DNA from: Clostridiales bacterium
Lineage (GTDB): Bacteria > Bacillota > Clostridia > Christensenellales > CAG-314
Length of the DNA stretch: 64,000 bases
Reading direction: 5' to 3'
Assembly: GCA_022508345.1 (NCBI GenBank)
Contig: JAFLVK010000001.1
Location: 100,371 to 164,370 of the forward strand
Under the pieces are notes generated by a model, which saw only the letters and a list, made by a program, of their open reading frames with translations, was not told where the DNA came from and did not search any database. The translations under genes and the position numbers were made by a program. Every line of letters begins with the position of its first letter. Positions within the stretch are counted from its first letter, which is position 1. Positions 1-64,000 of the stretch are shown one piece after another.

Positions 1-908
1 CCTGAGCCATCCTCCAATGCCCAGCCATTGCCATCCAAACCGGTGTGAACCTTTTCATCACTGTCATATTCCTCACAACGAGGGGTTACGCTTCCCGCAA
101 AATTGAATTGGTCAACAAGCGTCACTTCTTTTCCTTCTTGCTGCGGATATTCGATGTTAACTTTGCTTATTTCCCACTCCACGTCGCCACTGAGTCCGCC
201 AAGACACAGCGCAATTTCCACTTCATGCTTTTCGTCCTGTTTAAGTACAGAATGCGTAAAGGAAAGTTGATTTTCGCCTACAGCAACCGAAAGTTCTGCA
301 CAGTCGTTGCCGTCAGCCGTAGCCTTGATTTTTCCTGCGACGTTGGATTTTACGGTGTAGTTGAATGTGTACTCAAGATAGTCCGTTGCAGAAAATGCGC
401 TGGCGCTCAACGAAAACTCACGGATAAGCTTGATATCCTCGGCAATTTCGCCATTCTTGGCGTTGAGCTTGAATACGCCGTTAATCATGCCGCACGTTTC
501 AATGGTTGCCGCGCCGTTCGTTTCCGCAACAAACCCCTCGGGCATTGCAAATGTTTTGTAAGTTTCGCGGTCCATCACGTCAACGTAAGCACGCTTTTGT
601 GCCGAGCGTCCTTGGCTGTCCGTTATTTGGTAGGTAACTGTGTACTCACCCACTTGAGTAAAGGTTGCATAACCGTCGTTTACCTCTACTTGTGGTGTAA
701 CCGTGATTTGCAAATTAGGTGTGATGTCGCCGTCCTCTTTGTCCAAAGCCGCTACACCGTCAAGAAAGTCAACTGTACTGTTAACGATACATTGGATGTC
801 CTTGACTCCCACTACAGACGGTGCCTTGTTGACCTCGCCCTGTGGCGTACAACCGGCAAGCATGATTACAACAAGTACAAACACCAACAACATTTTAATC
901 TTTTTCAT
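1..908 (-). CDS. Lipoprotein with Ig-like (DUF5011-type) domain; C-terminus cut by window edge
   Basis: Absent from the ORF track because it runs off the window. Reverse translation from ATG 908..906 gives MKKIKMLLVFVLVVIMLAGCTPQGEVNKAPSVVGVKDIQCIVNSTVDFLDG..., with lipobox LAGC. ATGA start/stop overlap with the upstream gene. The 45..962 + ORF is its antisense shadow. Confidence 0.6.
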   Translation of the reverse strand, partial: MKKIKMLLVFVLVVIMLAGCTPQGEVNKAPSVVGVKDIQCIVNSTVDFLDGVAALDKEDGDITPNLQITVTPQVEVNDGYATFTQVGEYTVTYQITDSQGRSAQKRAYVDVMDRETYKTFAMPEGFVAETNGAATIETCGMINGVFKLNAKNGEIAEDIKLIREFSLSASAFSATDYLEYTFNYTVKSNVAGKIKATADGNDCAELSVAVGENQLSFTHSVLKQDEKHEVEIALCLGGLSGDVEWEISKVNIEYPQQEGKEVTLVDQFNFAGSVTPRCEEYDSDEKVHTGLDGNGWALEDGS

Positions 909-1582
909 TTTGTTTCTCCATTTTCGTCAAGAGGTTTTATCTGCCCCTTTTCATCGAGATAATCATCTTCTTTCTGCTTCTTCTTCAATTCGTACACGCT
1001 TGTACCCAGCGCCTTTGCCTTGAGATGGTAGAAATTTTCCTTCATTAGCCTGGCGTTGAGCAGCGGCGCCGCATAAAGCGTAAGCGCAATAGGATATGGA
1101 TAGTAAATAATCAAAGCCACAATGCCCGCAATTATCCCTATTGACACAAGAGTGCGCCACCAGGAACCGAACACCATCATGATGCCGTTACGCAACAGTT
1201 GGAAGAAGTTGACGTTCATGTTGACAATGACAGTCGGCGCAGTGGCTAGAAACACCACTCCTACAAACAACGCAACACAGCTTACCGCCAAAACAAAGTA
1301 GCTGATATGCTCCGGATGCGTGCTGAAAAAGTAGATATTGAGCACCGGGAACAGGATAATTACCAGCTGAAACAGCGTGTAGAAAATGAGTATCTTCCAA
1401 TTAGCACCTATCGCGGTGAATATATCCTTGAAGCGGCGCGTTCCCATTTCACTACCGAAGAAGGCGGTTACTCCCACCAACATAGGTATAAAGAATATTA
1501 TGCTAACTGCGGAGAGCGCAACGAGCAGGCTTATCACAAGAAATTCCAGCGCGTAGTCGCCGACTATTCTCAATCCTCTCAT
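905..1582 (-). CDS. YesL/DUF624-like integral membrane protein associated with sugar ABC systems
   Basis: 225 aa with multiple TM helices. RBS AAAGGAGAG upstream. Sits immediately downstream of the solute-binding protein, as in yesL-type loci. Confidence 0.55.
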   Translation of the reverse strand: MRGLRIVGDYALEFLVISLLVALSAVSIIFFIPMLVGVTAFFGSEMGTRRFKDIFTAIGANWKILIFYTLFQLVIILFPVLNIYFFSTHPEHISYFVLAVSCVALFVGVVFLATAPTVIVNMNVNFFQLLRNGIMMVFGSWWRTLVSIGIIAGIVALIIYYPYPIALTLYAAPLLNARLMKENFYHLKAKALGTSVYELKKKQKEDDYLDEKGQIKPLDENGETK

Positions 1583-1600
1583 ATTTCTCTCCTTTCGTTA

Positions 1601-3205
1601 TTACTGAATTGCCGCCATGTACCTATCGTAAGCTATCTGATTGATACGGATAACCATGTCGATAGAATTTCTGTTTGTTTCAAGGAAGTTTTGCCAAGAT
1701 TCCCTTGTGGGAATGGATCCGCCCGTAATACTGCCCGTAAACCAGCTTGCAATGTTGTTGGCAAGTGATGATTCGTAGGTGTTGAGGGTTATCAATTCTT
1801 CCTGAGTGTAGTTGAGGTTGGGTATTGAAGTTACGCCAACGAATGAATAGGGCTTGACATACTGTTCAAGGTTTTCCAGTCTCAGCTTTGCACGCGACTC
1901 CATTTCAACCGAGTTGTCCCACACCTCTTGCGTGAGATACACCACTCCGTAAGGAGCGTTTTTCATACGGAAGTCGTCTGCGCTCTGCACGCCGTGGTCG
2001 TCGTTGGGGATTAGCTTACCGTTTACCTTGTCGGGCAGGAATGCGCCCGATTTGATGGAACCGTAGTTGAGCTGTGCCGAATACTCCGGCTCAAAGAATT
2101 TGTCAAAGTAGGACAACAGTCCTTCCTTGTCTTCGCATGAATCCAAAATGACACACGCGCCCTTTTCCACTTCCTGTTCGTTGCTGACACCAACGTAACG
2201 GTTGCCGTCGTCGTCCTTTAATGGCAACACGATAATGTAGTCGTCTCTGTTTTCCTGAGCAAGCACGGTGTCCTTTTCCCACCAATAGAAAGCACCGTAT
2301 CTGCCGTCCTGTCCGCGCGCAAGGAAGTCGTTGTCCGATTGCGTAAACGAAGATGAACGAATCAAGCCTCTTTGATACCAATCGGCAAGCTCCTTAACTG
2401 CCTCAAACCACTTTTCATTCTCAATGGTAAAGGTGATTTTTCCGTTAAGCACCGTCTTGTGTTCTCTGTTTTCGGGCACTCCGAAGGAAGCGATAAGATC
2501 CGATTCGTTACCCTGCCAGTTGCCACTGACAAATGCAAGGGGAACCTCGTTTGAGGTGGAGCCGTCGCCGTCCATATCCAGATCGTTGAACTTTTGCAAC
2601 AGTGCCTTAAATTGGTTTCTTGATATATCCAGTCCGTCAATTAGCTGTTCGCTTGTAAGCGTAACGCCATCGGGAAGATTGTTGTCGGCAATAAGCTTGT
2701 TTACCCACTTTTTGTTTAGATACAAAATGTTGGGATAAGCCTTGAGCCCCATTTCTTCCACTCTCGGCAGGGAATAGATGTGTCCGTCGGGAGATTTGAG
2801 TGCCTCGGCGATGTCGGGGCGACTTTTCAAGATCCTCGAGAAGTTGGGCATGCTGTCCAGATATTGGTCGATAGCAACTATTCTGCCGCGTCTACCGTAG
2901 TCATAAAGCTTGAGGTTGGAAAATCCCGAGTGATAGATTGCGTCTATACCCTTGATTCCCACAGGGTCGGTATTGTTGGCATACTGAGTGGACGTGTTGT
3001 AAATCCATTTCACTTCGATACCGGTTTCCTCTGCAAGCGCTTGGAATACAGGCATAGTGTTGTAATCCTTGACGGCATCCTCTTTGACGGTAAGCACCGT
3101 AAATTGATGTTCCGACGTTGTGCCGCCCATTGCGGACACCACAAACAGAATAACACATACCAACCACAGCACAGCAGCCGATACACCTATAATAATCTTC
3201 TTCAT
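1601..3205 (-). CDS. Extracellular solute-binding protein, large (LplA/YtcQ-type) carbohydrate ABC transporter
   Basis: 534 aa with an N-terminal TM/signal (MKKIIIGVSAAVLWLVCVILFVVSA). Size and composition are typical of family-1 large SBPs. GGAGG RBS. Adjacent to two permeases. Confidence 0.8.
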   Translation of the reverse strand: MKKIIIGVSAAVLWLVCVILFVVSAMGGTTSEHQFTVLTVKEDAVKDYNTMPVFQALAEETGIEVKWIYNTSTQYANNTDPVGIKGIDAIYHSGFSNLKLYDYGRRGRIVAIDQYLDSMPNFSRILKSRPDIAEALKSPDGHIYSLPRVEEMGLKAYPNILYLNKKWVNKLIADNNLPDGVTLTSEQLIDGLDISRNQFKALLQKFNDLDMDGDGSTSNEVPLAFVSGNWQGNESDLIASFGVPENREHKTVLNGKITFTIENEKWFEAVKELADWYQRGLIRSSSFTQSDNDFLARGQDGRYGAFYWWEKDTVLAQENRDDYIIVLPLKDDDGNRYVGVSNEQEVEKGACVILDSCEDKEGLLSYFDKFFEPEYSAQLNYGSIKSGAFLPDKVNGKLIPNDDHGVQSADDFRMKNAPYGVVYLTQEVWDNSVEMESRAKLRLENLEQYVKPYSFVGVTSIPNLNYTQEELITLNTYESSLANNIASWFTGSITGGSIPTRESWQNFLETNRNSIDMVIRINQIAYDRYMAAIQ

Positions 3206-3216
3206 ACGACCTCCGT

Positions 3217-4122
3217 TTACTTGAACGAACCAACAAGAACGCCCTGTCCGAAATGCTTTTCAATCATGGGATACAATACCAAAATGGGTACCGTTGCCAC
3301 AATAATCGAAGTAAATTTGATTTGAGTCGCAGTACGCATTTGTTCCAACACCACATCGCCTTCACCGCTGGCGGTTGCATCTAACAAGCCGTTAAGCACC
3401 GTTTGCAGAGGGTAAAAGTTTTTGTCGATGTTAAAGATGTACGCGTCAATGTAGTTGTTCCAGTGTCCTACTGCGTAAAACAGTACCATAACGCTGATAA
3501 TTGACGTTGAAATGGGCAAAATCAAGTCGAAAAAGGTGCGGATTTCTCCTGCGCCGTCAATCTGCGCCGCCTCCAGCACCTCCTTGGGTACGTTGGAGGA
3601 AAAGAACGATTTGCACATGAACACGTTGTACACGCTGACACCGCCACCGATAATCAAAATTAGCGGATTTTGGTACAGTCCCAGCGCTCGACATACAATA
3701 ATGTAAGGTACCAGGCCGCCACCGAAAAACATCGTGATGATGAGCATGGTCGTGATAAGCCTACGGAATGGCAGATAGTCACGAGACAGCGCCCAGCCTG
3801 CAGGTATGGTCAACACTACGTTGAACACCGTACCGAGTACCGTGTAGGCTATGGTATTAAAGTAGCCGCGCCATACGTCATCCCTTTGGAAAAGACTTGC
3901 ATACCCCGAAAAGGTCAGTTTGACAGGATACAGCCATACGTCACCCGTCATTACTGCGTCTGCATCGGAGATAGATGCGATTACTATATAGTAGAGAGGA
4001 TAGATAACTATTACCGCCAACAAAAACAGTATAAACCCGCATATGACGTAGTAAACGTAATCGCCTTTACTCTCTTTAATTTTATTTTTCTTTGCTAAAG
4101 CTTTTACTTCATTCATATCCAT
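3217..4122 (-). CDS. Carbohydrate ABC transporter permease (LplC/YtcP, MalG-like)
   Basis: 6-TM BPD-transport-type protein with the EAA-loop region EAAQIDGAGEIRTFFDLILP. Start chosen at the ATG (4122) 6 nt after AGGTG; the track ORF begins at a GTG at 4131. Confidence 0.85.
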   Translation of the reverse strand: MDMNEVKALAKKNKIKESKGDYVYYVICGFILFLLAVIVIYPLYYIVIASISDADAVMTGDVWLYPVKLTFSGYASLFQRDDVWRGYFNTIAYTVLGTVFNVVLTIPAGWALSRDYLPFRRLITTMLIITMFFGGGLVPYIIVCRALGLYQNPLILIIGGGVSVYNVFMCKSFFSSNVPKEVLEAAQIDGAGEIRTFFDLILPISTSIISVMVLFYAVGHWNNYIDAYIFNIDKNFYPLQTVLNGLLDATASGEGDVVLEQMRTATQIKFTSIIVATVPILVLYPMIEKHFGQGVLVGSFK

Positions 4123-4159
4123 AAAATTCACCTACCGTTCTAAGCATTACGCAAGCTAA

Positions 4160-5185
4160 TTACCACATGCTGTTGTTGGTCAGCTTTTTAGAAGTGAAGT
4201 TTGCAATTATCAGCAACGCAACATTGATAACGGAATTGAACAAACCTGCTGCGGTACCTACACCGTACTGTCCGCCCACCAAACCGAATGTGTAAACGTA
4301 GGTGGAAAGTATTTCACTAGTTTCAAGGTTGCCGCTTGTTTGCATAAGCAAAACTTTTTCGTAGCCGCAGCTCATCAAGTTACCCACGGAAAGAATCATA
4401 AGCATAACGATTGTGGGTAAAATTGCAGGTAGGTCTACGCTGAATATCCGTCTGAAACGAGATGCGCCGTCCACCTTAGCAGCTTCGTGCAGTGCAGGGT
4501 CAACGCCGGAAAGAGCCGCAAGATACACTATCGCCGACCAACCGAAATCCTGCCAGTTGCCCGAGAAAATGAACAGCGGACGGAAAGCTTCAGGTGAAAG
4601 GAACAGCTTTAAGCCGTTAACGTCGCCACCCATCTTGATGCTCAGCTGGTCCAACAGACCGTCCGAACCGAAAATCAGCTTCAACATACCGACAAGTACT
4701 ACCAGCGATATGAAGTGCGGTGCGTAATACAGTATCTGCAATCCCTTTTTCGCCTTTTTGGAACGAACCGAATTGAGCAATAATGCAACAATTATCGGGA
4801 GAGGGAAGCCCACAATAAAGCCGAAAATGCACAGCAAAAAGGTGTTTAGGAAGTAATCCCAAAAGTTCGGGTTGGAAAAGAACGTATTGAAATTTTGCCA
4901 GCCTACCCACGTTGTCTCACTGCCGATAATTTTGTCGCCGGGCATATAGTCCTGGAATGCGACCAAAATTCCGTACATGGGTACGTAGCAGAAAATAAGC
5001 ACATATATAAACGCGGGGAGAATGAACAACAATATCCATCCCCTTCTGCGGAAATTCGTTTTCCAATCTTCCCACTTTGAACGCGGTTTCGGCCCCACAG
5101 GACCGTCCAGCATTTCATAAGCTTCTTCGACGAGTTGGGTGTTAACTTCATCGACGGGCGCGGTTGCCAATGCTTCGCTTGCCAT
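4160..5185 (-). CDS. Carbohydrate ABC transporter permease (LplB/YteP, MalF-like)
   Basis: 341 aa with EAA loop EAAKVDGASRFRRIFSVDLP and a long cytoplasmic N-terminal tail. RBS AGGGGGA. Confidence 0.85.
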   Translation of the reverse strand: MASEALATAPVDEVNTQLVEEAYEMLDGPVGPKPRSKWEDWKTNFRRRGWILLFILPAFIYVLIFCYVPMYGILVAFQDYMPGDKIIGSETTWVGWQNFNTFFSNPNFWDYFLNTFLLCIFGFIVGFPLPIIVALLLNSVRSKKAKKGLQILYYAPHFISLVVLVGMLKLIFGSDGLLDQLSIKMGGDVNGLKLFLSPEAFRPLFIFSGNWQDFGWSAIVYLAALSGVDPALHEAAKVDGASRFRRIFSVDLPAILPTIVMLMILSVGNLMSCGYEKVLLMQTSGNLETSEILSTYVYTFGLVGGQYGVGTAAGLFNSVINVALLIIANFTSKKLTNNSMW

Positions 5186-5233
5186 ATTTGTCCCCCTTAA
5201 ATCTGTTTGTTTTGTTAATTTCGTACTTTATTA

Positions 5234-6322
5234 CTATTTCTTTTTGCTCTTTTGAACAACCGTAAACGCAACGTAAGCAAGTATCAACGCTGCAAATATT
5301 GCGATGTCAATCCAAAAGAAAGTGTGAGTAGCCTCCGGCTCAATTTCCGTCAGCGTTTCTAACCTTTCCGACACGGTAAAGGTTGCTTCCGGTCGTCCGA
5401 TATCTGTGTAAAGTTTTGCAGTGTGTTGACCGCTTGACAAGGTGTCAATTGTTTCGGAGGAAATCACAACCCTGCCTCCGGTTTGCGTAAATTCCACCTC
5501 TTTACCGTCTATCAACAGCTTGTGCACCACAGCACTGCCACTCAGATCAAAAGCCACGTCGCTGCCTCTGTAATACTTGTTCCGCACAGATATTGCCGTT
5601 GCCGGTGTGAAATCTGTGGTAATATTGAAGTCCAAATCGGTAAAAGAGGTAACCACTCTGAAAGTATATACCGTGTCCGCTTCCAATGTTTTGAGATATT
5701 CGGGCGAAACGGTCAATACGCCATTTTTCACCGAATACTCACTGCTGTTAAGCTTGTAGTGTCCGTCTGTGATGTTTATGACCTTGACAACACTGTAACC
5801 GTTGCAGAAAATGTCTCCGTTTAGCGTATCGGTGCTGGCAAATTGCTCGTTGGCAACTGTGCAATCAGCCTTTAATACACCTACCTTGCCACCTTCGTAA
5901 CCGTCCAGCTTGCAGGTGATGACAGCAACGTCGCTGCCGTCCACGAACACCTTGACAATACCTTCGTTGACTACAACGGTGAGAGATAACTGTTGTGCCG
6001 CAATATCATATTGAGCAGATTTCAACACGGTATCTTTGCTTTGTAGCTCCACCTTGCCGTCCTCTACGTTGGCGCAAGCAACCCAATAGGAACTGAGGTC
6101 GTCGCTCACTCCGAATACCAACCCCACTTTTTTCGCTTGGGATAGGTCGGCAAAATCGGCGGAATATACAAAGTTGTTTGCATTGACCTTTCTGAGCGTG
6201 AATTCGCTACCTGCACCCGTTTCGGCAAAAGCAACCGACGGAACAAAACCCAGGCAGAGAATGACTAACATCAGAACAGCCACACTTGCAAACAAAACTT
6301 TTGTTTTAGTACATACTTTCAT
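5234..6322 (-). CDS. Secreted surface protein with C-terminal TM anchor: beta-sandwich domain plus two Ig/X2-like domains
   Basis: Signal peptide ...VPSVAFA/ETG. C-terminal helix FFWIDIAIFAALILAYVAFTVV followed by QKSKKK. Start moved to ATG 6322 behind GGGGGAAG. Confidence 0.55.
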   Translation of the reverse strand: MKVCTKTKVLFASVAVLMLVILCLGFVPSVAFAETGAGSEFTLRKVNANNFVYSADFADLSQAKKVGLVFGVSDDLSSYWVACANVEDGKVELQSKDTVLKSAQYDIAAQQLSLTVVVNEGIVKVFVDGSDVAVITCKLDGYEGGKVGVLKADCTVANEQFASTDTLNGDIFCNGYSVVKVINITDGHYKLNSSEYSVKNGVLTVSPEYLKTLEADTVYTFRVVTSFTDLDFNITTDFTPATAISVRNKYYRGSDVAFDLSGSAVVHKLLIDGKEVEFTQTGGRVVISSETIDTLSSGQHTAKLYTDIGRPEATFTVSERLETLTEIEPEATHTFFWIDIAIFAALILAYVAFTVVQKSKKK

Positions 6323-6365
6323 AACTTCCCCCAAATATTTTTGGATAGAATTTTTCTTATTTTAT

Positions 6366-6394
6366 ATTTTAATAACGATACAATGCAATGTCAA
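6366..6394 (-). promoter_or_regulatory. Sigma-A-type promoter for the 5234..6322 gene / ABC operon
   Basis: On the minus strand: TTGACA (6394..6389), 17 nt, TAAAAT (6371..6366). Confidence 0.4.
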
Positions 6395-6409
6395 TCGAGA
6401 ACAAAAACT

Positions 6410-6425
6410 TTGTGCAAATGCACAA
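6410..6425. promoter_or_regulatory. Palindromic operator candidate TTGTGCA-AA-TGCACAA
   Basis: 7-bp perfect inverted arms. The same half-site recurs at 6443..6449, 8664..8670, 8747..8753 and 8780..8786, all in the two promoter regions next to the LacI-family gene. Confidence 0.45.
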
Positions 6426-6452
6426 CATATATTTGTCAATATTTGTGCAAAT

Positions 6453-6479
6453 GAAAAGGTGGGTAATTCCCACCTTTTC
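6453..6479 (-). terminator. Rho-independent terminator after the 732-aa-ORF lipoprotein gene
   Basis: Hairpin AAAGGTGGG-taattc-CCACCTTT with T-runs on both strands. Confidence 0.6.
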
Positions 6480-6508
6480 CGTTAGTTAAATATCAATTTA
6501 TACGCGTT

Positions 6509-8641
6509 CTAAATTTTGGGAGATAGAACAAGGCTAAACGTACATTGATTTGTTTCGCTGCCATTTCCTTTTTCAATGAGTATGTACAGCGTATCGCCTT
6601 CCTCTACAACCAAATCTTGCGTAACCGTTACTCTGTTACCGCTACCGCCCCAAGAAGCTTGACCGTCGTTTGTCTTGATGTGTCCGTCCTTGTCCATCAA
6701 TGCCCATCTAATAGCAAAGCTGCTTGTTTCTCCGCACGTAAGGGCAAAGTTGAAGCTTATGCTTGCTGCAACTTGGAAGTTGTAGGCAAGTCCTACCATT
6801 CCGTCATTCGCCATCCAGTCGCCCTTGACTTCCATCCAAGGAGAACTGTTTTTGAACGCCTCTGTATCCGCGTTCAAAGCGGTAAAGCCAAAGGTTTCGT
6901 TATCCCAGTTGTAATCTATCTTGCCCACTTGCCAGTTGGAGTTGCCTGCCAGTGTGTTTGCGAAATCACTGTTGAAATTAGCGCCTGTAAAGGTGGGAAT
7001 TTCTCTTGATGCAATGTCAATGCTAAAACTACGCTGGTTGCTTCCATCTTCTTTGTTGACAAGGATACACAGCGCGTCACCGTTGGCAACAAGAATGTTG
7101 TCATTTAGCAATACGTCTTTGCCACTGCCACCCCAAGAGGCTTTTCCGCCATTTGTTTTGATTACGTTGTCACTGCCCTTCAATGCCCATCTCACCGAGC
7201 ACGTACCGTCATTTGAGCAGTTAATTACAAGGTTGAAGTTTACAAACGCATCTGCTTTGAAATGATATACAAAGCACATCATACCATCCGTTGCCATCCA
7301 GTCGCCCTTGATGTCCATCCAGGGGGAGTCGTTGTGGAGAACGTCGCCTGATTGCGTTGTTATGGGAGTGTAGGTAAAGTCTTCTGCGCCCCAGTTGTAA
7401 TTTACTACGCCTACTTCCCAGTTGGAATTACCTGCAAAGGTTTTTGCAAAGTCATCTTGGAAATTACCGATTTCGGTGTAAGAATCATCCAACTTGGCAA
7501 TAGGTTCCGTTTTAACTGCTTCTTCACAGATTTTGCAGGTGTAGGTCATTTCGCCTTCAACCCTCTTGGTGGGATATTTGGTCAATACACCGTCGCCCCA
7601 CTCGTGTGGCACTGTATCAATAGTTTCCTCGTATTCTTCATCGCATGAAACGCACTTGTATGTCCTTGTGCCCTCTACATTGCAGGTGGGTTCTTCCGTA
7701 ACGCTACCTTGGTCCCACACGTGCAGACAGGGCGCGTATAATGTAAATGACAGCTCGCCCTCTACCGTTGACGTGTCGGCATCTAACACAAGATATACTG
7801 TGCTGCCCTTTGCTACGTTTACAGCGTCTTGACTTGTGTAGGTCCACTCCGATTGGTCCTCGTTAAGAGTGACAACCGTAGTTTCTTCTCCCACTACAAC
7901 AAGGTAAGCCTTAACAACTCCGCCCGCAAAAGAAACGGTGAACATTGCCTGTACATGCTTGGGAAGCTCCTCGGTGAAGCTGAAAACAATTGCTGCCTTA
8001 GCAGAACTTACCTTTACAGCGCCATTACCGATTTCAACACCCGTTGCACTCCACACACCGTTCTCGGCAGTTGCAGGAGTAAACTGAATATTGCCGCTTG
8101 TCACGTCAAAAACAGTGGCAGCTCCGTAGCTCCAATCAGTTTTATTTTCCACATCGGTGTAGAACTGCTCAACAAAGTCAGCGTGCGCGTCAATTGCCAC
8201 CTCTCGCGTAGTTTTGCAATCCAAGCAGGTGTATGTCCTCACTCCGGCAGAGGAGAACTCCGACGGTGTGGTGATTACGCCGTCATTCCAGCGATGTTCG
8301 GTTTTGCCGATAGGCTCAGTCTTGGTTGCCGTGCAACCCTCATTTGTGCACTTGTAGGTCTTTTCGCCTGCGTCGTTACATTTAGGCTCTCTGCTAACTT
8401 CGCCTTGATCCCAGCTGTGATCGGTCATGTCAATAGGCGCCGTTTGGGTTTGCTTGCAGCCCTCCACCGTACAGGAGTAGGTCTTTACCCCCTCAGTGTG
8501 GCATGTGGGCTCCGTCGTTACAACGCCCTCATCCCATATGTGATCGTGTTCGCCCGCTGTTTTGTTGTCACAAGCGGTCAGACACAGTGTTACGCAAAAT
8601 ACCATTGCTACAACAAGGCTCAGAAGTCTGATTTTTTTCAT
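6509..8641 (-). CDS. Lipoprotein with five His/Cys-rich ~38-aa repeats and three beta-sandwich-like modules
   Basis: Start set at ATG 8641 (MKKIRLLSLVVAMVFCVTLCLTAC, lipobox LTAC, RBS AGAGG). Repeats have the form H-x-W-D-x-G-x-V-T-x-EPTC-x3-G-x-KTY-x-C-x2-C. Tandem ~150-aa domains share NSNW...YNW...SPWM..KGDWMA.DGM...RWAL...IKTN.G.ASWGGSG. Confidence 0.65.
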   Translation of the reverse strand: MKKIRLLSLVVAMVFCVTLCLTACDNKTAGEHDHIWDEGVVTTEPTCHTEGVKTYSCTVEGCKQTQTAPIDMTDHSWDQGEVSREPKCNDAGEKTYKCTNEGCTATKTEPIGKTEHRWNDGVITTPSEFSSAGVRTYTCLDCKTTREVAIDAHADFVEQFYTDVENKTDWSYGAATVFDVTSGNIQFTPATAENGVWSATGVEIGNGAVKVSSAKAAIVFSFTEELPKHVQAMFTVSFAGGVVKAYLVVVGEETTVVTLNEDQSEWTYTSQDAVNVAKGSTVYLVLDADTSTVEGELSFTLYAPCLHVWDQGSVTEEPTCNVEGTRTYKCVSCDEEYEETIDTVPHEWGDGVLTKYPTKRVEGEMTYTCKICEEAVKTEPIAKLDDSYTEIGNFQDDFAKTFAGNSNWEVGVVNYNWGAEDFTYTPITTQSGDVLHNDSPWMDIKGDWMATDGMMCFVYHFKADAFVNFNLVINCSNDGTCSVRWALKGSDNVIKTNGGKASWGGSGKDVLLNDNILVANGDALCILVNKEDGSNQRSFSIDIASREIPTFTGANFNSDFANTLAGNSNWQVGKIDYNWDNETFGFTALNADTEAFKNSSPWMEVKGDWMANDGMVGLAYNFQVAASISFNFALTCGETSSFAIRWALMDKDGHIKTNDGQASWGGSGNRVTVTQDLVVEEGDTLYILIEKGNGSETNQCTFSLVLSPKI

Positions 8642-8746
8642 TTTATACCTCTTGCATATTTTTTGCACAAACCGTTTCCTGTTACAGGGTTTGTACTTTA
8701 CTAGCATAGTATTTTATTATCTTATTGTCAACAAAAGAGCATTTTT

Positions 8747-8762
8747 TTGTGCAATTGCATAT
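8747..8762. promoter_or_regulatory. Operator candidate TTGTGCA-AT-TGCATAT (same motif as 6410..6425)
   Basis: Lies in the divergent region between the lipoprotein gene and the LacI-family gene. It contains the perfect 10-bp palindrome TGCAATTGCA. A further half-site lies at 8780..8786. Confidence 0.4.
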
Positions 8763-8800
8763 TACTTATGCTTTAAAAATTGTGCATTTGAAAAAAAATA

Positions 8801-8829
8801 TTGACTTGTCTTGCTAAATGCTATACAAT
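8801..8829 (+). promoter_or_regulatory. Sigma-A-type promoter of the LacI-family regulator gene
   Basis: TTGACT (8801..8806), 17 nt, TACAAT (8824..8829), 17 nt upstream of ATG 8847. Confidence 0.5.
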
Positions 8830-8846
8830 GAATAAAGAGGTGAAAA

Positions 8847-9893
8847 ATGAAAAAAGCCGTGACAATCAAGAGCATAGCCGAACAACTCAATTTATCGCGC
8901 AACACCGTGGCAAAAGCACTCAACGGGCAATACGTTCCGGAGTCTACGCGGGAACTTGTACTGAAAAAAGCACAGGAAATGAATTACAAATCGCTGAATG
9001 CCGCTAATATAGAATTGGGCAGCAAAAAGTACAGAATACTGCTTGTTGCTGGCAAGCCGCTCATCAATATGAGCTATTTTATACCGTTGGTCAAGTCCAT
9101 TGAGAACTCCTGCTACGCAAGAAATTACGAGCTGTTTCAGTACACATACACGGTGCGCAGTACTCCTTTCAGCAGTTTTGCGGAATATGTAAAGGAGCTT
9201 AACGTGGACGGTATTGTTGCCATTGAGTGCTTTGACAAGGATTTTGTAAGCAAGATGATAAATATGGGTAAGCCCATATGCTTCAATGACTTTACTGCCG
9301 CCAGCCTGCAACTCAACAAAAATTTCGACATTATCAGCACAAACGACGAAAAATCTATTTGCGAAATTGTAAAATATATCCATACCAAGTACAACACAAA
9401 AAACTTCACATTTGTAGGTGACCCCACCCACTGCCTTAGCTTTTACGAAAGGCATACAGGTATGCGCATGGGTATTTACAGCATTACGGGTACTACACCG
9501 TCAAGTAGGGATATTCTTTGCAGGGACGAAAGCTTTGACTACGGCAACCCCGACGCTATCAAAACGGAAATTTTGAAGCTCAAATACAAGCCGGAATGCT
9601 TTATCTGCTGCAACGATTTTGTGGCACGCAACGTGTGCGAAGCTTTGAAAAGATTGAATATGCGCATTCCTCAAGACGTCATGGTTGTAGGCTTTGACAA
9701 CGTACCCGAAGCTACCGCTATGCACCCGGAAATTACATCGTTTTCTATCAACAAAGAATTTCTGGGAAGTGAAACTTTGCGAACTCTTGTCAACCGAATC
9801 GAACACCCCGAAACGCCGTCAAGAATTATTACCGTAAGCACTACAAGAATTTTGCGCGAATCCACCAACCGCTTTTCCCACCACTCGGATTGA
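8847..9893 (+). CDS. LacI-family transcriptional regulator
   Basis: N-terminal HTH VTIKSIAEQLNLSRNTVAKALNG followed by a periplasmic-binding-protein-like sugar-binding fold. RBS AGAGGTG. Confidence 0.85.
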   Translation: MKKAVTIKSIAEQLNLSRNTVAKALNGQYVPESTRELVLKKAQEMNYKSLNAANIELGSKKYRILLVAGKPLINMSYFIPLVKSIENSCYARNYELFQYTYTVRSTPFSSFAEYVKELNVDGIVAIECFDKDFVSKMINMGKPICFNDFTAASLQLNKNFDIISTNDEKSICEIVKYIHTKYNTKNFTFVGDPTHCLSFYERHTGMRMGIYSITGTTPSSRDILCRDESFDYGNPDAIKTEILKLKYKPECFICCNDFVARNVCEALKRLNMRIPQDVMVVGFDNVPEATAMHPEITSFSINKEFLGSETLRTLVNRIEHPETPSRIITVSTTRILRESTNRFSHHSD

Positions 9894-9960
9894 TATTTGT
9901 GCTAATTAATATAATCTGTTCTACTTAATATAGCAAATAGTAAAACATTTATTAAATACA

Positions 9961-10009
9961 AGCAAAAACCGCTGCACCTAAAGGTACAGCGGTTTTGTGT
10001 TAGATATAA
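9961..10009. repeat. Direct repeat copy 1 (contains a bidirectional terminator hairpin)
   Basis: 9964..10009 is identical to 11601..11646 (46/46). Extending to 9961/11598 gives 48/49. Hairpin ACCGCTG-cacctaaaggta-CAGCGGT is flanked by an A-run and a T-run. Confidence 0.9.
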
Positions 10010-10016
10010 AAAGCAA

Positions 10017-10910
10017 CTAACCCAATCGTTTCGCCATAAATTTTTGGAACATTTTCGTATTATACAATTTAAGTGCCGCCGGAACGTCAAGCTGATTTTT
10101 AGCAAAGCCTAACACCTTTTCCGCATTATGTCCCATATCGGCAATAAACATAAGTCCCGAAACGAAGCATGCCATATCAGAATTGAGAAATACTATAGGC
10201 ATCGCCATCTCTTCCGAAGTTGCAAGTCTGCCGATTGCACCATTCTCTTTGAGAAGGGCTTCTTGTCCGCCAGCCATTTTTTCAAATTCCTGCTTCATAC
10301 CCGTATCGGTAGAACCGGGCAAGAGAGCGTTTACTCTTATGCCACGTTGACCGTACTCAACGGCTTTAAGTGACGCGTAATAGTTCATTGCGCGTTTGGA
10401 TAGCGTGTAAGCCATGGTTCCGATTGGACTGTCTTTGGGACTAACCTTTTTCATAAATTTGACCATTTCGTCCCAAGAAGTACATTTCATTATTTTCTTG
10501 TATTCTTTCTGCCACTTCTCCCACATAAGTCCGCCGCATGACGTTACGTAAACTATTGAGCCGCCATTTTCCATGCGCTTATCAAGATATGTATCAGTAA
10601 TATACTTATTGGCGATAAAATTGACTGTAAACGTCGTCCAATAGCCTGTTTTAGCGCCACTCAATCCCGCAACTCCAAAAAAGCTGTCTATCTTTTCAGG
10701 AAGAGATACAAACGCCTCATCTATACTTTGCTTGTTAGAGAGATCACATTGAATAAACTTTTCCATTCCGTCAATTTGCAACTCGTTACGGTCCAACCCG
10801 TAAACTTTTGCGCCAAGACGGACAAGCATTTCACACACTGCTTTGCCCATACCGCTTGCTGAACCTGTTACGACACAAATTTTGCCATTATATCCAAAAT
10901 AGTCTTGCAT
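10017..10910 (-). CDS. SDR-family oxidoreductase (short-chain dehydrogenase)
   Basis: Rossmann motif VVTGSASGMGKA and catalytic YTLSK (YxxxK). 297 aa. Confidence 0.85.
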   Translation of the reverse strand: MQDYFGYNGKICVVTGSASGMGKAVCEMLVRLGAKVYGLDRNELQIDGMEKFIQCDLSNKQSIDEAFVSLPEKIDSFFGVAGLSGAKTGYWTTFTVNFIANKYITDTYLDKRMENGGSIVYVTSCGGLMWEKWQKEYKKIMKCTSWDEMVKFMKKVSPKDSPIGTMAYTLSKRAMNYYASLKAVEYGQRGIRVNALLPGSTDTGMKQEFEKMAGGQEALLKENGAIGRLATSEEMAMPIVFLNSDMACFVSGLMFIADMGHNAEKVLGFAKNQLDVPAALKLYNTKMFQKFMAKRLG

Positions 10911-10933
10911 TACTTTTCCCCTTCTATTATAAT

Positions 10934-10957
10934 TTAATGGTACATTTGTCCCATTAA
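10934..10957. promoter_or_regulatory. Candidate TetR operator TTAATGG-N10-CCATTAA
   Basis: 7-bp perfect inverted arms in the divergent SDR/TetR intergenic region. Confidence 0.3.
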
Positions 10958-11032
10958 GTGCTATTATATAGCATCACTTTTTAAAAAACAAGAGTATAAA
11001 ACGGTAATGAAACAAAAGGGGGAAATTGTCTC

Positions 11033-11542
11033 ATGAAAGCGCCGGTTGCAAAGCAATATTTATACGAAGCACTCTTTCGGCTGATGGCAAAAATGGACTA
11101 TCGGTCTATTTCCGTAAGCCAACTTGTCAGTGTCGCAGGCGTTTCGCGCTCTACTTTCTATCGTAATTATTACGACATGTTGGACATAGTAGATGAATTT
11201 TACAAAGACGCTATCAGCGAAATTTATTCTAAATATCCGCTATCCGAATCAACTATGAGCTCGGTTATTAAGAATATTTTTAGCGAACTTAAGTCCAAAC
11301 GCAACGAGTTCGAAATTTTAAATCGTCAAGGTTTACTTGATAGAATGAGCCCACACGTTTATAACACATCGTTAAAGCAGATTAACAATATGGGGGTTTG
11401 GCATAATCGTTACCAACCGCACTTCTTTGCGGGAGCATCTTTTGCCTTGATAAAAGCTTGGATTGAATACGGTTTTGAGGAAACCGAAGAAGAAATAACC
11501 AACATTTTTTTGAAATCTTTAGAAGGATATATGTTTTCGTAA
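11033..11542 (+). CDS. TetR/AcrR-family transcriptional regulator
   Basis: N-terminal HTH YRSISVSQLVSVAGVSRSTFYRNY. 169 aa. Divergent from the SDR gene. Confidence 0.8.
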   Translation: MKAPVAKQYLYEALFRLMAKMDYRSISVSQLVSVAGVSRSTFYRNYYDMLDIVDEFYKDAISEIYSKYPLSESTMSSVIKNIFSELKSKRNEFEILNRQGLLDRMSPHVYNTSLKQINNMGVWHNRYQPHFFAGASFALIKAWIEYGFEETEEEITNIFLKSLEGYMFS

Positions 11543-11597
11543 TGGACGTATTCCATTGTTCAATAGACATAATACCATGTAATAACATAGTAGTAAT

Positions 11598-11646
11598 AGT
11601 AAAAACCGCTGCACCTAAAGGTACAGCGGTTTTGTGTTAGATATAA
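11598..11646. repeat. Direct repeat copy 2 (contains a bidirectional terminator hairpin)
   Basis: Identical to 9964..10009 over 46 bp. Lies between the TetR stop and the ppdK stop. Confidence 0.9.
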
Positions 11647-11664
11647 GTATCCACGTTTTTGCAA

Positions 11665-14310
11665 TTACTTGCGTGGGTTCTTGATGTTAGCTTGAGCTGC
11701 TGCCAAACGTGCGATAGGTACACGGTAAGGTGAGCAGGATACGTAGGTCAGACCGATGCTGTGAGCAAATTCGATACTGCTGGGGTCACCACCGTGCTCG
11801 CCGCAGATACCGCATTGAAGCTCGGGACGGGTCTTTCTACCAAGCGTTACAGCCATGCTCATGAGCTTACCAACGCCGATTGTGTCAAGACGTGCAAACG
11901 GGTCGCTTTCGTAAATCTTGGTGCTGTAGTAGCTGGGCAGGAACTTGCTAGCGTCGTCACGGCTGAAACCGAATGTCATTTGGGTCAGGTCGTTTGTACC
12001 GAAGCTGAAGAATTCTGCTTCTTTTGCGATTTCGTCAGCGGTCAAAGCAGCTCTGGGAATTTCGATCATTGTACCAACTTGATATTCAAGCTTGCAACGG
12101 CTTTCCTTGATAACCTTGTCAGCTGTTTCAACAACAATCTTCTTGACATAAGCCAATTCCTTAACTTCGCCAACAAGCGGAATCATGATTTCGGGAACAA
12201 CGTGCCACTTGGGGTGACGCTTGTGTACGTTCAAAGCAGCCTTGATTACCGCACGGGTTTGCATCTTTGCAATTTCGGGGTAGGTTACTGCCAGACGGCA
12301 TCCACGGTGACCCATCATGGGGTTGAATTCGTGCAATGATTCGCAAATTTGCTTTACTTGAGCAACAGTCTTGCCTTGAGCCTTTGCAAGTTCTTCGATG
12401 TCGTGTTCATCTGTGGGAACGAACTCGTGAAGAGGAGGATCCAGGAAACGGATAATAACGGGATAACCCTTGAGTGCTTCCATAAGTCCTTCGAAGTCTG
12501 CCTGTTGAAGGGGTTCAATCTTAGCAAGAGCTCTTTCGCGCTCTTCTACTGTTTCGGAAACAATCATTTCACGGAACTTGTCGATACGTCCCTCGCCGAA
12601 GAACATGTGCTCGGTACGGCAAAGACCGATACCTTGTGCGCCAAGTTCTGCTGCGCGTTCAGCGTCAGCGGGTGTGTCGGCGTTTGTACGAACTTCCAAA
12701 GCCTTGTACTTATCAGCAAGCTTCATGATACGTCCGAAGTAACCACTGGAGGGGTCTGCAGGCACAGTCTTGATAGCGATGTTGTAAATCTTACCTGTGG
12801 AGCCGTCCAAGGAGATGTCGTCGCCCTCGTGGAATACAATGCCGCCAAGCTCGAATTGCTTGTTAGCTTCGTCCATCTTGATGTCGCCGCAACCGGATAC
12901 ACAGCAAGTACCCATACCGCGTGCAACAACTGCTGCGTGAGAGGTTTGTCCGCCGCGAACTGTCAAGATACCTTGAGCGTACTTCATACCCTCGATATCT
13001 TCGGGAGAAGTTTCAAGACGAACAAGGATAACTTTCTTGCCTTGTTTTCCAAGTACAACTGCATCTTCCGGTGTGAACACAACAGTACCTGCTGCTGCTC
13101 CGGGGCTTGCTGCAATACCCTTGCCAACAACATTTTTCTTGTCAGCTGCTGCAAGAGCGTCTACGTCGAATGTGGGGTGAAGAAGCATATCAAGAGATTT
13201 AGCGTCGATTTGCATCAAAGCTTCCTGTTCACTGATCATGCCTTCGTCGATAAGGTCGCATGCAATCTTGATAGCAGCGGCGGCTGTACGCTTGCCGTTA
13301 CGTGTTTGGAGCATGTAAAGCTTACCACGTTCAATGGTGAACTCCATGTCCTGCATGTCTCTGTAGTGATGTTCGAGTGTATCGCAAACTTGAAGGAATT
13401 GTTGATAAACTTCGGGCAAAACTTCTGCCATTTGAGAAATGGGCATCGGTGTGCGAACGCCTGCTACGACGTCTTCGCCCTGAGCGTTCATAAGGAATTC
13501 GCCCATAAGACCCTTTTCGCCTGTTGCGGGGTTACGTGTGAATGCAACGCCTGTACCGCAGTCGTCACCCATGTTACCGAAAGCCATCATCTGTACGTTA
13601 ACTGCTGTACCCCAGCTGTAGGGGATGTCGTGGTCCATACGGTAGATGTTTGCACGGGGGTTGTCCCAAGAACGGAATACTGCTTCCACTGCTGCAAACA
13701 GTTGTTCTTTTGCGTCCTGCGGGAATGGCTTACCGATTGCCTTTTTGTACTCTGCCTTGAACTGTGTTGCAAGGGTCTTGAGGTCGTCGGCGGTAAGTTC
13801 AACGTCGGATGTGATTCCGCGTTTTTCCTTCATTTCGTCGATAAGAACTTCAAAGTACTTCTTACCAACTTCCATAACGACGTCACTAAACATTTGAATA
13901 AATCTTCTGTAGCAGTCCCAAGCCCAACGGGGGTTGCCGGATTTAGCTGCAAGAACTTCTACAACTTCGTCATTCAAACCAAGGTTCAAAATTGTGTCCA
14001 TCATGCCGGGCATGGATGCGCGAGCACCGGAACGTACGGAAACGAGAAGAGGGTTCTCCTTGTCGCCGAACTTCTTGCCTGCGATTTTTTCCAGCTTAAC
14101 GATGTACTTAAGAATTTGATCCTTAATTTCGTCGTTGATACGTCTGCCGTCCTCGTAGTACTGCGTGCAAGCTTCTGTACTAATTGTGAAGCCTTGGGGA
14201 ACAGGAAGACCGATGTTGGTCATTTCTGCAAGGTTGGCACCTTTGCCGCCAAGCTTTGCGCGCATTGTAGCGTTGCCTTCGCTAAACAAATAGGTATACT
14301 TTTTTGCCAC
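11665..14310 (-). CDS. ppdK: Pyruvate, phosphate dikinase
   Basis: The (M)AKKYTYLFSEGNATMRAKLGGKGANLAEM N-terminus, the phosphohistidine region GGQTSHAAVVARG and the PEP-utilizer C-terminus are all present. Start set at GTG 14310, 8 nt after GGAGG; the track ORF uses an upstream TTG. Confidence 0.95.
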   Translation of the reverse strand: MAKKYTYLFSEGNATMRAKLGGKGANLAEMTNIGLPVPQGFTISTEACTQYYEDGRRINDEIKDQILKYIVKLEKIAGKKFGDKENPLLVSVRSGARASMPGMMDTILNLGLNDEVVEVLAAKSGNPRWAWDCYRRFIQMFSDVVMEVGKKYFEVLIDEMKEKRGITSDVELTADDLKTLATQFKAEYKKAIGKPFPQDAKEQLFAAVEAVFRSWDNPRANIYRMDHDIPYSWGTAVNVQMMAFGNMGDDCGTGVAFTRNPATGEKGLMGEFLMNAQGEDVVAGVRTPMPISQMAEVLPEVYQQFLQVCDTLEHHYRDMQDMEFTIERGKLYMLQTRNGKRTAAAAIKIACDLIDEGMISEQEALMQIDAKSLDMLLHPTFDVDALAAADKKNVVGKGIAASPGAAAGTVVFTPEDAVVLGKQGKKVILVRLETSPEDIEGMKYAQGILTVRGGQTSHAAVVARGMGTCCVSGCGDIKMDEANKQFELGGIVFHEGDDISLDGSTGKIYNIAIKTVPADPSSGYFGRIMKLADKYKALEVRTNADTPADAERAAELGAQGIGLCRTEHMFFGEGRIDKFREMIVSETVEERERALAKIEPLQQADFEGLMEALKGYPVIIRFLDPPLHEFVPTDEHDIEELAKAQGKTVAQVKQICESLHEFNPMMGHRGCRLAVTYPEIAKMQTRAVIKAALNVHKRHPKWHVVPEIMIPLVGEVKELAYVKKIVVETADKVIKESRCKLEYQVGTMIEIPRAALTADEIAKEAEFFSFGTNDLTQMTFGFSRDDASKFLPSYYSTKIYESDPFARLDTIGVGKLMSMAVTLGRKTRPELQCGICGEHGGDPSSIEFAHSIGLTYVSCSPYRVPIARLAAAQANIKNPRK

Positions 14311-14377
14311 TGTTTTTTCCTCCAAAAAATTATTACATCGTTAAGAGCCTTTTATGCTCATACGCATCTATTTTACA

Positions 14378-15013
14378 TTATTTTGCCAAATTAGACAACT
14401 GTTTAGGCGGAAAAAAATATGGAATAGGGTCGGCTGTTTGCGCGTTTGCCTGTACGGCAAATACAATTACTGAAATTGAGCAGCTTTTGCCCTCGGCAAT
14501 TTTGTCGCTGTCCTGTAGTTCAATGCGGACGGTGAGGGTTGCAACCGTTTGCTCGCTGCCGTCAGACGGAAGCAGCGCCCAGTTGGATGCACGGGCGGAC
14601 TCGGTGTCAATCAATTCCACACCGTCAATGTCCACGTCGAGGGCATTGCACAGCTGTGTGTCGCCGTCAAACACAAGCTGAACCTGCCACTTTATTGCAA
14701 CTGTACTGTTGCTGACAACTGCTATATCAAATGTTACGCCGTCATAGGGAGCCATGTTGCTGAGCGTGATTTCGCCGTCCTTTTCGCTAGCCTCGCCGGA
14801 AAGCCATTCGCCATCTACCCTAGCCCCGTGCTCGTCGCGCGTAAACATGTTGAAATCGGCAATACTTGCCGTCACCTCCACCTTGCCCGATGTTACAGCA
14901 ATGTTGGTTGAGGTATTGCTTGCAAACATGGCAAAGGTTGAGCCTACAATGAGGCTCAGACACAGCACTACCGTCAACACTGACGTAAGAAGGATTGTAC
15001 CTGTTTTGTTCAT
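14378..15013 (-). CDS. TasA/camelysin-like secreted protein, paralog 1 (SipW-type signal peptide)
   Basis: N-terminal TM followed by GSTFAMFASN. C-terminal FAVQANAQ. Paralogous to the two upstream genes. Confidence 0.65.
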   Translation of the reverse strand: MNKTGTILLTSVLTVVLCLSLIVGSTFAMFASNTSTNIAVTSGKVEVTASIADFNMFTRDEHGARVDGEWLSGEASEKDGEITLSNMAPYDGVTFDIAVVSNSTVAIKWQVQLVFDGDTQLCNALDVDIDGVELIDTESARASNWALLPSDGSEQTVATLTVRIELQDSDKIAEGKSCSISVIVFAVQANAQTADPIPYFFPPKQLSNLAK

Positions 15014-15030
15014 ATTGTCTCCTTTTTCAA

Positions 15031-15615
15031 TCAGTCAATTTGAGCGTTTGCCTGCACGGCGTTGACTGAAATAATGGCAGTTCCGCTAAAGTACGGCAGC
15101 TGTGACGAATGTGGAAATTCGAAAAATACGCTTACAACACTTACAAGGTCTTGATCTGCTTGCGCGTCAATCCTTTCCCATGAGGTAGTAAAATATGTGT
15201 CGTATTTGCCGACGAAGTCCACACCCCCTTCTGTGGACAAATTTATCTGTTCAAAAAACTCCGCGTCCGCTTCCACCTTTACCTGCCACTTTGCAGCAAG
15301 CGACCCGATGTTGCTGATATATATATCCAATTTAATACCGCAACCGGGCACTATATTTGTGAGGGTAAGCTCTCCGTTTGATGAATCGAACGAATATTTG
15401 CCACCGTAAAGCCACCCCATTTGCACTTCATTGCCGTCGTTGAAATACGTACTCGTGATGGGCATAGAGTACGTAACAGTCAATATTCCGCTGGATACGG
15501 AAATATTTGTAGTGTTTTCGTCCTCGAAAAGGGCGTAGGTTGAGCCTACAACCAAGCTCCAACACAATGCCACTGTAAGTACAAATATGAGAATAAGTTT
15601 GCTGATTTTGTTCAT
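15031..15615 (-). CDS. TasA/camelysin-like secreted protein, paralog 2
   Basis: N-terminal TM followed by GSTYALFEDE. Also PGCG and NAVQANAQ motifs. Confidence 0.65.
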   Translation of the reverse strand: MNKISKLILIFVLTVALCWSLVVGSTYALFEDENTTNISVSSGILTVTYSMPITSTYFNDGNEVQMGWLYGGKYSFDSSNGELTLTNIVPGCGIKLDIYISNIGSLAAKWQVKVEADAEFFEQINLSTEGGVDFVGKYDTYFTTSWERIDAQADQDLVSVVSVFFEFPHSSQLPYFSGTAIISVNAVQANAQID

Positions 15616-15633
15616 TTTCTCACCCCAAGTGGG

Positions 15634-16266
15634 TTAGTTTTGCCAAGTAAGCTGCACTGCGTGTACAATCATGTCAACGGTAAGCTGCTGCCCCTGCGCT
15701 TCGTTGTTTACTTCGTCGTCATCAACAAATTTCAACTGCACAGTGAACGTGCCAACACCATCTAACAGCACGTTACCAAGGGGTGACGAGGCATTGCCCC
15801 ACAGGTATTTTTCACCAAGATTACCAAGCATTACCGTTTGTGTATTTGTGTCGGTTTTCAGTGTAAGCTGAAGCTGTTCGGCAAGCTTGTTTGCTTCGCC
15901 CTGTAGCACAAACTCCAGGTAAAAGCAGATTGCCACGTCACCGTTGTTTTTCAGCGAAAACTTCGCCCCAAATTCACAACCGGGGACAACCTTGACTTCA
16001 TCACTCAATCCAAATATATTGTCGTTTGTTGCCTTGGTAAATTCCTTTGCAACATTGTCTTGCACACTTGTCAACAGCCCCTGATCGGAAAGCAATGTGC
16101 TGCTAAGCTCGTCACGCCAAAGCTGCACTTTCAGTTCGCCTGATTGCAGGTGATTTACCACATTTACCGAATCGCTAAACAACGCGTAAGTTCCACCCAC
16201 TATCAATGCCAGACAGCACAGTACCGTCACGCAACAAAGACTGATTGCTCTTATACGTTTTGACAT
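15634..16266 (-). CDS. TasA/camelysin-like secreted protein, paralog 3
   Basis: N-terminal TM followed by GGTYALFSDS. Also VVPGCEF, NNEAQGQQL and HAVQLTWQ motifs. Confidence 0.7.
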   Translation of the reverse strand: MSKRIRAISLCCVTVLCCLALIVGGTYALFSDSVNVVNHLQSGELKVQLWRDELSSTLLSDQGLLTSVQDNVAKEFTKATNDNIFGLSDEVKVVPGCEFGAKFSLKNNGDVAICFYLEFVLQGEANKLAEQLQLTLKTDTNTQTVMLGNLGEKYLWGNASSPLGNVLLDGVGTFTVQLKFVDDDEVNNEAQGQQLTVDMIVHAVQLTWQN

Positions 16267-16295
16267 AATTATCTCCTTTAGATAGCTTTGATTGA

Positions 16296-16958
16296 TTAAT
16301 CTGCAGACGTTGTTGCCACAGTTTGCACCTGCGTTGCTGCAGCATGTGATGCCTGACGTGCTAGTCTGCGACGTTCCTTTTCGCGGCGTTTTGCTTCTTC
16401 GCGTTCTTCACGTATTTCGCGTACGGCAATGTCTATGCTGTCCTTTGCCGCGCCCACGTCCTTTGCCGTCAATAGCTTCAAGGATGTTGCCGCCTGCTTG
16501 ACGGATATTTTGTTGGTGGATACGTATCTGCTGAAATTGGGGTTTGCAATGATAAATTCGCAGATAACGGTACCCCGCTTGATAAGCAAACGGATAATGC
16601 GTTTGCCATGCAGACGGTACTCGTCGTAACCGCCGGTAGTGACACACTTTACTTCTTCCACCCTGTTGGCGTATTCGGCAATCTCGTCGTACCAAGCCTT
16701 TTGTTCGCCACTCAGTGCCATGTACTTGTATTTGTGGCTTTGCTTGGGCTCAGCGGAAAACCTCACCTGATCGTCGTCCGCCGCAATCACCACCGTCGAC
16801 TGTTGAGCAGCTTGCTGTTGCCCTACCTGTGTTGTGTCGGCTGATTTTTTTGTCTTGCGCTTGTTGCTATCGCGAAGCATATCGCGCACCACTACACATA
16901 CGGTAAATATGCACATTACCACAACCAATACCATAAAACCGAAAATTAAAGTTTCCAT
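16296..16958 (-). CDS. Single-pass membrane protein of unknown function in the SipW operon
   Basis: Strong RBS AAGGAGG. N-terminal TM (LIFGFMVLVVVMCIFTVCVVV) followed by a basic stretch, a Q-rich linker, a globular region and a highly charged tail REIREEREEAKRREKERRRLARQ. Confidence 0.6.
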   Translation of the reverse strand: METLIFGFMVLVVVMCIFTVCVVVRDMLRDSNKRKTKKSADTTQVGQQQAAQQSTVVIAADDDQVRFSAEPKQSHKYKYMALSGEQKAWYDEIAEYANRVEEVKCVTTGGYDEYRLHGKRIIRLLIKRGTVICEFIIANPNFSRYVSTNKISVKQAATSLKLLTAKDVGAAKDSIDIAVREIREEREEAKRREKERRRLARQASHAAATQVQTVATTSAD

Positions 16959-16991
16959 ATATTCCTCCTTGTTTCAATAAATTTACAATTT

Positions 16992-17690
16992 TTATTCTGT
17001 TGCCTTTTTGCGTTTGGCAATGTTTACAATTTTGGATACATTCCAGGCAATGACAATTACACAAGGAACAATGATGAGCACAGCCAATCCCAGCGGACGT
17101 TTGAGTGAGTACACCAACAAGCCCAAAACGTAGCTTTTGCCCGTTACCCTGCCAATGACGTAGTTGGGGCTTGCCGTGTTGCTTGTGTCGATAGTTTGCA
17201 CGTCGGCAATTCCCGTTGACGACGAATTGTCGCCGCGTAATGTTATGACGTATCCGCCTGTGTCGTTGGGTTCAATGTCAACGATACGGTGAGTGATTGT
17301 CATTTGGGGAGATTGTTTGCCCTCGAAATGCTGACCTGACACGTCGTAGCGGAACGTAAGCACGTCGCCCACCTTTAGCCGGGAGTAGAACTCCTGCGCC
17401 TGCGCTGCACCATCGGGAACAAGCTGCACAAATACCATGCTGCCCTTTCTTATGTCCTTTATCCGACAGTCGGATACGTCCACGTCGGAGTTCTTTTCCA
17501 TTGACCCGCTAAGCACTATCCGCATTTCGTAGCCCAACAGCTTTACCGCGCCGTCCGTATCCCGTTTGCTGAAAACGGTAAACAGCAGCATCGCCAAACA
17601 AAGCGTGCAAAATACGTACACCGGCACATTTGCCACCACGGTCAGCGCCCTGTTGAATTTTGTTGCAGATTTCTTCACGGTTTTTGTCAA
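16992..17690 (-). CDS. sipW: Signal peptidase I, archaeal/ER (SipW) type
   Basis: Catalytic-Ser box LSGSMEK, His box ITHRI, RGDN, and a C-terminal TM anchor. 4-nt overlap with the upstream gene. Confidence 0.75.
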   Translation of the reverse strand: MTKTVKKSATKFNRALTVVANVPVYVFCTLCLAMLLFTVFSKRDTDGAVKLLGYEMRIVLSGSMEKNSDVDVSDCRIKDIRKGSMVFVQLVPDGAAQAQEFYSRLKVGDVLTFRYDVSGQHFEGKQSPQMTITHRIVDIEPNDTGGYVITLRGDNSSSTGIADVQTIDTSNTASPNYVIGRVTGKSYVLGLLVYSLKRPLGLAVLIIVPCVIVIAWNVSKIVNIAKRKKATE

Positions 17691-18169
17691 AATTTTTCCG
17701 CTGTGAGGTTAACTGTGAAATGGGTTGTTGCGTTTTGCGCTTCGTTGCCCGTATCTAACGGCATGGAATATATCACCTTTATTACAGTTGTTTTTGCGCC
17801 TATGCGGCAATTAAAACTGACGGTTTTACCCTCTAGCAGCTCCGAAAGCCTGTAGGTGTAGCAATCCTGCCCGTACTGCAATGCCACGTCGACGTAATTT
17901 TTGAGTGCGCCATTGTCCACCTCGACAAAATCAAAGTTTAACATGTACGTGCCTGCCGATTTGCCCTTGAGGTTGATTGTGTACTCCCTCACGTCGCCCG
18001 GATTCAAACCGCTGGCGGAAAATTCCAGCTTTTCGCGCGTGATGTCATTGTCATTTAGTGTGATATCTTTCATCAAATCGTTGTCTGTTGTAAGTAGCAC
18101 CGTAACAAGTAGCCCTACGCCCACAAGTAGCATCACAACGGTTACTATCGGTAAAACGTATTTTCTCAC
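17687..18169 (-). CDS. Divergent TasA-fold / TapA-like secreted or anchored protein (operon leader)
   Basis: GTG start behind GGAGGG. N-terminal TM without the ALF-D motif. LNPGDVREYTINLKGKS and GNEAQNATTHFTVNLTAE resemble TasA-family motifs. Confidence 0.5.
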   Translation of the reverse strand: MRKYVLPIVTVVMLLVGVGLLVTVLLTTDNDLMKDITLNDNDITREKLEFSASGLNPGDVREYTINLKGKSAGTYMLNFDFVEVDNGALKNYVDVALQYGQDCYTYRLSELLEGKTVSFNCRIGAKTTVIKVIYSMPLDTGNEAQNATTHFTVNLTAEKF

Positions 18170-18295
18170 GCGAACCCTCCAAGTAAAAATCTGATTTTGT
18201 CAAAAGCGAATATTTTTAGTCAATTGCTTATATACTGTAACGCAAAAATTCCAATAGATATTCAGTAATATTGAGTGTAAATGTCGCAAAATGCA

Positions 18296-18335
18296 AAAAG
18301 GCTCTCCCTCATTTAAAGGGAGAACCTTTTACTTA
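18296..18335 (-). terminator. Terminator after galE
   Basis: Hairpin TCTCCCT-catttaa-AGGGAGA flanked by A/T runs. Confidence 0.55.
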
Positions 18336-18355
18336 TAAATATTTACTTTACCCTT

Positions 18356-19366
18356 TTATCTGTATCCGTTGGGATTTTTCCTTTGCCAGTTCCACAACGA
18401 GCTACACATGTCGTCAATGCCCAGCTTTGCCTCCCAGCCAAGCTCTTTTTTGGCTTTTTCAGCGCTGGCGTAGCAACTTGCTATATCTCCGGCTCTGCGT
18501 GGCTTGATAACGTACGGAAGGGTGTGTCCGCATGCCTTTTCGAAAGCGTGAATTACGTCCAGCACGCTGTAGCCAATGCCTGTACCAAGATTGTAGGTGT
18601 ACACACCTGCGCTTGTAAGCTTTTCAATTGCCGCAATGTGCCCCTTTGCCAGGTCCACAACGTGGATGTAGTCGCGTACACCTGTGCCGTCGGGTGTATC
18701 GTAGTCGTTGCCGAACACGCCAATCTCTTTCAGCTCGCCAATTGCAACCTTTGCAATAAAGGGCGTGAGGTTGTTGGGGATACCCTTGGGGTCCTCGCCT
18801 ATAAGCCCGCTTTCATGAGCGCCAACGGGGTTGAAGTATCTGAGTAGCGCAACCGTCCACTCACTGTCCGCTGCGTACACGTCCTTGAGTATCAACTCCT
18901 GCATGTATTTGGAGGTTCCGTAGGGGTTGGTTGTTCCGCCCACTGCGCACTGTTCGTCAAGGGGCAAACGCTCGGGTGAGCCGTACACCGTTGCCGACGA
19001 CGAGAACACTATGCGCTTGCAACCGTGCTTTTTCATTTCTTCAAGCAACACCAGCGTGCCGCCGATGTTGTTGTCGTAGTATTCCAGTGGCATTTCGCAC
19101 GATTCGCCCACTGCCTTGAGCCCTGCAAAGTGGATAACCCAATCTATCTTGTGCTTAGCGAATATATGAGACAAAATTTTACGGTCACGTACGTCATTTT
19201 TGTAAACGGTTACCTTTTTTCCGGTAATTTGCTCCACGCGCTTGAGACACAACGGTGAAGAGTTGCTGAAGTTATCTATTACAACAACTTCGTGCCCGCG
19301 ATTGAGTAGCTCCACTACCGTGTGCGATCCAATGTAGCCTGCGCCACCTGTAACAAGTATTTTCAT
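18356..19366 (-). CDS. galE: UDP-glucose 4-epimerase
   Basis: [16 protein letters not shown]-terminus and YGTSK catalytic motif. 336 aa. Confidence 0.92.
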
Positions 19367-19378
19367 AGTGTTCCTCCT

Positions 19379-20494
19379 TTAACATTTAGTAACAACGATA
19401 CCGTCGTTAATGTCCGTGTCGTAACAGACGGCGTCGTAACCGATTTGCTTTTTGTATTCCCTTACAACATGCTGCTTGAAGTCATCAACGGCATCCGTCT
19501 TGACAAGCGACACCGTACAACCGCCAAAGCCACCGCCCGTCATGCGCGAACCGATGCAAGCAGGGTGCGACTGTGCAATGTGGGCCAGTGCGTCCAGTTC
19601 CTTGCCCGTCACCTCGTACAGCTCAGATAGTGACGCGTGCGACGCATTGAGGAGCTTGCCGAACTGCACCATATCTTTGTTGCGCATGGCAATTTCCGCA
19701 AGGTGTACGCGTTCGCATTCCTCCACGACGTGCTTTGCGCGCTTGTACACCGTGGGGGGAAGCAAGCTTTTGTGCGCCTCCAGCTCGCAAGGTTTAACCT
19801 CCGCAAGGCAGGTAACATTTAATTTGCTACTCAGCAATTTCAATGCCAGCTCCGTCTCTTCGCGACGTTCGTTGTAGCGACTTTCCACCAGATTGTGCGG
19901 CTTGTTGCTGTTGATTATCACTATTGAATAGTCTCCCGTATTTACTGGAACATATACGCAATCAAGTGTTTTGCAGTCCAGCAGCATTGCGTGCCCTGCC
20001 CTGCCACACGCCGATGCGTACTGGTCCATGATTCCGCAATTTACCCCGGCGTATTCGTGTTCCGCCTTTTGCGCAAGTAACGCAATCTCCACAGGGTTGG
20101 GTGTTTCACCTGCTATCACGGCAAACGCGGCAAGCGCGGATACTTCAATGGACGCCGAAGAGGACAGCCCGCTACCGAAGGGTACCTTGCAGTCAATTAG
20201 CATATCGCAACCTTTAAGTTGGTGCCCAGCACTCTTCCACAACGAAGCGCAACCAGCAAAATACTTGGCGTATTTGTGCGATTTGTATTCCTCCAGTCTG
20301 TTAATATCCATGGATACCTTGTCGGGCAAGGTTGTCCAGGAAAGGTTGATAATTTGCGAACCGTTTTCTCGAACGTATACAGTTGTGACAAGAGACAGCG
20401 CGCACGGCATCACCTTGCCTCCGCAGTAATCGATGTGTTCGCCTATAAGATTAACGCGCCCGGAAGCAGTTACTTTGTATTGGTAATTGTTCAT
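19379..20494 (-). CDS. galK: Galactokinase
   Basis: Signature GRVNLIGEHIDY and GHMP-kinase motif PFGSGLSSSA. Confidence 0.92.
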   Translation of the reverse strand: MNNYQYKVTASGRVNLIGEHIDYCGGKVMPCALSLVTTVYVRENGSQIINLSWTTLPDKVSMDINRLEEYKSHKYAKYFAGCASLWKSAGHQLKGCDMLIDCKVPFGSGLSSSASIEVSALAAFAVIAGETPNPVEIALLAQKAEHEYAGVNCGIMDQYASACGRAGHAMLLDCKTLDCVYVPVNTGDYSIVIINSNKPHNLVESRYNERREETELALKLLSSKLNVTCLAEVKPCELEAHKSLLPPTVYKRAKHVVEECERVHLAEIAMRNKDMVQFGKLLNASHASLSELYEVTGKELDALAHIAQSHPACIGSRMTGGGFGGCTVSLVKTDAVDDFKQHVVREYKKQIGYDAVCYDTDINDGIVVTKC

Positions 20495-21987
20495 ATCGTA
20501 AAACCTAAATCTTTCATAAACTCCACCGTTTCCTGCTTTGTTTTGAATACGGCGGTATTGTCCAAAATGCGGTTGCAGATGTCGCCCAGCTCGTCCTGCA
20601 TTGCCCGGTGAACCTTGTTTTTGCTACGCGCACCGACGAGACGTTTTGTCACTTCGTCGTACACCAAAGCAAAGTCTTTCAGTTCGTCGCTTAGCGGCTT
20701 ACCCTCGGCAATCAGCGTTTCTATTTGATTGAGCTCAGCTTCCAAGCGCCCTGGGAGTATAAACAAGCCCTGCGCTTCGATAAGCCCGATGGACTCCTTT
20801 TTTATAATGTGGAACTCGGGATGAGCGTGGAATATTCCGTCGGGGTAAATGTCGCTTGTGATGTTGCTACGCAAGATGATGCTCATTTCGTACCCGCGCG
20901 CAGTTTTTACAACCGTGGGACTAATGGCGTTGTGTAAGCCCTTGCCGTCAACGGGAACTATCTGCTTAAATTTGTCTTCATAGCTTACCCATTTGGCACG
21001 TACAGCTTCGCCTATCTGTTCGATAGCGCTGCGGTTAGCGGACACAATGCGCACAACGGTGCCTGCCCAGTCCACCACCTCGACAATGGCATCTGGGTAC
21101 TTGGAGTTGCGCAGTGTGTAGCTGGCTTTCGCCTTGTGCATGGGCAATATTTCGCCACCGCCTTGGTAGTGGTCATGCGCAAGAACACTGCCGCCGATAC
21201 GCTCCAACGCTGCGTTACAGCCGATAAAGTAGTTGGGGAACATATCTACGAAATCCATCAGTCGCACAAAGGTTGCGCGGTCGGTGTGCATGGGTATATG
21301 CTCGTAGTTTACCGCAATGCCGTGTTGATTGAAATATCCGTAGGGCGAAAACTGCCAAAACCACTGCTCGCCACCAAGAGTGATGTCGATTGTGCGCAGG
21401 GTACGCTTGCTTCTGCCAGCGAAGCCCTCGTTTTCATGACAGATGCTGCACTTGGGATAACCGCCCTTTGTAGCGTTACCGCTGGCTGCCTTTTTCGGGT
21501 CGCGGAACTCGGGTTTGGACTTGTTGATTGTAACTACAAGCCCCTGCGAATCAAAGCGTGGGTTTTTGTCCAGTTGAGATTTTTTTACGTAGTCGCCCTT
21601 TACTGAGTAGTCGTAAAACCACTGCATAGCTTCACCGCTGCCCAGCGTGCGCAGCTTTTCTTCAAATACAGCCTGCGTTTCCTTTGGGGACATCATGAGC
21701 TCGCCCATTACGCTGTCGCAAAAGTAGCTTGCCTCCTCACGCTCGAACACACCCGCATTTACGCACGCGTCGGCAAAGCGTTTAAGCACGTTGTCGGGCG
21801 TTACGTCCAGGCACTTTTCCTGCGTGTCATTCGCAAATGATTCCAGCCCAAGCAAACGCAATATCCCGTTGCGTACGTAATGAACATTTTTTCTGTCCAA
21901 ATTTAACTGGCGCTCGGCGTAGTCGATGAGCGCATCAATGCTACGGTAAACCTCTGTCATAAATAACCTCGGCACATACTTTTTCAA
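20491..21987 (-). CDS. galT: Galactose-1-phosphate uridylyltransferase, family 2 (long Gram-positive type)
   Basis: 498 aa. 4-nt overlap with galK. Family-2 GalT length and layout. Confidence 0.85.
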   Translation of the reverse strand: MKKYVPRLFMTEVYRSIDALIDYAERQLNLDRKNVHYVRNGILRLLGLESFANDTQEKCLDVTPDNVLKRFADACVNAGVFEREEASYFCDSVMGELMMSPKETQAVFEEKLRTLGSGEAMQWFYDYSVKGDYVKKSQLDKNPRFDSQGLVVTINKSKPEFRDPKKAASGNATKGGYPKCSICHENEGFAGRSKRTLRTIDITLGGEQWFWQFSPYGYFNQHGIAVNYEHIPMHTDRATFVRLMDFVDMFPNYFIGCNAALERIGGSVLAHDHYQGGGEILPMHKAKASYTLRNSKYPDAIVEVVDWAGTVVRIVSANRSAIEQIGEAVRAKWVSYEDKFKQIVPVDGKGLHNAISPTVVKTARGYEMSIILRSNITSDIYPDGIFHAHPEFHIIKKESIGLIEAQGLFILPGRLEAELNQIETLIAEGKPLSDELKDFALVYDEVTKRLVGARSKNKVHRAMQDELGDICNRILDNTAVFKTKQETVEFMKDLGFTI

Positions 21988-22143
21988 TTATATATTAACA
22001 TTATTTTTTGTCAATGTAAATTACTATTTTTTAAAATATGTAAAATTTCGCAAAAAGGTAAATGCTTTATTTTTTTCAATATGTTTACAAATTGAATAAA
22101 ATAATATATACTGTTACATACTTGCAAAAATCCATTTGCATAT

Positions 22144-22517
22144 GGGGGTGTTTTTAGATTCGCCCGGCGTCAAAGGAGATTTGATAAGCGCGTCGCAGCG
22201 CCCACTGCGTATCAAGGCAAAATTAAATTAAACGCTAACAATAGCACAAGCCGTTCCACAGGAATGGCATTCGCTGCCTAGTTTAATGCCAGCGCGTAGG
22301 CTTTCGCACTTTTGCGTTGCGAGATGTCCTGCGTTATAACACGCAAATAGAGCCGTAACGGTTGCAACGAGACGTTACAGCTCGAAGCTAATTTCGTTGC
22401 AGGCAACGGCAAGTTGGTTTACTATCTAGCCGTTGCGACAATGAAAGTAAACTACACGCGTAGAAAGTCAGGTAGTCTTACGTTGGTACACGGGTGCAAG
22501 TCCCGTCACCTCCACCA
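22144..22517 (+). ncRNA. ssrA: tmRNA (SsrA)
   Basis: 5' GGGGGTG pairs with 3' CACCTCC-ACCA, giving a G3:U70 alanine identity pair. T-arm ACGGG-TGCAAGT-CCCGT. Tag frame GCT AAC AAT AGC ACA AGC CGT TCC ACA GGA ATG GCA TTC GCT GCC TAG encodes ANNSTSRSTGMAFAA*. Confidence 0.9.
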
Positions 22518-22550
22518 TTACAGGGGTATGCGCACACCCGACAAAAAATC

Positions 22551-22580
22551 AGAAACCGATATGTCGGTTTCTTTTTTTTG
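22551..22580 (+). terminator. Rho-independent terminator of ssrA
   Basis: AGAAACCGA-tatg-TCGGTTTCT followed by TTTTTTT. Confidence 0.8.
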
Positions 22581-22611
22581 TGCAGTTTTGCTTGACGTTA
22601 AAATGTAAAAT

Positions 22612-22630
22612 ATGTTACTATTAGTAACAT
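22612..22630. promoter_or_regulatory. 19-bp perfect palindrome, candidate PadR operator
   Basis: ATGTTACTA-T-TAGTAACAT lies immediately upstream of the GGAGG RBS of the PadR gene. ATGT...ACAT ends are typical of PadR boxes. Confidence 0.5.
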
Positions 22631-22641
22631 CGGAGGAAATT

Positions 22642-23169
22642 ATGGAAAATATCATTTTGGGCTTACTGCTGTTACAGGCGCGCACAATTTATCAGCTACG
22701 CAAGCGTATCAATGACGGACTGAACTTGATGTACAGTTGCAGTACAGGTAGCATACAAGCCGCATTAAAAAAGCTATTGAAAAGTGGCTACATTTGCATC
22801 AGTGAAGTAACGGAAAACGGCAAGAAGAAAAAGCTGTACAGTATTACCGACGAAGGAAAACAATATTTTCACTTGTGGATAAACAGCCCAATAAACAACT
22901 CTGCGAAAAATCCCGAGCTTGCAAAGATATATTTTATGGGCTTTTCCGAAAAGGAAAACCGCGTACATTTAATTGAAAATCACCTAAAGGGATTGCGCAA
23001 GCTTTACCTTGAATTACAAGTAATATGTGAGGATGGGGAAAGATTATCCACTGAATTACAGAATAACGAAATTGCATATTATCAGTTGCAAACAGCGCGC
23101 TACGGACGTGATTTAATGAAATTCAATATTGACTGGTACAGTCGTCTGCTAAAGGAAATAAGAAAGTAA
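22642..23169 (+). CDS. PadR-family transcriptional regulator
   Basis: MENIILGLLLLQARTIYQLRKRI... winged-helix region. Start at ATG 22642 behind GGAGG. Confidence 0.8.
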   Translation: MENIILGLLLLQARTIYQLRKRINDGLNLMYSCSTGSIQAALKKLLKSGYICISEVTENGKKKKLYSITDEGKQYFHLWINSPINNSAKNPELAKIYFMGFSEKENRVHLIENHLKGLRKLYLELQVICEDGERLSTELQNNEIAYYQLQTARYGRDLMKFNIDWYSRLLKEIRK

Positions 23170-23170
23170 A

Positions 23171-23959
23171 ATGAAAACATTACAACTTGAAAACACACCG
23201 ATAACTTACTACATTGACGATACGGCAAATAATCACTGGGTGGTATTTGCTCACGCTGCCTTTGTCGATCACCGAATGTTTAAAAAACAGTTCCAATACT
23301 TTGCAGGTAAATACAATCTGCTTGCAATAGACATTTTAGGTCACGGCAATTCCGTTCACGCGCAAAAGGGCGACAGCATTGAACAGATGTCCGATTGGAT
23401 AAACCTCATTTTCCAAAAGCACAACATCACTGCCGCACACTTTGTGGGAGTTTCGTTGGGTTCAGTGTTCATACAGGACTTTGCAAATAAGTACGAAAAC
23501 CGTGTTCTTTCCCTTGCCTGTTTTGGCGGCTACGACATCAATAATTTTGACATTCAAAGGCAAAAAAGCAATACCAAAGGTCAAATGGCAATGATGTTAA
23601 AAGCGCTTGTGTCCGTGAAATGGTTTGCAAAGGCAAACAAAAAGATTTCCGCCTACACCAGTGAAGCGCAGGAAGAATTTTACAAGCTGAATTTGCAATT
23701 TAGGAAGAGCTCTTTCATATATTTGGCAAAGCTTCAAAGCTTTGTAAACAAATATCCCCGAAAGCCGAGGCAATACAATTTACTGGTTGGTTGCGGCGAA
23801 CACGATATTCCCATGGAAATAGACATTGTAAACGAGTGGGCTGCTTACGAACAGTGTGATAAAGTAATTATTCAAGGCGCGGGGCATTGCGCAAATATGG
23901 ACAAGCCCAGCGAGTTCAACACTTGCTTGGAAAGCTTTTGGTCGAGCTGTAACAAATAA
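23171..23959 (+). CDS. Alpha/beta hydrolase
   Basis: HG oxyanion motif (DILGHGNS), nucleophile elbow GVSLG, C-terminal GAGHC. Confidence 0.75.
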   Translation: MKTLQLENTPITYYIDDTANNHWVVFAHAAFVDHRMFKKQFQYFAGKYNLLAIDILGHGNSVHAQKGDSIEQMSDWINLIFQKHNITAAHFVGVSLGSVFIQDFANKYENRVLSLACFGGYDINNFDIQRQKSNTKGQMAMMLKALVSVKWFAKANKKISAYTSEAQEEFYKLNLQFRKSSFIYLAKLQSFVNKYPRKPRQYNLLVGCGEHDIPMEIDIVNEWAAYEQCDKVIIQGAGHCANMDKPSEFNTCLESFWSSCNK

Positions 23960-23973
23960 AAAAGGAACGCTCA

Positions 23974-24516
23974 CTAGCGTTCCATGACGGATATCCATGT
24001 ATCTTTAACAGCGCCGTAGCTGGTTTGGTATTTAACAAGCTTCAGGTGCTTGAAGCCGCACTTCTCCTGCACGCGCATAGACTGGCTGTTCTCAGTAAAG
24101 TGTCCGCACGCAATGAAGTCCACATTTACTTCTTCAAACAGATATTTTATTACAGCCTTTACCGCTTCGGGCATAAGTCCCCTACCCCAGTAATCTTTGG
24201 ACAAAACATAGCCGATTTCTCTACCAAGCCTGTCACTGTACTCGGGCAATTCTTTATCACTGTATTCTTCTATACCCAGCGAGCCGATAACCTTTCCGTT
24301 AAATTCCAACGCAAAGGTTTTCTTTTCACTTATAAATTTTTCCAGTATTTGACGAGTCTCCTCTATGCTCCTGTGAGGCAACCAGCCTGCCATTTGCCCC
24401 ACGCCGTCCACTGAGGCATATTCGTATAAATCTTGCAAGTCACTTTCCTTCCACGGGCGCAAAATAAGCCGCTCCGTTGCGATTGTGACGTTGGAAATGT
24501 CTATTTCAGCGTTCAT
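23974..24516 (-). CDS. GNAT-family N-acetyltransferase (RimJ/RimL-like)
   Basis: ERLILRPW start and Q/RxxGxG-type region WGRGLMPEA. 180 aa. Confidence 0.75.
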   Translation of the reverse strand: MNAEIDISNVTIATERLILRPWKESDLQDLYEYASVDGVGQMAGWLPHRSIEETRQILEKFISEKKTFALEFNGKVIGSLGIEEYSDKELPEYSDRLGREIGYVLSKDYWGRGLMPEAVKAVIKYLFEEVNVDFIACGHFTENSQSMRVQEKCGFKHLKLVKYQTSYGAVKDTWISVMER

Positions 24517-24583
24517 TGTTCAAACCCCATAGTTCATTTTCACACAAGTAACAAATACTGTTATTTCTTGACACCCCAGGTCG

Positions 24584-25063
24584 CTAATTCAGGCTAATGG
24601 TAACTTGTGTGCTACCCTTACCCGCGCCTAGCAGATTGCGCAGCTCAGTTGCTGTGTAACCCTTTATCCAGCCAATGCGCGTGAAATTCCACGAATTGTT
24701 GCCGTAGTACAGGCATATGTTATTGCCCTGATACAGTATCACGTCGCCCGCCTTGGTATCTATCGGGGTGTTGTTTTGCGGCAAGCTGTGCCCAATGCTT
24801 CCCACCTTTTCGAACCCGCCGTAGTCATCTGCCGTGTAGGTTATGTCACCCTGCTTTAACAGCTCAACAAGTGCCGTGACAGAGGAATTGTCCGCTAAAG
24901 TTACTTCCAGTTTGTTGCCGTAAATTGTTATATACATTTTCGTAGTCTCCTGTTCATTTTGTGAATTGTCGTCATCCGTTCCTCCTTTATTAGGCTTGGG
25001 ATCGCATGCGACAAGCATACACAACACAAGTATTAAGCTCAGTATCAACGTAACTTTTTTCAT
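24584..25063 (-). CDS. Lipoprotein with cyclophilin-like fold domain
   Basis: Lipobox LVAC. The region IYGNKLEVTLADNSSVTALVELL...GDVILYQGNNICLYYG resembles the cyclophilin-like family. Confidence 0.55.
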   Translation of the reverse strand: MKKVTLILSLILVLCMLVACDPKPNKGGTDDDNSQNEQETTKMYITIYGNKLEVTLADNSSVTALVELLKQGDITYTADDYGGFEKVGSIGHSLPQNNTPIDTKAGDVILYQGNNICLYYGNNSWNFTRIGWIKGYTATELRNLLGAGKGSTQVTISLN

Positions 25064-25079
25064 TTTAGACTTTTACATT

Positions 25080-26126
25080 TCACATTCGGTTTACAATTTG
25101 TTTTATTATCAATATTGCTTTTTCTATATCTCCACTATTTGCAACCTTGATAGCAGATTTTCTCTTGCCTCTTCTTCTGTTGGTGATATCGTAAGCACCT
25201 GAGTTTTGTATTATTATATCTTGTAAGTCGATGTACAGTTCAATTTCCACGTAATGAGAGTAAGGCCAAATGGCGCATATATTGTGATTGTCAATCTTAT
25301 ACGCCATGTATAAAGCTTGTTGATGTACAGTTATACGGGAAGATAGTTCCTTGATACGTGACTCCAATGTTGTCATTAAACGAGATGTCTCTGCAGAGGG
25401 TGTTGCCCTATTTGTTGTTAACAAACTTGCGTTTTGCCGAACACTTGGTGTCATTCTCGTATTGCCGACATGTTGTGACGTTTCCATTACTATGTTAACG
25501 TGAACACTGCTGAAAGCGCGCTCTATTTCTTCGTTTGTATAACTATTAGCGTAGTATTGTTTGAGAACATCAACCGCTGACAGATGCGACAAGCTGTCTT
25601 TTATCTCCTCTACGTGGCGGTTGAATTCATGAGTACGTTGTATAAATTGTTGAACCTTGATTTTATCAAAACTATTTTTGCCAAAAAGTTCTACAAATTC
25701 TTTGCCGAGAGGATTGTCTTGCAAAAAGGGAATTTCAACAGCAAATTCCTGGTCGTCGTTGTCCAAAATGTACAAATATATTTTATTACATATGAGCACG
25801 CCTACATTCAGTCTCAACAGGCGCATATAACTAAACAACTGATTTTTGTAGCCTGTACGAAATTCCAAGTTGTGTTGTTTCAACTCCACTACAAATAAAT
25901 CTTTATTTGCAACAGAATCTCTTATTACAATATCCGGAATCGTCCTCTCCTGTGAGCCTATTTGAATGTTACGAAAAGAGTCTATTTCGCCGGCAAACCT
26001 ACTGTAACCGAACAAGAAGGAATCGGCAAATATGCCCTCCCACAGTTTTTGTACTTCGGTTTCGTGTAGGTGTCTGTTTCTGTTGATATTGTTAACTATC
26101 GAATTCCATTTACTATACATTGTCAT
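25080..26126 (-). CDS. PD-(D/E)xK nuclease-fold protein (HsdR-N-like domain) with DUF5655-like C-terminus
   Basis: HETEVQKLW...IPDIVIRDSVANKDLFVVELKQ matches the E..V / PD / ExK restriction-endonuclease-like layout. Visibly lower GC than its neighbours. Start at ATG 26126. Confidence 0.5.
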   Translation of the reverse strand: MTMYSKWNSIVNNINRNRHLHETEVQKLWEGIFADSFLFGYSRFAGEIDSFRNIQIGSQERTIPDIVIRDSVANKDLFVVELKQHNLEFRTGYKNQLFSYMRLLRLNVGVLICNKIYLYILDNDDQEFAVEIPFLQDNPLGKEFVELFGKNSFDKIKVQQFIQRTHEFNRHVEEIKDSLSHLSAVDVLKQYYANSYTNEEIERAFSSVHVNIVMETSQHVGNTRMTPSVRQNASLLTTNRATPSAETSRLMTTLESRIKELSSRITVHQQALYMAYKIDNHNICAIWPYSHYVEIELYIDLQDIIIQNSGAYDITNRRRGKRKSAIKVANSGDIEKAILIIKQIVNRM

Positions 26127-26204
26127 CTTGGGTAATCCTTGTCGTTTTATATATTGTAACACAAACAAATTGACTTGGCGACTAAAATCAAATATAATTG
26201 TAGT

Positions 26205-26966
26205 ATGTTAAACCAGTTTTCACGGACAGAGCTTATATTAGGTAAAAAGGCGATGGAACGTCTTGGCAACTGCCGCGTTGCAGTATTTGGAATAGGCGGC
26301 GTTGGCGGATACACCGTTGAGGCACTTGTTCGCTCGGGCATTGGCGCCGTTGATTTAATAGACGACGACAGGGTATGCCTTACAAACATAAACCGTCAAA
26401 TTTACGCCACAAGGAAAACTGTAGGCAAATACAAGGTGGACGTTGCAGCCGAACGTATTGCGGAAATAAATCCCAATGTTACGGTGCACACCTACAAAAC
26501 ATTTTACACCCCCGATACCGCCCACGAATTCGACTTCACGCAGTACGACTATGTTGTGGACGCTATCGATACGGTAACGGGCAAAATCGGGCTTGTGTTG
26601 CAAGCGCAGGCAGCAGCAACACCCATTATCAGCTCGATGGGGGCAGGCAACAAGCTGGACCCCACTGCTTTTCAAGTGGCTGATATTTACGAGACAAGTG
26701 TGTGCCCGCTTGCAAAGGTCATGCGCAAGGAGCTGTCGCGCCGAGGCGTACAAGCGCTAAAGGTTGTGTATTCACAGGAAAAGCCGCTTGTTCCGATAGA
26801 CGACCTGGAAATAAGTTGCAAACAGCACTGCATTTGCCCGCCCGGTACGGAGAGAAAATGCACGGCGCGTAGGCAAGTACCCGGTAGCACTGCTTTTGTC
26901 CCATCCGTTGTTGGGCTGATTATCGCAGGCGAAGTCATTAAAGACCTGACCAAAGGCTTAATATAG
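26205..26966 (+). CDS. tcdA: tRNA threonylcarbamoyladenosine dehydratase (ThiF/E1-like)
   Basis: MLNQFSRTELILG..., Rossmann motif VAVFGIGGVGG, and DDDRVCLTNINRQ. Confidence 0.8.
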   Translation: MLNQFSRTELILGKKAMERLGNCRVAVFGIGGVGGYTVEALVRSGIGAVDLIDDDRVCLTNINRQIYATRKTVGKYKVDVAAERIAEINPNVTVHTYKTFYTPDTAHEFDFTQYDYVVDAIDTVTGKIGLVLQAQAAATPIISSMGAGNKLDPTAFQVADIYETSVCPLAKVMRKELSRRGVQALKVVYSQEKPLVPIDDLEISCKQHCICPPGTERKCTARRQVPGSTAFVPSVVGLIIAGEVIKDLTKGLI

Positions 26967-26988
26967 CAATCATTTTGGAACAAAACCA

Positions 26989-27019
26989 AAGGCTCCCATG
27001 TGCAATGGGAGCCTTTTTT
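26989..27019. terminator. Bidirectional terminator between convergent tcdA and the DUF362 gene
   Basis: AAGGCTCCCAT-gtgca-ATGGGAGCCTT followed by TTTT. Confidence 0.75.
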
Positions 27020-27021
27020 CA

Positions 27022-27891
27022 TTACTCATTGGTTATGTCAACAAGCGTGTATTCTCTACTGCCGTAGCCGTGCTCAGCAGCTGCCTCGATTGTGTGAACA
27101 CCGTTGCGCGACTCTATCCTTTCAAGCAGGTGGTCACGCCCCTTGTCATTAGATTTGTACACAAGGTCAATGCAAGCCTGGTCGATTGCAATGGGGTCGG
27201 TGGAAATAAGCACGCCAATGTCACTGATACAGGGGTCTTCGGCAACAGCGCAGCAGTCGCAGTCTACGGACATATTTTTCATGACATTGATGTAAACAAT
27301 CTTACCCTTGAAAAATTCGATTACGCTACCTGCAGCATCCGCCATCGATTCCAAAAATCTGTCGTGGTCGGCAGTCCAGATATCCTTGGGATCACCACAA
27401 CCGTGAATGTACGCCTTGCCGTAACTGGATGCAACGCCAATGGACAGCTGCTTTAACGCTCCGCCATATCCACCCATGGGGTGTCCCTTGAAGTGCGAAA
27501 GCACCAGCATCGAATCGTAATTTACAATGTTTTTGCCAACGTAATTTTTCTTGATAACCTTACCGTTGGAAATATCCAACACAAGGTCGGGTCCGGCAGC
27601 GTCCATCAAATCAAGGTCAAACACATCCCAGCCGTGTTTTTTGAAAGTTTCAAGGTGCTTTTCGGTGGTATCTCTGCCACCGTCGTAGGCAGTGTTACAT
27701 TCCACTACCGTGCCGCCCACCTTGTCAATTATTGGTCTGAAAAAATCCGGTCCCAAAAAGTTTTGATTGCCGGGTTCTCCCGAGTGCAGCTTGATTGCAA
27801 CCTTGCCACCAAGTTGAACTCCCAGCTTGTTGTAAAGCTTTACAAGCTCGTCACCGGTCAAATTCTTTGAAAAATACACTACCGATTTCAT
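27022..27891 (-). CDS. DUF362 domain-containing protein
   Basis: VAIKLHSGEPGN..., GHPMGGYGGALKQLSIG. Start at the second ATG (27891), 7 nt after AGGAGG. Confidence 0.65.
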   Translation of the reverse strand: MKSVVYFSKNLTGDELVKLYNKLGVQLGGKVAIKLHSGEPGNQNFLGPDFFRPIIDKVGGTVVECNTAYDGGRDTTEKHLETFKKHGWDVFDLDLMDAAGPDLVLDISNGKVIKKNYVGKNIVNYDSMLVLSHFKGHPMGGYGGALKQLSIGVASSYGKAYIHGCGDPKDIWTADHDRFLESMADAAGSVIEFFKGKIVYINVMKNMSVDCDCCAVAEDPCISDIGVLISTDPIAIDQACIDLVYKSNDKGRDHLLERIESRNGVHTIEAAAEHGYGSREYTLVDITNE

Positions 27892-28136
27892 GGACATTCC
27901 TCCTAAACTTCTGTGCTTTTTTTTGCGCTCTTTGAGATATGTTACTATATTTCATTATTTTTGTCAAACTGAGCCTGTTGTAAAATCTCAAAGCCAAAAT
28001 AAGGCATTTACACAACACGATTTGCGCAAAACTTTCAATTGTTTTCAAATGGATATTGACACAACTGCAACTTAGATATATAATTTAACAACTATATTAT
28101 AAATAAGTGATAAAGATATCTACTAAGGAGAATATT

Positions 28137-30215
28137 ATGGAACTATTGATGATAATGGCGCCTGTTGCCGCTTTGGTCGCGTTGGCTTACGCTTTGTTTG
28201 CCGCGCGTAGCGTCAAGAAAGCTGACGAGGGCACGGATCGCATGAAAAGCATTGCCGCTTCCATTCGCCGTGGCGCAAGCGCCTATCTCAGACGTCAGTA
28301 CAAGACGGTGGGCATATTTTTTGCCGTGGTGTTTGTTGTATTGATTGTACTTGCATTCGCATTTGGACTTGTAAATAAATTTACACCGTTTGCATTTCTC
28401 ACAGGTGGGGTACTTTCGGGATTGTCGGGCTTTATCGGCATGCACATTGCCGTAAGCGCCAATGTACGCACGGCAAACGCAGCACAAAAGAGCCTAAACT
28501 CGGGGCTGAAAATTGCATTCCGCGCAGGTTCGGTAATGGGCTTTGTCGTTGTCGGACTTGGACTGATCGACTTTTCCATATGGTACTTCCTCACTACGTA
28601 CGCATTTAAGCTGGACCCCAAAACCGTAACGGAAGCAATGATCACATTCGGTTTGGGCGCTTCTTCTATGGCGTTGTTTGCGCGTGTCGGCGGCGGTATC
28701 TTTACCAAAGCTGCTGACGTAGGCGCAGACCTTGTAGGCAAGGTGGAAGCAGGAATACCCGAAGACGACCCCAGAAACCCTGCCGTAATTGCAGATAACG
28801 TAGGTGACAACGTCGGCGACGTCGCAGGCATGGGCGCAGATTTGTACGAATCATATGTGGGTTCGCTGTTATCTGCCGTTGCATTGGGCTACGCCGCACT
28901 GGGCAATATCCTGGGGATAATCATTCCCGTCGGTATTGCTTCTATCGGTATATTTGCTTCGCTTATCGGCACGCTGTTTGTGCGCACAGGCGAAAAGCTG
29001 TCGTCCAAGTCGCTGCTTGCCGCTCTCAGGCGGGGCACCTACATTGCAAGCGCCATCTCGGCAGTTGGTTCACTGGCATTTATTTTGCTTGTAAATATCG
29101 ACCTCTACTATTTGTTCTTCGCAATGCTGGCAGGTCTTGTTGCAGGTGTGGCTATCGGGTTCTTTACCGAATACTTCACCTCCGACAATTACCGCCCCAC
29201 CAAAAACCTTGCCAAAAGTACCCAAACGGGCTCGGCTACCGAAATTATTTCCGGCTTGTCGCTGGGCATGCTTTCCACCGTGGTACCTGTTATTATTGTT
29301 GCGGCTGCTGTGATTGTATCATTCCTTATTTGCGGCGGAACGGTTGAAAACCCACAAATGGGGCTGTTTGGCATTGGTATTGCCGCTGTGGGTATGCTTT
29401 CCACACTGGGCATTACACTTGCAACAGACGCGTACGGCCCCATTGCAGATAACGCAGGTGGCATTGCGCAAATGGCAGATATGCCCGAATACGTGCGCGA
29501 ACGCACCGACGCACTGGACGCGCTGGGCAACACCACGGCTGCCACAGGCAAGGGCTTTGCAATCGGTTCGGCTGCGCTTACTGCACTTGCACTGCTGTCC
29601 TCCTTTGTCAATTTGGTGGAAAGCAAGTTGAACCTAGAAGTTAACCTATCCATTATGAACCCCGCGGTGCTTATCGGCTTGTTTATCGGCTGTATGCTCC
29701 CCTTCCTGTTCTCGGCACTGACCATGAGCGCAATAGGAAAGTCGGCGGAGGGCGTTGTGTTGGAAGTGCGCAGACAGTTTAAAGAAATTGTAGGCATAAT
29801 GGACGGAACAAGTGAACCGGACTACCACACATGCGTAGATATCTGCACCAAAGCATCACTAAAACAAATGATACTGCCCAGTATCATCACTGTAATTGCA
29901 CCGATACTTGTGGGACTGTTGCTTGGTATCAGCGGCGTGGCTGGCATGCTACTGGGCGCAACGTCTACGGGCTTTATGCTTGCGATAATGATGTCCAACT
30001 CGGGTGGAGCGTGGGACAATGCCAAGAAATTCATAGAAAACGGCAACTTTGACGGAAAGGGCTCCACCAACCACAAAGCGGCTGTTGTGGGCGACACCGT
30101 AGGTGACCCATTCAAGGACACATCTGGACCGGCAATCAACATACTGATAAAGCTACTGTCCATTGTATCGATAGTATTTGCATCGGTAATTGCTGCATTC
30201 CCATCTATTTTTTAA
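28137..30215 (+). CDS. hppA: Membrane-bound pyrophosphate-energized cation pump, K+-dependent subfamily
   Basis: About 16 TM helices. Motifs DNVGDNVGD, GNTTAATGKGFAIGSAAL (Ala at the K+-dependence position) and VGDTVGDPFKDTSGP. Confidence 0.92.
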   Translation: MELLMIMAPVAALVALAYALFAARSVKKADEGTDRMKSIAASIRRGASAYLRRQYKTVGIFFAVVFVVLIVLAFAFGLVNKFTPFAFLTGGVLSGLSGFIGMHIAVSANVRTANAAQKSLNSGLKIAFRAGSVMGFVVVGLGLIDFSIWYFLTTYAFKLDPKTVTEAMITFGLGASSMALFARVGGGIFTKAADVGADLVGKVEAGIPEDDPRNPAVIADNVGDNVGDVAGMGADLYESYVGSLLSAVALGYAALGNILGIIIPVGIASIGIFASLIGTLFVRTGEKLSSKSLLAALRRGTYIASAISAVGSLAFILLVNIDLYYLFFAMLAGLVAGVAIGFFTEYFTSDNYRPTKNLAKSTQTGSATEIISGLSLGMLSTVVPVIIVAAAVIVSFLICGGTVENPQMGLFGIGIAAVGMLSTLGITLATDAYGPIADNAGGIAQMADMPEYVRERTDALDALGNTTAATGKGFAIGSAALTALALLSSFVNLVESKLNLEVNLSIMNPAVLIGLFIGCMLPFLFSALTMSAIGKSAEGVVLEVRRQFKEIVGIMDGTSEPDYHTCVDICTKASLKQMILPSIITVIAPILVGLLLGISGVAGMLLGATSTGFMLAIMMSNSGGAWDNAKKFIENGNFDGKGSTNHKAAVVGDTVGDPFKDTSGPAINILIKLLSIVSIVFASVIAAFPSIF

Positions 30216-30244
30216 GTAAAATATATAAGGTAAAGGAAACGGTT

Positions 30245-31303
30245 ATGGAAGAATTGAAGGTTCACGAAACAGAAGTAGATTACGGCGTTGTGTTATACGA
30301 AAACAGCAATGCCAAGTCCGTACTGGACGCTCCAACAGGCAAAGTTGGTGCAAAGGGTTGGGCACAGAGAATTTATATGATAATTCTTGCCGTTCTATTG
30401 TTCGGATGGTTTTTGTACAGCCTCATCCACAAGGCAAGTCAACCTGACGTTGGTTTCGGCAAGGCCGTTGTGGAACATATAGCAGCATTTTTCCTGCTGT
30501 TGATGGCAGAGGTAATCTTGATGCTCACGGCGTTTAACGCATGGGGGAAATTTGCTCGCGCAGTATTAAAACACAAGTCTTTAACACGTAAACACGGCAT
30601 AGAAGGCGCGCAAACTCGCCAATTGGAAGCAGAACTACAAGCCGCTGACGCAAACAAGGCAAAGGAAGACGCTGTCCTAGTTTACCGCGATTACATTGTT
30701 GTGGTAAACCGTGGCGAAACTACAACAATAGACCGCTCTCAGCTGCGACGTGTATCGTGTAAGCGCGGGTCTGTGGGATATCATGTTTGCTTTGACTTGT
30801 ATGACGACACGCAAGTAATGACCTACCTTCAGCTGCCAATATCGGAAATTCCCTTTATAAAAAAGCACTTCGACAACTTCGAATACACTCCTGCTCAGCG
30901 AGAAAAGGGGTATTTCAAAAAGAAGTTCCCAATGCTTATTTTTGCATTTTTACCGCTGCTTTTGGGCATTGCCATTCTAATTTTGCGCAGTTTGGTTCTG
31001 CAAGGCATGCCCATTATCTTCGGAATTGTGTTCATGGCATTTGGCGTAGTTTTCATAACAGCGCAATTCAGCGACATTGCAGTGATAGGACACGGCGTGT
31101 TGACAATACTGGGAGGAATACTCCTAGTTGGCTTGCCCCTTGGCATTGCATTGCAAATAGTTGATTTGGTAGAAGAAATTTCCTTAGTAAATGTACTCAC
31201 CACGTTTACACCGTTCCACGCAGTGTTTTCGGTATTTTTGGGGTTTGGACCTATGCTCATTATCATTGGCATTTCAGCTATTTGCGATTGCGCCAAGCTG
31301 TAA
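30245..31303 (+). CDS. Integral membrane protein of unknown function (possible bPH/YcxB-like cytoplasmic module)
   Basis: 352 aa. 2 N-terminal and about 4 C-terminal TM helices. Starts 29 nt after hppA. Confidence 0.5.
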   Translation: MEELKVHETEVDYGVVLYENSNAKSVLDAPTGKVGAKGWAQRIYMIILAVLLFGWFLYSLIHKASQPDVGFGKAVVEHIAAFFLLLMAEVILMLTAFNAWGKFARAVLKHKSLTRKHGIEGAQTRQLEAELQAADANKAKEDAVLVYRDYIVVVNRGETTTIDRSQLRRVSCKRGSVGYHVCFDLYDDTQVMTYLQLPISEIPFIKKHFDNFEYTPAQREKGYFKKKFPMLIFAFLPLLLGIAILILRSLVLQGMPIIFGIVFMAFGVVFITAQFSDIAVIGHGVLTILGGILLVGLPLGIALQIVDLVEEISLVNVLTTFTPFHAVFSVFLGFGPMLIIIGISAICDCAKL

Positions 31304-31353
31304 CAACGCAACTAAAAATCAAGGTGCACAAGCACCACTTAATATCAAATAAA

Positions 31354-31378
31354 AACGGCGAGAAATTATCTCGCCGTT
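31354..31378. terminator. Bidirectional terminator between convergent genes
   Basis: AACGGCGAGA-aatta-TCTCGCCGTT flanked by an A-run and a T-run. Confidence 0.8.
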
Positions 31379-31383
31379 TTCTG

Positions 31384-32634
31384 TTATTCATTGTTTTCAG
31401 TTTCGCTAGCTTTGGCTGTAACTTTTCCGTGGCGTTTGTCATAAACAAGCAAAAATACTGTTCGTACAAACAAAATAGCGGAAAGTATCATTAACGGAAG
31501 ATCGTTCAACAGGCTGCCCGAAACGAAAAATCCGCATACGAAGAATATTAGCGTTGTAATAAGTGCAGCAACTGCAAGATACGCGCCCTCAACCTTCAAA
31601 ACGGTTGAATAGCTCCTGCCCCACTGCGACTTCATAGTCCTCAGTACTAGCCATGCCACAAACGCCAGCGCCAAAGCGAAGAGTGTTACTACCACCAGGT
31701 ATCTTAAGATATTGCCAAGATACAAGCTCGCATACAGCGGAACAGCGGCATAGAAAGCCTCCCTGAGGAAAGCATCGGTTTCGCTTGCCGACACGTTGCC
31801 GACGTGCTTTGCGCTGTACAAGCCGTAGAAAGTAACCGGCAAATTACCGTCGGTATGAAATGAACCAACCAAAAACTCCTCAAAGATAAACAGATAATCG
31901 CAAGCCTGTTGGCTATTTATATAATTGTCGTAGTAGTAATTTCTGAGCAACGGCGCCGAACCTGCGGAAACATACTTTGTTATTTCGGGATAGTATGCTT
32001 GCAGATACAGCGCGTAAACATCTAAATTGTACTCCTCTTGAGAAATGGAGTTTTTGCTTGCCAGTAAGCTATTGTACTGCTGCTTTATGTCGTCACTATC
32101 TGTCGTGTTCAAGTACTGCTCGTACTGTGCAACCAATTCGTCTGTCAGCACCAGCTCGTTGGGTGTGTAGCGCAAATTGAAGATGTAATTTATCTTTTCT
32201 TCGTCGGGCAATGCCAGATAAGCCTCGTAGGTAATCTCGCTTGAACCGTCGTAGTACACGCAGTACGTTTCGAAATCGTCCAATGCCGTAGACGGGCGAG
32301 TATCAACAACCAGGTTGTAACCGTTTGTGCTGTAAAGGTCCGCATCCTCCTTATTGACGAAGGTGTTTACCACTGTGTCAAATGCAGCGTGACTGTCACT
32401 GACTGTTACGTCCAAGTTGTCGAAAGCCGCCTGCGCAAATGCCTTGAAGTCCGTTGCGTGGTTGTAATGCGTTGCAAACGGCAAGAAATTTGCCGCAAGC
32501 AATCCACAGAAAATGAACGCAAGTGCCAACAGCAAGCCAAGGAAGAAGCTCAAAAAGCCTTTGCTATTGCTTTCCCTGGCTACCTTGTCGGAGAAGAAGC
32601 TCAGTCCAAAAAATCTAAGCCAACTTTTCATCAT
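31384..32634 (-). CDS. Polytopic membrane protein with large extracytoplasmic loop (DUF1189-like architecture)
   Basis: 416 aa. N-terminal TM, then a ~250-aa Y/D/N-rich loop, then 3-4 C-terminal TM helices. 60 nt downstream of the giant gene on the same strand. Confidence 0.5.
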   Translation of the reverse strand: MMKSWLRFFGLSFFSDKVARESNSKGFLSFFLGLLLALAFIFCGLLAANFLPFATHYNHATDFKAFAQAAFDNLDVTVSDSHAAFDTVVNTFVNKEDADLYSTNGYNLVVDTRPSTALDDFETYCVYYDGSSEITYEAYLALPDEEKINYIFNLRYTPNELVLTDELVAQYEQYLNTTDSDDIKQQYNSLLASKNSISQEEYNLDVYALYLQAYYPEITKYVSAGSAPLLRNYYYDNYINSQQACDYLFIFEEFLVGSFHTDGNLPVTFYGLYSAKHVGNVSASETDAFLREAFYAAVPLYASLYLGNILRYLVVVTLFALALAFVAWLVLRTMKSQWGRSYSTVLKVEGAYLAVAALITTLIFFVCGFFVSGSLLNDLPLMILSAILFVRTVFLLVYDKRHGKVTAKASETENNE

Positions 32635-32693
32635 TTCACCTCATTTGTTTGAAATATCCGTGCCAAGTTGATGGCAAACCGCATGCTTGCACA

Positions 32694-35600
32694 TCAAGCG
32701 TACTTGGCCCATTCCGTATCTGCCAGCGATTGCTTGAGGTTGCTGATGTGATCGGTGTAGTGCCAACCGTTTGTGCCCACAAGGCCGGAATCACGGTAAA
32801 TGCGGTTCATGTGCCACTGGATGTGGTCGGTATTTGCAACGCCTGCACTCTTGAACTGGCAAAGCAAGCGAATGTAGCGATCGTCACTGAACAGCTTGCT
32901 CATATCGCGCGTGCTTGTATCGGTAGTTTTGAATAACTCCTTTTTGTAAGTTACGCTTCCGCCGTCTACACTGTTTTTGTAATTGTACGACCAAGCAGCA
33001 AGGTCAACATTGAGCGCTGAAATAATCGACTTTTTCGTAGCCAAAGTTTTAAGCGCGCCGGCCTCCGAGCCACCGCTTGTCAGCTCGTAACTGTTGGAGC
33101 TATTGTTCCACAGATAATGCTTACGAGTACTTCCGCCCGAATATTGGTTGAGCAGTACCAGGTTGAAATATCGCGTATCATCGGCATGCTTACCACCGTC
33201 TTGACCGAACCACTCTGTGTATTCGTTCATTTCCAACAAGGTGCTGTCCATCAACGATTTAACTGTGGACGAGCCCACTGCATCTACAACGCTTGACGCA
33301 ATGGCTTTGAGCAAGCCGCTGGTGTTGAAGTAGCTCAAGCAATCAACAAAGCCCTTGAAGTAATACAGGCTGCTATCCGAACCGCTGCAAATTGCTCTTA
33401 CCGATTCGACGATAACAATGTTTTCAAGGTACGCCTGCGTGTTGTCGCCATTCATTACGATACCGTAGTCAGCGCAGTAGCGCACAACGGTGTTTTTCAG
33501 ATAGTCTTTCCTGTTGCCGCCCAAGTCCAAGCCAATGCGCCAGCCTTGAATGTCACAGTAGAAGTAGTAATTGTATGTTGCGCCAACGCCGATGTTTAAG
33601 CGGTAATTATCCTTAGTTATTTCACTTACAATGTTACGCCCTTTAAGCGTGACGTTGTACGCCTGGCCGATGTTGAGATAATGGTTCCAGCTTACCTCCT
33701 GACCTTCCGCTTTACATGCTTCGTAAGCTCTGGTATTGAACTTGTCGAAGTTGACCTGATAGCCGTTACCGTAAATTATACTTTTGTTAAGCGTAGACAC
33801 GTTGAGATACACAAGTCCGTTGCTTTCGTTTATGCTGTACTCGGAAAGTGCCGGATCAAGCACGAGTTTCGAATCAACGTCGTCGCGCTCACCAGGTCCG
33901 TACAGGTTGTTTTGCAGTACGACACTACCGCCGGGATATGCAAGGTAGCCCGCTGCGTCAAAGACGTTAACTAGCGCCGTGTTGTTGAGCACGTTGAAGT
34001 TGTAGTGACGGGATACGGTGCTTTCCGATACGCCGTCGTTTGCCTCTACGCGCAGGAATGCACCCGCATTTGCACTGGGGGCAAAGGTACGTCCGCTGCC
34101 GTCGTCAGTTGCTTGTGTGTACTTGTAGCCGCTTTCGCCAAAGTCGCCGAAGTAGTCGTTTTGTACGTCACTTTCAGACAGACCTGCAAAGCTTCCGAAG
34201 TAAATACGCGCATATCCCGGTTCGCTGAACACGTCAACCCAGGTGATACCACCACTGTTTTGTCCGTTTTCGTCCGTTACGACGTTGCCGCCAACCTCTT
34301 GCAGATAGTAACCTTTTGTTCCCTTGATAATGCTGTACGCTTTGCCGTTGTAGGTTACAGTTGTACCTGATTGCGAAGTGATTACCTGTTGATTTCCGCC
34401 TACCACACGCGTAAGCACCCAGTTGAGCGATTGGTAATCTTCTTGTGATGCGGCACCGATATTTGTGGTGACACTAAGGGGTATTTTGTAGTAGTCCACC
34501 TGTTTACCGTCGTAGTAAGAGTGCTTTGCAAATACCCTCACCTGTTGGTAACCGAGATATACGTCGTCCTTTTTGCCGATGTCGTAACCGTTGAACTCAA
34601 TACTTTGGATAGCAACGCGTGTAACGATAACCGTCTGAGTGATGTTGCCGTGATGAATGTCCAACGATTGATTGAACTTAGTAACGGAGGGGGTTACAAC
34701 GATAGTTGCTGAAGTTGCATCGTAGGAGACAGCCCAATCCTGCAAGCCGTCAATGCTGAACAGCGTTTGGAACTTTTCGTTGTTGCCCACACCGCCAAGT
34801 AGGTTGTCGCCCAAGCCGATGATAAAGGTTATCCTGTCCTGCATATTGCGCGGAAAGGTGTAATTGATAGCTGAACCGCCCCCTGACACAGTGTAGGTTT
34901 CCAGCTTCTTTGCGCCCTCTTGCGTGGACGTGTAGGAGGCAGTGAGCGTGAAGGACTCCACTTGCGAAATCTGTTTGAGGTTGATTTCAAATTCGTTCGT
35001 TCCGCCGTCTGCCGACTTGAAGTACACCTTGCTGGCGTCGTAGCCCAAGTCTACCGTTACCTTGCCGTTTACAACGTCAACCGTAGCCCATTGACCGCCG
35101 TCTATTCTCCACATTACCTGCTTGTTGGTAATGTCGCTTCTGTTATCCAGCCTGCTTAGCGTTACAGTGAAGTCAATCTTGTCCAATAGCGTGAAGTATT
35201 CGCCATTGCCGCTGACAAACTTTGTGTTTCCGTAACTTACCGCAATTTGGTTAGCTTTTACTTTTACAGTCACCTTGATGTCGTACTGTATGTTGCTTAT
35301 TGTAAGCTGTACTGTAGCTGTACCGCCGTTTGTTGCCTTGATAATGATTTGCTTGCCGTCCTGCGACACGGTGGAATTGAAGTAAGCTGTGCCGTTCAAA
35401 ACAGGCAGATGCTCACTCAAAACAAAATCGGCAGGAACAAAGCTATCACCCACAGTGAACACAAGCGTTTCGCCAATGTCCTCCAGCACAAATTCGTTTA
35501 CCGCATCAGTTTGCAAAGCCACACCGTTAGCCGTAACCGTGGGCGCCTCGCGCAACGTGCCGAAAGTGGAGATCATATCGCAAGCAACGGATATGTGTTC

Positions 35601-37673
35601 GCCACTGAAGCCGAACTGTTGTACAGCGTCGGTGTACACCAACTTAGCCGTTACTCTCAGGCGTTGATTTTCCGCAGTGAACTCCAACAAACCGTTAAAT
35701 ATAAAGGGTGATTGTGATGCCTGTGCGCTTCCGCTGGTGACGCTTACCGTCAGCTTTTTGCCTGCAAGCGACCCGTCGTTATCCGCAACGGACACGGTAA
35801 ATTCGTAGCTGCTGAGGCTTGTTACAAAGCCGTTTTCGAAGTCGAAGTTCACGTCGGAGGTAGATACCGACTTGTCAATGTACACGTTTATCGTGTAAGT
35901 ATCCGTTGCCGTTGTGTCGTCAAAAGTTACCGTTATTATTACTGTTGCGAAGCCGCCTTTTAACGGCTTGATGCTTTTGAACTCATCCTCGTCAACAAGC
36001 TGTATTACGTCGTCGCCGTCCACTATCTGATAGCTAACTTCCTTGGCTCCGCTGGGGCGTGTAAACACAATTTGCGCCGTTTGCTCGTCAACATCGTTTA
36101 GCGCCAATGCCAGGCTAGCAGACGTTACTTGTCCGCCTATTTGCACCGTTTTGCCTTCTGCCTTTACGCGAGTAACGGTAAGGCTTGCGGAGGACTGTTC
36201 TTCACCATTGCCGTCTACTGCAAATACCCTTACAACAGCGTGACCGTTGCTGTTGAAGTGCAACAGTCCTTGGCTTGTGATTGTGGGAGCAACACTTCCG
36301 GAGTATTCTGTAATTTCGTATTTAATTTCATTGGTGTGGCTTGCAGGTGTTACGCGCACGCCTACGGAATTGGCCGAAACGCTATCGTCGTAGACAGCTG
36401 CAAGGTTGACGTAGTTGTTGCTTGTCAGCATTGCATTGTCGTGCACGCTGTCGCCCACAAACTCAATGGTTTTCACATTGCGTGTAAACGTAACTCTGAA
36501 CACGTCGGAGTTCGTCTCGATTAGCTTGCCGTCCGTTGCGCTGTACTTGCGCGCGCGGAGTGTGATGGTTACGTCGTTGGTGTCAACAGGCTTGTCACCC
36601 GTGACGGCAAAGGTTTGACTGTTTTTATCAAAGCTGATTACCCCTTGCGGATTGAAAACCACTTCGATAATTTCGCGATACGAACCTTTGGGGTTGGGCG
36701 TAATTTCTATGGGCAAATTTTTGCCTTTAAGGTAGTACTCGTCGAAGTCAAATGTTGCCGAAGTACTGTTGAACAGCGCGCCCGTGTAGTAGCCGAACGT
36801 GCAAGAATATTGCTTTTGCCCCTGCACAGTTTTGCCGCTAAAGTCGGTTGCTGTTACAGTGAAGTCCACTATACCTGCCTGTTTGAAAGAGATGTTACCC
36901 TGTTGGTCAATCGTGGCAATATCCGTGTTGGACGAGGAGTAAACCACTCTTGCAAACACGTCCGTGGGTATCAGTGACACAGCGGGGAACTTGGCCGTGT
37001 GCTCTACGATGATTTCAACGCTTGAGTCGAAGTCAATTGCAACAAGCTCCTTGTGGCAGGTAATTTCCACACTGGCTTTGACATTGGGGTTTTCGTTTAG
37101 TTGAGCGGTAACGGTAACGGTTCCCTCGCCAAGTGCTGTGACCATTCCGTTTTGGTTGACGGTGAGCACTTCGGGGTTGGAGCTGAACCATTCAACAAGT
37201 TGGTTTTCCGCTTCCTTGGGGTACAAGCTGACCGTAAGAGTTGCGGATTCACCCTCGTACATGGTGGTTGGATATTCGTTGAACAGAATCTTGTGCACTT
37301 TCGTATCGGTAACCAGCACCTTTTTCGAAATGCTTGCGGCTTCGTTTTCCACACTGCGCACGCGAATGTACGTTTCGCCGTAGCCCACTGCTTTTACCTG
37401 TCCGTTAGCGTCAACAGTAACCACCGACGCGTCGTCCGACGTGTAGGTAAGCTTTTGATTGGTTGCATTAAGTGGCAGAACATTTACTTCTGCCTTGTAT
37501 GTGGGTGGAGCGCTTTCGTCGTCCATAATCAGCACCACTGTGTCAGGCTGAACGAACTCCAACGCTTCAACGTATATGTGTGTTAACATACCCAGCACTG
37601 CACCGGAAACGAGCAATACCATCAGTACAACCAGTGGTAGCAAGATAACTGCCGATCCCATTAGTTTTTTCAT
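32694..37673 (-). CDS. Giant (1659 aa) secreted or anchored protein: N-terminal TM, multiple Big_2/Ig-like repeats, non-Ig C-terminal ~550 aa
   Basis: Start at ATG 37673 (MKKLMGSAVILLPLVVLMVLLV) behind AGGAG. Big_2 signatures include LTYTSDDASVVTVDANGQVKAVGYGETYIRV and VEWFSSNPEVLTVNQNGMVTALGEGTVTVTA. Confidence 0.75.
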   Translation of the reverse strand: MKKLMGSAVILLPLVVLMVLLVSGAVLGMLTHIYVEALEFVQPDTVVLIMDDESAPPTYKAEVNVLPLNATNQKLTYTSDDASVVTVDANGQVKAVGYGETYIRVRSVENEAASISKKVLVTDTKVHKILFNEYPTTMYEGESATLTVSLYPKEAENQLVEWFSSNPEVLTVNQNGMVTALGEGTVTVTAQLNENPNVKASVEITCHKELVAIDFDSSVEIIVEHTAKFPAVSLIPTDVFARVVYSSSNTDIATIDQQGNISFKQAGIVDFTVTATDFSGKTVQGQKQYSCTFGYYTGALFNSTSATFDFDEYYLKGKNLPIEITPNPKGSYREIIEVVFNPQGVISFDKNSQTFAVTGDKPVDTNDVTITLRARKYSATDGKLIETNSDVFRVTFTRNVKTIEFVGDSVHDNAMLTSNNYVNLAAVYDDSVSANSVGVRVTPASHTNEIKYEITEYSGSVAPTITSQGLLHFNSNGHAVVRVFAVDGNGEEQSSASLTVTRVKAEGKTVQIGGQVTSASLALALNDVDEQTAQIVFTRPSGAKEVSYQIVDGDDVIQLVDEDEFKSIKPLKGGFATVIITVTFDDTTATDTYTINVYIDKSVSTSDVNFDFENGFVTSLSSYEFTVSVADNDGSLAGKKLTVSVTSGSAQASQSPFIFNGLLEFTAENQRLRVTAKLVYTDAVQQFGFSGEHISVACDMISTFGTLREAPTVTANGVALQTDAVNEFVLEDIGETLVFTVGDSFVPADFVLSEHLPVLNGTAYFNSTVSQDGKQIIIKATNGGTATVQLTISNIQYDIKVTVKVKANQIAVSYGNTKFVSGNGEYFTLLDKIDFTVTLSRLDNRSDITNKQVMWRIDGGQWATVDVVNGKVTVDLGYDASKVYFKSADGGTNEFEINLKQISQVESFTLTASYTSTQEGAKKLETYTVSGGGSAINYTFPRNMQDRITFIIGLGDNLLGGVGNNEKFQTLFSIDGLQDWAVSYDATSATIVVTPSVTKFNQSLDIHHGNITQTVIVTRVAIQSIEFNGYDIGKKDDVYLGYQQVRVFAKHSYYDGKQVDYYKIPLSVTTNIGAASQEDYQSLNWVLTRVVGGNQQVITSQSGTTVTYNGKAYSIIKGTKGYYLQEVGGNVVTDENGQNSGGITWVDVFSEPGYARIYFGSFAGLSESDVQNDYFGDFGESGYKYTQATDDGSGRTFAPSANAGAFLRVEANDGVSESTVSRHYNFNVLNNTALVNVFDAAGYLAYPGGSVVLQNNLYGPGERDDVDSKLVLDPALSEYSINESNGLVYLNVSTLNKSIIYGNGYQVNFDKFNTRAYEACKAEGQEVSWNHYLNIGQAYNVTLKGRNIVSEITKDNYRLNIGVGATYNYYFYCDIQGWRIGLDLGGNRKDYLKNTVVRYCADYGIVMNGDNTQAYLENIVIVESVRAICSGSDSSLYYFKGFVDCLSYFNTSGLLKAIASSVVDAVGSSTVKSLMDSTLLEMNEYTEWFGQDGGKHADDTRYFNLVLLNQYSGGSTRKHYLWNNSSNSYELTSGGSEAGALKTLATKKSIISALNVDLAAWSYNYKNSVDGGSVTYKKELFKTTDTSTRDMSKLFSDDRYIRLLCQFKSAGVANTDHIQWHMNRIYRDSGLVGTNGWHYTDHISNLKQSLADTEWAKYA

Positions 37674-37684
37674 ATGCCAATCTC

Positions 37685-39283
37685 CTAAATCTCTATGCAT
37701 CTGTATTTAACGGACGCGCTTGTTACGAAAATTGTAACATTGATTGCCGCGTACACGGCAGCTGTTAAATCTACTATCGTATAGCATATTGCGTGTTGCA
37801 GGAAAAATGGTACAACCAACGCCAATACGCCCACTATTGCGCCTATCACCATGCCGATTAGCATCATTATGGTGATGTTTATTTCATCTGCTTCGCCATT
37901 TGCCTTGGGGCGAAGGTTGGGGTTTGCCAAGTTAAGATTGAGACCGTTGAATACGAACCCGACGGTTAGCAACAGCTCTGTCAAAATGAGAATAAACATT
38001 TCGCCCACGGATACAAATTCCAACGATACCAATATCACGCAACTGATTAGTAGCGCACCAATAGACACGCACAGGTTCAAAAATCCCTTGATAAGCAGCT
38101 GCTTGCGATAGCTAACCGGCACCAGCTTGGTGATATAGAAGTTTTTGCCCTCCATGCTCAGCGAATTGGCAGAAAATGCGGAAATCATTGCCATGAATGC
38201 CGAAATTACCAGCATGGACGCGCCGAAGTTTATCTTGTCGCCTATTTGTGCCTGCCCCACCTGCGTGATTAGCCTGTTGCAGAAGAACACCATCACGGGC
38301 GTGGCTATTGCAATGCCCAAGTAAAAGTAGGAATAGGTTTTTGTACGGATAATCTCCTTAAAGCCGTGCTTAAGCATTGAGATTGTCGGTCCGTAGTCGT
38401 CCAGGCGCGAACGGCGACGGAATGTTGTGCCGTTGCCCTCCAACAAATCGATGCGCACACGGTTGTATATGGGGCGAGCAATGGCTATACCCGCGGCGGA
38501 CAACAGGGCTGCAAGCCCCACTGTTACCAACAGCCCCAACCAAGCACGGTCGAAGAACACAATGCTGCCCAGGTAAAAGGCGGGGTTGTAGTACGAATCC
38601 AGCGCGCCAAGCAGCGACCCCCAGATGTTGAGCGTGTCGGTAGACATGTTGCGGTGTATGAAGTAATCTGCCAGCACCGTCAGCACGTAGTTGTACAGTA
38701 CGAAAAAGCCAACCAGCGCAACAATAAATATCGACAGTCGAATGATGTTGTGCGTTTCCAGCTTGGACGTAACGTACATCAGGGGTATTGCAATAAGTGT
38801 GGACAGCGCAAACGGTACCATCGGCGCGAAAATCACACCCAGCAGTATCCCGATGACATATACTAGGCTCAATATGCCCTGCACAAAGCCGTAAACAAGC
38901 AAAATGGGCAGTAGCAACATTGCCGAGTACAGCGCAAGGTCAATGTAGATGAGTATCAGGTTGCACAGATACACCTTGTACGGCGAAATGGGGAAACGCG
39001 CGGTAATGTGCAAGTCGCCGGGGCGATACATGCGCTTGAGCTGCATGGTAATTCCCACAACCGTAAGGCTTAGCTCCACTATCGTAATAAACAGCATTGC
39101 AAGGCGCTTGTCGGATACGTCAGTGAGGTTGCTTGACAGCACGGACGTAAGTAGCATTTCCAACGCCAGCGCAACAATGATAACCAGCAAGCTTACTGTG
39201 CCTGTAAGAAATGCGCTCCTCTTGCTGTTGTTGCGGTTGAAGCCCCACTTCAGTTTAAGTTGTAAGCGTATAAACTCTTTCAC
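37685..39283 (-). CDS. Polytopic ABC-2/putative-exporter-type permease (532 aa)
   Basis: 10 or more TM helices. GTG start overlaps the ATPase stop (GTGA). Confidence 0.6.
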   Translation of the reverse strand: MKEFIRLQLKLKWGFNRNNSKRSAFLTGTVSLLVIIVALALEMLLTSVLSSNLTDVSDKRLAMLFITIVELSLTVVGITMQLKRMYRPGDLHITARFPISPYKVYLCNLILIYIDLALYSAMLLLPILLVYGFVQGILSLVYVIGILLGVIFAPMVPFALSTLIAIPLMYVTSKLETHNIIRLSIFIVALVGFFVLYNYVLTVLADYFIHRNMSTDTLNIWGSLLGALDSYYNPAFYLGSIVFFDRAWLGLLVTVGLAALLSAAGIAIARPIYNRVRIDLLEGNGTTFRRRSRLDDYGPTISMLKHGFKEIIRTKTYSYFYLGIAIATPVMVFFCNRLITQVGQAQIGDKINFGASMLVISAFMAMISAFSANSLSMEGKNFYITKLVPVSYRKQLLIKGFLNLCVSIGALLISCVILVSLEFVSVGEMFILILTELLLTVGFVFNGLNLNLANPNLRPKANGEADEINITIMMLIGMVIGAIVGVLALVVPFFLQHAICYTIVDLTAAVYAAINVTIFVTSASVKYRCIEI

Positions 39284-40101
39284 TTGTCCTTTACCTCATT
39301 GAGCTTCATAAAGTAAGCATCAAGGTCGAAGCCTACTTTGCCGCGCAAGTCCACAATGCTTGCTATTGTGCCCTTTTTGATAAATACAACCTTGTCGCAC
39401 GTCTTTTGAACTGTGTCGAGGTTGTGTGAAGAAAACAGCACAGCGTGGTCTTTGTCGGCATAATTGCGAATGTATTTACGCAAAAGCGCCATAGTTTGCG
39501 GATCCAGTCCCACCATAGGTTCGTCCAGTACCCACAGCTTTGGCTGATGTACGATAGCACCCAAAATACATATCTTTTGGCGCATACCGTGCGAATAGTT
39601 GGCAATTTGCATGTCCAAGGCGTGGTCTATTTCAAAGTGCTTGGCAAGGGTGTCCGTCGCGTACTGCTTTTGCTCCTTAGTTGCCTTGTACAGGCTGCCC
39701 ATGTAGTTGATGTATTCCCTACCTGTAAGCTTTTCGTAAACGGAGTGGTCGTCAGGCACGTAACCAATCAGCGACTTCGCCTGTTCGGGTTGCTTGATTA
39801 AGTCGAACCCGCAAATGGATATGGATCCCTCCGAAAAGGGCAATATGCCCGTCAGCGCTTTGATTATCGTGGACTTGCCCGCACCGTTGCTACCCACAAG
39901 GCCGACTACTTCGCCACAGTCCACTGTGAACGACACGTCCTTGGTTGCGTAGTAATCGCTGCGCGAGTATTTTTTGCTGTAATTTACTATTTGCAGGCGG
40001 TGAGGCGTATTTGCCTCCGTCGCGTCTGCACTTTGGATGACTTTTATTTCTTGTGAAGGTTCCGCTTGGGGGTCTTCATGCTTTTTAACTTTGCTTGCCA
40101 T
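39280..40101 (-). CDS. ABC transporter ATP-binding protein (ABC-2 exporter type)
   Basis: Walker A GSNGAGKST, signature YSHGMRQK, Walker B LWVLDEP. Start at ATG 40101 behind AAGGAG. About 40-aa acidic N-terminal extension. Confidence 0.85.
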   Translation of the reverse strand: MASKVKKHEDPQAEPSQEIKVIQSADATEANTPHRLQIVNYSKKYSRSDYYATKDVSFTVDCGEVVGLVGSNGAGKSTIIKALTGILPFSEGSISICGFDLIKQPEQAKSLIGYVPDDHSVYEKLTGREYINYMGSLYKATKEQKQYATDTLAKHFEIDHALDMQIANYSHGMRQKICILGAIVHQPKLWVLDEPMVGLDPQTMALLRKYIRNYADKDHAVLFSSHNLDTVQKTCDKVVFIKKGTIASIVDLRGKVGFDLDAYFMKLNEVKDK

Positions 40102-40321
40102 GGCTTCTCCTTTACCGCACATACAGTAAGTAATTGTAATTCAGAAAAATTGCATCAAAAAAATCCGCCAATCTCCCCCACTGTGTAGTGTGAGCAAAAA
40201 AACGGATTTACTACCCTAACCGAAACAAAACAAAACATCATGAAACGTCCACAAACGTCGCAGGCATTTTACCCACGTTTTGGCTCACATCACGATGCTG
40301 TTACGGTTAGTTATTCAGTTG

Positions 40322-40786
40322 TTAAGATAAAAAGCAGACTTTTTGTCTGTAGGAAACGGTACTGTAGCAATCTACAGTTTGGTTTCTCTCTTCACGCTTG
40401 TTGTAATTGTCCTGCTTCTCTTGCTTGTGCTCATCGGCATTGCCAAGCGCGCGCAAAAACAAACCGTACTCGTCCAAACAAGTAAAGGTAAGCGCAGATA
40501 CAATGCTGATTGCAAATTGGAAAATAAACGACGACGTAGTAAAGGCGTTGTCCACGAACAGAACGCGCACAGCCTCGTCGATATTGCGCCAGGTGTTGAT
40601 TGTAAACAGGTTGTTGTTGTGCTGTACAAGATTGCTAAGCAACGTGTTGATTACAACAAAGAAAAAGAACACAACAAAAAACTTGACAAACATTCCAACG
40701 ACATTGCCAAACTTTTTAACCTTGTGTTCCAATCTGATTTGTTGTTCGTTCTCGATTACGCGAGAATCGTACACAAAAGTGCGCAT
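40322..40786 (-). CDS. Hypothetical small membrane protein (uncertain)
   Basis: It is the only ORF in 40240..40931 with protein-like composition and two hydrophobic helices. The RBS-like GGTGAGG is very close to the ATG. Confidence 0.3.
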   Translation of the reverse strand: MRTFVYDSRVIENEQQIRLEHKVKKFGNVVGMFVKFFVVFFFFVVINTLLSNLVQHNNNLFTINTWRNIDEAVRVLFVDNAFTTSSFIFQFAISIVSALTFTCLDEYGLFLRALGNADEHKQEKQDNYNKREERNQTVDCYSTVSYRQKVCFLS

Positions 40787-40993
40787 AGCCTCACCAGTAC
40801 AGCTTCACCTGTCGAAGCCGATAATTTACTATTATAGTATTACTATTATACTTGCAACGCCCGAAATGTCAACAAGTTTTGCCGAGTTGCGGGCAAAATT
40901 CGAAAAAACGACACATTTTTTCAAATTTTGAAAGCTCTGCACTATGCTGTGACATTTGTAAATCTCTTGCTGTCGTCTGCTTTTTCATATATT

Positions 40994-41509
40994 TTACATC
41001 GTAGGTTGAAGTTTATTTGATGCTCTTGCTAATCTATATAGTTCCGCAAGTTCACCATCATCATTAATGTATTGCTTCACCAATTCAAAGCCGGCACGTT
41101 CTAAAATCCTTTTTGAAAACGTATTCATTGGGTCGGTGATTGCAATAATATCTACACATTTATGCATTTGCTTTGCTTTTTGCAGTAGCAAATTTACCAA
41201 TTCAGTTCCATAGCCTTTGTTCCAATATTGAGGAAGAAGCATATACTCGATTTCAACAGCATTGTAGTCATCATTTAATGTCAATGCGCCCATTCCGATG
41301 TACTCACGCTCATTGTTATACGATGAATATACCTTATAAAATCCATAATCATTATGTTCAGCATTACAACTCAAAATTAGCTGAAAAAACATACTTGCTT
41401 CTTCAACATTAAAAACACGTCCCATGTTCATATTCATCGTTTGTTCATTGAACACCAACTGTGAATACAAATCATAATCGTCCGCGTTGTATCTTTCTAA
41501 CACTAACAT
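40994..41509 (-). CDS. GNAT-family N-acetyltransferase
   Basis: WNKGYGTELVNLLL acetyl-CoA motif. 171 aa. Lower GC than the flanks. Confidence 0.75.
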   Translation of the reverse strand: MLVLERYNADDYDLYSQLVFNEQTMNMNMGRVFNVEEASMFFQLILSCNAEHNDYGFYKVYSSYNNEREYIGMGALTLNDDYNAVEIEYMLLPQYWNKGYGTELVNLLLQKAKQMHKCVDIIAITDPMNTFSKRILERAGFELVKQYINDDGELAELYRLARASNKLQPTM

Positions 41510-41763
41510 ACAATGATTCCTCTTAAAGATAAATTACCGATTATCGTAGCACATATTATAGCAAATATTCACATGCAAATCAAGAATCTAGATACAGCAA
41601 CAAAAGAGCAAATTATATAATGACAAAAGGTGCCCAAACGGTGAAGAAGGGTTGCAGATTGGGAACTATTAAATGCGAATGCGACGAAAGTGTACTAGGC
41701 GTACATGACCGAAGCATGAGACATGCAAAATGGGCACTAGATGCGCCCTTATTTGCCGTTTGG

Positions 41764-41784
41764 TGGTAGAGATAGTAGGATTCG
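41764..41784 (-). repeat. Duplicate of the 3' end (T-loop to CCA) of the adjacent tRNA-Val gene
   Basis: TGGTAGAGATAGTAGGATTCG matches 41940..41960 (TGGTAGAGATAGTAGGGCTCG) at 19/21, with the first 16 nt identical. No 5' tRNA half is present. Confidence 0.8.
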
Positions 41785-41882
41785 TCTGAGCGTAGCGACG
41801 TAAGTGAAGCAAAGCGGAACGCTACATTATTTCGTACTGTCCTGACTATTGACACGACAGCGTGGCAAGTAAAAAGGAGCAA

Positions 41883-41909
41883 TAGAAAAGGGAACACCAC
41901 CGTGTTCCC
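41883..41909 (-). terminator. Terminator of tRNA-Val
   Basis: GGGAACAC-ggtg-GTGTTCCC followed by TTTTCTATT on the minus strand. Confidence 0.7.
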
Positions 41910-41939
41910 TTTCTGTTGCGACTAATAGCGTAGCCACGC

Positions 41940-42016
41940 TGGTAGAGATAGTAGGGCTCGAACCTACGACCTCTCGCATGTGAAGCGAGCGCTCTGACCA
42001 ACTGAGCTATACCTCC
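41940..42016 (-). tRNA. tRNA-Val (anticodon CAC), CCA encoded
   Basis: The reverse complement GGAGGTATAGCTCAGTTGGTCAGAGCGCTCGCTTCACATGCGAGAGGTCGTAGGTTCGAGCCCTACTATCTCTACCA folds as a cloverleaf of 77 nt. The acceptor stem has two G-U pairs (1-72, 5-68). Confidence 0.9.
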
Positions 42017-42144
42017 ATATATAAACTTTCACAAATAGCACTCGCACGTATTGCTAAACACAATACGCGCGTTGTGTTATACAATTGTTTTGTTTTTCAA
42101 GAAAGCGAATTTTACTTGAAAACGCTGAAATTTCCAACTACGAA

Positions 42145-42354
42145 TTAGTAGTTGCGTTCCTCCAAGGTGTCAACGTCGATAGAATGAGCCTTGCAAAACT
42201 CGGCAAAAGCCTTTTGTGCGCCATAGTTAGGTTTGCATCTGCCAGATTCCCAGCGATTTACGGTAGCGAAAGCAACGCCCAGTTCCTTAGCCATCATTTC
42301 CTGGCTGAGATACAATTTCTTTCTGACAGTTTTTACCTTTTCTCTGAATTCCAT
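42145..42354 (-). CDS. XRE-family helix-turn-helix protein (69 aa)
   Basis: MEFREKVKTVRKKLYLSQEMMAKELGVAFATVNRWESG. Start at ATG 42354 behind AGGAG. The longer track ORF is an unlikely extension. Confidence 0.7.
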   Translation of the reverse strand: MEFREKVKTVRKKLYLSQEMMAKELGVAFATVNRWESGRCKPNYGAQKAFAEFCKAHSIDVDTLEERNY

Positions 42355-42434
42355 CTTGGATACTCCTGTAAATGGTTTTGTAATAGTATTGTAGCATAAT
42401 TGCAAAGAATTTGCAACAACAATTTTGCAAAATG

Positions 42435-43070
42435 CTATTGTTGGACGTTGAACACACCGAAGACAACTATTCCCACTACTGCGGAAAGCAGAATGAGAAA
42501 AATGGGATGAATTTTTTTGCGTTTGACTTTGACAAGGGAAAGCGGAACGATAGCGGCAATTACAATCAGAGATATCCAATTAAACTGCGAAAAGCCGCTG
42601 GCGTTGATACTTTTGAAGTTGAGCTGGGGCAAAATCACCTTGCAGCCTACCGTAACCACTGCGGACAAAATCAGCCCCACAACGACGGGCTTGATGCCGC
42701 GTAGCGCTCCCTGAACGTACTTGGACGACTTGAACTTTTCAAACAGCATTGTTACTACGATAATGATAACAAGCGACGGAAGCACCACCGCAACTGTGGC
42801 AACAATGGAGCCGAGTATTCCGCCAAATACGCCAAGACCGGTTGACATACCCACCGTATTGCCCACGAACGTGGCAAGGTTGATAGCAAACGGCCCTGGT
42901 GTGGACTCGGCAACACCGATAAAGCTGATAAGCTGATCTTCGGTGAGCCAACCGTGCCGAAGCACTATTTGCGTTACAAGCGGTAGCATAGCGTAACCGC
43001 CGCCTATGGTAAACAGACCTATCTTGAAATATTCCCAAAACAGCGTGAGGTAGGAGAGAAAAGCACTCAT
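42435..43070 (-). CDS. Chromate transporter family protein (ChrA half, C-terminal-type)
   Basis: FKIGLFTIGGGYAMLPL and ESTPGP motifs. 4-nt overlap with its partner gene. Confidence 0.85.
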   Translation of the reverse strand: MSAFLSYLTLFWEYFKIGLFTIGGGYAMLPLVTQIVLRHGWLTEDQLISFIGVAESTPGPFAINLATFVGNTVGMSTGLGVFGGILGSIVATVAVVLPSLVIIIVVTMLFEKFKSSKYVQGALRGIKPVVVGLILSAVVTVGCKVILPQLNFKSINASGFSQFNWISLIVIAAIVPLSLVKVKRKKIHPIFLILLSAVVGIVVFGVFNVQQ

Positions 43071-43726
43071 TGTTCGTCACCCCCGTCGTCAAGCCGTTCC
43101 GACTGCTCAAGAGGAAGCGGTTTTTTGTTTGATACGCGTTCGGCAATCATGGTATACACAATACCCAACACTCCGCCAATGAGTATAACAAAGATAACGT
43201 CAAAATTGGTAAACACTGCAACGGCAAAGGCTGCGGGCATGATTATCCACGAAAACCAATTCCACTGCACCTGTTTAGCCATTTTGACAAAAGCATTTAC
43301 TACCAACACGGTAACGCACGCCTGTATGCCCGTAAAGGCTGCCTTGTACCAACGGTTGTTTTCAAACGCGGTAATAAAAAAGGTCAGCGCAGTGATAATC
43401 AAAAACGACGGCAACACTACGCCAAGGGTTGCAACAAGCGCACCGAGAAAACCGCGCACGCGAAAGCCAACGGACGTTGCCGTGTTAACCGCAACAACAC
43501 CGGGTGTAGATTCGGCAATTACAAGCATATCCAGCATGTCCTGTGACGTTATCCAACCTCTTTTTGCAACAAGCTCCTCTTCGAGAATGGCAATCATTGC
43601 GTAGCCGCCACCAAACGTGAACAGCCCTGTTTTGAAAAAGGTGATAAACAGCTGCCACAGGCTAACCCTTTTGTCAGCAGGTTTTACCTCATCTATATTT
43701 TGTTTTGCTTTTCTTGTCTTTTTCAT
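43067..43726 (-). CDS. Chromate transporter family protein (ChrA half, N-terminal-type)
   Basis: FKTGLFTFGGGYAMIAIL and ESTPGV motifs. Confidence 0.85.
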   Translation of the reverse strand: MKKTRKAKQNIDEVKPADKRVSLWQLFITFFKTGLFTFGGGYAMIAILEEELVAKRGWITSQDMLDMLVIAESTPGVVAVNTATSVGFRVRGFLGALVATLGVVLPSFLIITALTFFITAFENNRWYKAAFTGIQACVTVLVVNAFVKMAKQVQWNWFSWIIMPAAFAVAVFTNFDVIFVILIGGVLGIVYTMIAERVSNKKPLPLEQSERLDDGGDEQ

Positions 43727-43781
43727 TTTTTAGTAATTTGTGAATATTCTACGCTACAAAACAATCTGCAACTTAACGAAG

Positions 43782-44696
43782 TTATTTTGCGCGAAATACA
43801 CAAGGCGCATTGTTAAGCGCTTCAAGCACAGTGCCGTCACTGAACTCGGGTAGATAGTCCACCGTTGCAGAAGCCACATCCTGTGAAAATCCGTTGTGAA
43901 GCCCCACGTTGAAAAAATACTGGCGTACACTTTCGTATTCGTGATTGTACAGCCGTCTGTTGAGCTGTGGGTAGCTGTCGTCCTTACGCGCGGGGAAATA
44001 CTGCGACATAAGGCTCACATATACGTCCCTGTCAAATTGGGATAGCCAATCCAACACACGCTTGCTGTCCTCCACAAACGAGGGCAATACAAGATGGCGC
44101 ACAATCACGCCCTGTGTCATGTAGCCTTGACTGTCAAATACGTCGCAAGGCTGTTGACGGCGCATTTCCGTTATTGCTTTTGTTGCCACTTCAAAGTAAT
44201 CAATGGCACCTGCAAGCTGAAGTGACACGTCTGTCGAACAGAATTTCAAGTCCGGCATATACACGTCCACAAGCCCATCTAAAGCCGCTAGCGCAGCTAC
44301 CTTTTCGTAGCCGCTTGTGTTGTACACCACCGGAATATTCAAGTACGGCTTGGCAAGCGCAAGAGCCTGCGCAATCTTGTCCGAAAAGTGGGACGGCGTA
44401 ACAAGGTTGATATTAGCCCACCCCATTTGCTGAATGTACAGGAAGATGTCCGCAAGCGCTTCAACCGACACCGCTACACCATGAGGGCGTACGGAGATGT
44501 CGTAGTTTTGGCAAAACCTGCAATGCAGGTTGCACCCTGCAAAAAACACCGTTCCGCTGCCCTTGTCACCCGAGATACACGGCTCTTCCCAGTCGTGCCT
44601 GGCAACGCGAGATAACAGTATGCCGTCCGTACGGCAAACGCCTGCTTGGACGGATCGGTCTACGTTGCAATTTCGCGGGCAAAGGGTGCATTTCAT
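43782..44696 (-). CDS. Radical SAM protein (PflX-like activase family)
   Basis: CNLHCRFCQN (CxxxCxxC) plus an N-terminal Cys cluster CTLCPRNC. Confidence 0.75.
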   Translation of the reverse strand: MKCTLCPRNCNVDRSVQAGVCRTDGILLSRVARHDWEEPCISGDKGSGTVFFAGCNLHCRFCQNYDISVRPHGVAVSVEALADIFLYIQQMGWANINLVTPSHFSDKIAQALALAKPYLNIPVVYNTSGYEKVAALAALDGLVDVYMPDLKFCSTDVSLQLAGAIDYFEVATKAITEMRRQQPCDVFDSQGYMTQGVIVRHLVLPSFVEDSKRVLDWLSQFDRDVYVSLMSQYFPARKDDSYPQLNRRLYNHEYESVRQYFFNVGLHNGFSQDVASATVDYLPEFSDGTVLEALNNAPCVFRAK

Positions 44697-44744
44697 AGTG
44701 ATAATATAATAACCTATTTAATATAATTTGACAAGGAGAATTAA

Positions 44745-45422
44745 ATGTTTGAGGCATTTTTAGGTCTGCTTAGACGGCTGTTTTTTATGACGGGATATTT
44801 CAGCAATGGAAGCTATCCGCAACCGCTAAGCCCCGAAGAAGAGGCTGAATGCTTGCGCCGTTTCAAGGCGGGCAGCAAAGCCGCTCGTGATAAGCTCATC
44901 ACGCACAATATGCGACTTGTTGCGCACATTGCCAAGAAATACGGCAAAAACGATCTGGACGACCTGATATCCATAGGCTCGATTGGGCTGATAAAGGGTG
45001 TGGAAAGCTACTCCACAGAAAAGGGCACCACGCTGGCAACGTACCTGGCGCGCTGTATCGAAAATGAAATACTCATGACATTGCGTTCCAACAAGCGCTA
45101 CCAAAACACGGTGTATTTGCAAAACACGCTTGGAGTGGACAACGACGGCAACGAATACACATTGATGGATGTGCTTGCGATAAAGGAAGACAGCGTATTT
45201 CACCAGGCGGAGATGTCGATACTGAGGCAAAACCTGCTCAAGATTATACGCGAACACCTAAACGAACGGGAACAAAAAATAATACTTATGCGCTACGGCT
45301 TGGAAGAAAACTCCACACCGCTAACGCAATTGCAAACTGCAAAAAAGCTGGGGATAAGCCGCAGCTACATATCGCGCATAGAAACGCGCGCACTGGAAAA
45401 AATACGTCAATACTTAGACTAA
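44745..45422 (+). CDS. sigK: Sporulation sigma factor SigK (pro-sigma-K, uninterrupted)
   Basis: Pro-sequence ending ...GSYPQPLSPEEE, HNMRLVAHIAKKY, GLIKGVESYSTEKGTTLATYLARCIENEIL, and region 4 GISRSYISRIE. Confidence 0.75.
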   Translation: MFEAFLGLLRRLFFMTGYFSNGSYPQPLSPEEEAECLRRFKAGSKAARDKLITHNMRLVAHIAKKYGKNDLDDLISIGSIGLIKGVESYSTEKGTTLATYLARCIENEILMTLRSNKRYQNTVYLQNTLGVDNDGNEYTLMDVLAIKEDSVFHQAEMSILRQNLLKIIREHLNEREQKIILMRYGLEENSTPLTQLQTAKKLGISRSYISRIETRALEKIRQYLD

Positions 45423-45427
45423 ATAAA

Positions 45428-45454
45428 AGAGGCTTCGCATTAAGCGAAGCCTCT
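45428..45454. terminator. Bidirectional terminator after sigK
   Basis: AGAGGCTTCGC-attaa-GCGAAGCCTCT, an 11-bp perfect stem. Confidence 0.8.
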
Positions 45455-45467
45455 TTATGTAGTTTGA

Positions 45468-45689
45468 TTAAACGGGTAGCAAACGAAGAATGTGCTTGCT
45501 GAAGATCATAAGGATAAGGTCGCAAAGCCAAATAATACCCCAACCAAGCAACAGACGAAGAATGCCTGCAACAATCTTACCTTCGCTAAATCTGGTGATA
45601 GCACCAAGAATCCAGCTAGTTACGGGGATAATTGCGAGAATCAAACTTACGATGTACGCGAGACCGAAATAGTCACCTTTTCTTGCCAT
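45468..45689 (-). CDS. Small (73 aa) two-TM membrane protein
   Basis: ATG 45689 behind AGGAGG. Sequence MARKGDYFGLAYIVSLILAIIPV... Confidence 0.55.
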   Translation of the reverse strand: MARKGDYFGLAYIVSLILAIIPVTSWILGAITRFSEGKIVAGILRLLLGWGIIWLCDLILMIFSKHILRLLPV

Positions 45690-45787
45690 AAATATAGTCC
45701 TCCTAAAAATTTTTTGGCTGTATATATTATACAACAATAGTAACTCATTTGCAACACATAATTGCAAAAATTTCAAATTTTTTACTT

Positions 45788-46276
45788 TTAATATTCGTTT
45801 ACAACAATTACCTGTTTTTTTATACTTTCAAGGAAATACTTCAGGTCATTTCCCGACAGAACAACTGTTGCAGTGTTGTCACATGGGTGAAACTTGACCT
45901 TATCAGCGTTCCAAACCTCTTCATCTATCAAAAGAGGCGCCGAGTAAGCTGGGCTTTCGTTGAGAAAAGCAAATGGCGATACGCTACCGCGGTGCACCTG
46001 CAAATCGCAAAAAAGCTTGTCCTCCGTTGCAAATTCGAACTTGGCACATCCCACATAGCTAGCCAACTTGCGCATTTCAGCGCGTTTATCTGCAGGTAAT
46101 ACCACCATGTAAAAGTTGTCGCTCTTTTTGTCCTTGACGTACAGCGACTTACAGGACATACACCCGTCCACGTGCACAATTCTACGCGATTCATCGGTGG
46201 TGACTACAGCTTCATGCCGAAGCAGCTGATAGCTTACACCAATTTTGTCCAAATAGCTTGTTACTTTGTTTATCAT
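45788..46276 (-). CDS. YbaK/ProX-type aminoacyl-tRNA deacylase
   Basis: 162 aa. CKSLYVKDKK...VVLP...GSVSPF pattern of YbaK/EbsC editing domains. Confidence 0.6.
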   Translation of the reverse strand: MINKVTSYLDKIGVSYQLLRHEAVVTTDESRRIVHVDGCMSCKSLYVKDKKSDNFYMVVLPADKRAEMRKLASYVGCAKFEFATEDKLFCDLQVHRGSVSPFAFLNESPAYSAPLLIDEEVWNADKVKFHPCDNTATVVLSGNDLKYFLESIKKQVIVVNEY

Positions 46277-46283
46277 TGTCGTC

Positions 46284-46592
46284 CTAATTGCTATTTGACG
46301 CAGCAAATTGCACAGCAACGGGAATTACCACACTTGCCACCACTGCCAAAAGCACCAAGATATACACTAGCTTCCATGGCATAGATTTAGTCTTTACAAA
46401 ACGCCAGCCCGTAACGGAAACTATGCAAATCATAATTACCGATGCAACAGATTGCAACGTATCGATAATTTTGATATCTATTTCAAAAAACGACAGCGCC
46501 ATTGCCAACAGATACAAAATGGCTGCAAACATAGTTACGCAAAATGCAAGGAAGCCTACAAAGCTTCCGCCATTACCGTTTTTGTCACCCAT
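46284..46592 (-). CDS. Small three-TM membrane protein (paralog A)
   Basis: RBS AAGGAG. ILYLLAMALSFFEID...ASVIMICIVSVTGWRFVKTK...LVYILVLLAVVASVVIPV aligns with the product of 46780..47094. Confidence 0.55.
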   Translation of the reverse strand: MGDKNGNGGSFVGFLAFCVTMFAAILYLLAMALSFFEIDIKIIDTLQSVASVIMICIVSVTGWRFVKTKSMPWKLVYILVLLAVVASVVIPVAVQFAASNSN

Positions 46593-46779
46593 AGAAAAAT
46601 TCTCCTTGGTATATTGACAAAATTATACAGCGAAACACAGTCAAAATCAAGGATATTAAATAAGTTTGTTTCTCATGCGCGTTTTGTATTGATATACGGC
46701 AACTAGCAAATTAAAAGGACGCATGTGTAAATGCGTCCTTAATTTTCAACTGTGTTGTTTTAAAACTGCAACTAATTGC

Positions 46780-47094
46780 TTACCAAAGTCTGATAGTTGG
46801 AATCACAATGCCCACAAGAACAACCAGCAGTACCACTATATAGAGTACAAGCCATACTGTAGGTTTGTTACGAATGTATCTGTAAGCAAGCACAGCTACA
46901 ACGCAAATCATGATTGAGTTTGCGATACCTTGCAAAACGAGTACCGGACCTGACATATCTATGCATGACAAAATCATAGCTACAAGATACAGTATTGCTG
47001 TTGCAACAATCAGGTAGAATGAAATTTTGTTCAGGCTCCACACAGTCCTTGTGCGAGTTGTCTTTTTCTTGTTTTCAGATTTCTTTTCTGCCAT
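46780..47094 (-). CDS. Small three-TM membrane protein (paralog B)
   Basis: ATG 47094 behind GGAGG. ILYLVAMILSCIDMS...ANSIMICVVAVLAYRYIRNK...LVLYIVVLLVVLVGIVIPT. Confidence 0.55.
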   Translation of the reverse strand: MAEKKSENKKKTTRTRTVWSLNKISFYLIVATAILYLVAMILSCIDMSGPVLVLQGIANSIMICVVAVLAYRYIRNKPTVWLVLYIVVLLVVLVGIVIPTIRLW

Positions 47095-47195
47095 AATATC
47101 AACCTCCATATTGATAGGTTAATTATACTGCATTTTTTCGACACTGACAATTTATTTGCGCACAATAAACTAAAAATTGTTGTTTTGCGCCCCTT

Positions 47196-47885
47196 TTAAC
47201 TGTACAAATACAACATAACTCCGTTGTAAATATAGTTACATATGGTTTCGCGATAGCTGTCCGTTTGTAGCTCGGCGCACTCTGCCGGGTTGGACAGAAA
47301 GCCACATTCCACAATCACGGCGGGGCAGCTGGTTTCGCGGCAGACGTAAAAGTCGCCCGCTATCGCCTGGTGGGAATTGCCTGTAAAGTCGTTAAATACG
47401 CGTTGCAGGCTTTCGGCAAGTATTTGCCCCGATTCCTTGCCCTCTTGGTAAAATACCTGCGGTCCTGTACGTGTGGACTGGCTAAATTTGTTCATATGTA
47501 CGCTTATCAATATGTTGGGGCGCGCCTTGTCGATAATCTCTTTGCGCTTTTTCATATCCCTGAGCTTAAAGCCGTTGGTGGGCAATCCGTACAGCCCGTT
47601 GTCGTTCTTCCTAGTGTACACCACGTTGAAGCCGCTGCGTTCGAAAATTTCCCCAAGAGTCTTTCCGTAGGCAAGGTTCAAGGTGGATTCCTTCACGCCA
47701 TCCACACCCACTACTCCGCCGTCAATTCCGCCGTGTCCCGCGTCGATTACCACCGTGAAATCAATGAGTGCACTCTTTTGAGAGGAGAACATGTCTACCA
47801 TAAGATACGTCGTCAAGCCAAGCTCGACAAATATCAACAGTAGCAACATGGCAATGACCCTTTTACTCTTCCATACAATAAACAT
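47196..47885 (-). CDS. cwlD: N-acetylmuramoyl-L-alanine amidase, CwlD-like (germination-specific)
   Basis: N-terminal TM, IDAGHGGIDGG, ISVHMN, VECGFLSN (Amidase_3). Start at ATG 47885. Confidence 0.7.
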   Translation of the reverse strand: MFIVWKSKRVIAMLLLLIFVELGLTTYLMVDMFSSQKSALIDFTVVIDAGHGGIDGGVVGVDGVKESTLNLAYGKTLGEIFERSGFNVVYTRKNDNGLYGLPTNGFKLRDMKKRKEIIDKARPNILISVHMNKFSQSTRTGPQVFYQEGKESGQILAESLQRVFNDFTGNSHQAIAGDFYVCRETSCPAVIVECGFLSNPAECAELQTDSYRETICNYIYNGVMLYLYS

Positions 47886-47949
47886 TTTTGACCCCCTTTT
47901 CGGGCAAATTTGACAAAAAACGCACTTTTTCGCGTGAAAAAGTGTAAAG

Positions 47950-47978
47950 TTATACACTTATCCACAAAGTTATCCACA
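47950..47978 (+). promoter_or_regulatory. Cluster of three head-to-tail DnaA boxes
   Basis: TTATACACT (47950, 8/9), TTATCCACA (47958..47966, perfect) and TTATCCACA (47970..47978, perfect). An inverted TTGTCCACC lies at 47993..48001. Confidence 0.65.
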
Positions 47979-48256
47979 ATAAAGTGCAAAACGGTGGACA
48001 ACCTGTTTCACATTTTTCATGAAACGGACAAGCTGTTGTTACAAGCCTATTCTATGTGGGAAAAACACCAAAAATCACTGCGAAAAATGAAAAATAAATG
48101 TCGAAATTTTGATAATTTTGAACTGTTTTGAACTATTGCACAAATAGTATCCCCCTACTATTGCACACATAAGTCGCCAGCGGTATTTCGCTTGGCAAAA
48201 AGTATATTTATCTTGACAAAAGGACACACTTGAGAAAAACCACAAGGAGTATCCAA

Positions 48257-49498
48257 ATGACACTTAATCCATTTAACGAAAAACCGATAAAATCCAACAG
48301 CGACTTTTACAACTGGAAGGAGCTTGCACCTAAACCGTACAATAAATTCGACGTAGATCCCTACACCAAGGTGCGTATCATACTGGCTAACGGCGCGGAG
48401 TACGAAGCAGTGTGGTTTTCACATCAATTCCACCGCCACTGCTCGGACAACGAACTGAGACGTGAGCTTGCAACCTTGCGCCGCAAGGAGCAACAACAGC
48501 AAAAGCGCATTGCGGCATTGAAGCCCATCGGAGAGGGAATACTGGAGCACACCATTGCTTACGAACAGTTGGCAGTGGACCTTACCGCCATTTTTGCCGA
48601 GCGCGAAAGCAACAAATACGTAAAGCAGGCAATGGACTTTGCACTACTTGAAGACTTCGACCACCTGTACAGATATGCAGATTTACTGGAAATGGACAAG
48701 GGCATCTACGCGGAAAAGCTTGTTGGCGGCTACACCGAGCTTATGCCGGGCAGACCCACAATTGCCGAACACCGCTACCCCACCGACGACATCAAGCGCC
48801 ACGTCAACTTCAAGCAGGCAAATAGCCTCACAAAGCTGGACATCAACATCTTGACCGCTGCCGAACAGCAGACCATGAACTACTACATGAACCAGGCGGC
48901 ATTTTACCAAAACAAAATGGGTCGCGAGCTGTACACGGAAATCGGCATGATTGAGGAACAGCACGTATCACTTTACGGCGGACTTAAGGACACCACTTGC
49001 AGTTGGTGCGAAGAGCTACTGATGCACGAATACACCGAGTGCTACTTGTACTTCTCACTGATGCAGGACGAAACGGACGAGCATATCAAGAGCATTTGGG
49101 AACAGCACTTCAACGACGAGCTGGCGCACCTGCACAAGGCTAGCGAGCTGTTGCAAAAGTACGACGGAAAACAATGGCAACAGGTTATCCCCGACGGAAC
49201 ATTCCCCGAGCTGTTACAGTTCCACTCCAACATCGACTACGTAAGGAGCGTATTGCAAAACACCGTTAACATCACTGCACGCGGCGAGGACTACGTTGAA
49301 GTATCGGCGCTTAGCCCCGACGCAAAATTCTTCGAGTACCAACAACAGGTAAATGGCAAGGACAGCCAAGTGGCAAGCCATTGCGTGATAAGCAAGTACA
49401 TTTCCGACAACCGCAAGGACTACCGCTACGAAACTGCCGAGCACCCCATTGAGGAGCTGCGCGATAGGAAGCACGACAACACAACCGTAGGACGTTGA
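48257..49498 (+). CDS. Ferritin-like / diiron-carboxylate superfamily protein (unknown function)
   Basis: ATG behind AAGGAG. Repeated helix motifs with E...ExxH spacing (LLEDFDHLY, IEEQHVSLY, NDELAHLH). Confidence 0.45.
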   Translation: MTLNPFNEKPIKSNSDFYNWKELAPKPYNKFDVDPYTKVRIILANGAEYEAVWFSHQFHRHCSDNELRRELATLRRKEQQQQKRIAALKPIGEGILEHTIAYEQLAVDLTAIFAERESNKYVKQAMDFALLEDFDHLYRYADLLEMDKGIYAEKLVGGYTELMPGRPTIAEHRYPTDDIKRHVNFKQANSLTKLDINILTAAEQQTMNYYMNQAAFYQNKMGRELYTEIGMIEEQHVSLYGGLKDTTCSWCEELLMHEYTECYLYFSLMQDETDEHIKSIWEQHFNDELAHLHKASELLQKYDGKQWQQVIPDGTFPELLQFHSNIDYVRSVLQNTVNITARGEDYVEVSALSPDAKFFEYQQQVNGKDSQVASHCVISKYISDNRKDYRYETAEHPIEELRDRKHDNTTVGR

Positions 49499-49683
49499 GG
49501 GGTAATTATTTATTTGTTAGGATAAATAATATGAAAAATAGAGATTTCACTATCGAAAGACTTTCCGACGTCAAAAACGTAGATGAGCATGTTGTCTTTC
49601 CCGGGCACAATGCGCCCATTGACTTGGCTTTGTTTTATCCATGCGGCATGCCAATGTAAATTTCGCCTCAACAAAACGAAAGC

Positions 49684-49716
49684 CGATAGGCTCACGTGCG
49701 GCCTATCAGCTTTTGC
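49684..49716. terminator. Bidirectional terminator between the ferritin-like gene and the DUF378 gene
   Basis: CCGATAGGC-tcacgtgc-GGCCTATCAG hairpin with T-rich flanks on both strands. Confidence 0.5.
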
Positions 49717-49750
49717 CGACAGATTTATTTATAATTCTGTCTAGTCACAA

Positions 49751-50041
49751 CTAATTATTGTTGCTTACTGTTGAACGGTGATCGCGATGTTCAGAATATT
49801 TGTAATCGCGGTAGGTTGTGTCTTGTTCAACCATGTTGAAACGAGATACGCACAGCCAAACAATCATATAGATGCCGGCGATACCAACCAAGATGTACAA
49901 AAGTCTTTCAATCCACGCCATACCGAAGGAAATCCAAGCTACACAGTTGAAGCCGAAGATTCCGATTGTAAGCCAGTTAAGTGCGCCAACAATGGTCAAA
50001 ATAAGCGCAATAACCGAAAACACGTTGAAAGTCTTTTTCAA
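49751..50041 (-). CDS. DUF378 (YuzA-like) small membrane protein
   Basis: IALILTIVGALNWLTIGIFGFNCVA...LLYILVGIAGIY. Proposed TTG start 9 nt after AAGGAGG. Confidence 0.65.
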   Translation of the reverse strand: MKKTFNVFSVIALILTIVGALNWLTIGIFGFNCVAWISFGMAWIERLLYILVGIAGIYMIVWLCVSRFNMVEQDTTYRDYKYSEHRDHRSTVSNNN

Positions 50042-50163
50042 ATTGCTTTTCCTCCTTGTTAGTTGTACTTGTAGTATGAAACACAATTTAAATAATATAC
50101 ACACGCGTAAAATTGCAAAAAAGCTCCCCTTGCTGTTTCAAGGGGAGCTTGGTTATTTTCAAC

Positions 50164-50790
50164 TTAGTCGTCTGTGCCGTTGTCTAATTTGTAATTTCGC
50201 AAAACAGCGTTTACGGTGTCGTAGCCGTAGCCGCGGGACAGCAAATAGCGTTGAAGCTTTTGCAATGTCTTGACGTCGCAAGGTTTACTGCGCATGTATT
50301 TTTGCGCAAGGCGGTTGGCGTCGGTCAAGGCTTGTTCGCTATCCAGCTGCGAATGCTCTTCCGCCAGTGACAGGGCAATGCCCTTGCTCACAAGCTCCTG
50401 CTTGAGCCTGCGTTCGCCCTTGGTGCTACTGTTGTGTTCAACGTAGGTCTTGGCGTACTCTTCGTCGTCAATGTAGCGGTACTCCTTGAGGCGGCGTATG
50501 ACGTAATCCACTACTTCGGGTGAGTACGCCTTTTTTGTAAGGTAATCGCGCATTTGCTTGACCGTCTTCATTCCGCGCCCAAGGTACCCCATTGCCTTTT
50601 CAAACGCGACAGATTTTTCACTGTCGAACACCGCTTCGGCAAGCCGCTCTTCTGCAACATCCTGCCCGATTTTCAGCCCCAGCTTCATGACCGTCAGCAT
50701 TTCAAGAGCCATAGAAAACTCGCCGTCAATGTACACGTTGGCGCGAGTTTTGTTGTTCTTTTGAATTTGCATGTCGGTAATCTTTGGCAT
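50164..50790 (-). CDS. recX: Recombination regulator RecX
   Basis: Three-repeat helical protein. ANVYIDGEF...YLGRGMKTVKQMRDYLTKK...VIRRLKEYRYIDDEEYA. Confidence 0.8.
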   Translation of the reverse strand: MPKITDMQIQKNNKTRANVYIDGEFSMALEMLTVMKLGLKIGQDVAEERLAEAVFDSEKSVAFEKAMGYLGRGMKTVKQMRDYLTKKAYSPEVVDYVIRRLKEYRYIDDEEYAKTYVEHNSSTKGERRLKQELVSKGIALSLAEEHSQLDSEQALTDANRLAQKYMRSKPCDVKTLQKLQRYLLSRGYGYDTVNAVLRNYKLDNGTDD

Positions 50791-50883
50791 ATGTGTCCTT
50801 GTAGGCAAATTTTATTGATATTATTTTAACATATATATAAGTAAAAATCAATTATAGAAAAAGGAACTTTTGTGGCGCACCTT

Positions 50884-51264
50884 TCACGACCTCAAACGGT
50901 GATACTTGTCCACCGCCTCGCGATATTTAGTGGCAATCTTTGAAATGTAGCTTTGTCGTTCGGCAGGGGATAGCTTTTCCATGTAGTCCCGGTCGGCAAG
51001 GCGCATGATGGGGTTGGATACAATCTCGTTGCTGTTGAGCATTTCTTCCACCTTGGCGTAAAATTCCTGCTCTTCGCAAAACCCGTCGTAGTCGTAAATG
51101 CGGCGTTGCAGCTTGCGACGTTCTTCTTCACCCACCTGACGTGTGTTCAGTCCCAGCGTTGCTGCAACCTGTTTTTCCGTTTGTATGTTTTGCTTGGCTT
51201 GTTCCCAAAAGCCACTTTTCATGCGCTCCTTGGCTCGCTTGGCGTATTCTTTGAATGTAGACAT
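50884..51264 (-). CDS. Hypothetical cytoplasmic protein (126 aa)
   Basis: ATG 51264 behind GGAGG. Helical, charged composition with no recognisable motif. Confidence 0.45.
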   Translation of the reverse strand: MSTFKEYAKRAKERMKSGFWEQAKQNIQTEKQVAATLGLNTRQVGEEERRKLQRRIYDYDGFCEEQEFYAKVEEMLNSNEIVSNPIMRLADRDYMEKLSPAERQSYISKIATKYREAVDKYHRLRS

Positions 51265-51377
51265 TTGTTCCTCCGAGACTAAATTTGTCGAAAAATATAC
51301 GTAAAATACAAACTGCCTACCTAATTTAGGTAAGCAGTTTCTTCTGTCGTACTTCAAAAATCTTTAGTAAGGGGCAA

Positions 51378-51554
51378 TTACATTCTGCTACGTTTGCGTG
51401 CAGCTTCTGCCTTCTTCTTACGTCTTACGCTGGGTTTTTCGTACTGTTCCTTCTTGCGAAGGTCGCCAATGATACCATCGCGGGCGCAACGTCTTTTGAA
51501 ACGGCGCAATGCGCTGTCCAATGTTTCGTTTTCACCAACTTTGATTGTTGCCAT
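51378..51554 (-). CDS. rpsU: 30S ribosomal protein S21
   Basis: [48 protein letters not shown]. Confidence 0.92.
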
Positions 51555-51644
51555 TCCTTTTTCGCCTCCTTTCGGTATCACCGTTTTTCTAGTGCTAAAA
51601 CATTATCTCATAGCTCGGGATAATTGTCAATTATTTGCGACAAA

Positions 51645-52046
51645 TTACAACGCAAGTTTTTTGCAAATGGCGCTAAGGTCAAGCTCCTGCTTGCTGGTGA
51701 GCGGCCACATGTGAAGCCCGTCGCCATTTTTCCTTGGAATGATGTGGAAATGCAGGTGGAACACCGATTGCTCTGCCGCCGCTCCGCTGGCATTGAGCAC
51801 GTTTACGCCGTCAAAGCCGCAGTTCGATACGTAATGGTTGGAAATTATTTGCACTGCTTCGACAACAGCGTCAAGGTACTCTTTGTCGCAGTCAAGTACG
51901 TTTGCGCGGTGCTTTTTGGGGATGACAAGCGTGTGCCCTACCGCGTCGCATGCGATGTCAAGAAATGCGTACACCTTGTCATTTTCGTAAATCTTGTAGC
52001 TGGGCACTTCTCCCTTTACTATTTTACAGAATATGCAGTTATCCAT
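51645..52046 (-). CDS. HIT-family (histidine triad) protein
   Basis: CIFCKI start and the HLHFHIIPR triad. Confidence 0.9.
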   Translation of the reverse strand: MDNCIFCKIVKGEVPSYKIYENDKVYAFLDIACDAVGHTLVIPKKHRANVLDCDKEYLDAVVEAVQIISNHYVSNCGFDGVNVLNASGAAAEQSVFHLHFHIIPRKNGDGLHMWPLTSKQELDLSAICKKLAL

Positions 52047-52116
52047 ATATCTCTCTCCTATTATATTTTCCTACATAAATTTATATTAACGCAAGCTTAA
52101 CAACGTATTGCGTAGC

Positions 52117-53358
52117 TTATAAACGGCTCAAAACGCCTTTTGCGCCGTCTAGATAGGGCTCTAATATTTTTACGTTTACAATCTCGCCGATCTTTGCCTT
52201 GCCTGTGAAATACACACGCAAATATTCTTTCGTGTAGCCTTCGTAGTAACCGCCTCTCTTTCGTTCGCACAGTATTTCCTGCACTGTTCCGCAGTTACTC
52301 TCAGCAAAGCTGTGCTTTAAATGTTGCTTTATTTCGTTGAGCTTAGCTGCACGTTGCGTTTTCACTACGCCGTCGGTATCAGCCCAATTGGCGGATACAG
52401 TACCCTCGCGCGGAGAATAGGGAAATATGTGAATGTCGGCAAAGTTTACTTTCTCCACAAACCTGCACGTCGCTTCAAATTCCTCCTCCGTTTCGCCGGA
52501 AAAGCCTACGATTACGTCGGTAGTTATGCCCGCAGTGGGGAACACCTGCCTGATTTTTTGCACGGCTTCGTAGTACTGCTGTGTGCTGTATTTGCGGTTC
52601 ATACGCTTGAGCACCGTGTCGCAACCCGATTGCAATGACAAATGGAAATGTGGACAGAAATTGATTTTAGTAAGGCTTTCAAGTAACTCGTCCGTTACAA
52701 CCCGCGCTTCCAGGCTGCCTAGCCTTATGCGAGTGTTTACGCCCTGCAATGCGTAAAAAAGCTGAGGCAAGCTTTCCCCTGTATCACGCCCGAACTGGGA
52801 AATATCAATGCCGATAAGCACCGTTTCGGCGGCGTTTGCCTGCTTGACCTCTTCTACCACGTCCGCTATGCGCCTGCTACGGCTACGACCGCGCAGGTAA
52901 GGCACGATACAGTAGCTGCAAAAGTTGTTGCAGCCGTCCTGAATCTTGACAAAGGCGCGGGTGCGCTCTTGCGTTGCAAATGCTACCTCGGTATATGCGG
53001 AGGGGAGCTGTTCAACGTCTACGCCCACGCGCTCGATTTCGTTCACAATTGCCGTCTTGTTGGCAACGCCCTTTACATATGTGACATTTGCAATGTCCGC
53101 AAATTGCTGGGCGTTCTTCTCTGCGGCGCAACCTACAACTACAACACTACAGTTGGGGTTGAGCTTTTTTGCGCGGGCAATCGCCTGGCGTGACTTGCGT
53201 TCCGCTTCGCCCGTTACGGCGCAGGTGTTGAGCACGAACACATCTGCCTCTTTCAGCCCGTGAAACGCGTTGTGCCCTGCCTTTTGTAGCTGGGCAATTA
53301 TTTGTCCGCTTTCGTATAAATTGGTCTTACAACCAAGTGTAAATACTGAAACTTTCAT
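52117..53358 (-). CDS. mtaB: tRNA (t6A37) methylthiotransferase MtaB (radical SAM)
   Basis: UPF0004 N-domain Cys residues, CNNFCSYC, C-terminal TRAM-like region. Follows prmA as in Bacillus yqeV. Confidence 0.8.
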   Translation of the reverse strand: MKVSVFTLGCKTNLYESGQIIAQLQKAGHNAFHGLKEADVFVLNTCAVTGEAERKSRQAIARAKKLNPNCSVVVVGCAAEKNAQQFADIANVTYVKGVANKTAIVNEIERVGVDVEQLPSAYTEVAFATQERTRAFVKIQDGCNNFCSYCIVPYLRGRSRSRRIADVVEEVKQANAAETVLIGIDISQFGRDTGESLPQLFYALQGVNTRIRLGSLEARVVTDELLESLTKINFCPHFHLSLQSGCDTVLKRMNRKYSTQQYYEAVQKIRQVFPTAGITTDVIVGFSGETEEEFEATCRFVEKVNFADIHIFPYSPREGTVSANWADTDGVVKTQRAAKLNEIKQHLKHSFAESNCGTVQEILCERKRGGYYEGYTKEYLRVYFTGKAKIGEIVNVKILEPYLDGAKGVLSRL

Positions 53359-54254
53359 TTTCTCTTAAGTATCAAGGCGCGCCATTCGCCCTTTTGCTTG
53401 ATTTCCAACACTTGGAATATGTCGCAATAAAGTGCCAGTACACCGTCCAGCTTTACATCCAGTATTCCCGACAGCACCAACAGCGTGCCACGTTTAACCA
53501 CCTGCGCAATATCCGCGCGCAGCAGCTGCAATATGTCCGCCGTGAGGTTGGCAAACACAATATCGAACTTGCCGCTGGTCTGCTCTGTTAGGTTGCCCGT
53601 CTTGACGGTAGCGCGCTGTGTAAGCCCGTTGATTTCGGCATTGTGCTTTGCCACGTCCGTTGCCTGTACGTCAATGTCCACCAGCTCGGCTTGTTTTGCT
53701 CCAAGCAACAGCGCGCACAAACCCAGTATTCCACTGCCACAGCCTACGTCAAGTACTTTTTTGCCGGTCAGATTCAACTTTTCAAGGATTTCCAAGCACA
53801 TAGATGTGGTTTCGTGCTGACCAGTTCCGAACGCCACGCCACTATCCATCAAAAATACCGTTTTGGGCGTTTCAACACTTTGCCACTCGGGGCAAATAAC
53901 AAGCCTCTCCGTTTCAATGGGGCGGAAAGTTTTGCGAAAACTGTCTACCCAGGCGTTGCCGTCCACAGTGTTAACAACTATGTCCAAGCTGCCTGCATCG
54001 GTAAGCCCACTTAAACTTTGACGTAAAAAATGGAGAACACTGTCCGTGTCCTCTAAATTGCAGTAGCCCTTGACAACCACTTCGCTGGCATATTGAAGCT
54101 CAATTCCCTCTTCCTTGTAATCCCAGCTGGGGTTGTCGTACAGGTCTTTAATATCGTAAATACTTACGCCGTCCATACAGACCTCTTGCAGGAAATAGGC
54201 AACTACCTCTGCCATTTCCGAAGTTGTATAAACGGCAATCTCACTAAAATTCAT
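53355..54254 (-). CDS. prmA: Ribosomal protein L11 methyltransferase
   Basis: FGTGQHETT and the VLDVGCGSGIL SAM motif. Confidence 0.9.
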   Translation of the reverse strand: MNFSEIAVYTTSEMAEVVAYFLQEVCMDGVSIYDIKDLYDNPSWDYKEEGIELQYASEVVVKGYCNLEDTDSVLHFLRQSLSGLTDAGSLDIVVNTVDGNAWVDSFRKTFRPIETERLVICPEWQSVETPKTVFLMDSGVAFGTGQHETTSMCLEILEKLNLTGKKVLDVGCGSGILGLCALLLGAKQAELVDIDVQATDVAKHNAEINGLTQRATVKTGNLTEQTSGKFDIVFANLTADILQLLRADIAQVVKRGTLLVLSGILDVKLDGVLALYCDIFQVLEIKQKGEWRALILKRK

Positions 54255-54272
54255 ATTGACCTTGTGTGAGCC

Positions 54273-54596
54273 CTATTTGATAAGGATATCAATGAGCATT
54301 TTTGCATTTTCCCACTCGCGCTTCCTCACGGCATACAGCTCGCGCCCTTTTTCCGTAATGGTGTAATACTTGCGCTGCGCACCGATATTTTCGCCCCAGT
54401 AGCCCTTGATACACTCCATATCCTCCAGGCGGTGATATGCCGAATACAGGCTCTGTTCGTTGGGAACGTACAAATTGTTTGTCTTTTGTGCGATAAACTT
54501 GCGGATTTCATTGCCGTACTTAGTGCCTGCCTGTAATGCCGACAAAACAAAGGTATCAATATGCCCACGAAGCAGATCGCTTGATATAACTTTCAT
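54273..54596 (-). CDS. PadR-family transcriptional regulator
   Basis: LRGHIDTFVLSAL...KYGNEI...SLYSAYHRLEDMECI...YYTITEKG. Confidence 0.8.
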   Translation of the reverse strand: MKVISSDLLRGHIDTFVLSALQAGTKYGNEIRKFIAQKTNNLYVPNEQSLYSAYHRLEDMECIKGYWGENIGAQRKYYTITEKGRELYAVRKREWENAKMLIDILIK

Positions 54597-54825
54597 CTTT
54601 TGCTCTCCAGTACTATGTCTGTAATATACTTTAGCAAATACAGCAAGATTTGTAAAGCGTGAAAAGGCGATTTTTGTAAAAATAAAATTTTATTTTTTTG
54701 TTCACAAATGTGGAACATTGTGAAACTCTGGTATTCCGAAAAAGATTCCCCGCTGCGCTCCCTCTTCGAGATTCACTTTTTCGGAATACGCCTCGTTTTG
54801 AGGGATACTGTGTGGAAAACATTGA

Positions 54826-54862
54826 ACAAAAAAGGACACATAGCTTCAAACTGATGTGTCCT
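54826..54862 (-). terminator. Terminator after dnaJ
   Basis: AGGACACAT-N12-ATGTGTCCT with a T-run on the minus strand. Confidence 0.7.
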
Positions 54863-54902
54863 TTTTATTAAATTTAATACCGTTGTATAAAATATACAAG
54901 CC

Positions 54903-56042
54903 TCACTTGTACAATTTAGCAATTTCGTCCAGGTACGCGCGCTTTTGAGAGTAGTTCTTGAGGCTGCACTCGTTTTCGAACTGCTCGATTGCCTTCTTTT
55001 GGCTGCGTGTGATGCCCTTGGGCACTTCCACATCTATTGTTGCAAACAGATCGCCTGTAACTCCCCTGGCTGTGCGTATGCCCTTGCCGCGGAAACGTAG
55101 TGTTTCGCCGTTTTGGGTGCCTTCGGCAAGCTTGTGAATAAACACACCGTCGGGGGCGGGAATTTCAATTTCGCCACCGCACACTGCCGTCAAGAATGTT
55201 ACGGGAACGGTCACATACAGGTTGAAGCCTTCACGCTTGAACACTGCGCTGGGCTTGACGGAGATTTCCAGCAGCAGATTGCCGTTACGTCCGCCCTTGC
55301 CACGCGCCGCATTGCCCTCACCTGCAAGCTGCAAAATGGAGCCGTGCTCAACACCTGCCGGTATTGTGACGTTTATCACCTTGTTTTTGTTCAGTACGCC
55401 CTTGCCGTTGCAGGTTTTGCAGTTTTCGGTAACGATTTTACCCGTGCCACCGCACTTGTCGCACACGCCCACGGTAACCTGCTGACCGAAGATGGTATTT
55501 TGCACCCTGCGCACCTGTCCGCTACCGCCACATTTGTCGCAGTACTTCATGTGCGCTTCGTCCTTAGCACCCGTGCCACCGCATGTGGAGCACTTTTCAA
55601 CGCGGGTAAATGACACCTGCTTGGTGCAACCCAAGATAGACTCCATAAAGCTGAGGTTGACGGCATATGTAATGTCGCTACCAACCGAGTTTTGATCTGC
55701 GCGACGTCTGCGCGACGAACCGCCAAACCCGAACGCGTCACTGAACATATCAAAGATGTCGTCGAAGCCCGTTGCGGTAAAACCACTACCGCCGCCAAAC
55801 GGATTGAAGCCGCCTGCGCCGTCCATGTCCATTTCACCGCGGTCGTATTTGCCGCGCTTGTCGGGGTCGCCCACAACGGAGTAAGCTTCGTTTACTTCCT
55901 TGAACTTTTCGGCGGCAGCATTGTCACCCGGATGTAGGTCCGGGTGATACTGTTTGGCGAGCTTGCGGTACGCCGATTTTATTTCATCCTGCGTGGCGCT
56001 TTTGTCCACGCCGAGAATTTTGTAGTAGTCTTTTTGCGGCAT
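54903..56042 (-). CDS. dnaJ: Molecular chaperone DnaJ
   Basis: J-domain HPD (KQYHPDLH), G/F region, four CxxCxGxG zinc motifs. Confidence 0.97.
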   Translation of the reverse strand: MPQKDYYKILGVDKSATQDEIKSAYRKLAKQYHPDLHPGDNAAAEKFKEVNEAYSVVGDPDKRGKYDRGEMDMDGAGGFNPFGGGSGFTATGFDDIFDMFSDAFGFGGSSRRRRADQNSVGSDITYAVNLSFMESILGCTKQVSFTRVEKCSTCGGTGAKDEAHMKYCDKCGGSGQVRRVQNTIFGQQVTVGVCDKCGGTGKIVTENCKTCNGKGVLNKNKVINVTIPAGVEHGSILQLAGEGNAARGKGGRNGNLLLEISVKPSAVFKREGFNLYVTVPVTFLTAVCGGEIEIPAPDGVFIHKLAEGTQNGETLRFRGKGIRTARGVTGDLFATIDVEVPKGITRSQKKAIEQFENECSLKNYSQKRAYLDEIAKLYK

Positions 56043-56047
56043 AGTTA

Positions 56048-57862
<1,815 letters not shown>

Positions 57863-57913
57863 TTATATCTCCTTTTGATAAATTTACTAATATTTTCACC
57901 CCATATTGGGATT

Positions 57914-58510
57914 TTAGGCTCCTACAATAACCTCTGCATATCTGAGGATTTTGTCTCCCATGACATAGCCCTTTTTATACACCTCTACAACAAGGTCGTG
58001 CTTGTCCTCACCGTAGTCGATTTTCGACAACGCATTCATGGTAGCAGGGTCGAACGGTTGACCTATAACGTCCAATTCTTCAACGCCGCAATCTTTCAAT
58101 ATTTGCAAAAATTGATCGTACACCATTTGGAAAGCCTTGAGGTTTTCGTCAGTCAGGTGCTGTTTTGCCAGTTCGAAGTTGTCTATTACCGCTAGCAGCT
58201 TGACAATTACCGATTGCACGCCCTCCGTCTTGGCCTGTTCGCCGTTGAATTTCATTCGGCGCTTGTAGCTTTCAAAGTCGTTCTTCATTGCGACAAGCTG
58301 ACCTAAGTAGGTGTCCGACTTGTCGGCGGAGCTTTGCAGCCTGTTGCAGGTTTTTGTAAGTTTTTCGTTTTCCGATGTTAAGCGCTCCACTTCCGCAATG
58401 AGCTTTTCATTTTCTTCTGTCAGCGCTTTTTCCAATTCCGATTGTTTATCTTCCACCCCGATAGATGTTTTGTTCACTTCGGGTTGTTCCTTTTTAGTTT
58501 CTTTCTTCAT
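57914..58510 (-). CDS. grpE: Nucleotide exchange factor GrpE
   Basis: Coiled-coil N-terminus and C-terminal GYVMGDKILRYAEVIV. Confidence 0.93.
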   Translation of the reverse strand: MKKETKKEQPEVNKTSIGVEDKQSELEKALTEENEKLIAEVERLTSENEKLTKTCNRLQSSADKSDTYLGQLVAMKNDFESYKRRMKFNGEQAKTEGVQSVIVKLLAVIDNFELAKQHLTDENLKAFQMVYDQFLQILKDCGVEELDVIGQPFDPATMNALSKIDYGEDKHDLVVEVYKKGYVMGDKILRYAEVIVGA

Positions 58511-59538
58511 TTAGTCTCCTTGTGGCTTACGTAATCGATGATTATCTCACTTATCTTGTCCAGTACCGACAGCACCTTTTTGTAGTTCATGCGTACAGGT
58601 CCGATAACGCCAATTGAGCCGCTGACGTTTTCGCCAAGACTCACTCGCGTGGTTACCACTGCGCAACCCTCGGGCGCGTTCTCTTCCGAACCGATCTTGA
58701 CCGTTACGCTGCCGTCTGCGCCACCGTCGTTGGTGAGTATTTCAGCAATCCTTTCCTTGTTTTCCATTTGAGCAAGGAACTTCCTGGCATTCGTCACGTC
58801 GGTGTACTCGGTGTGCTCCAAAATTTTGCTTTCGCCGTACATTTCAACGTCCATGCCGTTGGCTAGGGACACCTTCTTTAATACGTCGATAATCTTTTTG
58901 AACAGAGCGTTGTACTGCGCGAACTCGTCGTTGACAAGTGCAAACGGATAGTTGAAGTTGATAAATTCGCTGACGTGCTTGCCACAGAAAATCTTGTTGA
59001 GCCAGCGCTGAGCCTGCGCAACCATGTTTTCGTCGAAGTCGTCGGGCAAATCCACCATGCCGTCCTTCAGCACGCGGGAGTCGGTTACGATGACCACCAG
59101 CATCTTGCCGTTGGACAGGTCCAGCAGCTTTATTGCAGTGATTGTATCCGACATATCCTCCTTGACCACCACCGACGTGTAGTTGGTGATTTCCGCAAGT
59201 ACACGCGTAACCTCCGTCATTACTTCCTCAAGCGAATTTATCTTGCGGTTGAAGTACTGTTCAATCAGTTCCGCTTCCTTGCCGGTGAGATTGCTTTCGT
59301 ACATCAGCTCATTGACGTAAAAACGGAAAGCCTTTTCCGACGGTATGCGCCCTGCCGACACGTGAGGCTGAATGAGATAGCCCATGCTCTCCAGTGTGGA
59401 CAGCTCGTTACGGATAGTAGCCGATGAGCATTCCGAAAGATACTCTTCCTGGATGTCCTTGCTGGCAATGGGTGTTGCCTTGTCGATATAACTGTCAACT
59501 ACTGCGCACAGTATTTTTTTCTTTCTGTCCGATAACAT
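58507..59538 (-). CDS. hrcA: Heat-inducible transcription repressor HrcA
   Basis: MLSDRKKKILCAVVDSYI...ATIRNELSTLESMGYL. 4-nt overlap with grpE. CIRCE element upstream. Confidence 0.93.
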   Translation of the reverse strand: MLSDRKKKILCAVVDSYIDKATPIASKDIQEEYLSECSSATIRNELSTLESMGYLIQPHVSAGRIPSEKAFRFYVNELMYESNLTGKEAELIEQYFNRKINSLEEVMTEVTRVLAEITNYTSVVVKEDMSDTITAIKLLDLSNGKMLVVIVTDSRVLKDGMVDLPDDFDENMVAQAQRWLNKIFCGKHVSEFINFNYPFALVNDEFAQYNALFKKIIDVLKKVSLANGMDVEMYGESKILEHTEYTDVTNARKFLAQMENKERIAEILTNDGGADGSVTVKIGSEENAPEGCAVVTTRVSLGENVSGSIGVIGPVRMNYKKVLSVLDKISEIIIDYVSHKETK

Positions 59539-59572
59539 ATAACTTTTCCTTGACAGCCAAAATATTTGAGTG

Positions 59573-59599
59573 TTAGCACTCCAGCCGTTCGACTGCTAA
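59573..59599. promoter_or_regulatory. CIRCE operator (HrcA binding site)
   Basis: TTAGCACTC-N9-GACTGCTAA against the consensus TTAGCACTC-N9-GAGTGCTAA (one mismatch). Confidence 0.85.
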
Positions 59600-59610
59600 T
59601 TTCTGTCTCT

Positions 59611-59639
59611 AATATATCACTATATGCTCACATTGTCAA
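59611..59639 (-). promoter_or_regulatory. Sigma-A promoter of the hrcA operon
   Basis: Minus strand TTGACA (59639..59634), 17 nt, TATATT (59616..59611), directly upstream of CIRCE. Confidence 0.65.
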
Positions 59640-59758
59640 TAATATATACCAATAATTTTTCAAAATTTTGGAAAACTTTGCAAAATCATAAAGCAAAAAC
59701 AAAATGTTGACCGATAGCCGAGTTTTATATATAATGATTACATACACAGGAGAAGACA

Positions 59759-60349
59759 ATGTTTGAAAAGCTGACAATTGAAGAATACAACAAAATTTTG
59801 GCAAGTAAAGCCCCCACTCCGGGAGGGGGAAGCGCGCTGGCACAGGTGGGAGCGGTTGCATGTTCGCTTGTGGAAATGGGCGTAAACGTCACGCTGAGCA
59901 AGCCTACCGACAGCGACACCGCGGAATATCTGAACAGGCAATTGGATGTAATAGCTAGGGCAAAAAAGGCATTTTACAAGCTAAGCAGCGACGATGCTGC
60001 GGCTTTTCAACGGATAATTGACGTGCTACGCTTGCCCAAGACCACCGAGGAGGAGTCGTCACACCGCTCGCGCGAATTGCAAAAGGCATACCACCGTGCA
60101 GCAATCGTCCCGCTGGACGTAATGAACATTTGCCGCGAAATAGTAAAGCTGTGCAAGGTTCGCATAATGCCTCACCTAGGCAAGTATGTCAAAACGGACT
60201 GCGTGATTGCGGTTGACTTGTGCAAAACCGTTGCAAGAAACTGCCTGTTAAATGTTCACGCCAACACGCAGCTACTTACCGACCCCACACTGAAAACCAC
60301 CCTGGAAAAGCAAGGCGCAGAAATACTGCAAGATATAGAAAGGATATAA
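59759..60349 (+). CDS. Cyclodeaminase/cyclohydrolase (FTCD C-terminal-like) family protein
   Basis: LASKAPTPGGGSALAQVGAVACSL motif. 196 aa. Confidence 0.75.
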   Translation: MFEKLTIEEYNKILASKAPTPGGGSALAQVGAVACSLVEMGVNVTLSKPTDSDTAEYLNRQLDVIARAKKAFYKLSSDDAAAFQRIIDVLRLPKTTEEESSHRSRELQKAYHRAAIVPLDVMNICREIVKLCKVRIMPHLGKYVKTDCVIAVDLCKTVARNCLLNVHANTQLLTDPTLKTTLEKQGAEILQDIERI

Positions 60350-60517
60350 ATATTGTAATATAATTGACATTTACAATATAAAATAATATAATAAATATGC
60401 TAATTAAGCAGATGCGTTTCTAGAGCGCATCAACCCGAGTCCTGCTTTATCGCCGACTCGGTTTTTTGTATAAGAAAGGGTTTACCGTTGCGGTAAACCC
60501 TGTTTTTTATCCCATAT

Positions 60518-62995
60518 TTATTGTTTGGGCATTGTGGTAAATGTTATTTGTTTGTCGCATGCGTCAACGCGTACGTTGTCGCCTTTGCTTATTTCACCTG
60601 TCAACAGCTTCTCGGCAAGGGCATCTTCCACCTTGCGTTGAATGGTTCGCTTGAGCGGACGCGCGCCGTAATTTCTGTCGTAGCCGTCGCTGGCTAAAAA
60701 TTGTATTGCGCGCTCGGTAAATTGAAGGTTAATAACTCCCACCAGCCGCTTGTACAGCGTAAAGCACATCAGTTCGGCTATACGCGCCATTTCCGCCGTG
60801 CCCAGGTAATTGAAAGTTACTATCTCGTCCAAACGGTTCAAAAATTCGGGACGGAAGAACTTGCGCAATGCCCTGTCGATACTGTCCTGCATTGCGGTAA
60901 AGTCGTTTTGCATGCCAAAGCCAATGGACTTGCTGTTAAGCTCGCCAATACCGATGTTACTTGTGAGGATAATCACCGTGTTGCGGAAGTCCACCGTTTT
61001 GCCGTGGGAATCCGTCAGCCTGCCCTCATCCAGTATTTGCAGTAGCAAATTGAACACGTCGGGGTGAGCCTTTTCTATTTCGTCAAACAGCACCACGCTG
61101 TAGGGCCTGCGCAGCACCTTTTCCGTAAGATAACCGCTCTCTTCGTAACCGACGTATCCCGGAGGCGCGCCGATAAGCTTGGCAACAGATGCCTTTTCCA
61201 TGTACTCGGACATGTCTATGCGGATAACGTCGGAGTTTGTGCCGAACAGACAGTCGGAAAGTGCCTTGGCTAGCTCGGTTTTACCGACACCTGTAGGACC
61301 GACAAAAATGAAGCTTCCTATTGGGCGGTTGGGGTCCTTGAGCCCTGCACGCTGACGGCGTACTGCTCGCGACACCACCTTGACCGCTTCGCTTTGACCG
61401 ATTACGCGCGCGGTAAGTTCCTCTTCAAGGTGAACAAGCTTGTCCTTTTCCGCACGGGATAATTCGGATACGGGCACGCCCGTCATTTGCGACACAACCA
61501 AACGGACGTATTCGCTTGTAAGCACGCACCTGTGCTCATTGAGCTGTTGTTGGTACAGGCTTTGCTCCCGTTCAAAACGCACGCGCAGCTCATCGTACTG
61601 CGTTTGTAGGTTTTGAATTTGCTCCGCATCGTGACCCTCGTTTGCAGCGTCCAGCTTGCGTTTTACCGTCTTGAGGTTGTTTGTAAGCTCCACTAAATCG
61701 CGCGGAACCTGAAACTCGGTAATCTTCAGCTTGCTGCACGCTTCGTCTATGATGTCGAATGCCTTGTCGGGCAAAAATCTATCCGTGATGTATCTGACGG
61801 ACAACTGCACAGCAGCAACTATCGCATCGTCCGTTATTTGCACCCCATGGTGCGATTCGTACTTGGAGCGAACACCCTTGACAATTTCCACCGCAAGCTC
61901 GGGCGACGGCTCGTCCACGGTGATGGGTTGGAAACGGCGTTCCAAGGCGGGGTCCTTGTCGATATACAAACGGTACTCGCGCGTGGTGGTTGCGCCGATG
62001 ATGTGCAAGTCTCCGCGGGCAAGCGCCGGCTTCAAAATTTCCGCCGCGTCCATTGCGCCCGTTGACGTGCCGCCTGCGCCCACCAAGTTGTGAATTTCGT
62101 CAATGAACAAAATGATGTCGCCCTCGGCAATTACCTGATTGATAAGGTTTGTGAGACGTTCCTCGAAGTCGCCCCTGTAACGCGTTCCTGCCACCATTGA
62201 CGCCATATCCAGCTCTATCAAGCGCTTACCCTGCAGCTCTACGGGAACCTGTCCCTTTGCCATGCACGTTGCAAGCCCTTCAACGACGGCTGTTTTGCCT
62301 ACGCCCGCTTCGCCGATAAGTATGGGGTTGTTCTTGGTGCGGCGCGTGAGGGTTTGTATCACGCGTTCCGTTTCCAAGTCTCTGCCAATGACGGGATCGA
62401 AACCGCCCATCATTGCCCGCTCCGTCAAGTCGATGCCGTACTGAATGACGTTTTCATCAGTCAGTCTGCTTTCATGGCGGTCGAAAGTTGTTTCGTAGGG
62501 CATGTCGCTCTTTTGCTCTTCGGGGTGCTTTTCTTCCTCTTTCAAGGTTACAGGCTTGGGCATGCCCAAATTTCTCAGCTTAACGCCGTTGGGCAATTCT
62601 CGTGCTATTGCAAAAAACAAATCTGAGGGCTTTTTTCCGCTTTCGTCAAGGAAATACGTTATCTTTTGATAGGCGTAGGTTCCTTTCATTGTGAGCATTG
62701 CCAGCAGTGTGTGTATGCAGTTGGTGTCAGCCTCGCCCAGTGTTTCGGCTATGGTTGCAGCGCGCTCGTTTAGCTCATCAATTTCGGGAGAGTTTTGCAG
62801 CATGCCTCCACGGCCCTTGTTTCTGGGAACAAGCTTGTCCTCAGTCAAGCCAAAGCTTGTCAAGTACCTTTGTGACTCGTTTTCGACACGCGAAAGAGCG
62901 TACAGCACATGCTGTCCCTCCAACTGCGAAAGCCTGAGGCTACGCGCAAACATATTGGCAAATTCATATACGTTTTGCAAAGTTTCCGATTGCAT
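60518..62995 (-). CDS. clpC: AAA+ ATP-dependent Clp ATPase subunit (ClpC-like)
   Basis: Clp_N repeats, two Walker A boxes ([16 protein letters not shown]), a short coiled-coil M-domain, ClpB_D2-small. Start at ATG 62995 behind AGGTG. Confidence 0.85.
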
Positions 62996-63024
62996 TTCGT
63001 TCACCTATCTGATTATGTACGCAT

Positions 63025-63053
63025 ATTGTACCAAACAATCGAAACTTTTTCAA
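63025..63053 (-). promoter_or_regulatory. Sigma-A-type promoter of clpC
   Basis: Minus strand TTGAAA (63053..63048), 17 nt, TACAAT (63030..63025). Confidence 0.5.
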
Positions 63054-63104
63054 GGGAATACGGGCAGTTGGTGTAAATAAAGTAGTTTTGCTACTTAAAT
63101 GTAT

Positions 63105-63141
63105 TAAAAAAAGCGGAGTATTATCTCTCCGCTTTGTTTTT
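63105..63141 (-). terminator. Terminator after the P-type ATPase gene
   Basis: AGCGGAG-N8-CTCCGCT flanked by A7 and T-rich runs. Confidence 0.7.
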
Positions 63142-63152
63142 AGTGATTTTTC

Positions 63153-64000
63153 TTATCCCATTTGTTTGCTTTTCAGTTTCTTCCTGTCGGTATGCTTGAA
63201 GTGTACGGTTCTGCGTACCATACGCGACAATTCGCGCGCCAGCGTAGGCAACAGCGAAAGCGCAACGGCAATGAAATAGAAATGCCAACTTAGCTGCGTT
63301 AGTCCAAACACTTTTTGAAAGGGCGGAACAAATGCAACCACTGCCACAAGCCCGACGGAAATGAAGAAACTAAACAGCATAAACTTGGTAATTCCACCCT
63401 TGAACAGGCCTTGATTGTTGCGCATTTCCAGCACGTAAAACAGCTGCGATACCGACAGCACCAGGTACGCCATTGTACACGCTGCCTTGTCACTCACAGT
63501 GTTACCTATTGCATACCCCACAAGCGTTGCCAGTCCAAACAGAATACCACCGATAGCTACACGCCTGCCACCGCCACCGCTGAAAAATGTTTCGTCCTTG
63601 CCCTTTGGCGGACGGCACATTACGTCGCTTTCCTGCTTGTAAATTCCAAGCGCAAGCCCGGGCAAGCCGTCCGTTACAAGGTTGACCCACAACAGCTGCA
63701 TTGCAGACAGCGGCGAGACGTTCCAAAGCAACAGCGCAACAAATACCGACAGCACTTCACCTATGTTACAGGTGAGTAGATATGTTACGGATTTTTTGAT
63801 ATTCTCATATACGCTTCTGCCAAGCGACACCGCATCCACAATTGTTGCGAAGTTGTCGTCGGTAAGGATAATGTCCGCCGCATCCTTGGCAACCTCAGTG
63901 CCGCTACCCATTGCACAACCGATATCCGCGCTTTTTAACGCAGGTGCGTCGTTTACACCGTCGCCCGTCATGGCAACAACTGCACCCACACTTTGCCAGG
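63153..64000 (-). CDS. Cation-transporting P-type ATPase (Ca2+/Mg2+-type), C-terminal part; N-terminus outside window
   Basis: Hinge motif GDGVNDAPALKSADIG followed by TM7-10. The reading frame stays open to the window edge. Confidence 0.88.
   Translation of the reverse strand, partial: WQSVGAVVAMTGDGVNDAPALKSADIGCAMGSGTEVAKDAADIILTDDNFATIVDAVSLGRSVYENIKKSVTYLLTCNIGEVLSVFVALLLWNVSPLSAMQLLWVNLVTDGLPGLALGIYKQESDVMCRPPKGKDETFFSGGGGRRVAIGGILFGLATLVGYAIGNTVSDKAACTMAYLVLSVSQLFYVLEMRNNQGLFKGGITKFMLFSFFISVGLVAVVAFVPPFQKVFGLTQLSWHFYFIAVALSLLPTLARELSRMVRRTVHFKHTDRKKLKSKQMG

Follow-up and report, generated by a model that had tools for sequence, protein, structure and literature searches.

Six genes encoded on the minus strand are packed between the galE terminator and ppdK in the 64-kb stretch of DNA that was analyzed (hereafter, the window), with galT, galK, galE and ppdK as flanking genes (Table 1). 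All the open reading frames of what an earlier note had described as a SipW/TasA-like fiber operon were present between positions 14378 and 18169, where it had placed them, and the intergenic gaps of 33, 29, 18 and 17 nt also coincided. A 4-nt overlap between G1 and G2, on the other hand, exists only with the TTG start of G2. The gene caller applied to an identical metagenome contig chose a GTG codon 12 nt downstream (product of 228 aa), with which the two genes would be 8 nt apart.

A candidate promoter, defined by consensus match only (9/12 positions), was located 25 nt before the G1 start, and a Shine-Dalgarno-like sequence was observed ahead of each of G1, G3, G4, G5 and G6. A search for internal minus-strand terminators within the six-gene unit gave none. 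The six protein sequences contain no LPXTG motif, and the pairing of LPXTG with a locus-encoded sortase that would define a sortase-assembled pilus is not found here; nor was a twin-arginine motif found in the cluster proteins.

Table 1. Genes and signals of the cluster; the slash in a signal peptide indicates the predicted cleavage site.
Feature	Position	Strand	Description
galE intrinsic terminator	18296..18330	-	Strong; 15-pair stem with 6 G-C pairs, then T-run; upstream boundary of the locus
Candidate promoter of the six-gene unit	18194..18223	-	Sigma-70-like; TTGACT, 18-nt spacer, CAAAAT, extended TG
G1	17687..18169	-	160 aa, GTG start; type II membrane protein with extracellular 9-strand jelly-roll (AF2 model)
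G2	16992..17690	-	232 aa, TTG start (alternative GTG at 17678); SipW-class signal peptidase I, one transmembrane helix at either end
G3	16296..16958	-	220 aa; single-pass membrane protein, short N-terminus outside and C-terminus inside (positive-inside rule)
G4	15634..16266	-	210 aa; TasA/camelysin-family subunit, SipW-type signal peptide ...GGTYA/LFSD
G5	15031..15615	-	194 aa; TasA-superfamily paralog, SipW-type signal peptide ...GSTYA/LFED
G6	14378..15013	-	211 aa; TasA-superfamily paralog, SipW-type signal peptide ...GSTFA/MFAS

The signal peptidase and the TasA-like proteins

The LSGSMEK, ITHRI and RGDN motifs and the C-terminal hydrophobic segment from which a SipW-class peptidase had been proposed were all confirmed in G2, which presents the Ser (SGSME), His (HR) and Asp (GDN) boxes of the ER/archaeal-type S26B enzymes and not a Ser-Lys dyad. 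Residues S63, H134, D154 and N155 were invariant in 36 homologs, and the hydropathy profile showed two hydrophobic segments (windows at residues 14-42 and 188-225). When the family profile was compared with PDB entries, the best matches were human SEC11A, in first place, and SEC11C; in the alignment with SEC11A, ithRi/gDn are opposite IVHRV/GDNN, and lsdsme is opposite LSGSME. The NCBIfam SipW model NF046067 was matched over its full length (E=8.5e-15, 54.8 bits), although its cut-off of 190 was not reached, and the match to TIGR02228 expected from the earlier reading was likewise obtained over the full length (E=6.7e-10) but with 39.1 bits, below the cut-off of 51.85. Orthologs behaved similarly, with 52-54 and 38-42 bits, respectively. 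These sub-cut-off scores indicate that G2 shares the peptidase class of Bacillus SipW as a divergent member and is not its ortholog, and its sequence features strongly support assignment to the signal peptidases I of ER/archaeal type (SipW class), as a dedicated enzyme. G2 itself is annotated as "hypothetical", as are, without exception, the 1668 homologs retrieved, which lack Pfam domains.

The sequences GGTYALFSDS in G4, GSTYALFEDE in G5 and GSTFAMFASN in G6 were found, as had been pointed out, each after an N-terminal hydrophobic helix. Their common motif, G-[GS]-T-[YF]-A-[LM]-F, was recognized by eye and with a regular expression, and these three were the only ORFs of the whole window that matched the latter. 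BLASTP supported the proposed paralogy of the three proteins (G5-G6, E=8e-30 over the full length; G4-G6, E=2e-9; G4-G5, E=3e-7), while the description of their C-terminal endings as AVQANAQ or AVQLTWQ had to be amended for G6, where AVQANAQ precedes a 19-residue tail. Of the profile checks suggested for these proteins, that with PF12389 (Peptidase_M73, gathering score 22.5) was positive for G4 along its full length (42.3 bits, E=9.4e-11; 31-54 bits in orthologs, with 31.6 and 54.3) and for the N-terminal 44 residues of G5 (28.4 bits), the body of which fell below threshold, but not for G6 (18.2 bits), a clear paralog only through BLASTP. With TIGR04088 (cut-off 19 bits), G4 was recognized (24.2 bits) while G6 was not (12.9 bits) and G5 was unlisted. 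The subunits scored 15-23 on the TasA equivalog model, whose cut-off is 450.

The combined G4/G5/G6 profile gave AbpX and TasA as top PDB matches (E=0.005-0.01), and the G4 family aligned with canonical TasA-like proteins of about 195 aa (hhalign, 99.1%). Residue F30, at position +2 past the cleavage site, is nearly invariant and corresponds to the donor-strand residue F29 of TasA (PMC9674648). There is thus strong support for G4, G5 and G6 being exported proteins of the TasA/camelysin superfamily with signal peptides predicted to be cut between the A and the [LM] of the common motif, and the mature proteins would be expected to adopt a jelly-roll fold. The central proposal of the earlier note, in which a SipW-class peptidase is accompanied by three TasA-like proteins as its substrates or as subunits, is therefore upheld by the matches to the SipW model, PF12389 and the paralog profile.

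Membrane proteins G1 and G3 and the distribution of the locus

Two genes had been left unassigned. The AF2 model of G1 (pLDDT 82.9) consists of a helix at about residues 6-27, oriented N-in because K/R residues precede it, and a jelly-roll. Foldseek searches with this model returned generic jelly-roll or CBM-like matches, among which TasA (5of2) had the highest TMq (0.52) and ranked only 36th by E-value. Comparison of the G1 and G4 families with hhalign gave 97.7% (E=1.4e-12), as against 3% with shallow alignments. The "divergent leader gene" is hence divergent indeed, but can no longer be called unassigned, and the locus encodes four TasA-superfamily proteins rather than the three previously counted. 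The SipW cleavage motif is present in 148/188 TasA-like proteins and in none of 118 members of the G1 family (0/45 and 0/73). This family comprises 527 clusters at 50% identity, nearly all of them of 155-175 aa, and no Pfam family was found for G1. The data strongly support placing G1 in the TasA superfamily as the fourth jelly-roll protein of the locus, a divergent one whose N-terminal helix never carries a cleavage site, and we propose that it acts as membrane anchor and terminator of a fiber.

The second gene, G3, can be partly placed as a membrane protein with a YdhG-like cytoplasmic domain. Its model (AF2, pLDDT 75.7) shows a cytoplasmic alpha+beta domain (about residues 75-161), a disordered linker rich in Q and E and, at the C-terminus, a long basic helix. 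Profile and PDB sequence searches gave no family or PDB match, and Foldseek gave weak matches to YdhG-like/DUF1801 proteins, YjbR and the C-terminal domain of T4 MotA (E=0.013-0.4, TMt 0.55-0.63). Twenty-two homologs were found; across related loci G3 is full-length in 34/73 and reduced to a helix-only stub in 18/73.

Of 79 related loci, which all come from uncultured Clostridia of the gut or rumen, at least 72 contain the G1-G2 pair with TasA-like genes after it, and G1 was missing from the other seven, so that a fiber could apparently exist without it. G4-type genes, with 76 ORFs across 80 loci, are the paralog type present in nearly all of them. In relatives, the C-terminus of G6 orthologs is extended by 300 to more than 800 aa, in the manner of tip or adhesin proteins, while G6 here has only the short tail; G6 was the best match for the long proteins of loci L003, L011 and L012 (E=1e-80 to 6e-25). 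At least one long protein with a TasA N-terminus was found in 55/59 loci, the tip-like subunits being of 360-2049 aa. Such a long tip-type subunit is missing from the 64-kb window, an observation that counts against the fiber model. The locus class extends to at least 241 GTDB species and is therefore not a one-off; the peptidase, the probable anchor and the extra membrane protein are carried by hundreds of gut species and are unnamed in current databases.

Proposed fiber assembly and comparison with known systems

Most likely, the cluster builds a TasA-type protein fiber on the surface of an uncultured gut Clostridia bacterium. We consider it reasonably probable that this would be a self-contained, sortase-independent TasA-superfamily fiber assembled by donor-strand exchange, with the uncleavable G1 as anchor and terminator; the exchange itself, the order of the subunits and the polarity of the fiber are what we infer from the data above. 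Subunits would be exported by Sec and stay attached to the membrane through their signal peptides, and the beta-sandwich of a subunit tethered in this way would take the N-terminal donor strand that is free on the growing fiber. G2 would then cut the signal peptide and release the subunit's own N-terminal strand (LF... or MF...) for the next incoming subunit, so that the fiber would grow from its base. In BsaA, whose oligomers are membrane-anchored, SipW has been proposed to cut after strand exchange (PMC11580942). G6-type subunits, which have giant variable adhesin-like C-terminal domains in most relatives, may be incorporated first, at the tip, followed by G5 as a minor or adapter subunit and G4 as the proposed major (shaft) subunit. 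G1 would take the last donor strand, thereby stopping growth and anchoring the fiber in the membrane, as modeled for TafF of Tafi pili, a membrane helix plus jelly-roll that accepts the donor strand of TafA and ends assembly (PMC11821415, PMC12337348). G3 probably contacts G1 or G2 within the membrane through its conserved transmembrane helix, and its cytoplasmic domain, which is optional, may link assembly with some process in the cytoplasm.

Other functions can be considered for G1. The eukaryotic SPC22/23 (SPCS3) has one transmembrane helix and a luminal beta-sandwich, and G1 might be an accessory subunit of the G2 peptidase of this kind, or like DUF5305/TafG, with the G3 helix as a further small subunit. 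G1 directly precedes G2 in 72/79 related loci, where the two genes often overlap and the median gap is 7 nt, G2 is followed by a small membrane protein (G3 or the stub), and helper proteins have been proposed for the peptidases of TasA-like loci (10.64898/2026.01.04.697558, PMC11821415), yet we regard this function as unlikely: G1 is homologous to the fiber subunits themselves, profile searches gave no match to DUF5305 or to any peptidase-complex family, seven loci have G2 and no G1, and in about 20 loci with a second SipW-like peptidase the position upstream of the latter is occupied by a cleavable TasA-like gene.

It is quite unlikely that G1 is instead a TapA-like nucleator working with the opposite polarity, donating its membrane-proximal N-terminal strand (residues about 31-38) to the first G4 in a fiber that secreted monomers would then extend distally, the mode of growth put forward for TapA and TasA. 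The segment past its helix (LMKDITLNDNDITREKLEFSASGLNPGD) does resemble the N-terminal sequence of TasA, donor strand included, and the first donor strand has been proposed to come from TapA (PMC9674648, PMC10151520). However, helix and strand are separated in G1 by only about 3-6 residues, the AF2 model places the strand with high confidence within the sandwich of G1 itself, as an integral part of it, and 74/80 tip-type subunits have cleavable N-terminal strands, which fits tip-first assembly. Neither G1 nor G3 matched the TapA model TIGR04087 (cut-off 80 bits), for which the signal peptide of G5 gave the sole match, at 17.4 bits. That G4, G5 and G6 are secreted proteins that do not polymerize into an ordered fiber (camelysin-like proteases, spore-coat or matrix proteins) seems highly improbable to us. 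PF12389 takes its name from a metalloprotease, and the first description of TasA linked it to the spore coat (PMC9674648), but no HExxH or other zinc motif was found in the three sequences, the modular repertoire of short and long subunits fits a pilus, and all structurally characterized members of the superfamily, i.e. TasA, AbpA, AbpX, CanA, TafE and BsaA, form polymers by strand donation (PMC9674648, PMC9245690, PMC12518558, PMC12337348, PMC11580942).

The previous statement that no characterized equivalent is known was too strong, since C. perfringens sipW-bsaAB(C), the archaeal Tafi pili and the AbpX loci are close analogues. The sipW-bsaA-bsaB(-bsaC) operon has been characterized, with sipW plus three TasA-family genes in most strains, and BsaA polymers are SipW-dependent, sortase-independent and membrane-anchored, donor-strand exchange having been proposed (PMC7395162, PMC11580942). 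Both loci belong to Clostridia and combine a dedicated SipW-type peptidase with several TasA-superfamily genes. In the bsa operon, however, the peptidase comes first, there is neither a G1-like gene upstream nor G3, and a VWA protein and a two-component system are included; in addition, G4 reaches only 15.1 bits on the BsaA family model TIGR04090 (cut-off 60 bits), for which G5 and G6 were unlisted. With B. subtilis tapA-sipW-tasA and B. cereus sipW-tasA-capP-calY the cluster shares a SipW-class peptidase, TasA/camelysin-type subunits and GGT[WY]A-type signal peptides. Those systems make donor-strand-exchange fibers of jelly-roll subunits with an accessory protein (PMC9674648, PMC10151520, PMC13082335), whereas the cluster has no TapA or CapP homolog, its subunits are very divergent and about 30 residues that Bacillus SipW lacks are inserted in G2 between its Ser and His boxes.

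Tafi and AbpX loci are described as encoding a tip subunit, adapter, core subunit, anchor, signal peptidase and accessory protein (PMC11821415, PMC12337348, 10.64898/2026.01.04.697558). The likeness in logic to haloarchaeal Tafi (tafA-G) extends to the proposed tip, adapter, core pilin and helix plus jelly-roll anchor (TafF), to the dedicated signal peptidase (PMC11821415, PMC12337348) and to a membrane protein, TafB in Tafi, part of which is a cytoplasmic domain. Tafi is archaeal, however, with Tat-exported pilins, four transmembrane helices in TafD and a DUF5305 accessory protein; the cluster would work like a Tafi locus but is no member of that group, and of Tat signal peptides, DUF5305 protein and anchor, only the architecture of the last is paralleled, by the G1 model. 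In AbpX-type loci, found in archaea and Bacillota, a dedicated signal peptidase is described alongside tip proteins and minor subunits (10.64898/2026.01.04.697558), and AbpX (9sj2) was the best PDB match of the G4/G5/G6 profile (E=0.005). Ten transmembrane helices have been reported for their peptidase, in contrast to the two of G2, and anchoring in the bacterial loci is by SLH or LPXTG, while the candidate anchor here is a transmembrane mini-subunit. The general type of fiber is known, and it is its own peptidase, the probable membrane anchor and the extra membrane protein that set the version of this cluster apart.

Organization of the cluster and its surroundings

The six minus-strand open reading frames of the cluster (see table) lie exactly where the earlier note had placed them, and the intergenic gaps of 33, 29, 18 and 17 nt it reported are also correct. 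The 4-nt overlap described between G1, which encodes a membrane jelly-roll protein, and G2, the gene for a SipW-class signal peptidase, holds with a TTG start of G2 but not with the gene model deposited for the identical metagenome contig, where G2 begins 12 nt later and encodes 228 aa; this different start is the reason why the TTG version lacked an exact-sequence match. Good Shine-Dalgarno sequences precede G1, G3 (encoding a single-pass membrane protein) and the three TasA/camelysin-like paralogs G4, G5 and G6. No minus-strand terminator was predicted inside the six-gene cluster or between G6 and ppdK, so that read-through into ppdK is possible. A c-di-GMP riboswitch was rejected, the Rfam scan upstream of the locus having returned no riboswitch or leader.

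The NCBI MAG "Clostridiales bacterium" contains a contig identical to the window (locus tags J1F68_00615 to J1F68_00625). The cluster sits between galT-galK-galE and ppdK, and its neighbours are ordinary chromosomal genes (galT, galK, galE, ppdK, H+-pyrophosphatase, dnaK, clpB, tmRNA). Among the related loci (designated by L numbers), ppdK was directly downstream in L001, L003, L005 and L010, and galT/galE upstream in L001 and L005; L003, L005, L007 and L010 are close syntenic copies from the same metagenome study and a sister MAG. Elsewhere in the window, a Big_2-domain surface protein is encoded between 416-aa and 532-aa membrane proteins without a Pfam family, in a region that may be another cell-surface gene cluster. 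A lipoprotein-like protein with repeated Cys-containing units (e.g. TEPTCHTEGVKTYSCTVEGC) gave no Pfam match, and similar CxxC-type repeats were seen in a protein encoded just upstream of the G2 homolog of L025.

Features of the window and of related loci
Feature	Source	Positions	Strand	Remarks
G1	window	17687-18169	minus	160 aa
G2	window	16992-17690	minus	232 aa (TTG start)
G3	window	16296-16958	minus	220 aa
G4	window	15634-16266	minus	210 aa
G5	window	15031-15615	minus	194 aa
G6	window	14378-15013	minus	211 aa
Promoter-like site	window	18194-18223		ahead of G1
Strong terminator	window	18296-18330		after galE, ahead of G1
Flank of the cluster	window	11665-14325	minus	
Flank of the cluster	window	18356-21987	minus	
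tmRNA gene	window	22144-22517	plus	104 bits
tRNA gene (one)	window	41943-42016	minus	
Possible cell-surface gene cluster	window	31384-39283	minus	
Big_2-domain surface protein	window	32694-37700		1668 aa
Lipoprotein-like protein	window	6509-8707	minus	732 aa
CxxC-type repeat protein	L025	67-6669		2200 aa
G3 stub	L011	7865-8029		54-aa gene in G3's place; transmembrane helix and RDRRRERK-type basic cluster
G3 stubs	L020, L032, L047, L069			
G6-type long subunit	L003	11502-12995		
G6-type long subunit	L010	10834-13971		
G6-type long subunit	L011	9064-11712		
G6-type long subunit	L012	8125-10323		
G6-type long subunit	L012	11126-13990		
G6-type long subunit	L025	9060-15209		
Second module	L022	8496-11958		
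Second module	L033	5137-8695		
Second module	L037, L038, L040, L043, L045, L051, L055, L057, L061, L062, L064-L066, L068, L076, L079, L080, L086			

A predicted signal peptidase and its candidate substrates

The assignment of G2 to the SipW class in the earlier note agrees with essentially full-length matches to the NCBIfam SipW equivalog (E=8.5e-15; 54.8 bits, far below the cut-off of 190) and to the archaeal-type signal peptidase I model TIGR02228 (E=6.7e-10; 39.1 bits, below the cut-off of 51.85), although both curated cut-offs were missed. A Pfam scan of G2 found no domain and, with such sub-cut-off scores, all 1668 detectable homologs, equally without a Pfam domain, have been left as "hypothetical". 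In an alignment of 36 homologs S63 (SxSME), H134 (T-H-R), D154 and N155 (GDN) were invariant, and hydropathy indicated transmembrane segments at both the N- and C-terminus. Human SEC11A and SEC11C were the top PDB matches of the family profile, with lsdsme, ithRi and gDn paired to LSGSME, IVHRV and GDNN, respectively; single-sequence phmmer searches of the PDB with G1, G2, G3 and G4 gave nothing meaningful. On the invariant boxes, profile matches, SEC11A/C alignment and hydropathy, G2 is a peptidase of the ER/archaeal (SipW/Sec11) class with Ser, His and Asp as its catalytic residues. It is not orthologous to Bacillus SipW but belongs to a divergent subfamily, in which ~30 residues are inserted between the Ser and His boxes. 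Most G2 homologs carry a K/E-rich, coiled-coil-like cytoplasmic tail (...EIEELKRQLA.L...) after the second transmembrane helix (alignment columns ~215-300), while G2 of the window lacks it and ends right after this helix.

All the peptide motifs quoted previously were found, the SipW-type motif being confined within the 64-kb window to the G4, G5 and G6 ORFs, whose paralogy is well beyond chance (E=8e-30 for G5-G6, 2e-9 for G4-G6 and 3e-7 for G4-G5). As to their proposed TasA/camelysin affiliation, it was recovered with both models for G4, which matched PF12389 (camelysin/TasA) along its full length (42.3 bits, cut-off 22.5) and passed TIGR04088 (SipW-cognate signal peptide), in part for G5, above the PF12389 cut-off through its N-terminus only, and for G6, which fell below it, through paralogy; G5 and G6 each align with G4 along their whole length. 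PF12389 and TIGR04088 were the only family models whose cut-offs were reached, and the locus thus lies outside the SipW, TasA, BsaA and TapA equivalog families, all of whose curated cut-offs were missed. The top five PDB matches of a profile of the three ortholog groups included AbpX (9sj2), TasA (5of1, 8aur) and a second AbpX (9rhp), the first three with borderline values (E=0.005-0.01), and with deeper alignments the G4 family matched canonical ~195-aa TasA-like proteins with an hhalign probability of 99.1%. We infer a jelly-roll fold for G4-G6 by homology. Residues T26, A28 and F30 (G-x-T-x-A/x-F) are invariant or nearly so across the three ortholog groups, and the F at +2 after the cleavage site corresponds to F29 of TasA, a hydrophobic residue central to the donor strand (PMC9674648). 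Neither HExxH nor LPXTG motifs were found in G4-G6; a protease function was rejected for want of the former, and a sortase pilus in view of the missing LPXTG motif and sortase gene.

Related loci and the G1 and G3 families

Relatives were sought with the G2 alignment in one genome per GTDB species. They were detected in 241 stretches, from which 80 loci were kept, all from uncultured Clostridia (goat, sheep, deer, reindeer, rabbit, cattle and other gut samples). According to HMM mapping, G1 lies directly upstream of G2 in 72 of 79 loci (median gap 7 nt), and at least one protein of 360-2049 aa with a TasA-type N-terminus is present in 55 of the 59 evaluable loci. G2 is followed by G3 or a stub of it and then by one G4-type gene of ~205-245 aa (76 ORFs). 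The long proteins belong to the G6 type, with C-terminal fusions of 300 to >1800 aa of repetitive beta-rich sequence, mostly without Pfam match (one with a GLUG motif), which are probably variable tip adhesins. A second module is found downstream in 20/59 loci, consisting of a ~195-aa canonical TasA-like gene (GATLALFTS...AVQGN), a second, more SipW-like peptidase (TIGR02228 borderline, 49-52 bits) and another long subunit. This module is absent from the window, whose locus, with short forms of all three cleavable subunits, is a minimal and unusual variant.

A word-indexed search yielded 15 G1 homologs, and an exhaustive profile search 527 clusters at 50% identity, 416 of them with E<=1e-10; single-domain proteins of 155-175 aa make up almost all of these. 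The family has no Pfam or NCBIfam entry, and a Pfam scan of 45 members returned weak Ig-like and CARDB matches only, with no DUF5305 or PF12389. The AlphaFold2 model of G1 (pLDDT 82.9) consists of an N-terminal helix (6-24) followed at once by a nine-strand beta-sandwich. Foldseek gave many generic jelly-roll, PPC and CBM matches (E ~1e-4), TasA (5of2) having the highest query TM-score (0.52) yet ranking 36 by E-value. A shallow G1 alignment compared with a mixed paralog alignment reached 3% in hhalign, and the relationship was revealed only by deep alignments from the 80 loci, with which the G1 family matched the G4 family at 97.7% (E=1.4e-12, 107 columns, reaching from strand "PG[DE]" to strand "GNEAQ...F.v.L.A" at the C-terminus) and canonical TasA-like proteins at 95.4%. 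On these matches G1, called a divergent leader gene in the earlier note, is a miniaturized fourth TasA-superfamily protein of the locus. The cleavage motif occurs in none of the G1-family members (0/45 and 0/73), vs 148/188 TasA-like proteins and 74/80 long ones, and basic residues ahead of the helix indicate an N-in, C-out topology. A 6629-aa protein (P0165), probably a giant CARDB/Ig-like repeat surface protein, contains 27 repeats matching positions 52-105 of the G1 profile (PGD...N.G beta-strand core).

For G3 there were 22 homologs, and neither a family nor a PDB match was obtained with its sequence (PDB: single sequence and profile). Three residues precede its transmembrane helix, and the R/K cluster after it indicates, by the positive-inside rule, that the rest is cytoplasmic. 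In the AF2 model (pLDDT 75.7) a disordered linker rich in Q and E leads into an alpha+beta domain (75-161), which is followed by a long helix of basic character (165-217). The Foldseek similarities, to YdhG-like/DUF1801, YjbR and the T4 MotA C-terminal domain, are weak (E=0.013-0.4, TMt 0.55-0.63) and by themselves assign no function. G3 is full-length in 34/73 related loci and reduced to a helix-only stub (50-180 aa) in 18/73; many loci have, where G3 would lie, an ORF of 50-70 aa for the G3-like helix and an RDRRRERK-type basic cluster. Since the stubs keep the helix, this is the conserved core and the cytoplasmic domain an optional add-on. Most likely, although with low confidence, G3 associates in the membrane with G1 or G2.

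Proposed fibre assembly and comparison with known systems

Within a tight operon structure, the locus combines a SipW-class peptidase of its own with four TasA-superfamily proteins, three of them cleavable subunits and one a non-cleavable, membrane-anchored mini-subunit; its G1-G2 pair is strongly conserved. The assembly model we favour draws on the structure of the TasA fibre (PMC9674648) and on the models for BsaA (PMC11580942) and Tafi (PMC11821415, PMC12337348). After export, subunits would stay attached to the membrane through their signal peptides, and each subunit so tethered would receive the N-terminal strand that the nascent fibre leaves free; cleavage by G2 would then release the subunit's own strand for the next one. 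G6-type subunits would form the tip, G5 the adapter and G4 the shaft, while G1, being uncleavable, would cap the base and anchor the fibre in the membrane.

In a rival reading, supported by its adjacency to G2, G1 would be an accessory subunit of the peptidase, comparable to SPC22/23 or to DUF5305 proteins, an explanation weakened by the homology of G1 to fibre subunits and by loci that have G2 without G1. A TapA-like nucleator role, with the opposite polarity, is likewise weakened, in this case by the linker of only 3-6 residues between the G1 helix and the first strand and by the cleavable N-termini of tip-type subunits. That G4-G6 do not polymerise at all is unlikely, as it would run contrary to every characterised relative.

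Beyond the cap-and-anchor role favoured for G1, we tentatively propose, as quite possible if on balance somewhat doubtful, that G1-G2-G3 mark a so far unrecognised but widespread class of surface pili of Gram-positive bacteria, spread over at least 241 GTDB species of uncultured Clostridia from gut and rumen: a base-growing fibre without chaperone or sortase, terminated and anchored by a TasA-like mini-subunit whose signal anchor cannot be cleaved, and tipped by giant hypervariable adhesin-like subunits. If true, this would be a third route to anchored adhesive pili in Firmicutes, beside sortase and type IV machinery. Fibres of the TasA superfamily are increasingly recognised, across domains, as a means of building biofilm and adhesion structures. 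How such fibres are anchored, started and stopped is a question also for Bacillus and C. perfringens, and the answer that this locus type offers, a paralogous subunit keeping its signal anchor, is simple and can be tested. Systems of this kind are carried by hundreds of uncultured Clostridia of gut and rumen, and their large variable tip proteins may set attachment to host or substrate.

The new elements are the trio of conserved unannotated families G1, G2 and G3, the recognition that G1 is a TasA-like mini-subunit that cannot be cleaved, and the breadth of the architecture across uncultured gut Clostridia. The three families being unnamed in Pfam and NCBIfam, these loci are invisible to standard annotation, and a full-text literature search returned no paper describing such a G1-G2-G3 locus type. 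The absence of any characterised equivalent, as put forward previously, was nevertheless too strong a statement. The locus lacks TapA, CapP, DUF5305, sortase, LPXTG and SLH components, but would work like tapA-sipW-tasA of B. subtilis and sipW-tasA-capP-calY of B. cereus, and also like sipW-bsaAB(C) of C. perfringens, the haloarchaeal Tafi pili and the AbpX loci.

Follow-up and report, generated by a model that had tools for sequence, protein, structure and literature searches.

Gene organisation of the locus

Four co-directional genes lie on the minus strand of the window (the whole 64,000-nt stretch of DNA that was analysed), and all four ORFs named in a preliminary description of the sequence were confirmed. 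The first specifies an ABC ATPase of 273 aa (nt 39,280–40,101), called from an ATG with an AAGGAG ribosome-binding site; an alternative upstream ATG at nt 40,122 gives a product of 280 aa, and the NCBI protein MCH5152469.1 is annotated from this position. The GTG start codon of the next gene, a permease of 532 aa (nt 37,685–39,283), overlaps the ATPase stop codon as GTGA. It is followed by the gene for a giant protein of 1659 aa and 181 kDa (nt 32,694–37,673), the ATG of which is situated 11 nt past the permease TAG, with an AGGAG site overlapping that stop codon. The overlap and the 11-nt spacing are as first described, and the earlier account was correct in each sequence-level detail checked, apart from two qualifications given below (on the acidity of the ATPase extension and on the Ig-like segments of the giant protein). 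The last gene encodes a 416-aa membrane protein (nt 31,384–32,634) and begins 59 nt downstream of the giant gene, close to the 60 nt reported, with its own GAGGTGA ribosome-binding site. The protein has transmembrane helices at both ends and, as described, a large Tyr/Asp/Asn-rich loop (~264 aa; 11% Tyr, 8% Asp, 7.6% Asn).

A bidirectional terminator-like hairpin with a 13-bp stem (nt 31,351–31,381) closes the transcription unit, and the site scan gave no terminator-like hit between the giant and 416-aa genes, which are probably co-transcribed in the window. A promoter-like site on the minus strand (nt 40,845–40,872), matching the -35/-10 consensus at 12/12 positions, may be the start of the unit. 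Downstream of it lies an ORF for a 154-aa protein with two transmembrane segments (nt 40,322–40,786, minus strand) that shows no conservation in relatives.

The preliminary description treated the four genes as one unit, in which the 416-aa protein would be a functional fourth component. Its co-directional gene, the 59-nt gap, the lack of a terminator before the gene and the strong terminator after it are consistent with such an operon, as is a near-identical strain with the same arrangement (P0001 and P0241 on one 24.5-kb contig). However, the gene is missing from all 75 related loci (L001–L075, 72 of them from the genome scan) and from 45 metagenome loci. Homologues in three relatives (34%, 61% and 77% identity) lie in unrelated neighbourhoods, directly after a 480–523-aa MalK-like ATPase and with no giant or permease nearby; no MalK-like ATPase was found in the window. 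Judged by synteny, the four-gene reading is largely refuted and very improbable, and the 416-aa gene is a species-specific local neighbour rather than a module component.

The ABC transporter

The ATPase matches PF00005 (E 8e-29). Its Walker A (GSNGAGKST), signature (YSHGM), Walker B (LW[IV]LDEP) and H-loop (SSHN) motifs are kept in 56 loci and, with all catalytic motifs intact, the enzyme is predicted to be catalytically competent. Compared with PDB sequences, it matches best the second nucleotide-binding domains of ABCA4/7/3/1 (E 6e-45 to 5e-39) and, next in rank, LptB and NosF; the protein belongs to the type V / ABCA-DrrA class. Similarity to curated models was below threshold throughout (DrrA, 197.6 against 312; GldA, 170 against 403; lantibiotic protection, 127 against 310), and no cut-off of any named system was reached. 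An N-terminal extension described as about 40 aa and acidic is indeed present (~35 aa; alignments of homologues begin at residue 43 of the 280-aa form), but its acidity is slight (6 D/E vs 5 K/R). It is missing from most relatives and is not conserved.

Modelling of the permease (AF2; pLDDT 79, pTM 0.72) returned an all-helical structure with ~12 transmembrane helices, in line with the ten or more expected, arranged as two fused halves with a K/R-rich cytoplasmic linker between them (residues ~271–316) and no sizeable extracytoplasmic domain. The top PDB matches of the model (Foldseek) were 8k1o, 8k1p and 8k1n, all Rv1217c, a modest fold match (probability 1.0, E 9e-3, TMq 0.44), and further matches included ABCG2, ABCG5/8, CcmB, Wzm and ABCH. 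On this modelling the ABC pair is placed among the type V (ABC-2/ABCA-like) exporters, its two transmembrane domains being fused in one chain. A sequence search of the PDB gave no match, and at the sequence level the permease is without a solved or named relative. It is touched by two sequence families only, PF16949 (ABC_tran_2) and PF09847 (12TM_1), for neither of which did a literature search find a functional study. PF16949 was the sole, weak Pfam match (16.2 bits against a cut-off of 25.7, which a distant-clade relative, L089, passes with 29.4 bits); PF16962 and DUF1189, both proposed earlier as candidates, were not matched. In line with the earlier statement that this is not a standard annotated system, the ATPase falls below curated cut-offs and the permease lacks a named sequence relative.

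The giant protein

A single hydrophobic helix is found at the N-terminus of the giant protein, where a transmembrane segment or signal had been noted. Residues 1–40 (nt 37,554–37,673; MKKLMGSAVILLPLVVLMVLLVSGAVLGMLTHIYVEALEF) consist of this near-invariant membrane helix and a juxtamembrane HIYVE-x-VEF strand, and are the most conserved part of the protein, with a mean pairwise identity of 72% compared to 21–53% elsewhere, a degree of conservation that is atypical of a generic Sec signal. The anchor motif occurs in 62/62 giants found, and in recognisable form in a distant clade and a 24% outgroup. A small-residue SGA motif is present at residues 23–25, one distant subclade has AQA immediately before HI, and LVT or MLT precedes HIYVE in the window clade; among the N-termini compared, no cleavage motif is kept across clades.

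The membrane-proximal region (residues 58–282, nt 36,828–37,502) carries three clear Big_2 domains at residues ~58–112, 136–200 and 234–282 (PF02368; E 3e-9, 9e-15 and 5e-6) and is moderately conserved (35–52% identity). A fourth match, at residues ~834–874, is weak; the several clear repeats first noticed thus come to three plus one weak by Pfam. The following stalk (residues 283–1009, nt 34,647–36,827) is variable, with 21–36% identity and an alignment occupancy of 0.55–0.72, and it is chiefly here that the giants of relatives, which span 1316 to 3726 aa, differ in length. The many further Ig-like segments that had been proposed are plausible, but residues 300–1010 gave no significant Pfam match and one weak Big_2. 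Pfam and a motif scan agree with the earlier inspection in finding no LPxTG-like motif and no SLH, cohesin, dockerin or choline-binding match.

The C-terminal 650 aa, or head (residues 1010–1659 plus stop codon, nt 32,694–34,646), are non-Ig according to both the AF2 model (pLDDT 75, pTM 0.81) and Pfam, as previously thought. The head comprises beta-sandwich segments, a beta-helix-like core and a C-terminal Cys/His-rich helical part. The core is probably of the right-handed beta-helix type (motifs YGNGY, ENIVIV and FKGFVD-x-L-x-Y), an assignment based on weak matches: no Pfam family was matched, and Foldseek searches of PDB and BFVD returned nothing at E<=1e-3, with hints below threshold to beta-helix glycanases or tailspikes. 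An exhaustive phmmer search with the head gave 78 matches among 1.84e9 representative proteins, essentially all of the same family, and hhalign aligned it to the C-termini of the distant clade (probability 75%, E 2.6e-5).

Conservation of the gene order

Comparisons of gene order indicate that the ATPase, permease and giant genes are a conserved three-gene module of uncultured gut Clostridia. They occur in this order and on the same strand at ~57 loci in GTDB genomes, with identities of ~67% (ATPase), ~54% (permease) and ~34% (giant), and the gap between permease and giant is 7–25 nt in 48/56 cases. Where the permease is 44% or 39% identical, a giant of ~2790 aa comes next. The gene order extends to a deep sister clade represented in human-gut metagenomes (23–31% permease identity), where a shorter partner of 795–1089 aa lies 6–22 nt downstream at 39/40 loci, the exception being a contig that ends at the permease. 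An ATPase (49–53% identical) precedes the permease wherever upstream DNA is available, and the partner contains Big_2 in 4/4 representatives scanned and has the N-terminus MKK[VI][MI]IG[IM]L.L[IL]P.II...VS...[HWY]I.V. Overall, the module recurs, unannotated, in >100 independent gut-bacterial contigs, so the arrangement is not due to chance. The link claimed from the window between an exporter-type ABC pair and a giant Ig-repeat protein is real, and the three genes are syntenic in relatives.

These data refute a fortuitous adjacency, in which a known immunity or Na+ system, or some other exporter of a common kind (drug, bacitracin, lantibiotic), would simply lie beside a surface protein. The generic similarity of the ATPase to DrrA, lantibiotic-protection and NatA-like ATPases could be read in its favour, but every curated cut-off was missed. 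In addition, the linkage persists down to 23% permease identity, and the ~120 close permease homologues form one tight family in which the giant follows wherever downstream DNA was examined. The probability of a fortuitous adjacency is close to nil.

Among 76 loci the only recurring genes were those for the ATPase, permease and giant, together with an optional gene for a TMEM164-family membrane protein that flanks the module in 22–24 loci. Of the secretion, maturation and sensing roles suggested earlier, sensing is disfavoured by the absence of any conserved regulator or sensor gene near the module in these loci. The same survey bears on the possibility that the association is indirect, the ABC pair exporting a separate substrate (lipid, glycolipid, glycopolymer, hydrophobic peptide or drug) and the giant head acting on or binding the product outside the cell, with no mechanical role for anchor and permease. 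Glycopolymer export of the KpsMT-KpsE and Wzm-Wzt types, in which accessory extracytoplasmic proteins take part, would serve as a model. Lipids, lipid-linked glycans or hydrophobic compounds are the usual cargo of type V exporters, and this reading can draw on the Wzm and ABCG/ABCA-type fold matches, the weak beta-helix glycanase/lyase hints in the head and the TMEM164-family neighbour, human TMEM164 having been described as a lipid acyltransferase. Yet genes for glycosyltransferases, polymerases, lipid synthesis or other biosynthetic steps do not recur beside the module in the 76 loci, and the TMEM164-family gene was not found in the window and is missing from most loci. Nor does this reading explain why conservation of the giant peaks in its membrane helix. 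An indirect link is considered unlikely.

Comparison with known systems

A close architectural parallel is Rv1217c-Rv1218c of M. tuberculosis (PDB 8K1M/N/O), likewise encoded by one ATPase gene and one ~530-aa permease gene, in which Rv1217c is a fused type V exporter with two non-identical transmembrane domains and a lateral lipid-access cavity (PMC11406275). Both ATPases have a non-canonical signature (YSKGN in Rv1218c, YSHGM in the window), whereas the two permeases have no detectable sequence homology. Rv1217c-1218c is a described rifampicin efflux pump without an extracytoplasmic partner protein (PMC11406275), while in the module an anchored Big_2 protein invariably comes after the transporter.

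A helix-in-transporter arrangement is known from LptB2FG-LptC, where LPS extraction involves the transmembrane helix of LptC, which is intercalated in LptFG (PMC9544173). The likeness proposed here is a partner that reaches out from the membrane and has its single N-terminal helix housed in the transmembrane domains; LptB is also among the closest solved nucleotide-binding domains to the window ATPase. MlaFEDB and Mce systems likewise have ABC transmembrane domains that house such a partner helix. All these systems have small partners that make up a lipid bridge to an outer membrane, and LptFG are type VI permeases of diderm bacteria with beta-jellyroll domains. By contrast, the module presumably belongs to a monoderm Clostridium, its permease lacks a large external domain, and 800–3700 aa of Ig-like repeats make up the partner.

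NosDFY (N2O-reductase maturation; PDB 7O0Y family) combines an ABC-2/type V transporter with an extracytoplasmic right-handed beta-helix protein, and spends ATP on conformational work instead of bulk transport. NosF was one of the PDB matches of the window ATPase. However, NosY is a homodimer of 6-TM subunits and the ~45-kDa NosD sits directly on it, while the module has no nos or copper genes, a weak beta-helix assignment and a head carried distally on a long stalk. FtsEX-PcsB/CwlO/EnvC is similarly an ABC complex that controls an extracellular protein and does not transport a solute, but FtsX is a type VII permease (PF02687) that binds its partner through a large extracellular domain; the window permease has neither a PF02687 match nor an external domain in its model.

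Type I secretion systems export giant Ig-repeat adhesins such as SiiE, LapA and Bap (PMC6272769), and share with the module the genetic linkage of such a protein to an ABC transporter. They employ a fused TMD-NBD type IV ABC protein (PF00664), an HlyD-type adaptor, a TolC-type channel and a C-terminal secretion signal, none of which was found by Pfam, in the window genes or in the 76 loci; the conserved signal of the giant is N-terminal and hydrophobic.

Possible function of the module

Overall, the module looks like an undescribed ATP-driven cell-surface apparatus. In the reading that we favour, at roughly even probability, contact between the permease and the invariant anchor helix makes the ABC transporter the ATP-driven membrane base of a surface fibre. 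By analogy with Rv1217c-Rv1218c, the transporter would comprise one 12-helix permease and two copies of the single ATPase. The giant would be inserted N-in/C-out through its first ~30 residues, which would stay uncleaved, and would project the three Big_2 domains, the variable stalk and a family-specific head probably containing a beta-helix. The permease would receive the anchor helix and HIYVE strand, probably at a lateral gate facing the lipid, as LptFG receives LptC. ATP binding and hydrolysis, coupled through the anchor, might either hand a membrane-derived hydrophobic substrate to the fibre or change the conformation or retention of the fibre, and the distal head would most likely bind or cleave a glycan.

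In favour of this reading are the synteny, its persistence in distant clades, the exceptional conservation of the anchor, the self-contained gene set and the type V class of the ABC pair, with the LptC helix as a precedent. Several points speak against a fibre base. The SGA motif, and AQA in one subclade, could mean that the giant N-terminus is a cleaved signal peptide; with no sizeable external domain in the permease model, force would pass via the membrane helix alone; and conserved linkage can also arise from co-expression, with no physical association. Mutual information between anchor and permease (top value 0.447) did not exceed the ATPase control (0.448).

Alternatively, the ABC pair may serve in biogenesis, with the giant N-terminus a specialised export or insertion signal recognised by the type V transporter. 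The transporter would insert, extract or clear this segment as a catalyst, not a stable partner, and the giant would be released to wall or medium; analogous are PmtCD, which exports helical PSM peptides, CcmAB, which releases CcmE, and LolCDE, which extracts lipoproteins. Strong conservation of the N-terminus, tight gene coupling, sub-threshold similarity of the ATPase to PmtA/PmtC, CcmB among the permease fold matches and the possible signal-peptidase motifs SGA and AQA are all consistent with this. Against it, the MKK and hydrophobic stretch look sufficient for ordinary SRP/Sec targeting, the cleavage motifs are not common to the clades, and we know of no type V ABC transporter that handles a 180-kDa protein. 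A role in biogenesis is regarded as a minor possibility, well behind the fibre base. Most genomes, including those with several copies of the module, have one ABC pair per giant, which also argues against a catalytic factor. Orphan or tandem giants with the same anchor do occur where there is one ABC pair (L014, L019 and L051), an arrangement that would suit a catalytic factor acting in trans and also fits recognition of the anchor in trans by a fibre base.

Organisation of the Locus

The four co-directional minus-strand ORFs of the preliminary description were all recovered in the window. The first specifies an ABC ATPase (nt 39,280–40,101), the most likely start of which is the ATG at 40,101, with an AAGGAG site 5 nt upstream, giving a protein of 273 aa; the NCBI start is at 40,122 (280 aa). 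The N-terminal extension reported for this protein is present (~35 aa), but its supposed acidity is only mild (six D/E versus five K/R). It is missing from homologues, whose alignments start at residue 43 in the 280-aa numbering. As first read, the GTG of the permease gene (nt 37,685–39,283, 532 aa) overlaps the TGA stop of the ATPase gene (GTGA), and the gene for the giant protein (nt 32,694–37,673; 1659 aa, 181 kDa) starts with an ATG (37,673) that lies 11 nt past the permease TAG, itself overlapped by an AGGAG site. The start of the giant protein is backed by its homologues, all of which begin with MKKLM. These three genes are referred to here as the module. The fourth gene (nt 31,384–32,634) codes for a membrane protein of 416 aa, has its own GAGGTGA site and begins 59 nt beyond the giant stop codon (previously given as 60 nt). 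A bidirectional terminator with a 13-bp stem (nt 31,351–31,381) lies 3′ of it, while the terminator scan listed no terminator-like site between it and the giant gene, and it is probably co-transcribed with the module here.

An ORF of 154 aa (nt 40,322–40,786), predicted to have TM segments, is found 220 nt upstream of the ATPase gene; it has neither a Pfam match nor a homologue among the related loci. Upstream of it is a promoter-like site, TTGACA-16-TATAAT (nt 40,872–40,845), that matches the consensus at 12/12 positions, and the transcription unit might begin with this ORF and its promoter-like site. The NCBI annotation (locus tags J1F68_... of the source MAG) names the module products 'ABC transporter ATP-binding protein', 'hypothetical protein' and 'Ig-like domain-containing protein', and nothing more specific.

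ATPase and Permease

The ATPase matches PF00005 (E = 8e-29) and carries the motifs GSNGAGKST, YSHGM, LWVLDEP and SSHN, all of which are kept in 56 homologues. Its signature is non-canonical (YSHGM rather than LSGGQ), and by its Walker A, Q-loop/signature, Walker B D-E and H-loop motifs the enzyme is predicted to be catalytically competent. The closest PDB sequences are the second nucleotide-binding domains of ABCA4, ABCA7, ABCA3 and ABCA1 (E = 6e-45 to 5e-39), with LptB and NosF next after these lipid transporters, and the top NCBIfam match is drrA. The nucleotide-binding domain can be placed, by sequence, in the ABCA/DrrA class. None of the curated NCBIfam cut-offs is reached by the ATPase, those for DrrA, GldA, lantibiotic protection, NodI and PmtA among them. 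Assignment as a DrrA daunorubicin-resistance ATPase (TIGR01188; 197.6 bits, cut-off 312.45) or a GldA gliding-motility ATPase (TIGR03522; 170 bits, cut-off 402.6; no GldF- or GldG-like genes here) was rejected, as was lantibiotic/bacitracin protection (TIGR03740, 127.2 bits, cut-off 309.75; BceAB type), since the permease has no FtsX match and no conserved regulator was found near the module. PADLOC, searched for anti-phage defence systems, gave no more than a generic, partial ABC/AAA similarity with the ATPase and nothing for the other four proteins tested.

The permease scores 16.2 bits (E = 0.005) against PF16949 (ABC_tran_2), below the gathering cut-off of 25.7, but a distant relative from a metagenome locus (L089, in the sister clade described below) reaches 29.4 bits, so the link to PF16949 exists through intermediates only. 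A profile search of PDB sequences with the permease gave no match. Its AF2 model (pLDDT 79, pTM 0.72) is all-helical and consists of two six-helix halves with a K/R-rich linker between them, in agreement with the 10 or more TM helices originally proposed; loops are short and there is no large external domain. FtsEX-type mechanotransmission was dismissed on the same model (all TM helices with short loops) and for want of a PF02687 match. The top Foldseek match to the model was Rv1217c (8K1O/P/N; probability 1.0, E = 9e-3, TMq 0.44), followed by ABCG2, ABCG5/8, CcmB, Wzm and ABCH, and all of the ABC matches are type V. With moderate confidence, the permease model can be assigned a type V fold, with short, non-domain-swapped transmembrane domains. 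Rv1217c–Rv1218c comprises a fused two-TMD permease and an ATPase homodimer with a YSKGN signature, and has a lipid-filled cavity that is accessible laterally (PMC11406275). Like that system, the window pair combines a fused two-TMD permease with a separate ATPase of non-canonical signature. As modelled, the ATPase and permease represent a new, divergent line within the type V ABC exporters.

The Giant Protein

The giant protein has a single hydrophobic helix (residues ~9–27) and matches Big_2 (PF02368) with 99 bits overall in four stretches, the individual domains being confirmed. The 'several clear Big_2 repeats' seen at first are three in number and lie within residues 58–282; the following stalk (residues ~283–1009) has no significant Pfam match. 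About 20 full-length relatives, sharing 30–39% identity and without informative names, were found in a collection of 5.8 billion proteins, and lengths in the family range from 1316 to 3726 aa. The earlier failure to see a wall anchor by eye was upheld by regular expression (no LPxTG-like motif) and by Pfam (no SLH, cohesin, dockerin or choline-binding domains); sortase anchoring was ruled out, as a C-terminal LPxTG sorting signal is absent. Type I secretion, known for giant adhesins, was also rejected because PF00664, HlyD and TolC are absent from the operon and conserved flanks, and, unlike such adhesins, the giant protein does not have a C-terminus rich in Gly/Asp repeats.

The AF2 model of the C-terminal 650 aa, the head (residues 1010–1659), contains beta-sandwiches and a short-strand run, and ends in a helical part rich in Cys and His (pLDDT 75, pTM 0.81). 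This run, as modelled, is compatible with a right-handed beta-helix, and the secondary-structure pattern together with Asn/Gly ladder motifs is suggestive of the same fold. Five C-terminal regions searched against Pfam (E up to 10) gave no consistent match; one giant homologue matches PF13229 (E = 0.011), and the window protein does not. Foldseek comparison of the head with PDB and BFVD returned nothing at E ≤ 1e-3, and beta-helix proteins (GH55, GH87, K1 lyase and tailspikes among them) only at E > 0.04; the multi-domain nature of the model probably blunts the fold search. Searched exhaustively with phmmer, 1.84 billion representatives yielded 78 matches to the head, essentially all from its own family, and a profile search of PDB sequences with the giant-family alignment matched only Big_2-containing chains. 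The extreme C-terminus of the family (residues ~1605–1642, window nt ~32,748–32,861) carries an invariant C-x8-N-x2-H-x2-W-H-x5-R-x14-H pattern, which could be a metal-binding site.

Mean pairwise identity is 72% over residues 1–40, 45–52% over residues 41–200, 21–36% in the stalk, with many indels, and 50–53% in blocks of the head. The most conserved part of this fast-evolving 181-kDa protein is the membrane helix with the HIYVE-x-VEF strand that follows (the anchor, residues 1–40). An invariant Pro in the middle of the helix and a patch of small residues, SG(A), are retained by the main clade of close relatives and by the sister clade alike. To our knowledge, generic Sec signals are not conserved to this degree, and for that reason it is very likely that a specific partner exists for the anchor helix. 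Two or three giant copies are found in several MAGs, and the variability of stalk and head, with several paralogues per genome, suggests that these proteins serve in adhesion, in capturing glycans, or in interactions with host or phage.

Conservation and Gene Neighbourhood

When the family alignment was run against GTDB genomes, one for each species, it gave 72 main-clade loci, nearly all from MAGs of uncultured rabbit-gut Clostridia, with Candidatus Borkfalkia stercoripullorum and a few others. The association of the ABC pair with the giant gene holds up in relatives: in about 57 loci the ATPase (~67% identity) and permease (~54%), located by tblastn with the window proteins, adjoin the giant gene on the same strand, and the permease-to-giant gap is 7–25 nt in 48 of 56 cases. 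Clustering of all ORFs from 76 loci returned as recurrent genes only the three module genes and, in 22 loci, a TMEM164-family gene, with no recurring glycosyltransferase, regulator, sortase or adaptor. The 154-aa ORF of the window, and its GNAT, 352-aa ORF and PPase genes, occur in none of the related main-clade loci. Enormous ORFs lie just 3′ of the giant gene in L002 (nt 14,730–21,220) and L003 (nt 15,006–21,220), and ~660 nt downstream of it in L046; their products, as called, measure 6717–7484 aa, with a faint MBG_2 match in one.

Only one candidate partner of the anchor is consistently encoded next to it: the permease, whose translation is coupled to that of the giant protein. A complex of the anchor with the type V permease is therefore favoured. 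The anchor would dock on the permease, ATP-driven movements of the transmembrane domains would be coupled to the giant fibre, and the output could be the hand-off of a substrate, control of conformation, or the anchor's extraction and release. In 52 paired loci, the highest APC-corrected mutual information of the permease with giant residues 1–45 was 0.447, no greater than the 0.448 of the ATPase control.

Three giant genes have no ABC pair directly upstream. That of L014 (nt 10,001–15,262) has none in the 10 kb shown, and a complete module is present elsewhere in the MAG; the others are the second of the two giant genes in L019 (nt 3480–8564 and 8793–17,804) and the first of the two in L051 (nt 8700–13,103 and 16,990 onwards), each of which adjoins a complete module. 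All of these orphan and tandem giants carry the same N-terminal anchor, as would be expected if the anchor were a specialised signal handled catalytically by the ABC transporter during biogenesis, a reading we regard as unlikely alongside that of a stable anchor–permease complex.

The TMEM164-family protein (PF14808, E = 1e-14; ~280 aa, 6 TM) is encoded beside the module in 22–24 loci, usually on the same strand 0–210 nt past the giant gene (for example L007, nt 15,304–16,149; L011, nt 7646–8500; L035, nt 15,043–15,891). It is divergent and upstream in L001/L005, L026 and L042, on the opposite strand downstream in L051, and absent from the window. Its recurrence may hint at a lipid-related function. 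It also keeps alive the proposal that the ABC pair exports a separate product on which the giant protein acts or to which it binds, but the lack of conserved biosynthetic neighbours weakens this, and we think it improbable. Glycopolymer export is likewise unlikely because no biosynthetic genes recur near the module.

The proposed four-gene unit did not survive this comparison, as the 416-aa gene is in none of the related main-clade module loci and follows a giant gene only in this species and a near-identical strain. Its product shows no homology to the TMEM164-like neighbour of the relatives, and belongs to a family of more than 120 members without a Pfam domain. Homologues with 77%, 61% and 34% identity lie directly downstream of a MalK-like ATPase of 480–523 aa (PF00005 plus OB_MalK/TOBE_2) in sugar-utilisation neighbourhoods (L076, nt 8543–11,245; L077, nt 5063–7779; L078, nt 6173–9067), with no giant or PF16949 permease gene nearby; this ATPase is absent from the window. 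Judged by these neighbourhoods, the 416-aa gene does not form part of the module, and the MalK-like ATPase and 416-aa-type membrane protein may form an undescribed couple in their own right.

Distant Relatives

The permease family is tight, with ~120 relatives at 39–61% identity and then an abrupt drop to 24%. Big_2 giants of ~2790 aa follow permeases of 44% and 39% identity, and 2 nt past the outgroup permease at 24% (P0240) is a gene with a product starting MKKIMLFIIALIPICLL...NYISVDRIVF. A metagenome scan with P0240 alone found no match, and one with the permease alignment A3 detected the sister clade, on 40 contigs (L087–L126), several of which are labelled human-gut metagenome. In these, an ATPase (49–53% identical) is followed by a PF16949 permease (23–31% identical) and, 6–22 nt further on, by a partner protein of 795–1089 aa with the N-terminus MKKVMIGILILIPIIILLVVAMVS..QAHIAVENIEL (for example L089, nt 9153–14,626; L095, nt 8898–14,542). 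Big_2 domains are present in all four of the partners scanned. In an HMM-HMM comparison, the C-terminal cores of the sister clade and the giant family align over the YGNGY, ENVV and GF-D-x-NY motifs (probability 75%, E = 2.6e-5). Clusters of the partners at 90% identity contain 88–843 member sequences; only a few carry names, either 'hypothetical' or 'Ig-like domain-containing'. By this distribution, the module is ancient compared with the lineages that carry it. It occurs widely among gut Clostridia, and the short form, with a partner of 800–1100 aa, is common in human-gut metagenomes.

Possible Function and Significance

The association of the three genes is robust and widespread in gut bacteria; the function is inferred. 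We class the module with the ABC transporters that are paired to a single-pass extracytoplasmic partner; Big_2 itself is common. Precedents for the favoured anchor–permease complex include MlaD, Mce proteins, the NosD–NosFY pair, and the CcmAB-dependent release of CcmE. Docking of an anchor on an ABC permease is exemplified by LptC in LptB2FG (PMC9544173). The view that this is not a standard annotated system is borne out: an obligatory link between a (predicted) type V ABC pair and an N-terminally anchored giant Ig-repeat protein is undescribed in the libraries searched and in the literature searched on PF16949, Borkfalkia surface proteins, and ABC transporters with giant Ig-like proteins.

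Tentatively, and with a low probability, the module could represent a new class of envelope machine in gut Clostridia (which we assume to be monoderm), with a type V base, an Ig-repeat fibre and a novel head, in which ATP hydrolysis, acting through the anchor, could drive movement, retraction, shedding or gating of the fibre, or pass a membrane substrate along it. If the coupling is physical, it would add a new type of partner to the ABC transporters with accessory single-pass proteins (Lpt, Mla/Mce, NosDFY, FtsEX), namely a giant surface fibre of Clostridia, docked to a permease with the type V fold. In that case it would also offer a first approach to the function of PF16949-type permeases, of a C-terminal domain without detectable relatives outside the giant family, and of some of the largest surface proteins known from uncultured Christensenellales-like bacteria in gut samples of rabbit, mouse, chicken and human origin.

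Other Features of the Window

The window is ordinary core chromosome, with genes for tmRNA (nt 22,144–22,517; Rfam, 104 bits), tRNA-Val(CAC) (nt 41,940–42,016, ~1.8 kb upstream of the module), H+-PPase, PPDK, DnaK/DnaJ and a Clp ATPase. At nt 1601–6334, two BPD_transp_1 permease genes are flanked by unannotated ORFs of 534 and 366 aa, in what looks like a sugar ABC importer cluster; it has no ATPase gene, which fits a shared MsmX/MalK-type ATPase encoded elsewhere. The 534-aa ORF (nt 1601–3205) is unrelated to the module permease and was ruled out as a second copy of it. The pyruvate phosphate dikinase gene (nt 11,665–14,325, minus strand) is overlapped by an antisense ORF of 681 aa (nt 12,349–14,394, plus strand) that has no Pfam match and is most likely a shadow ORF.
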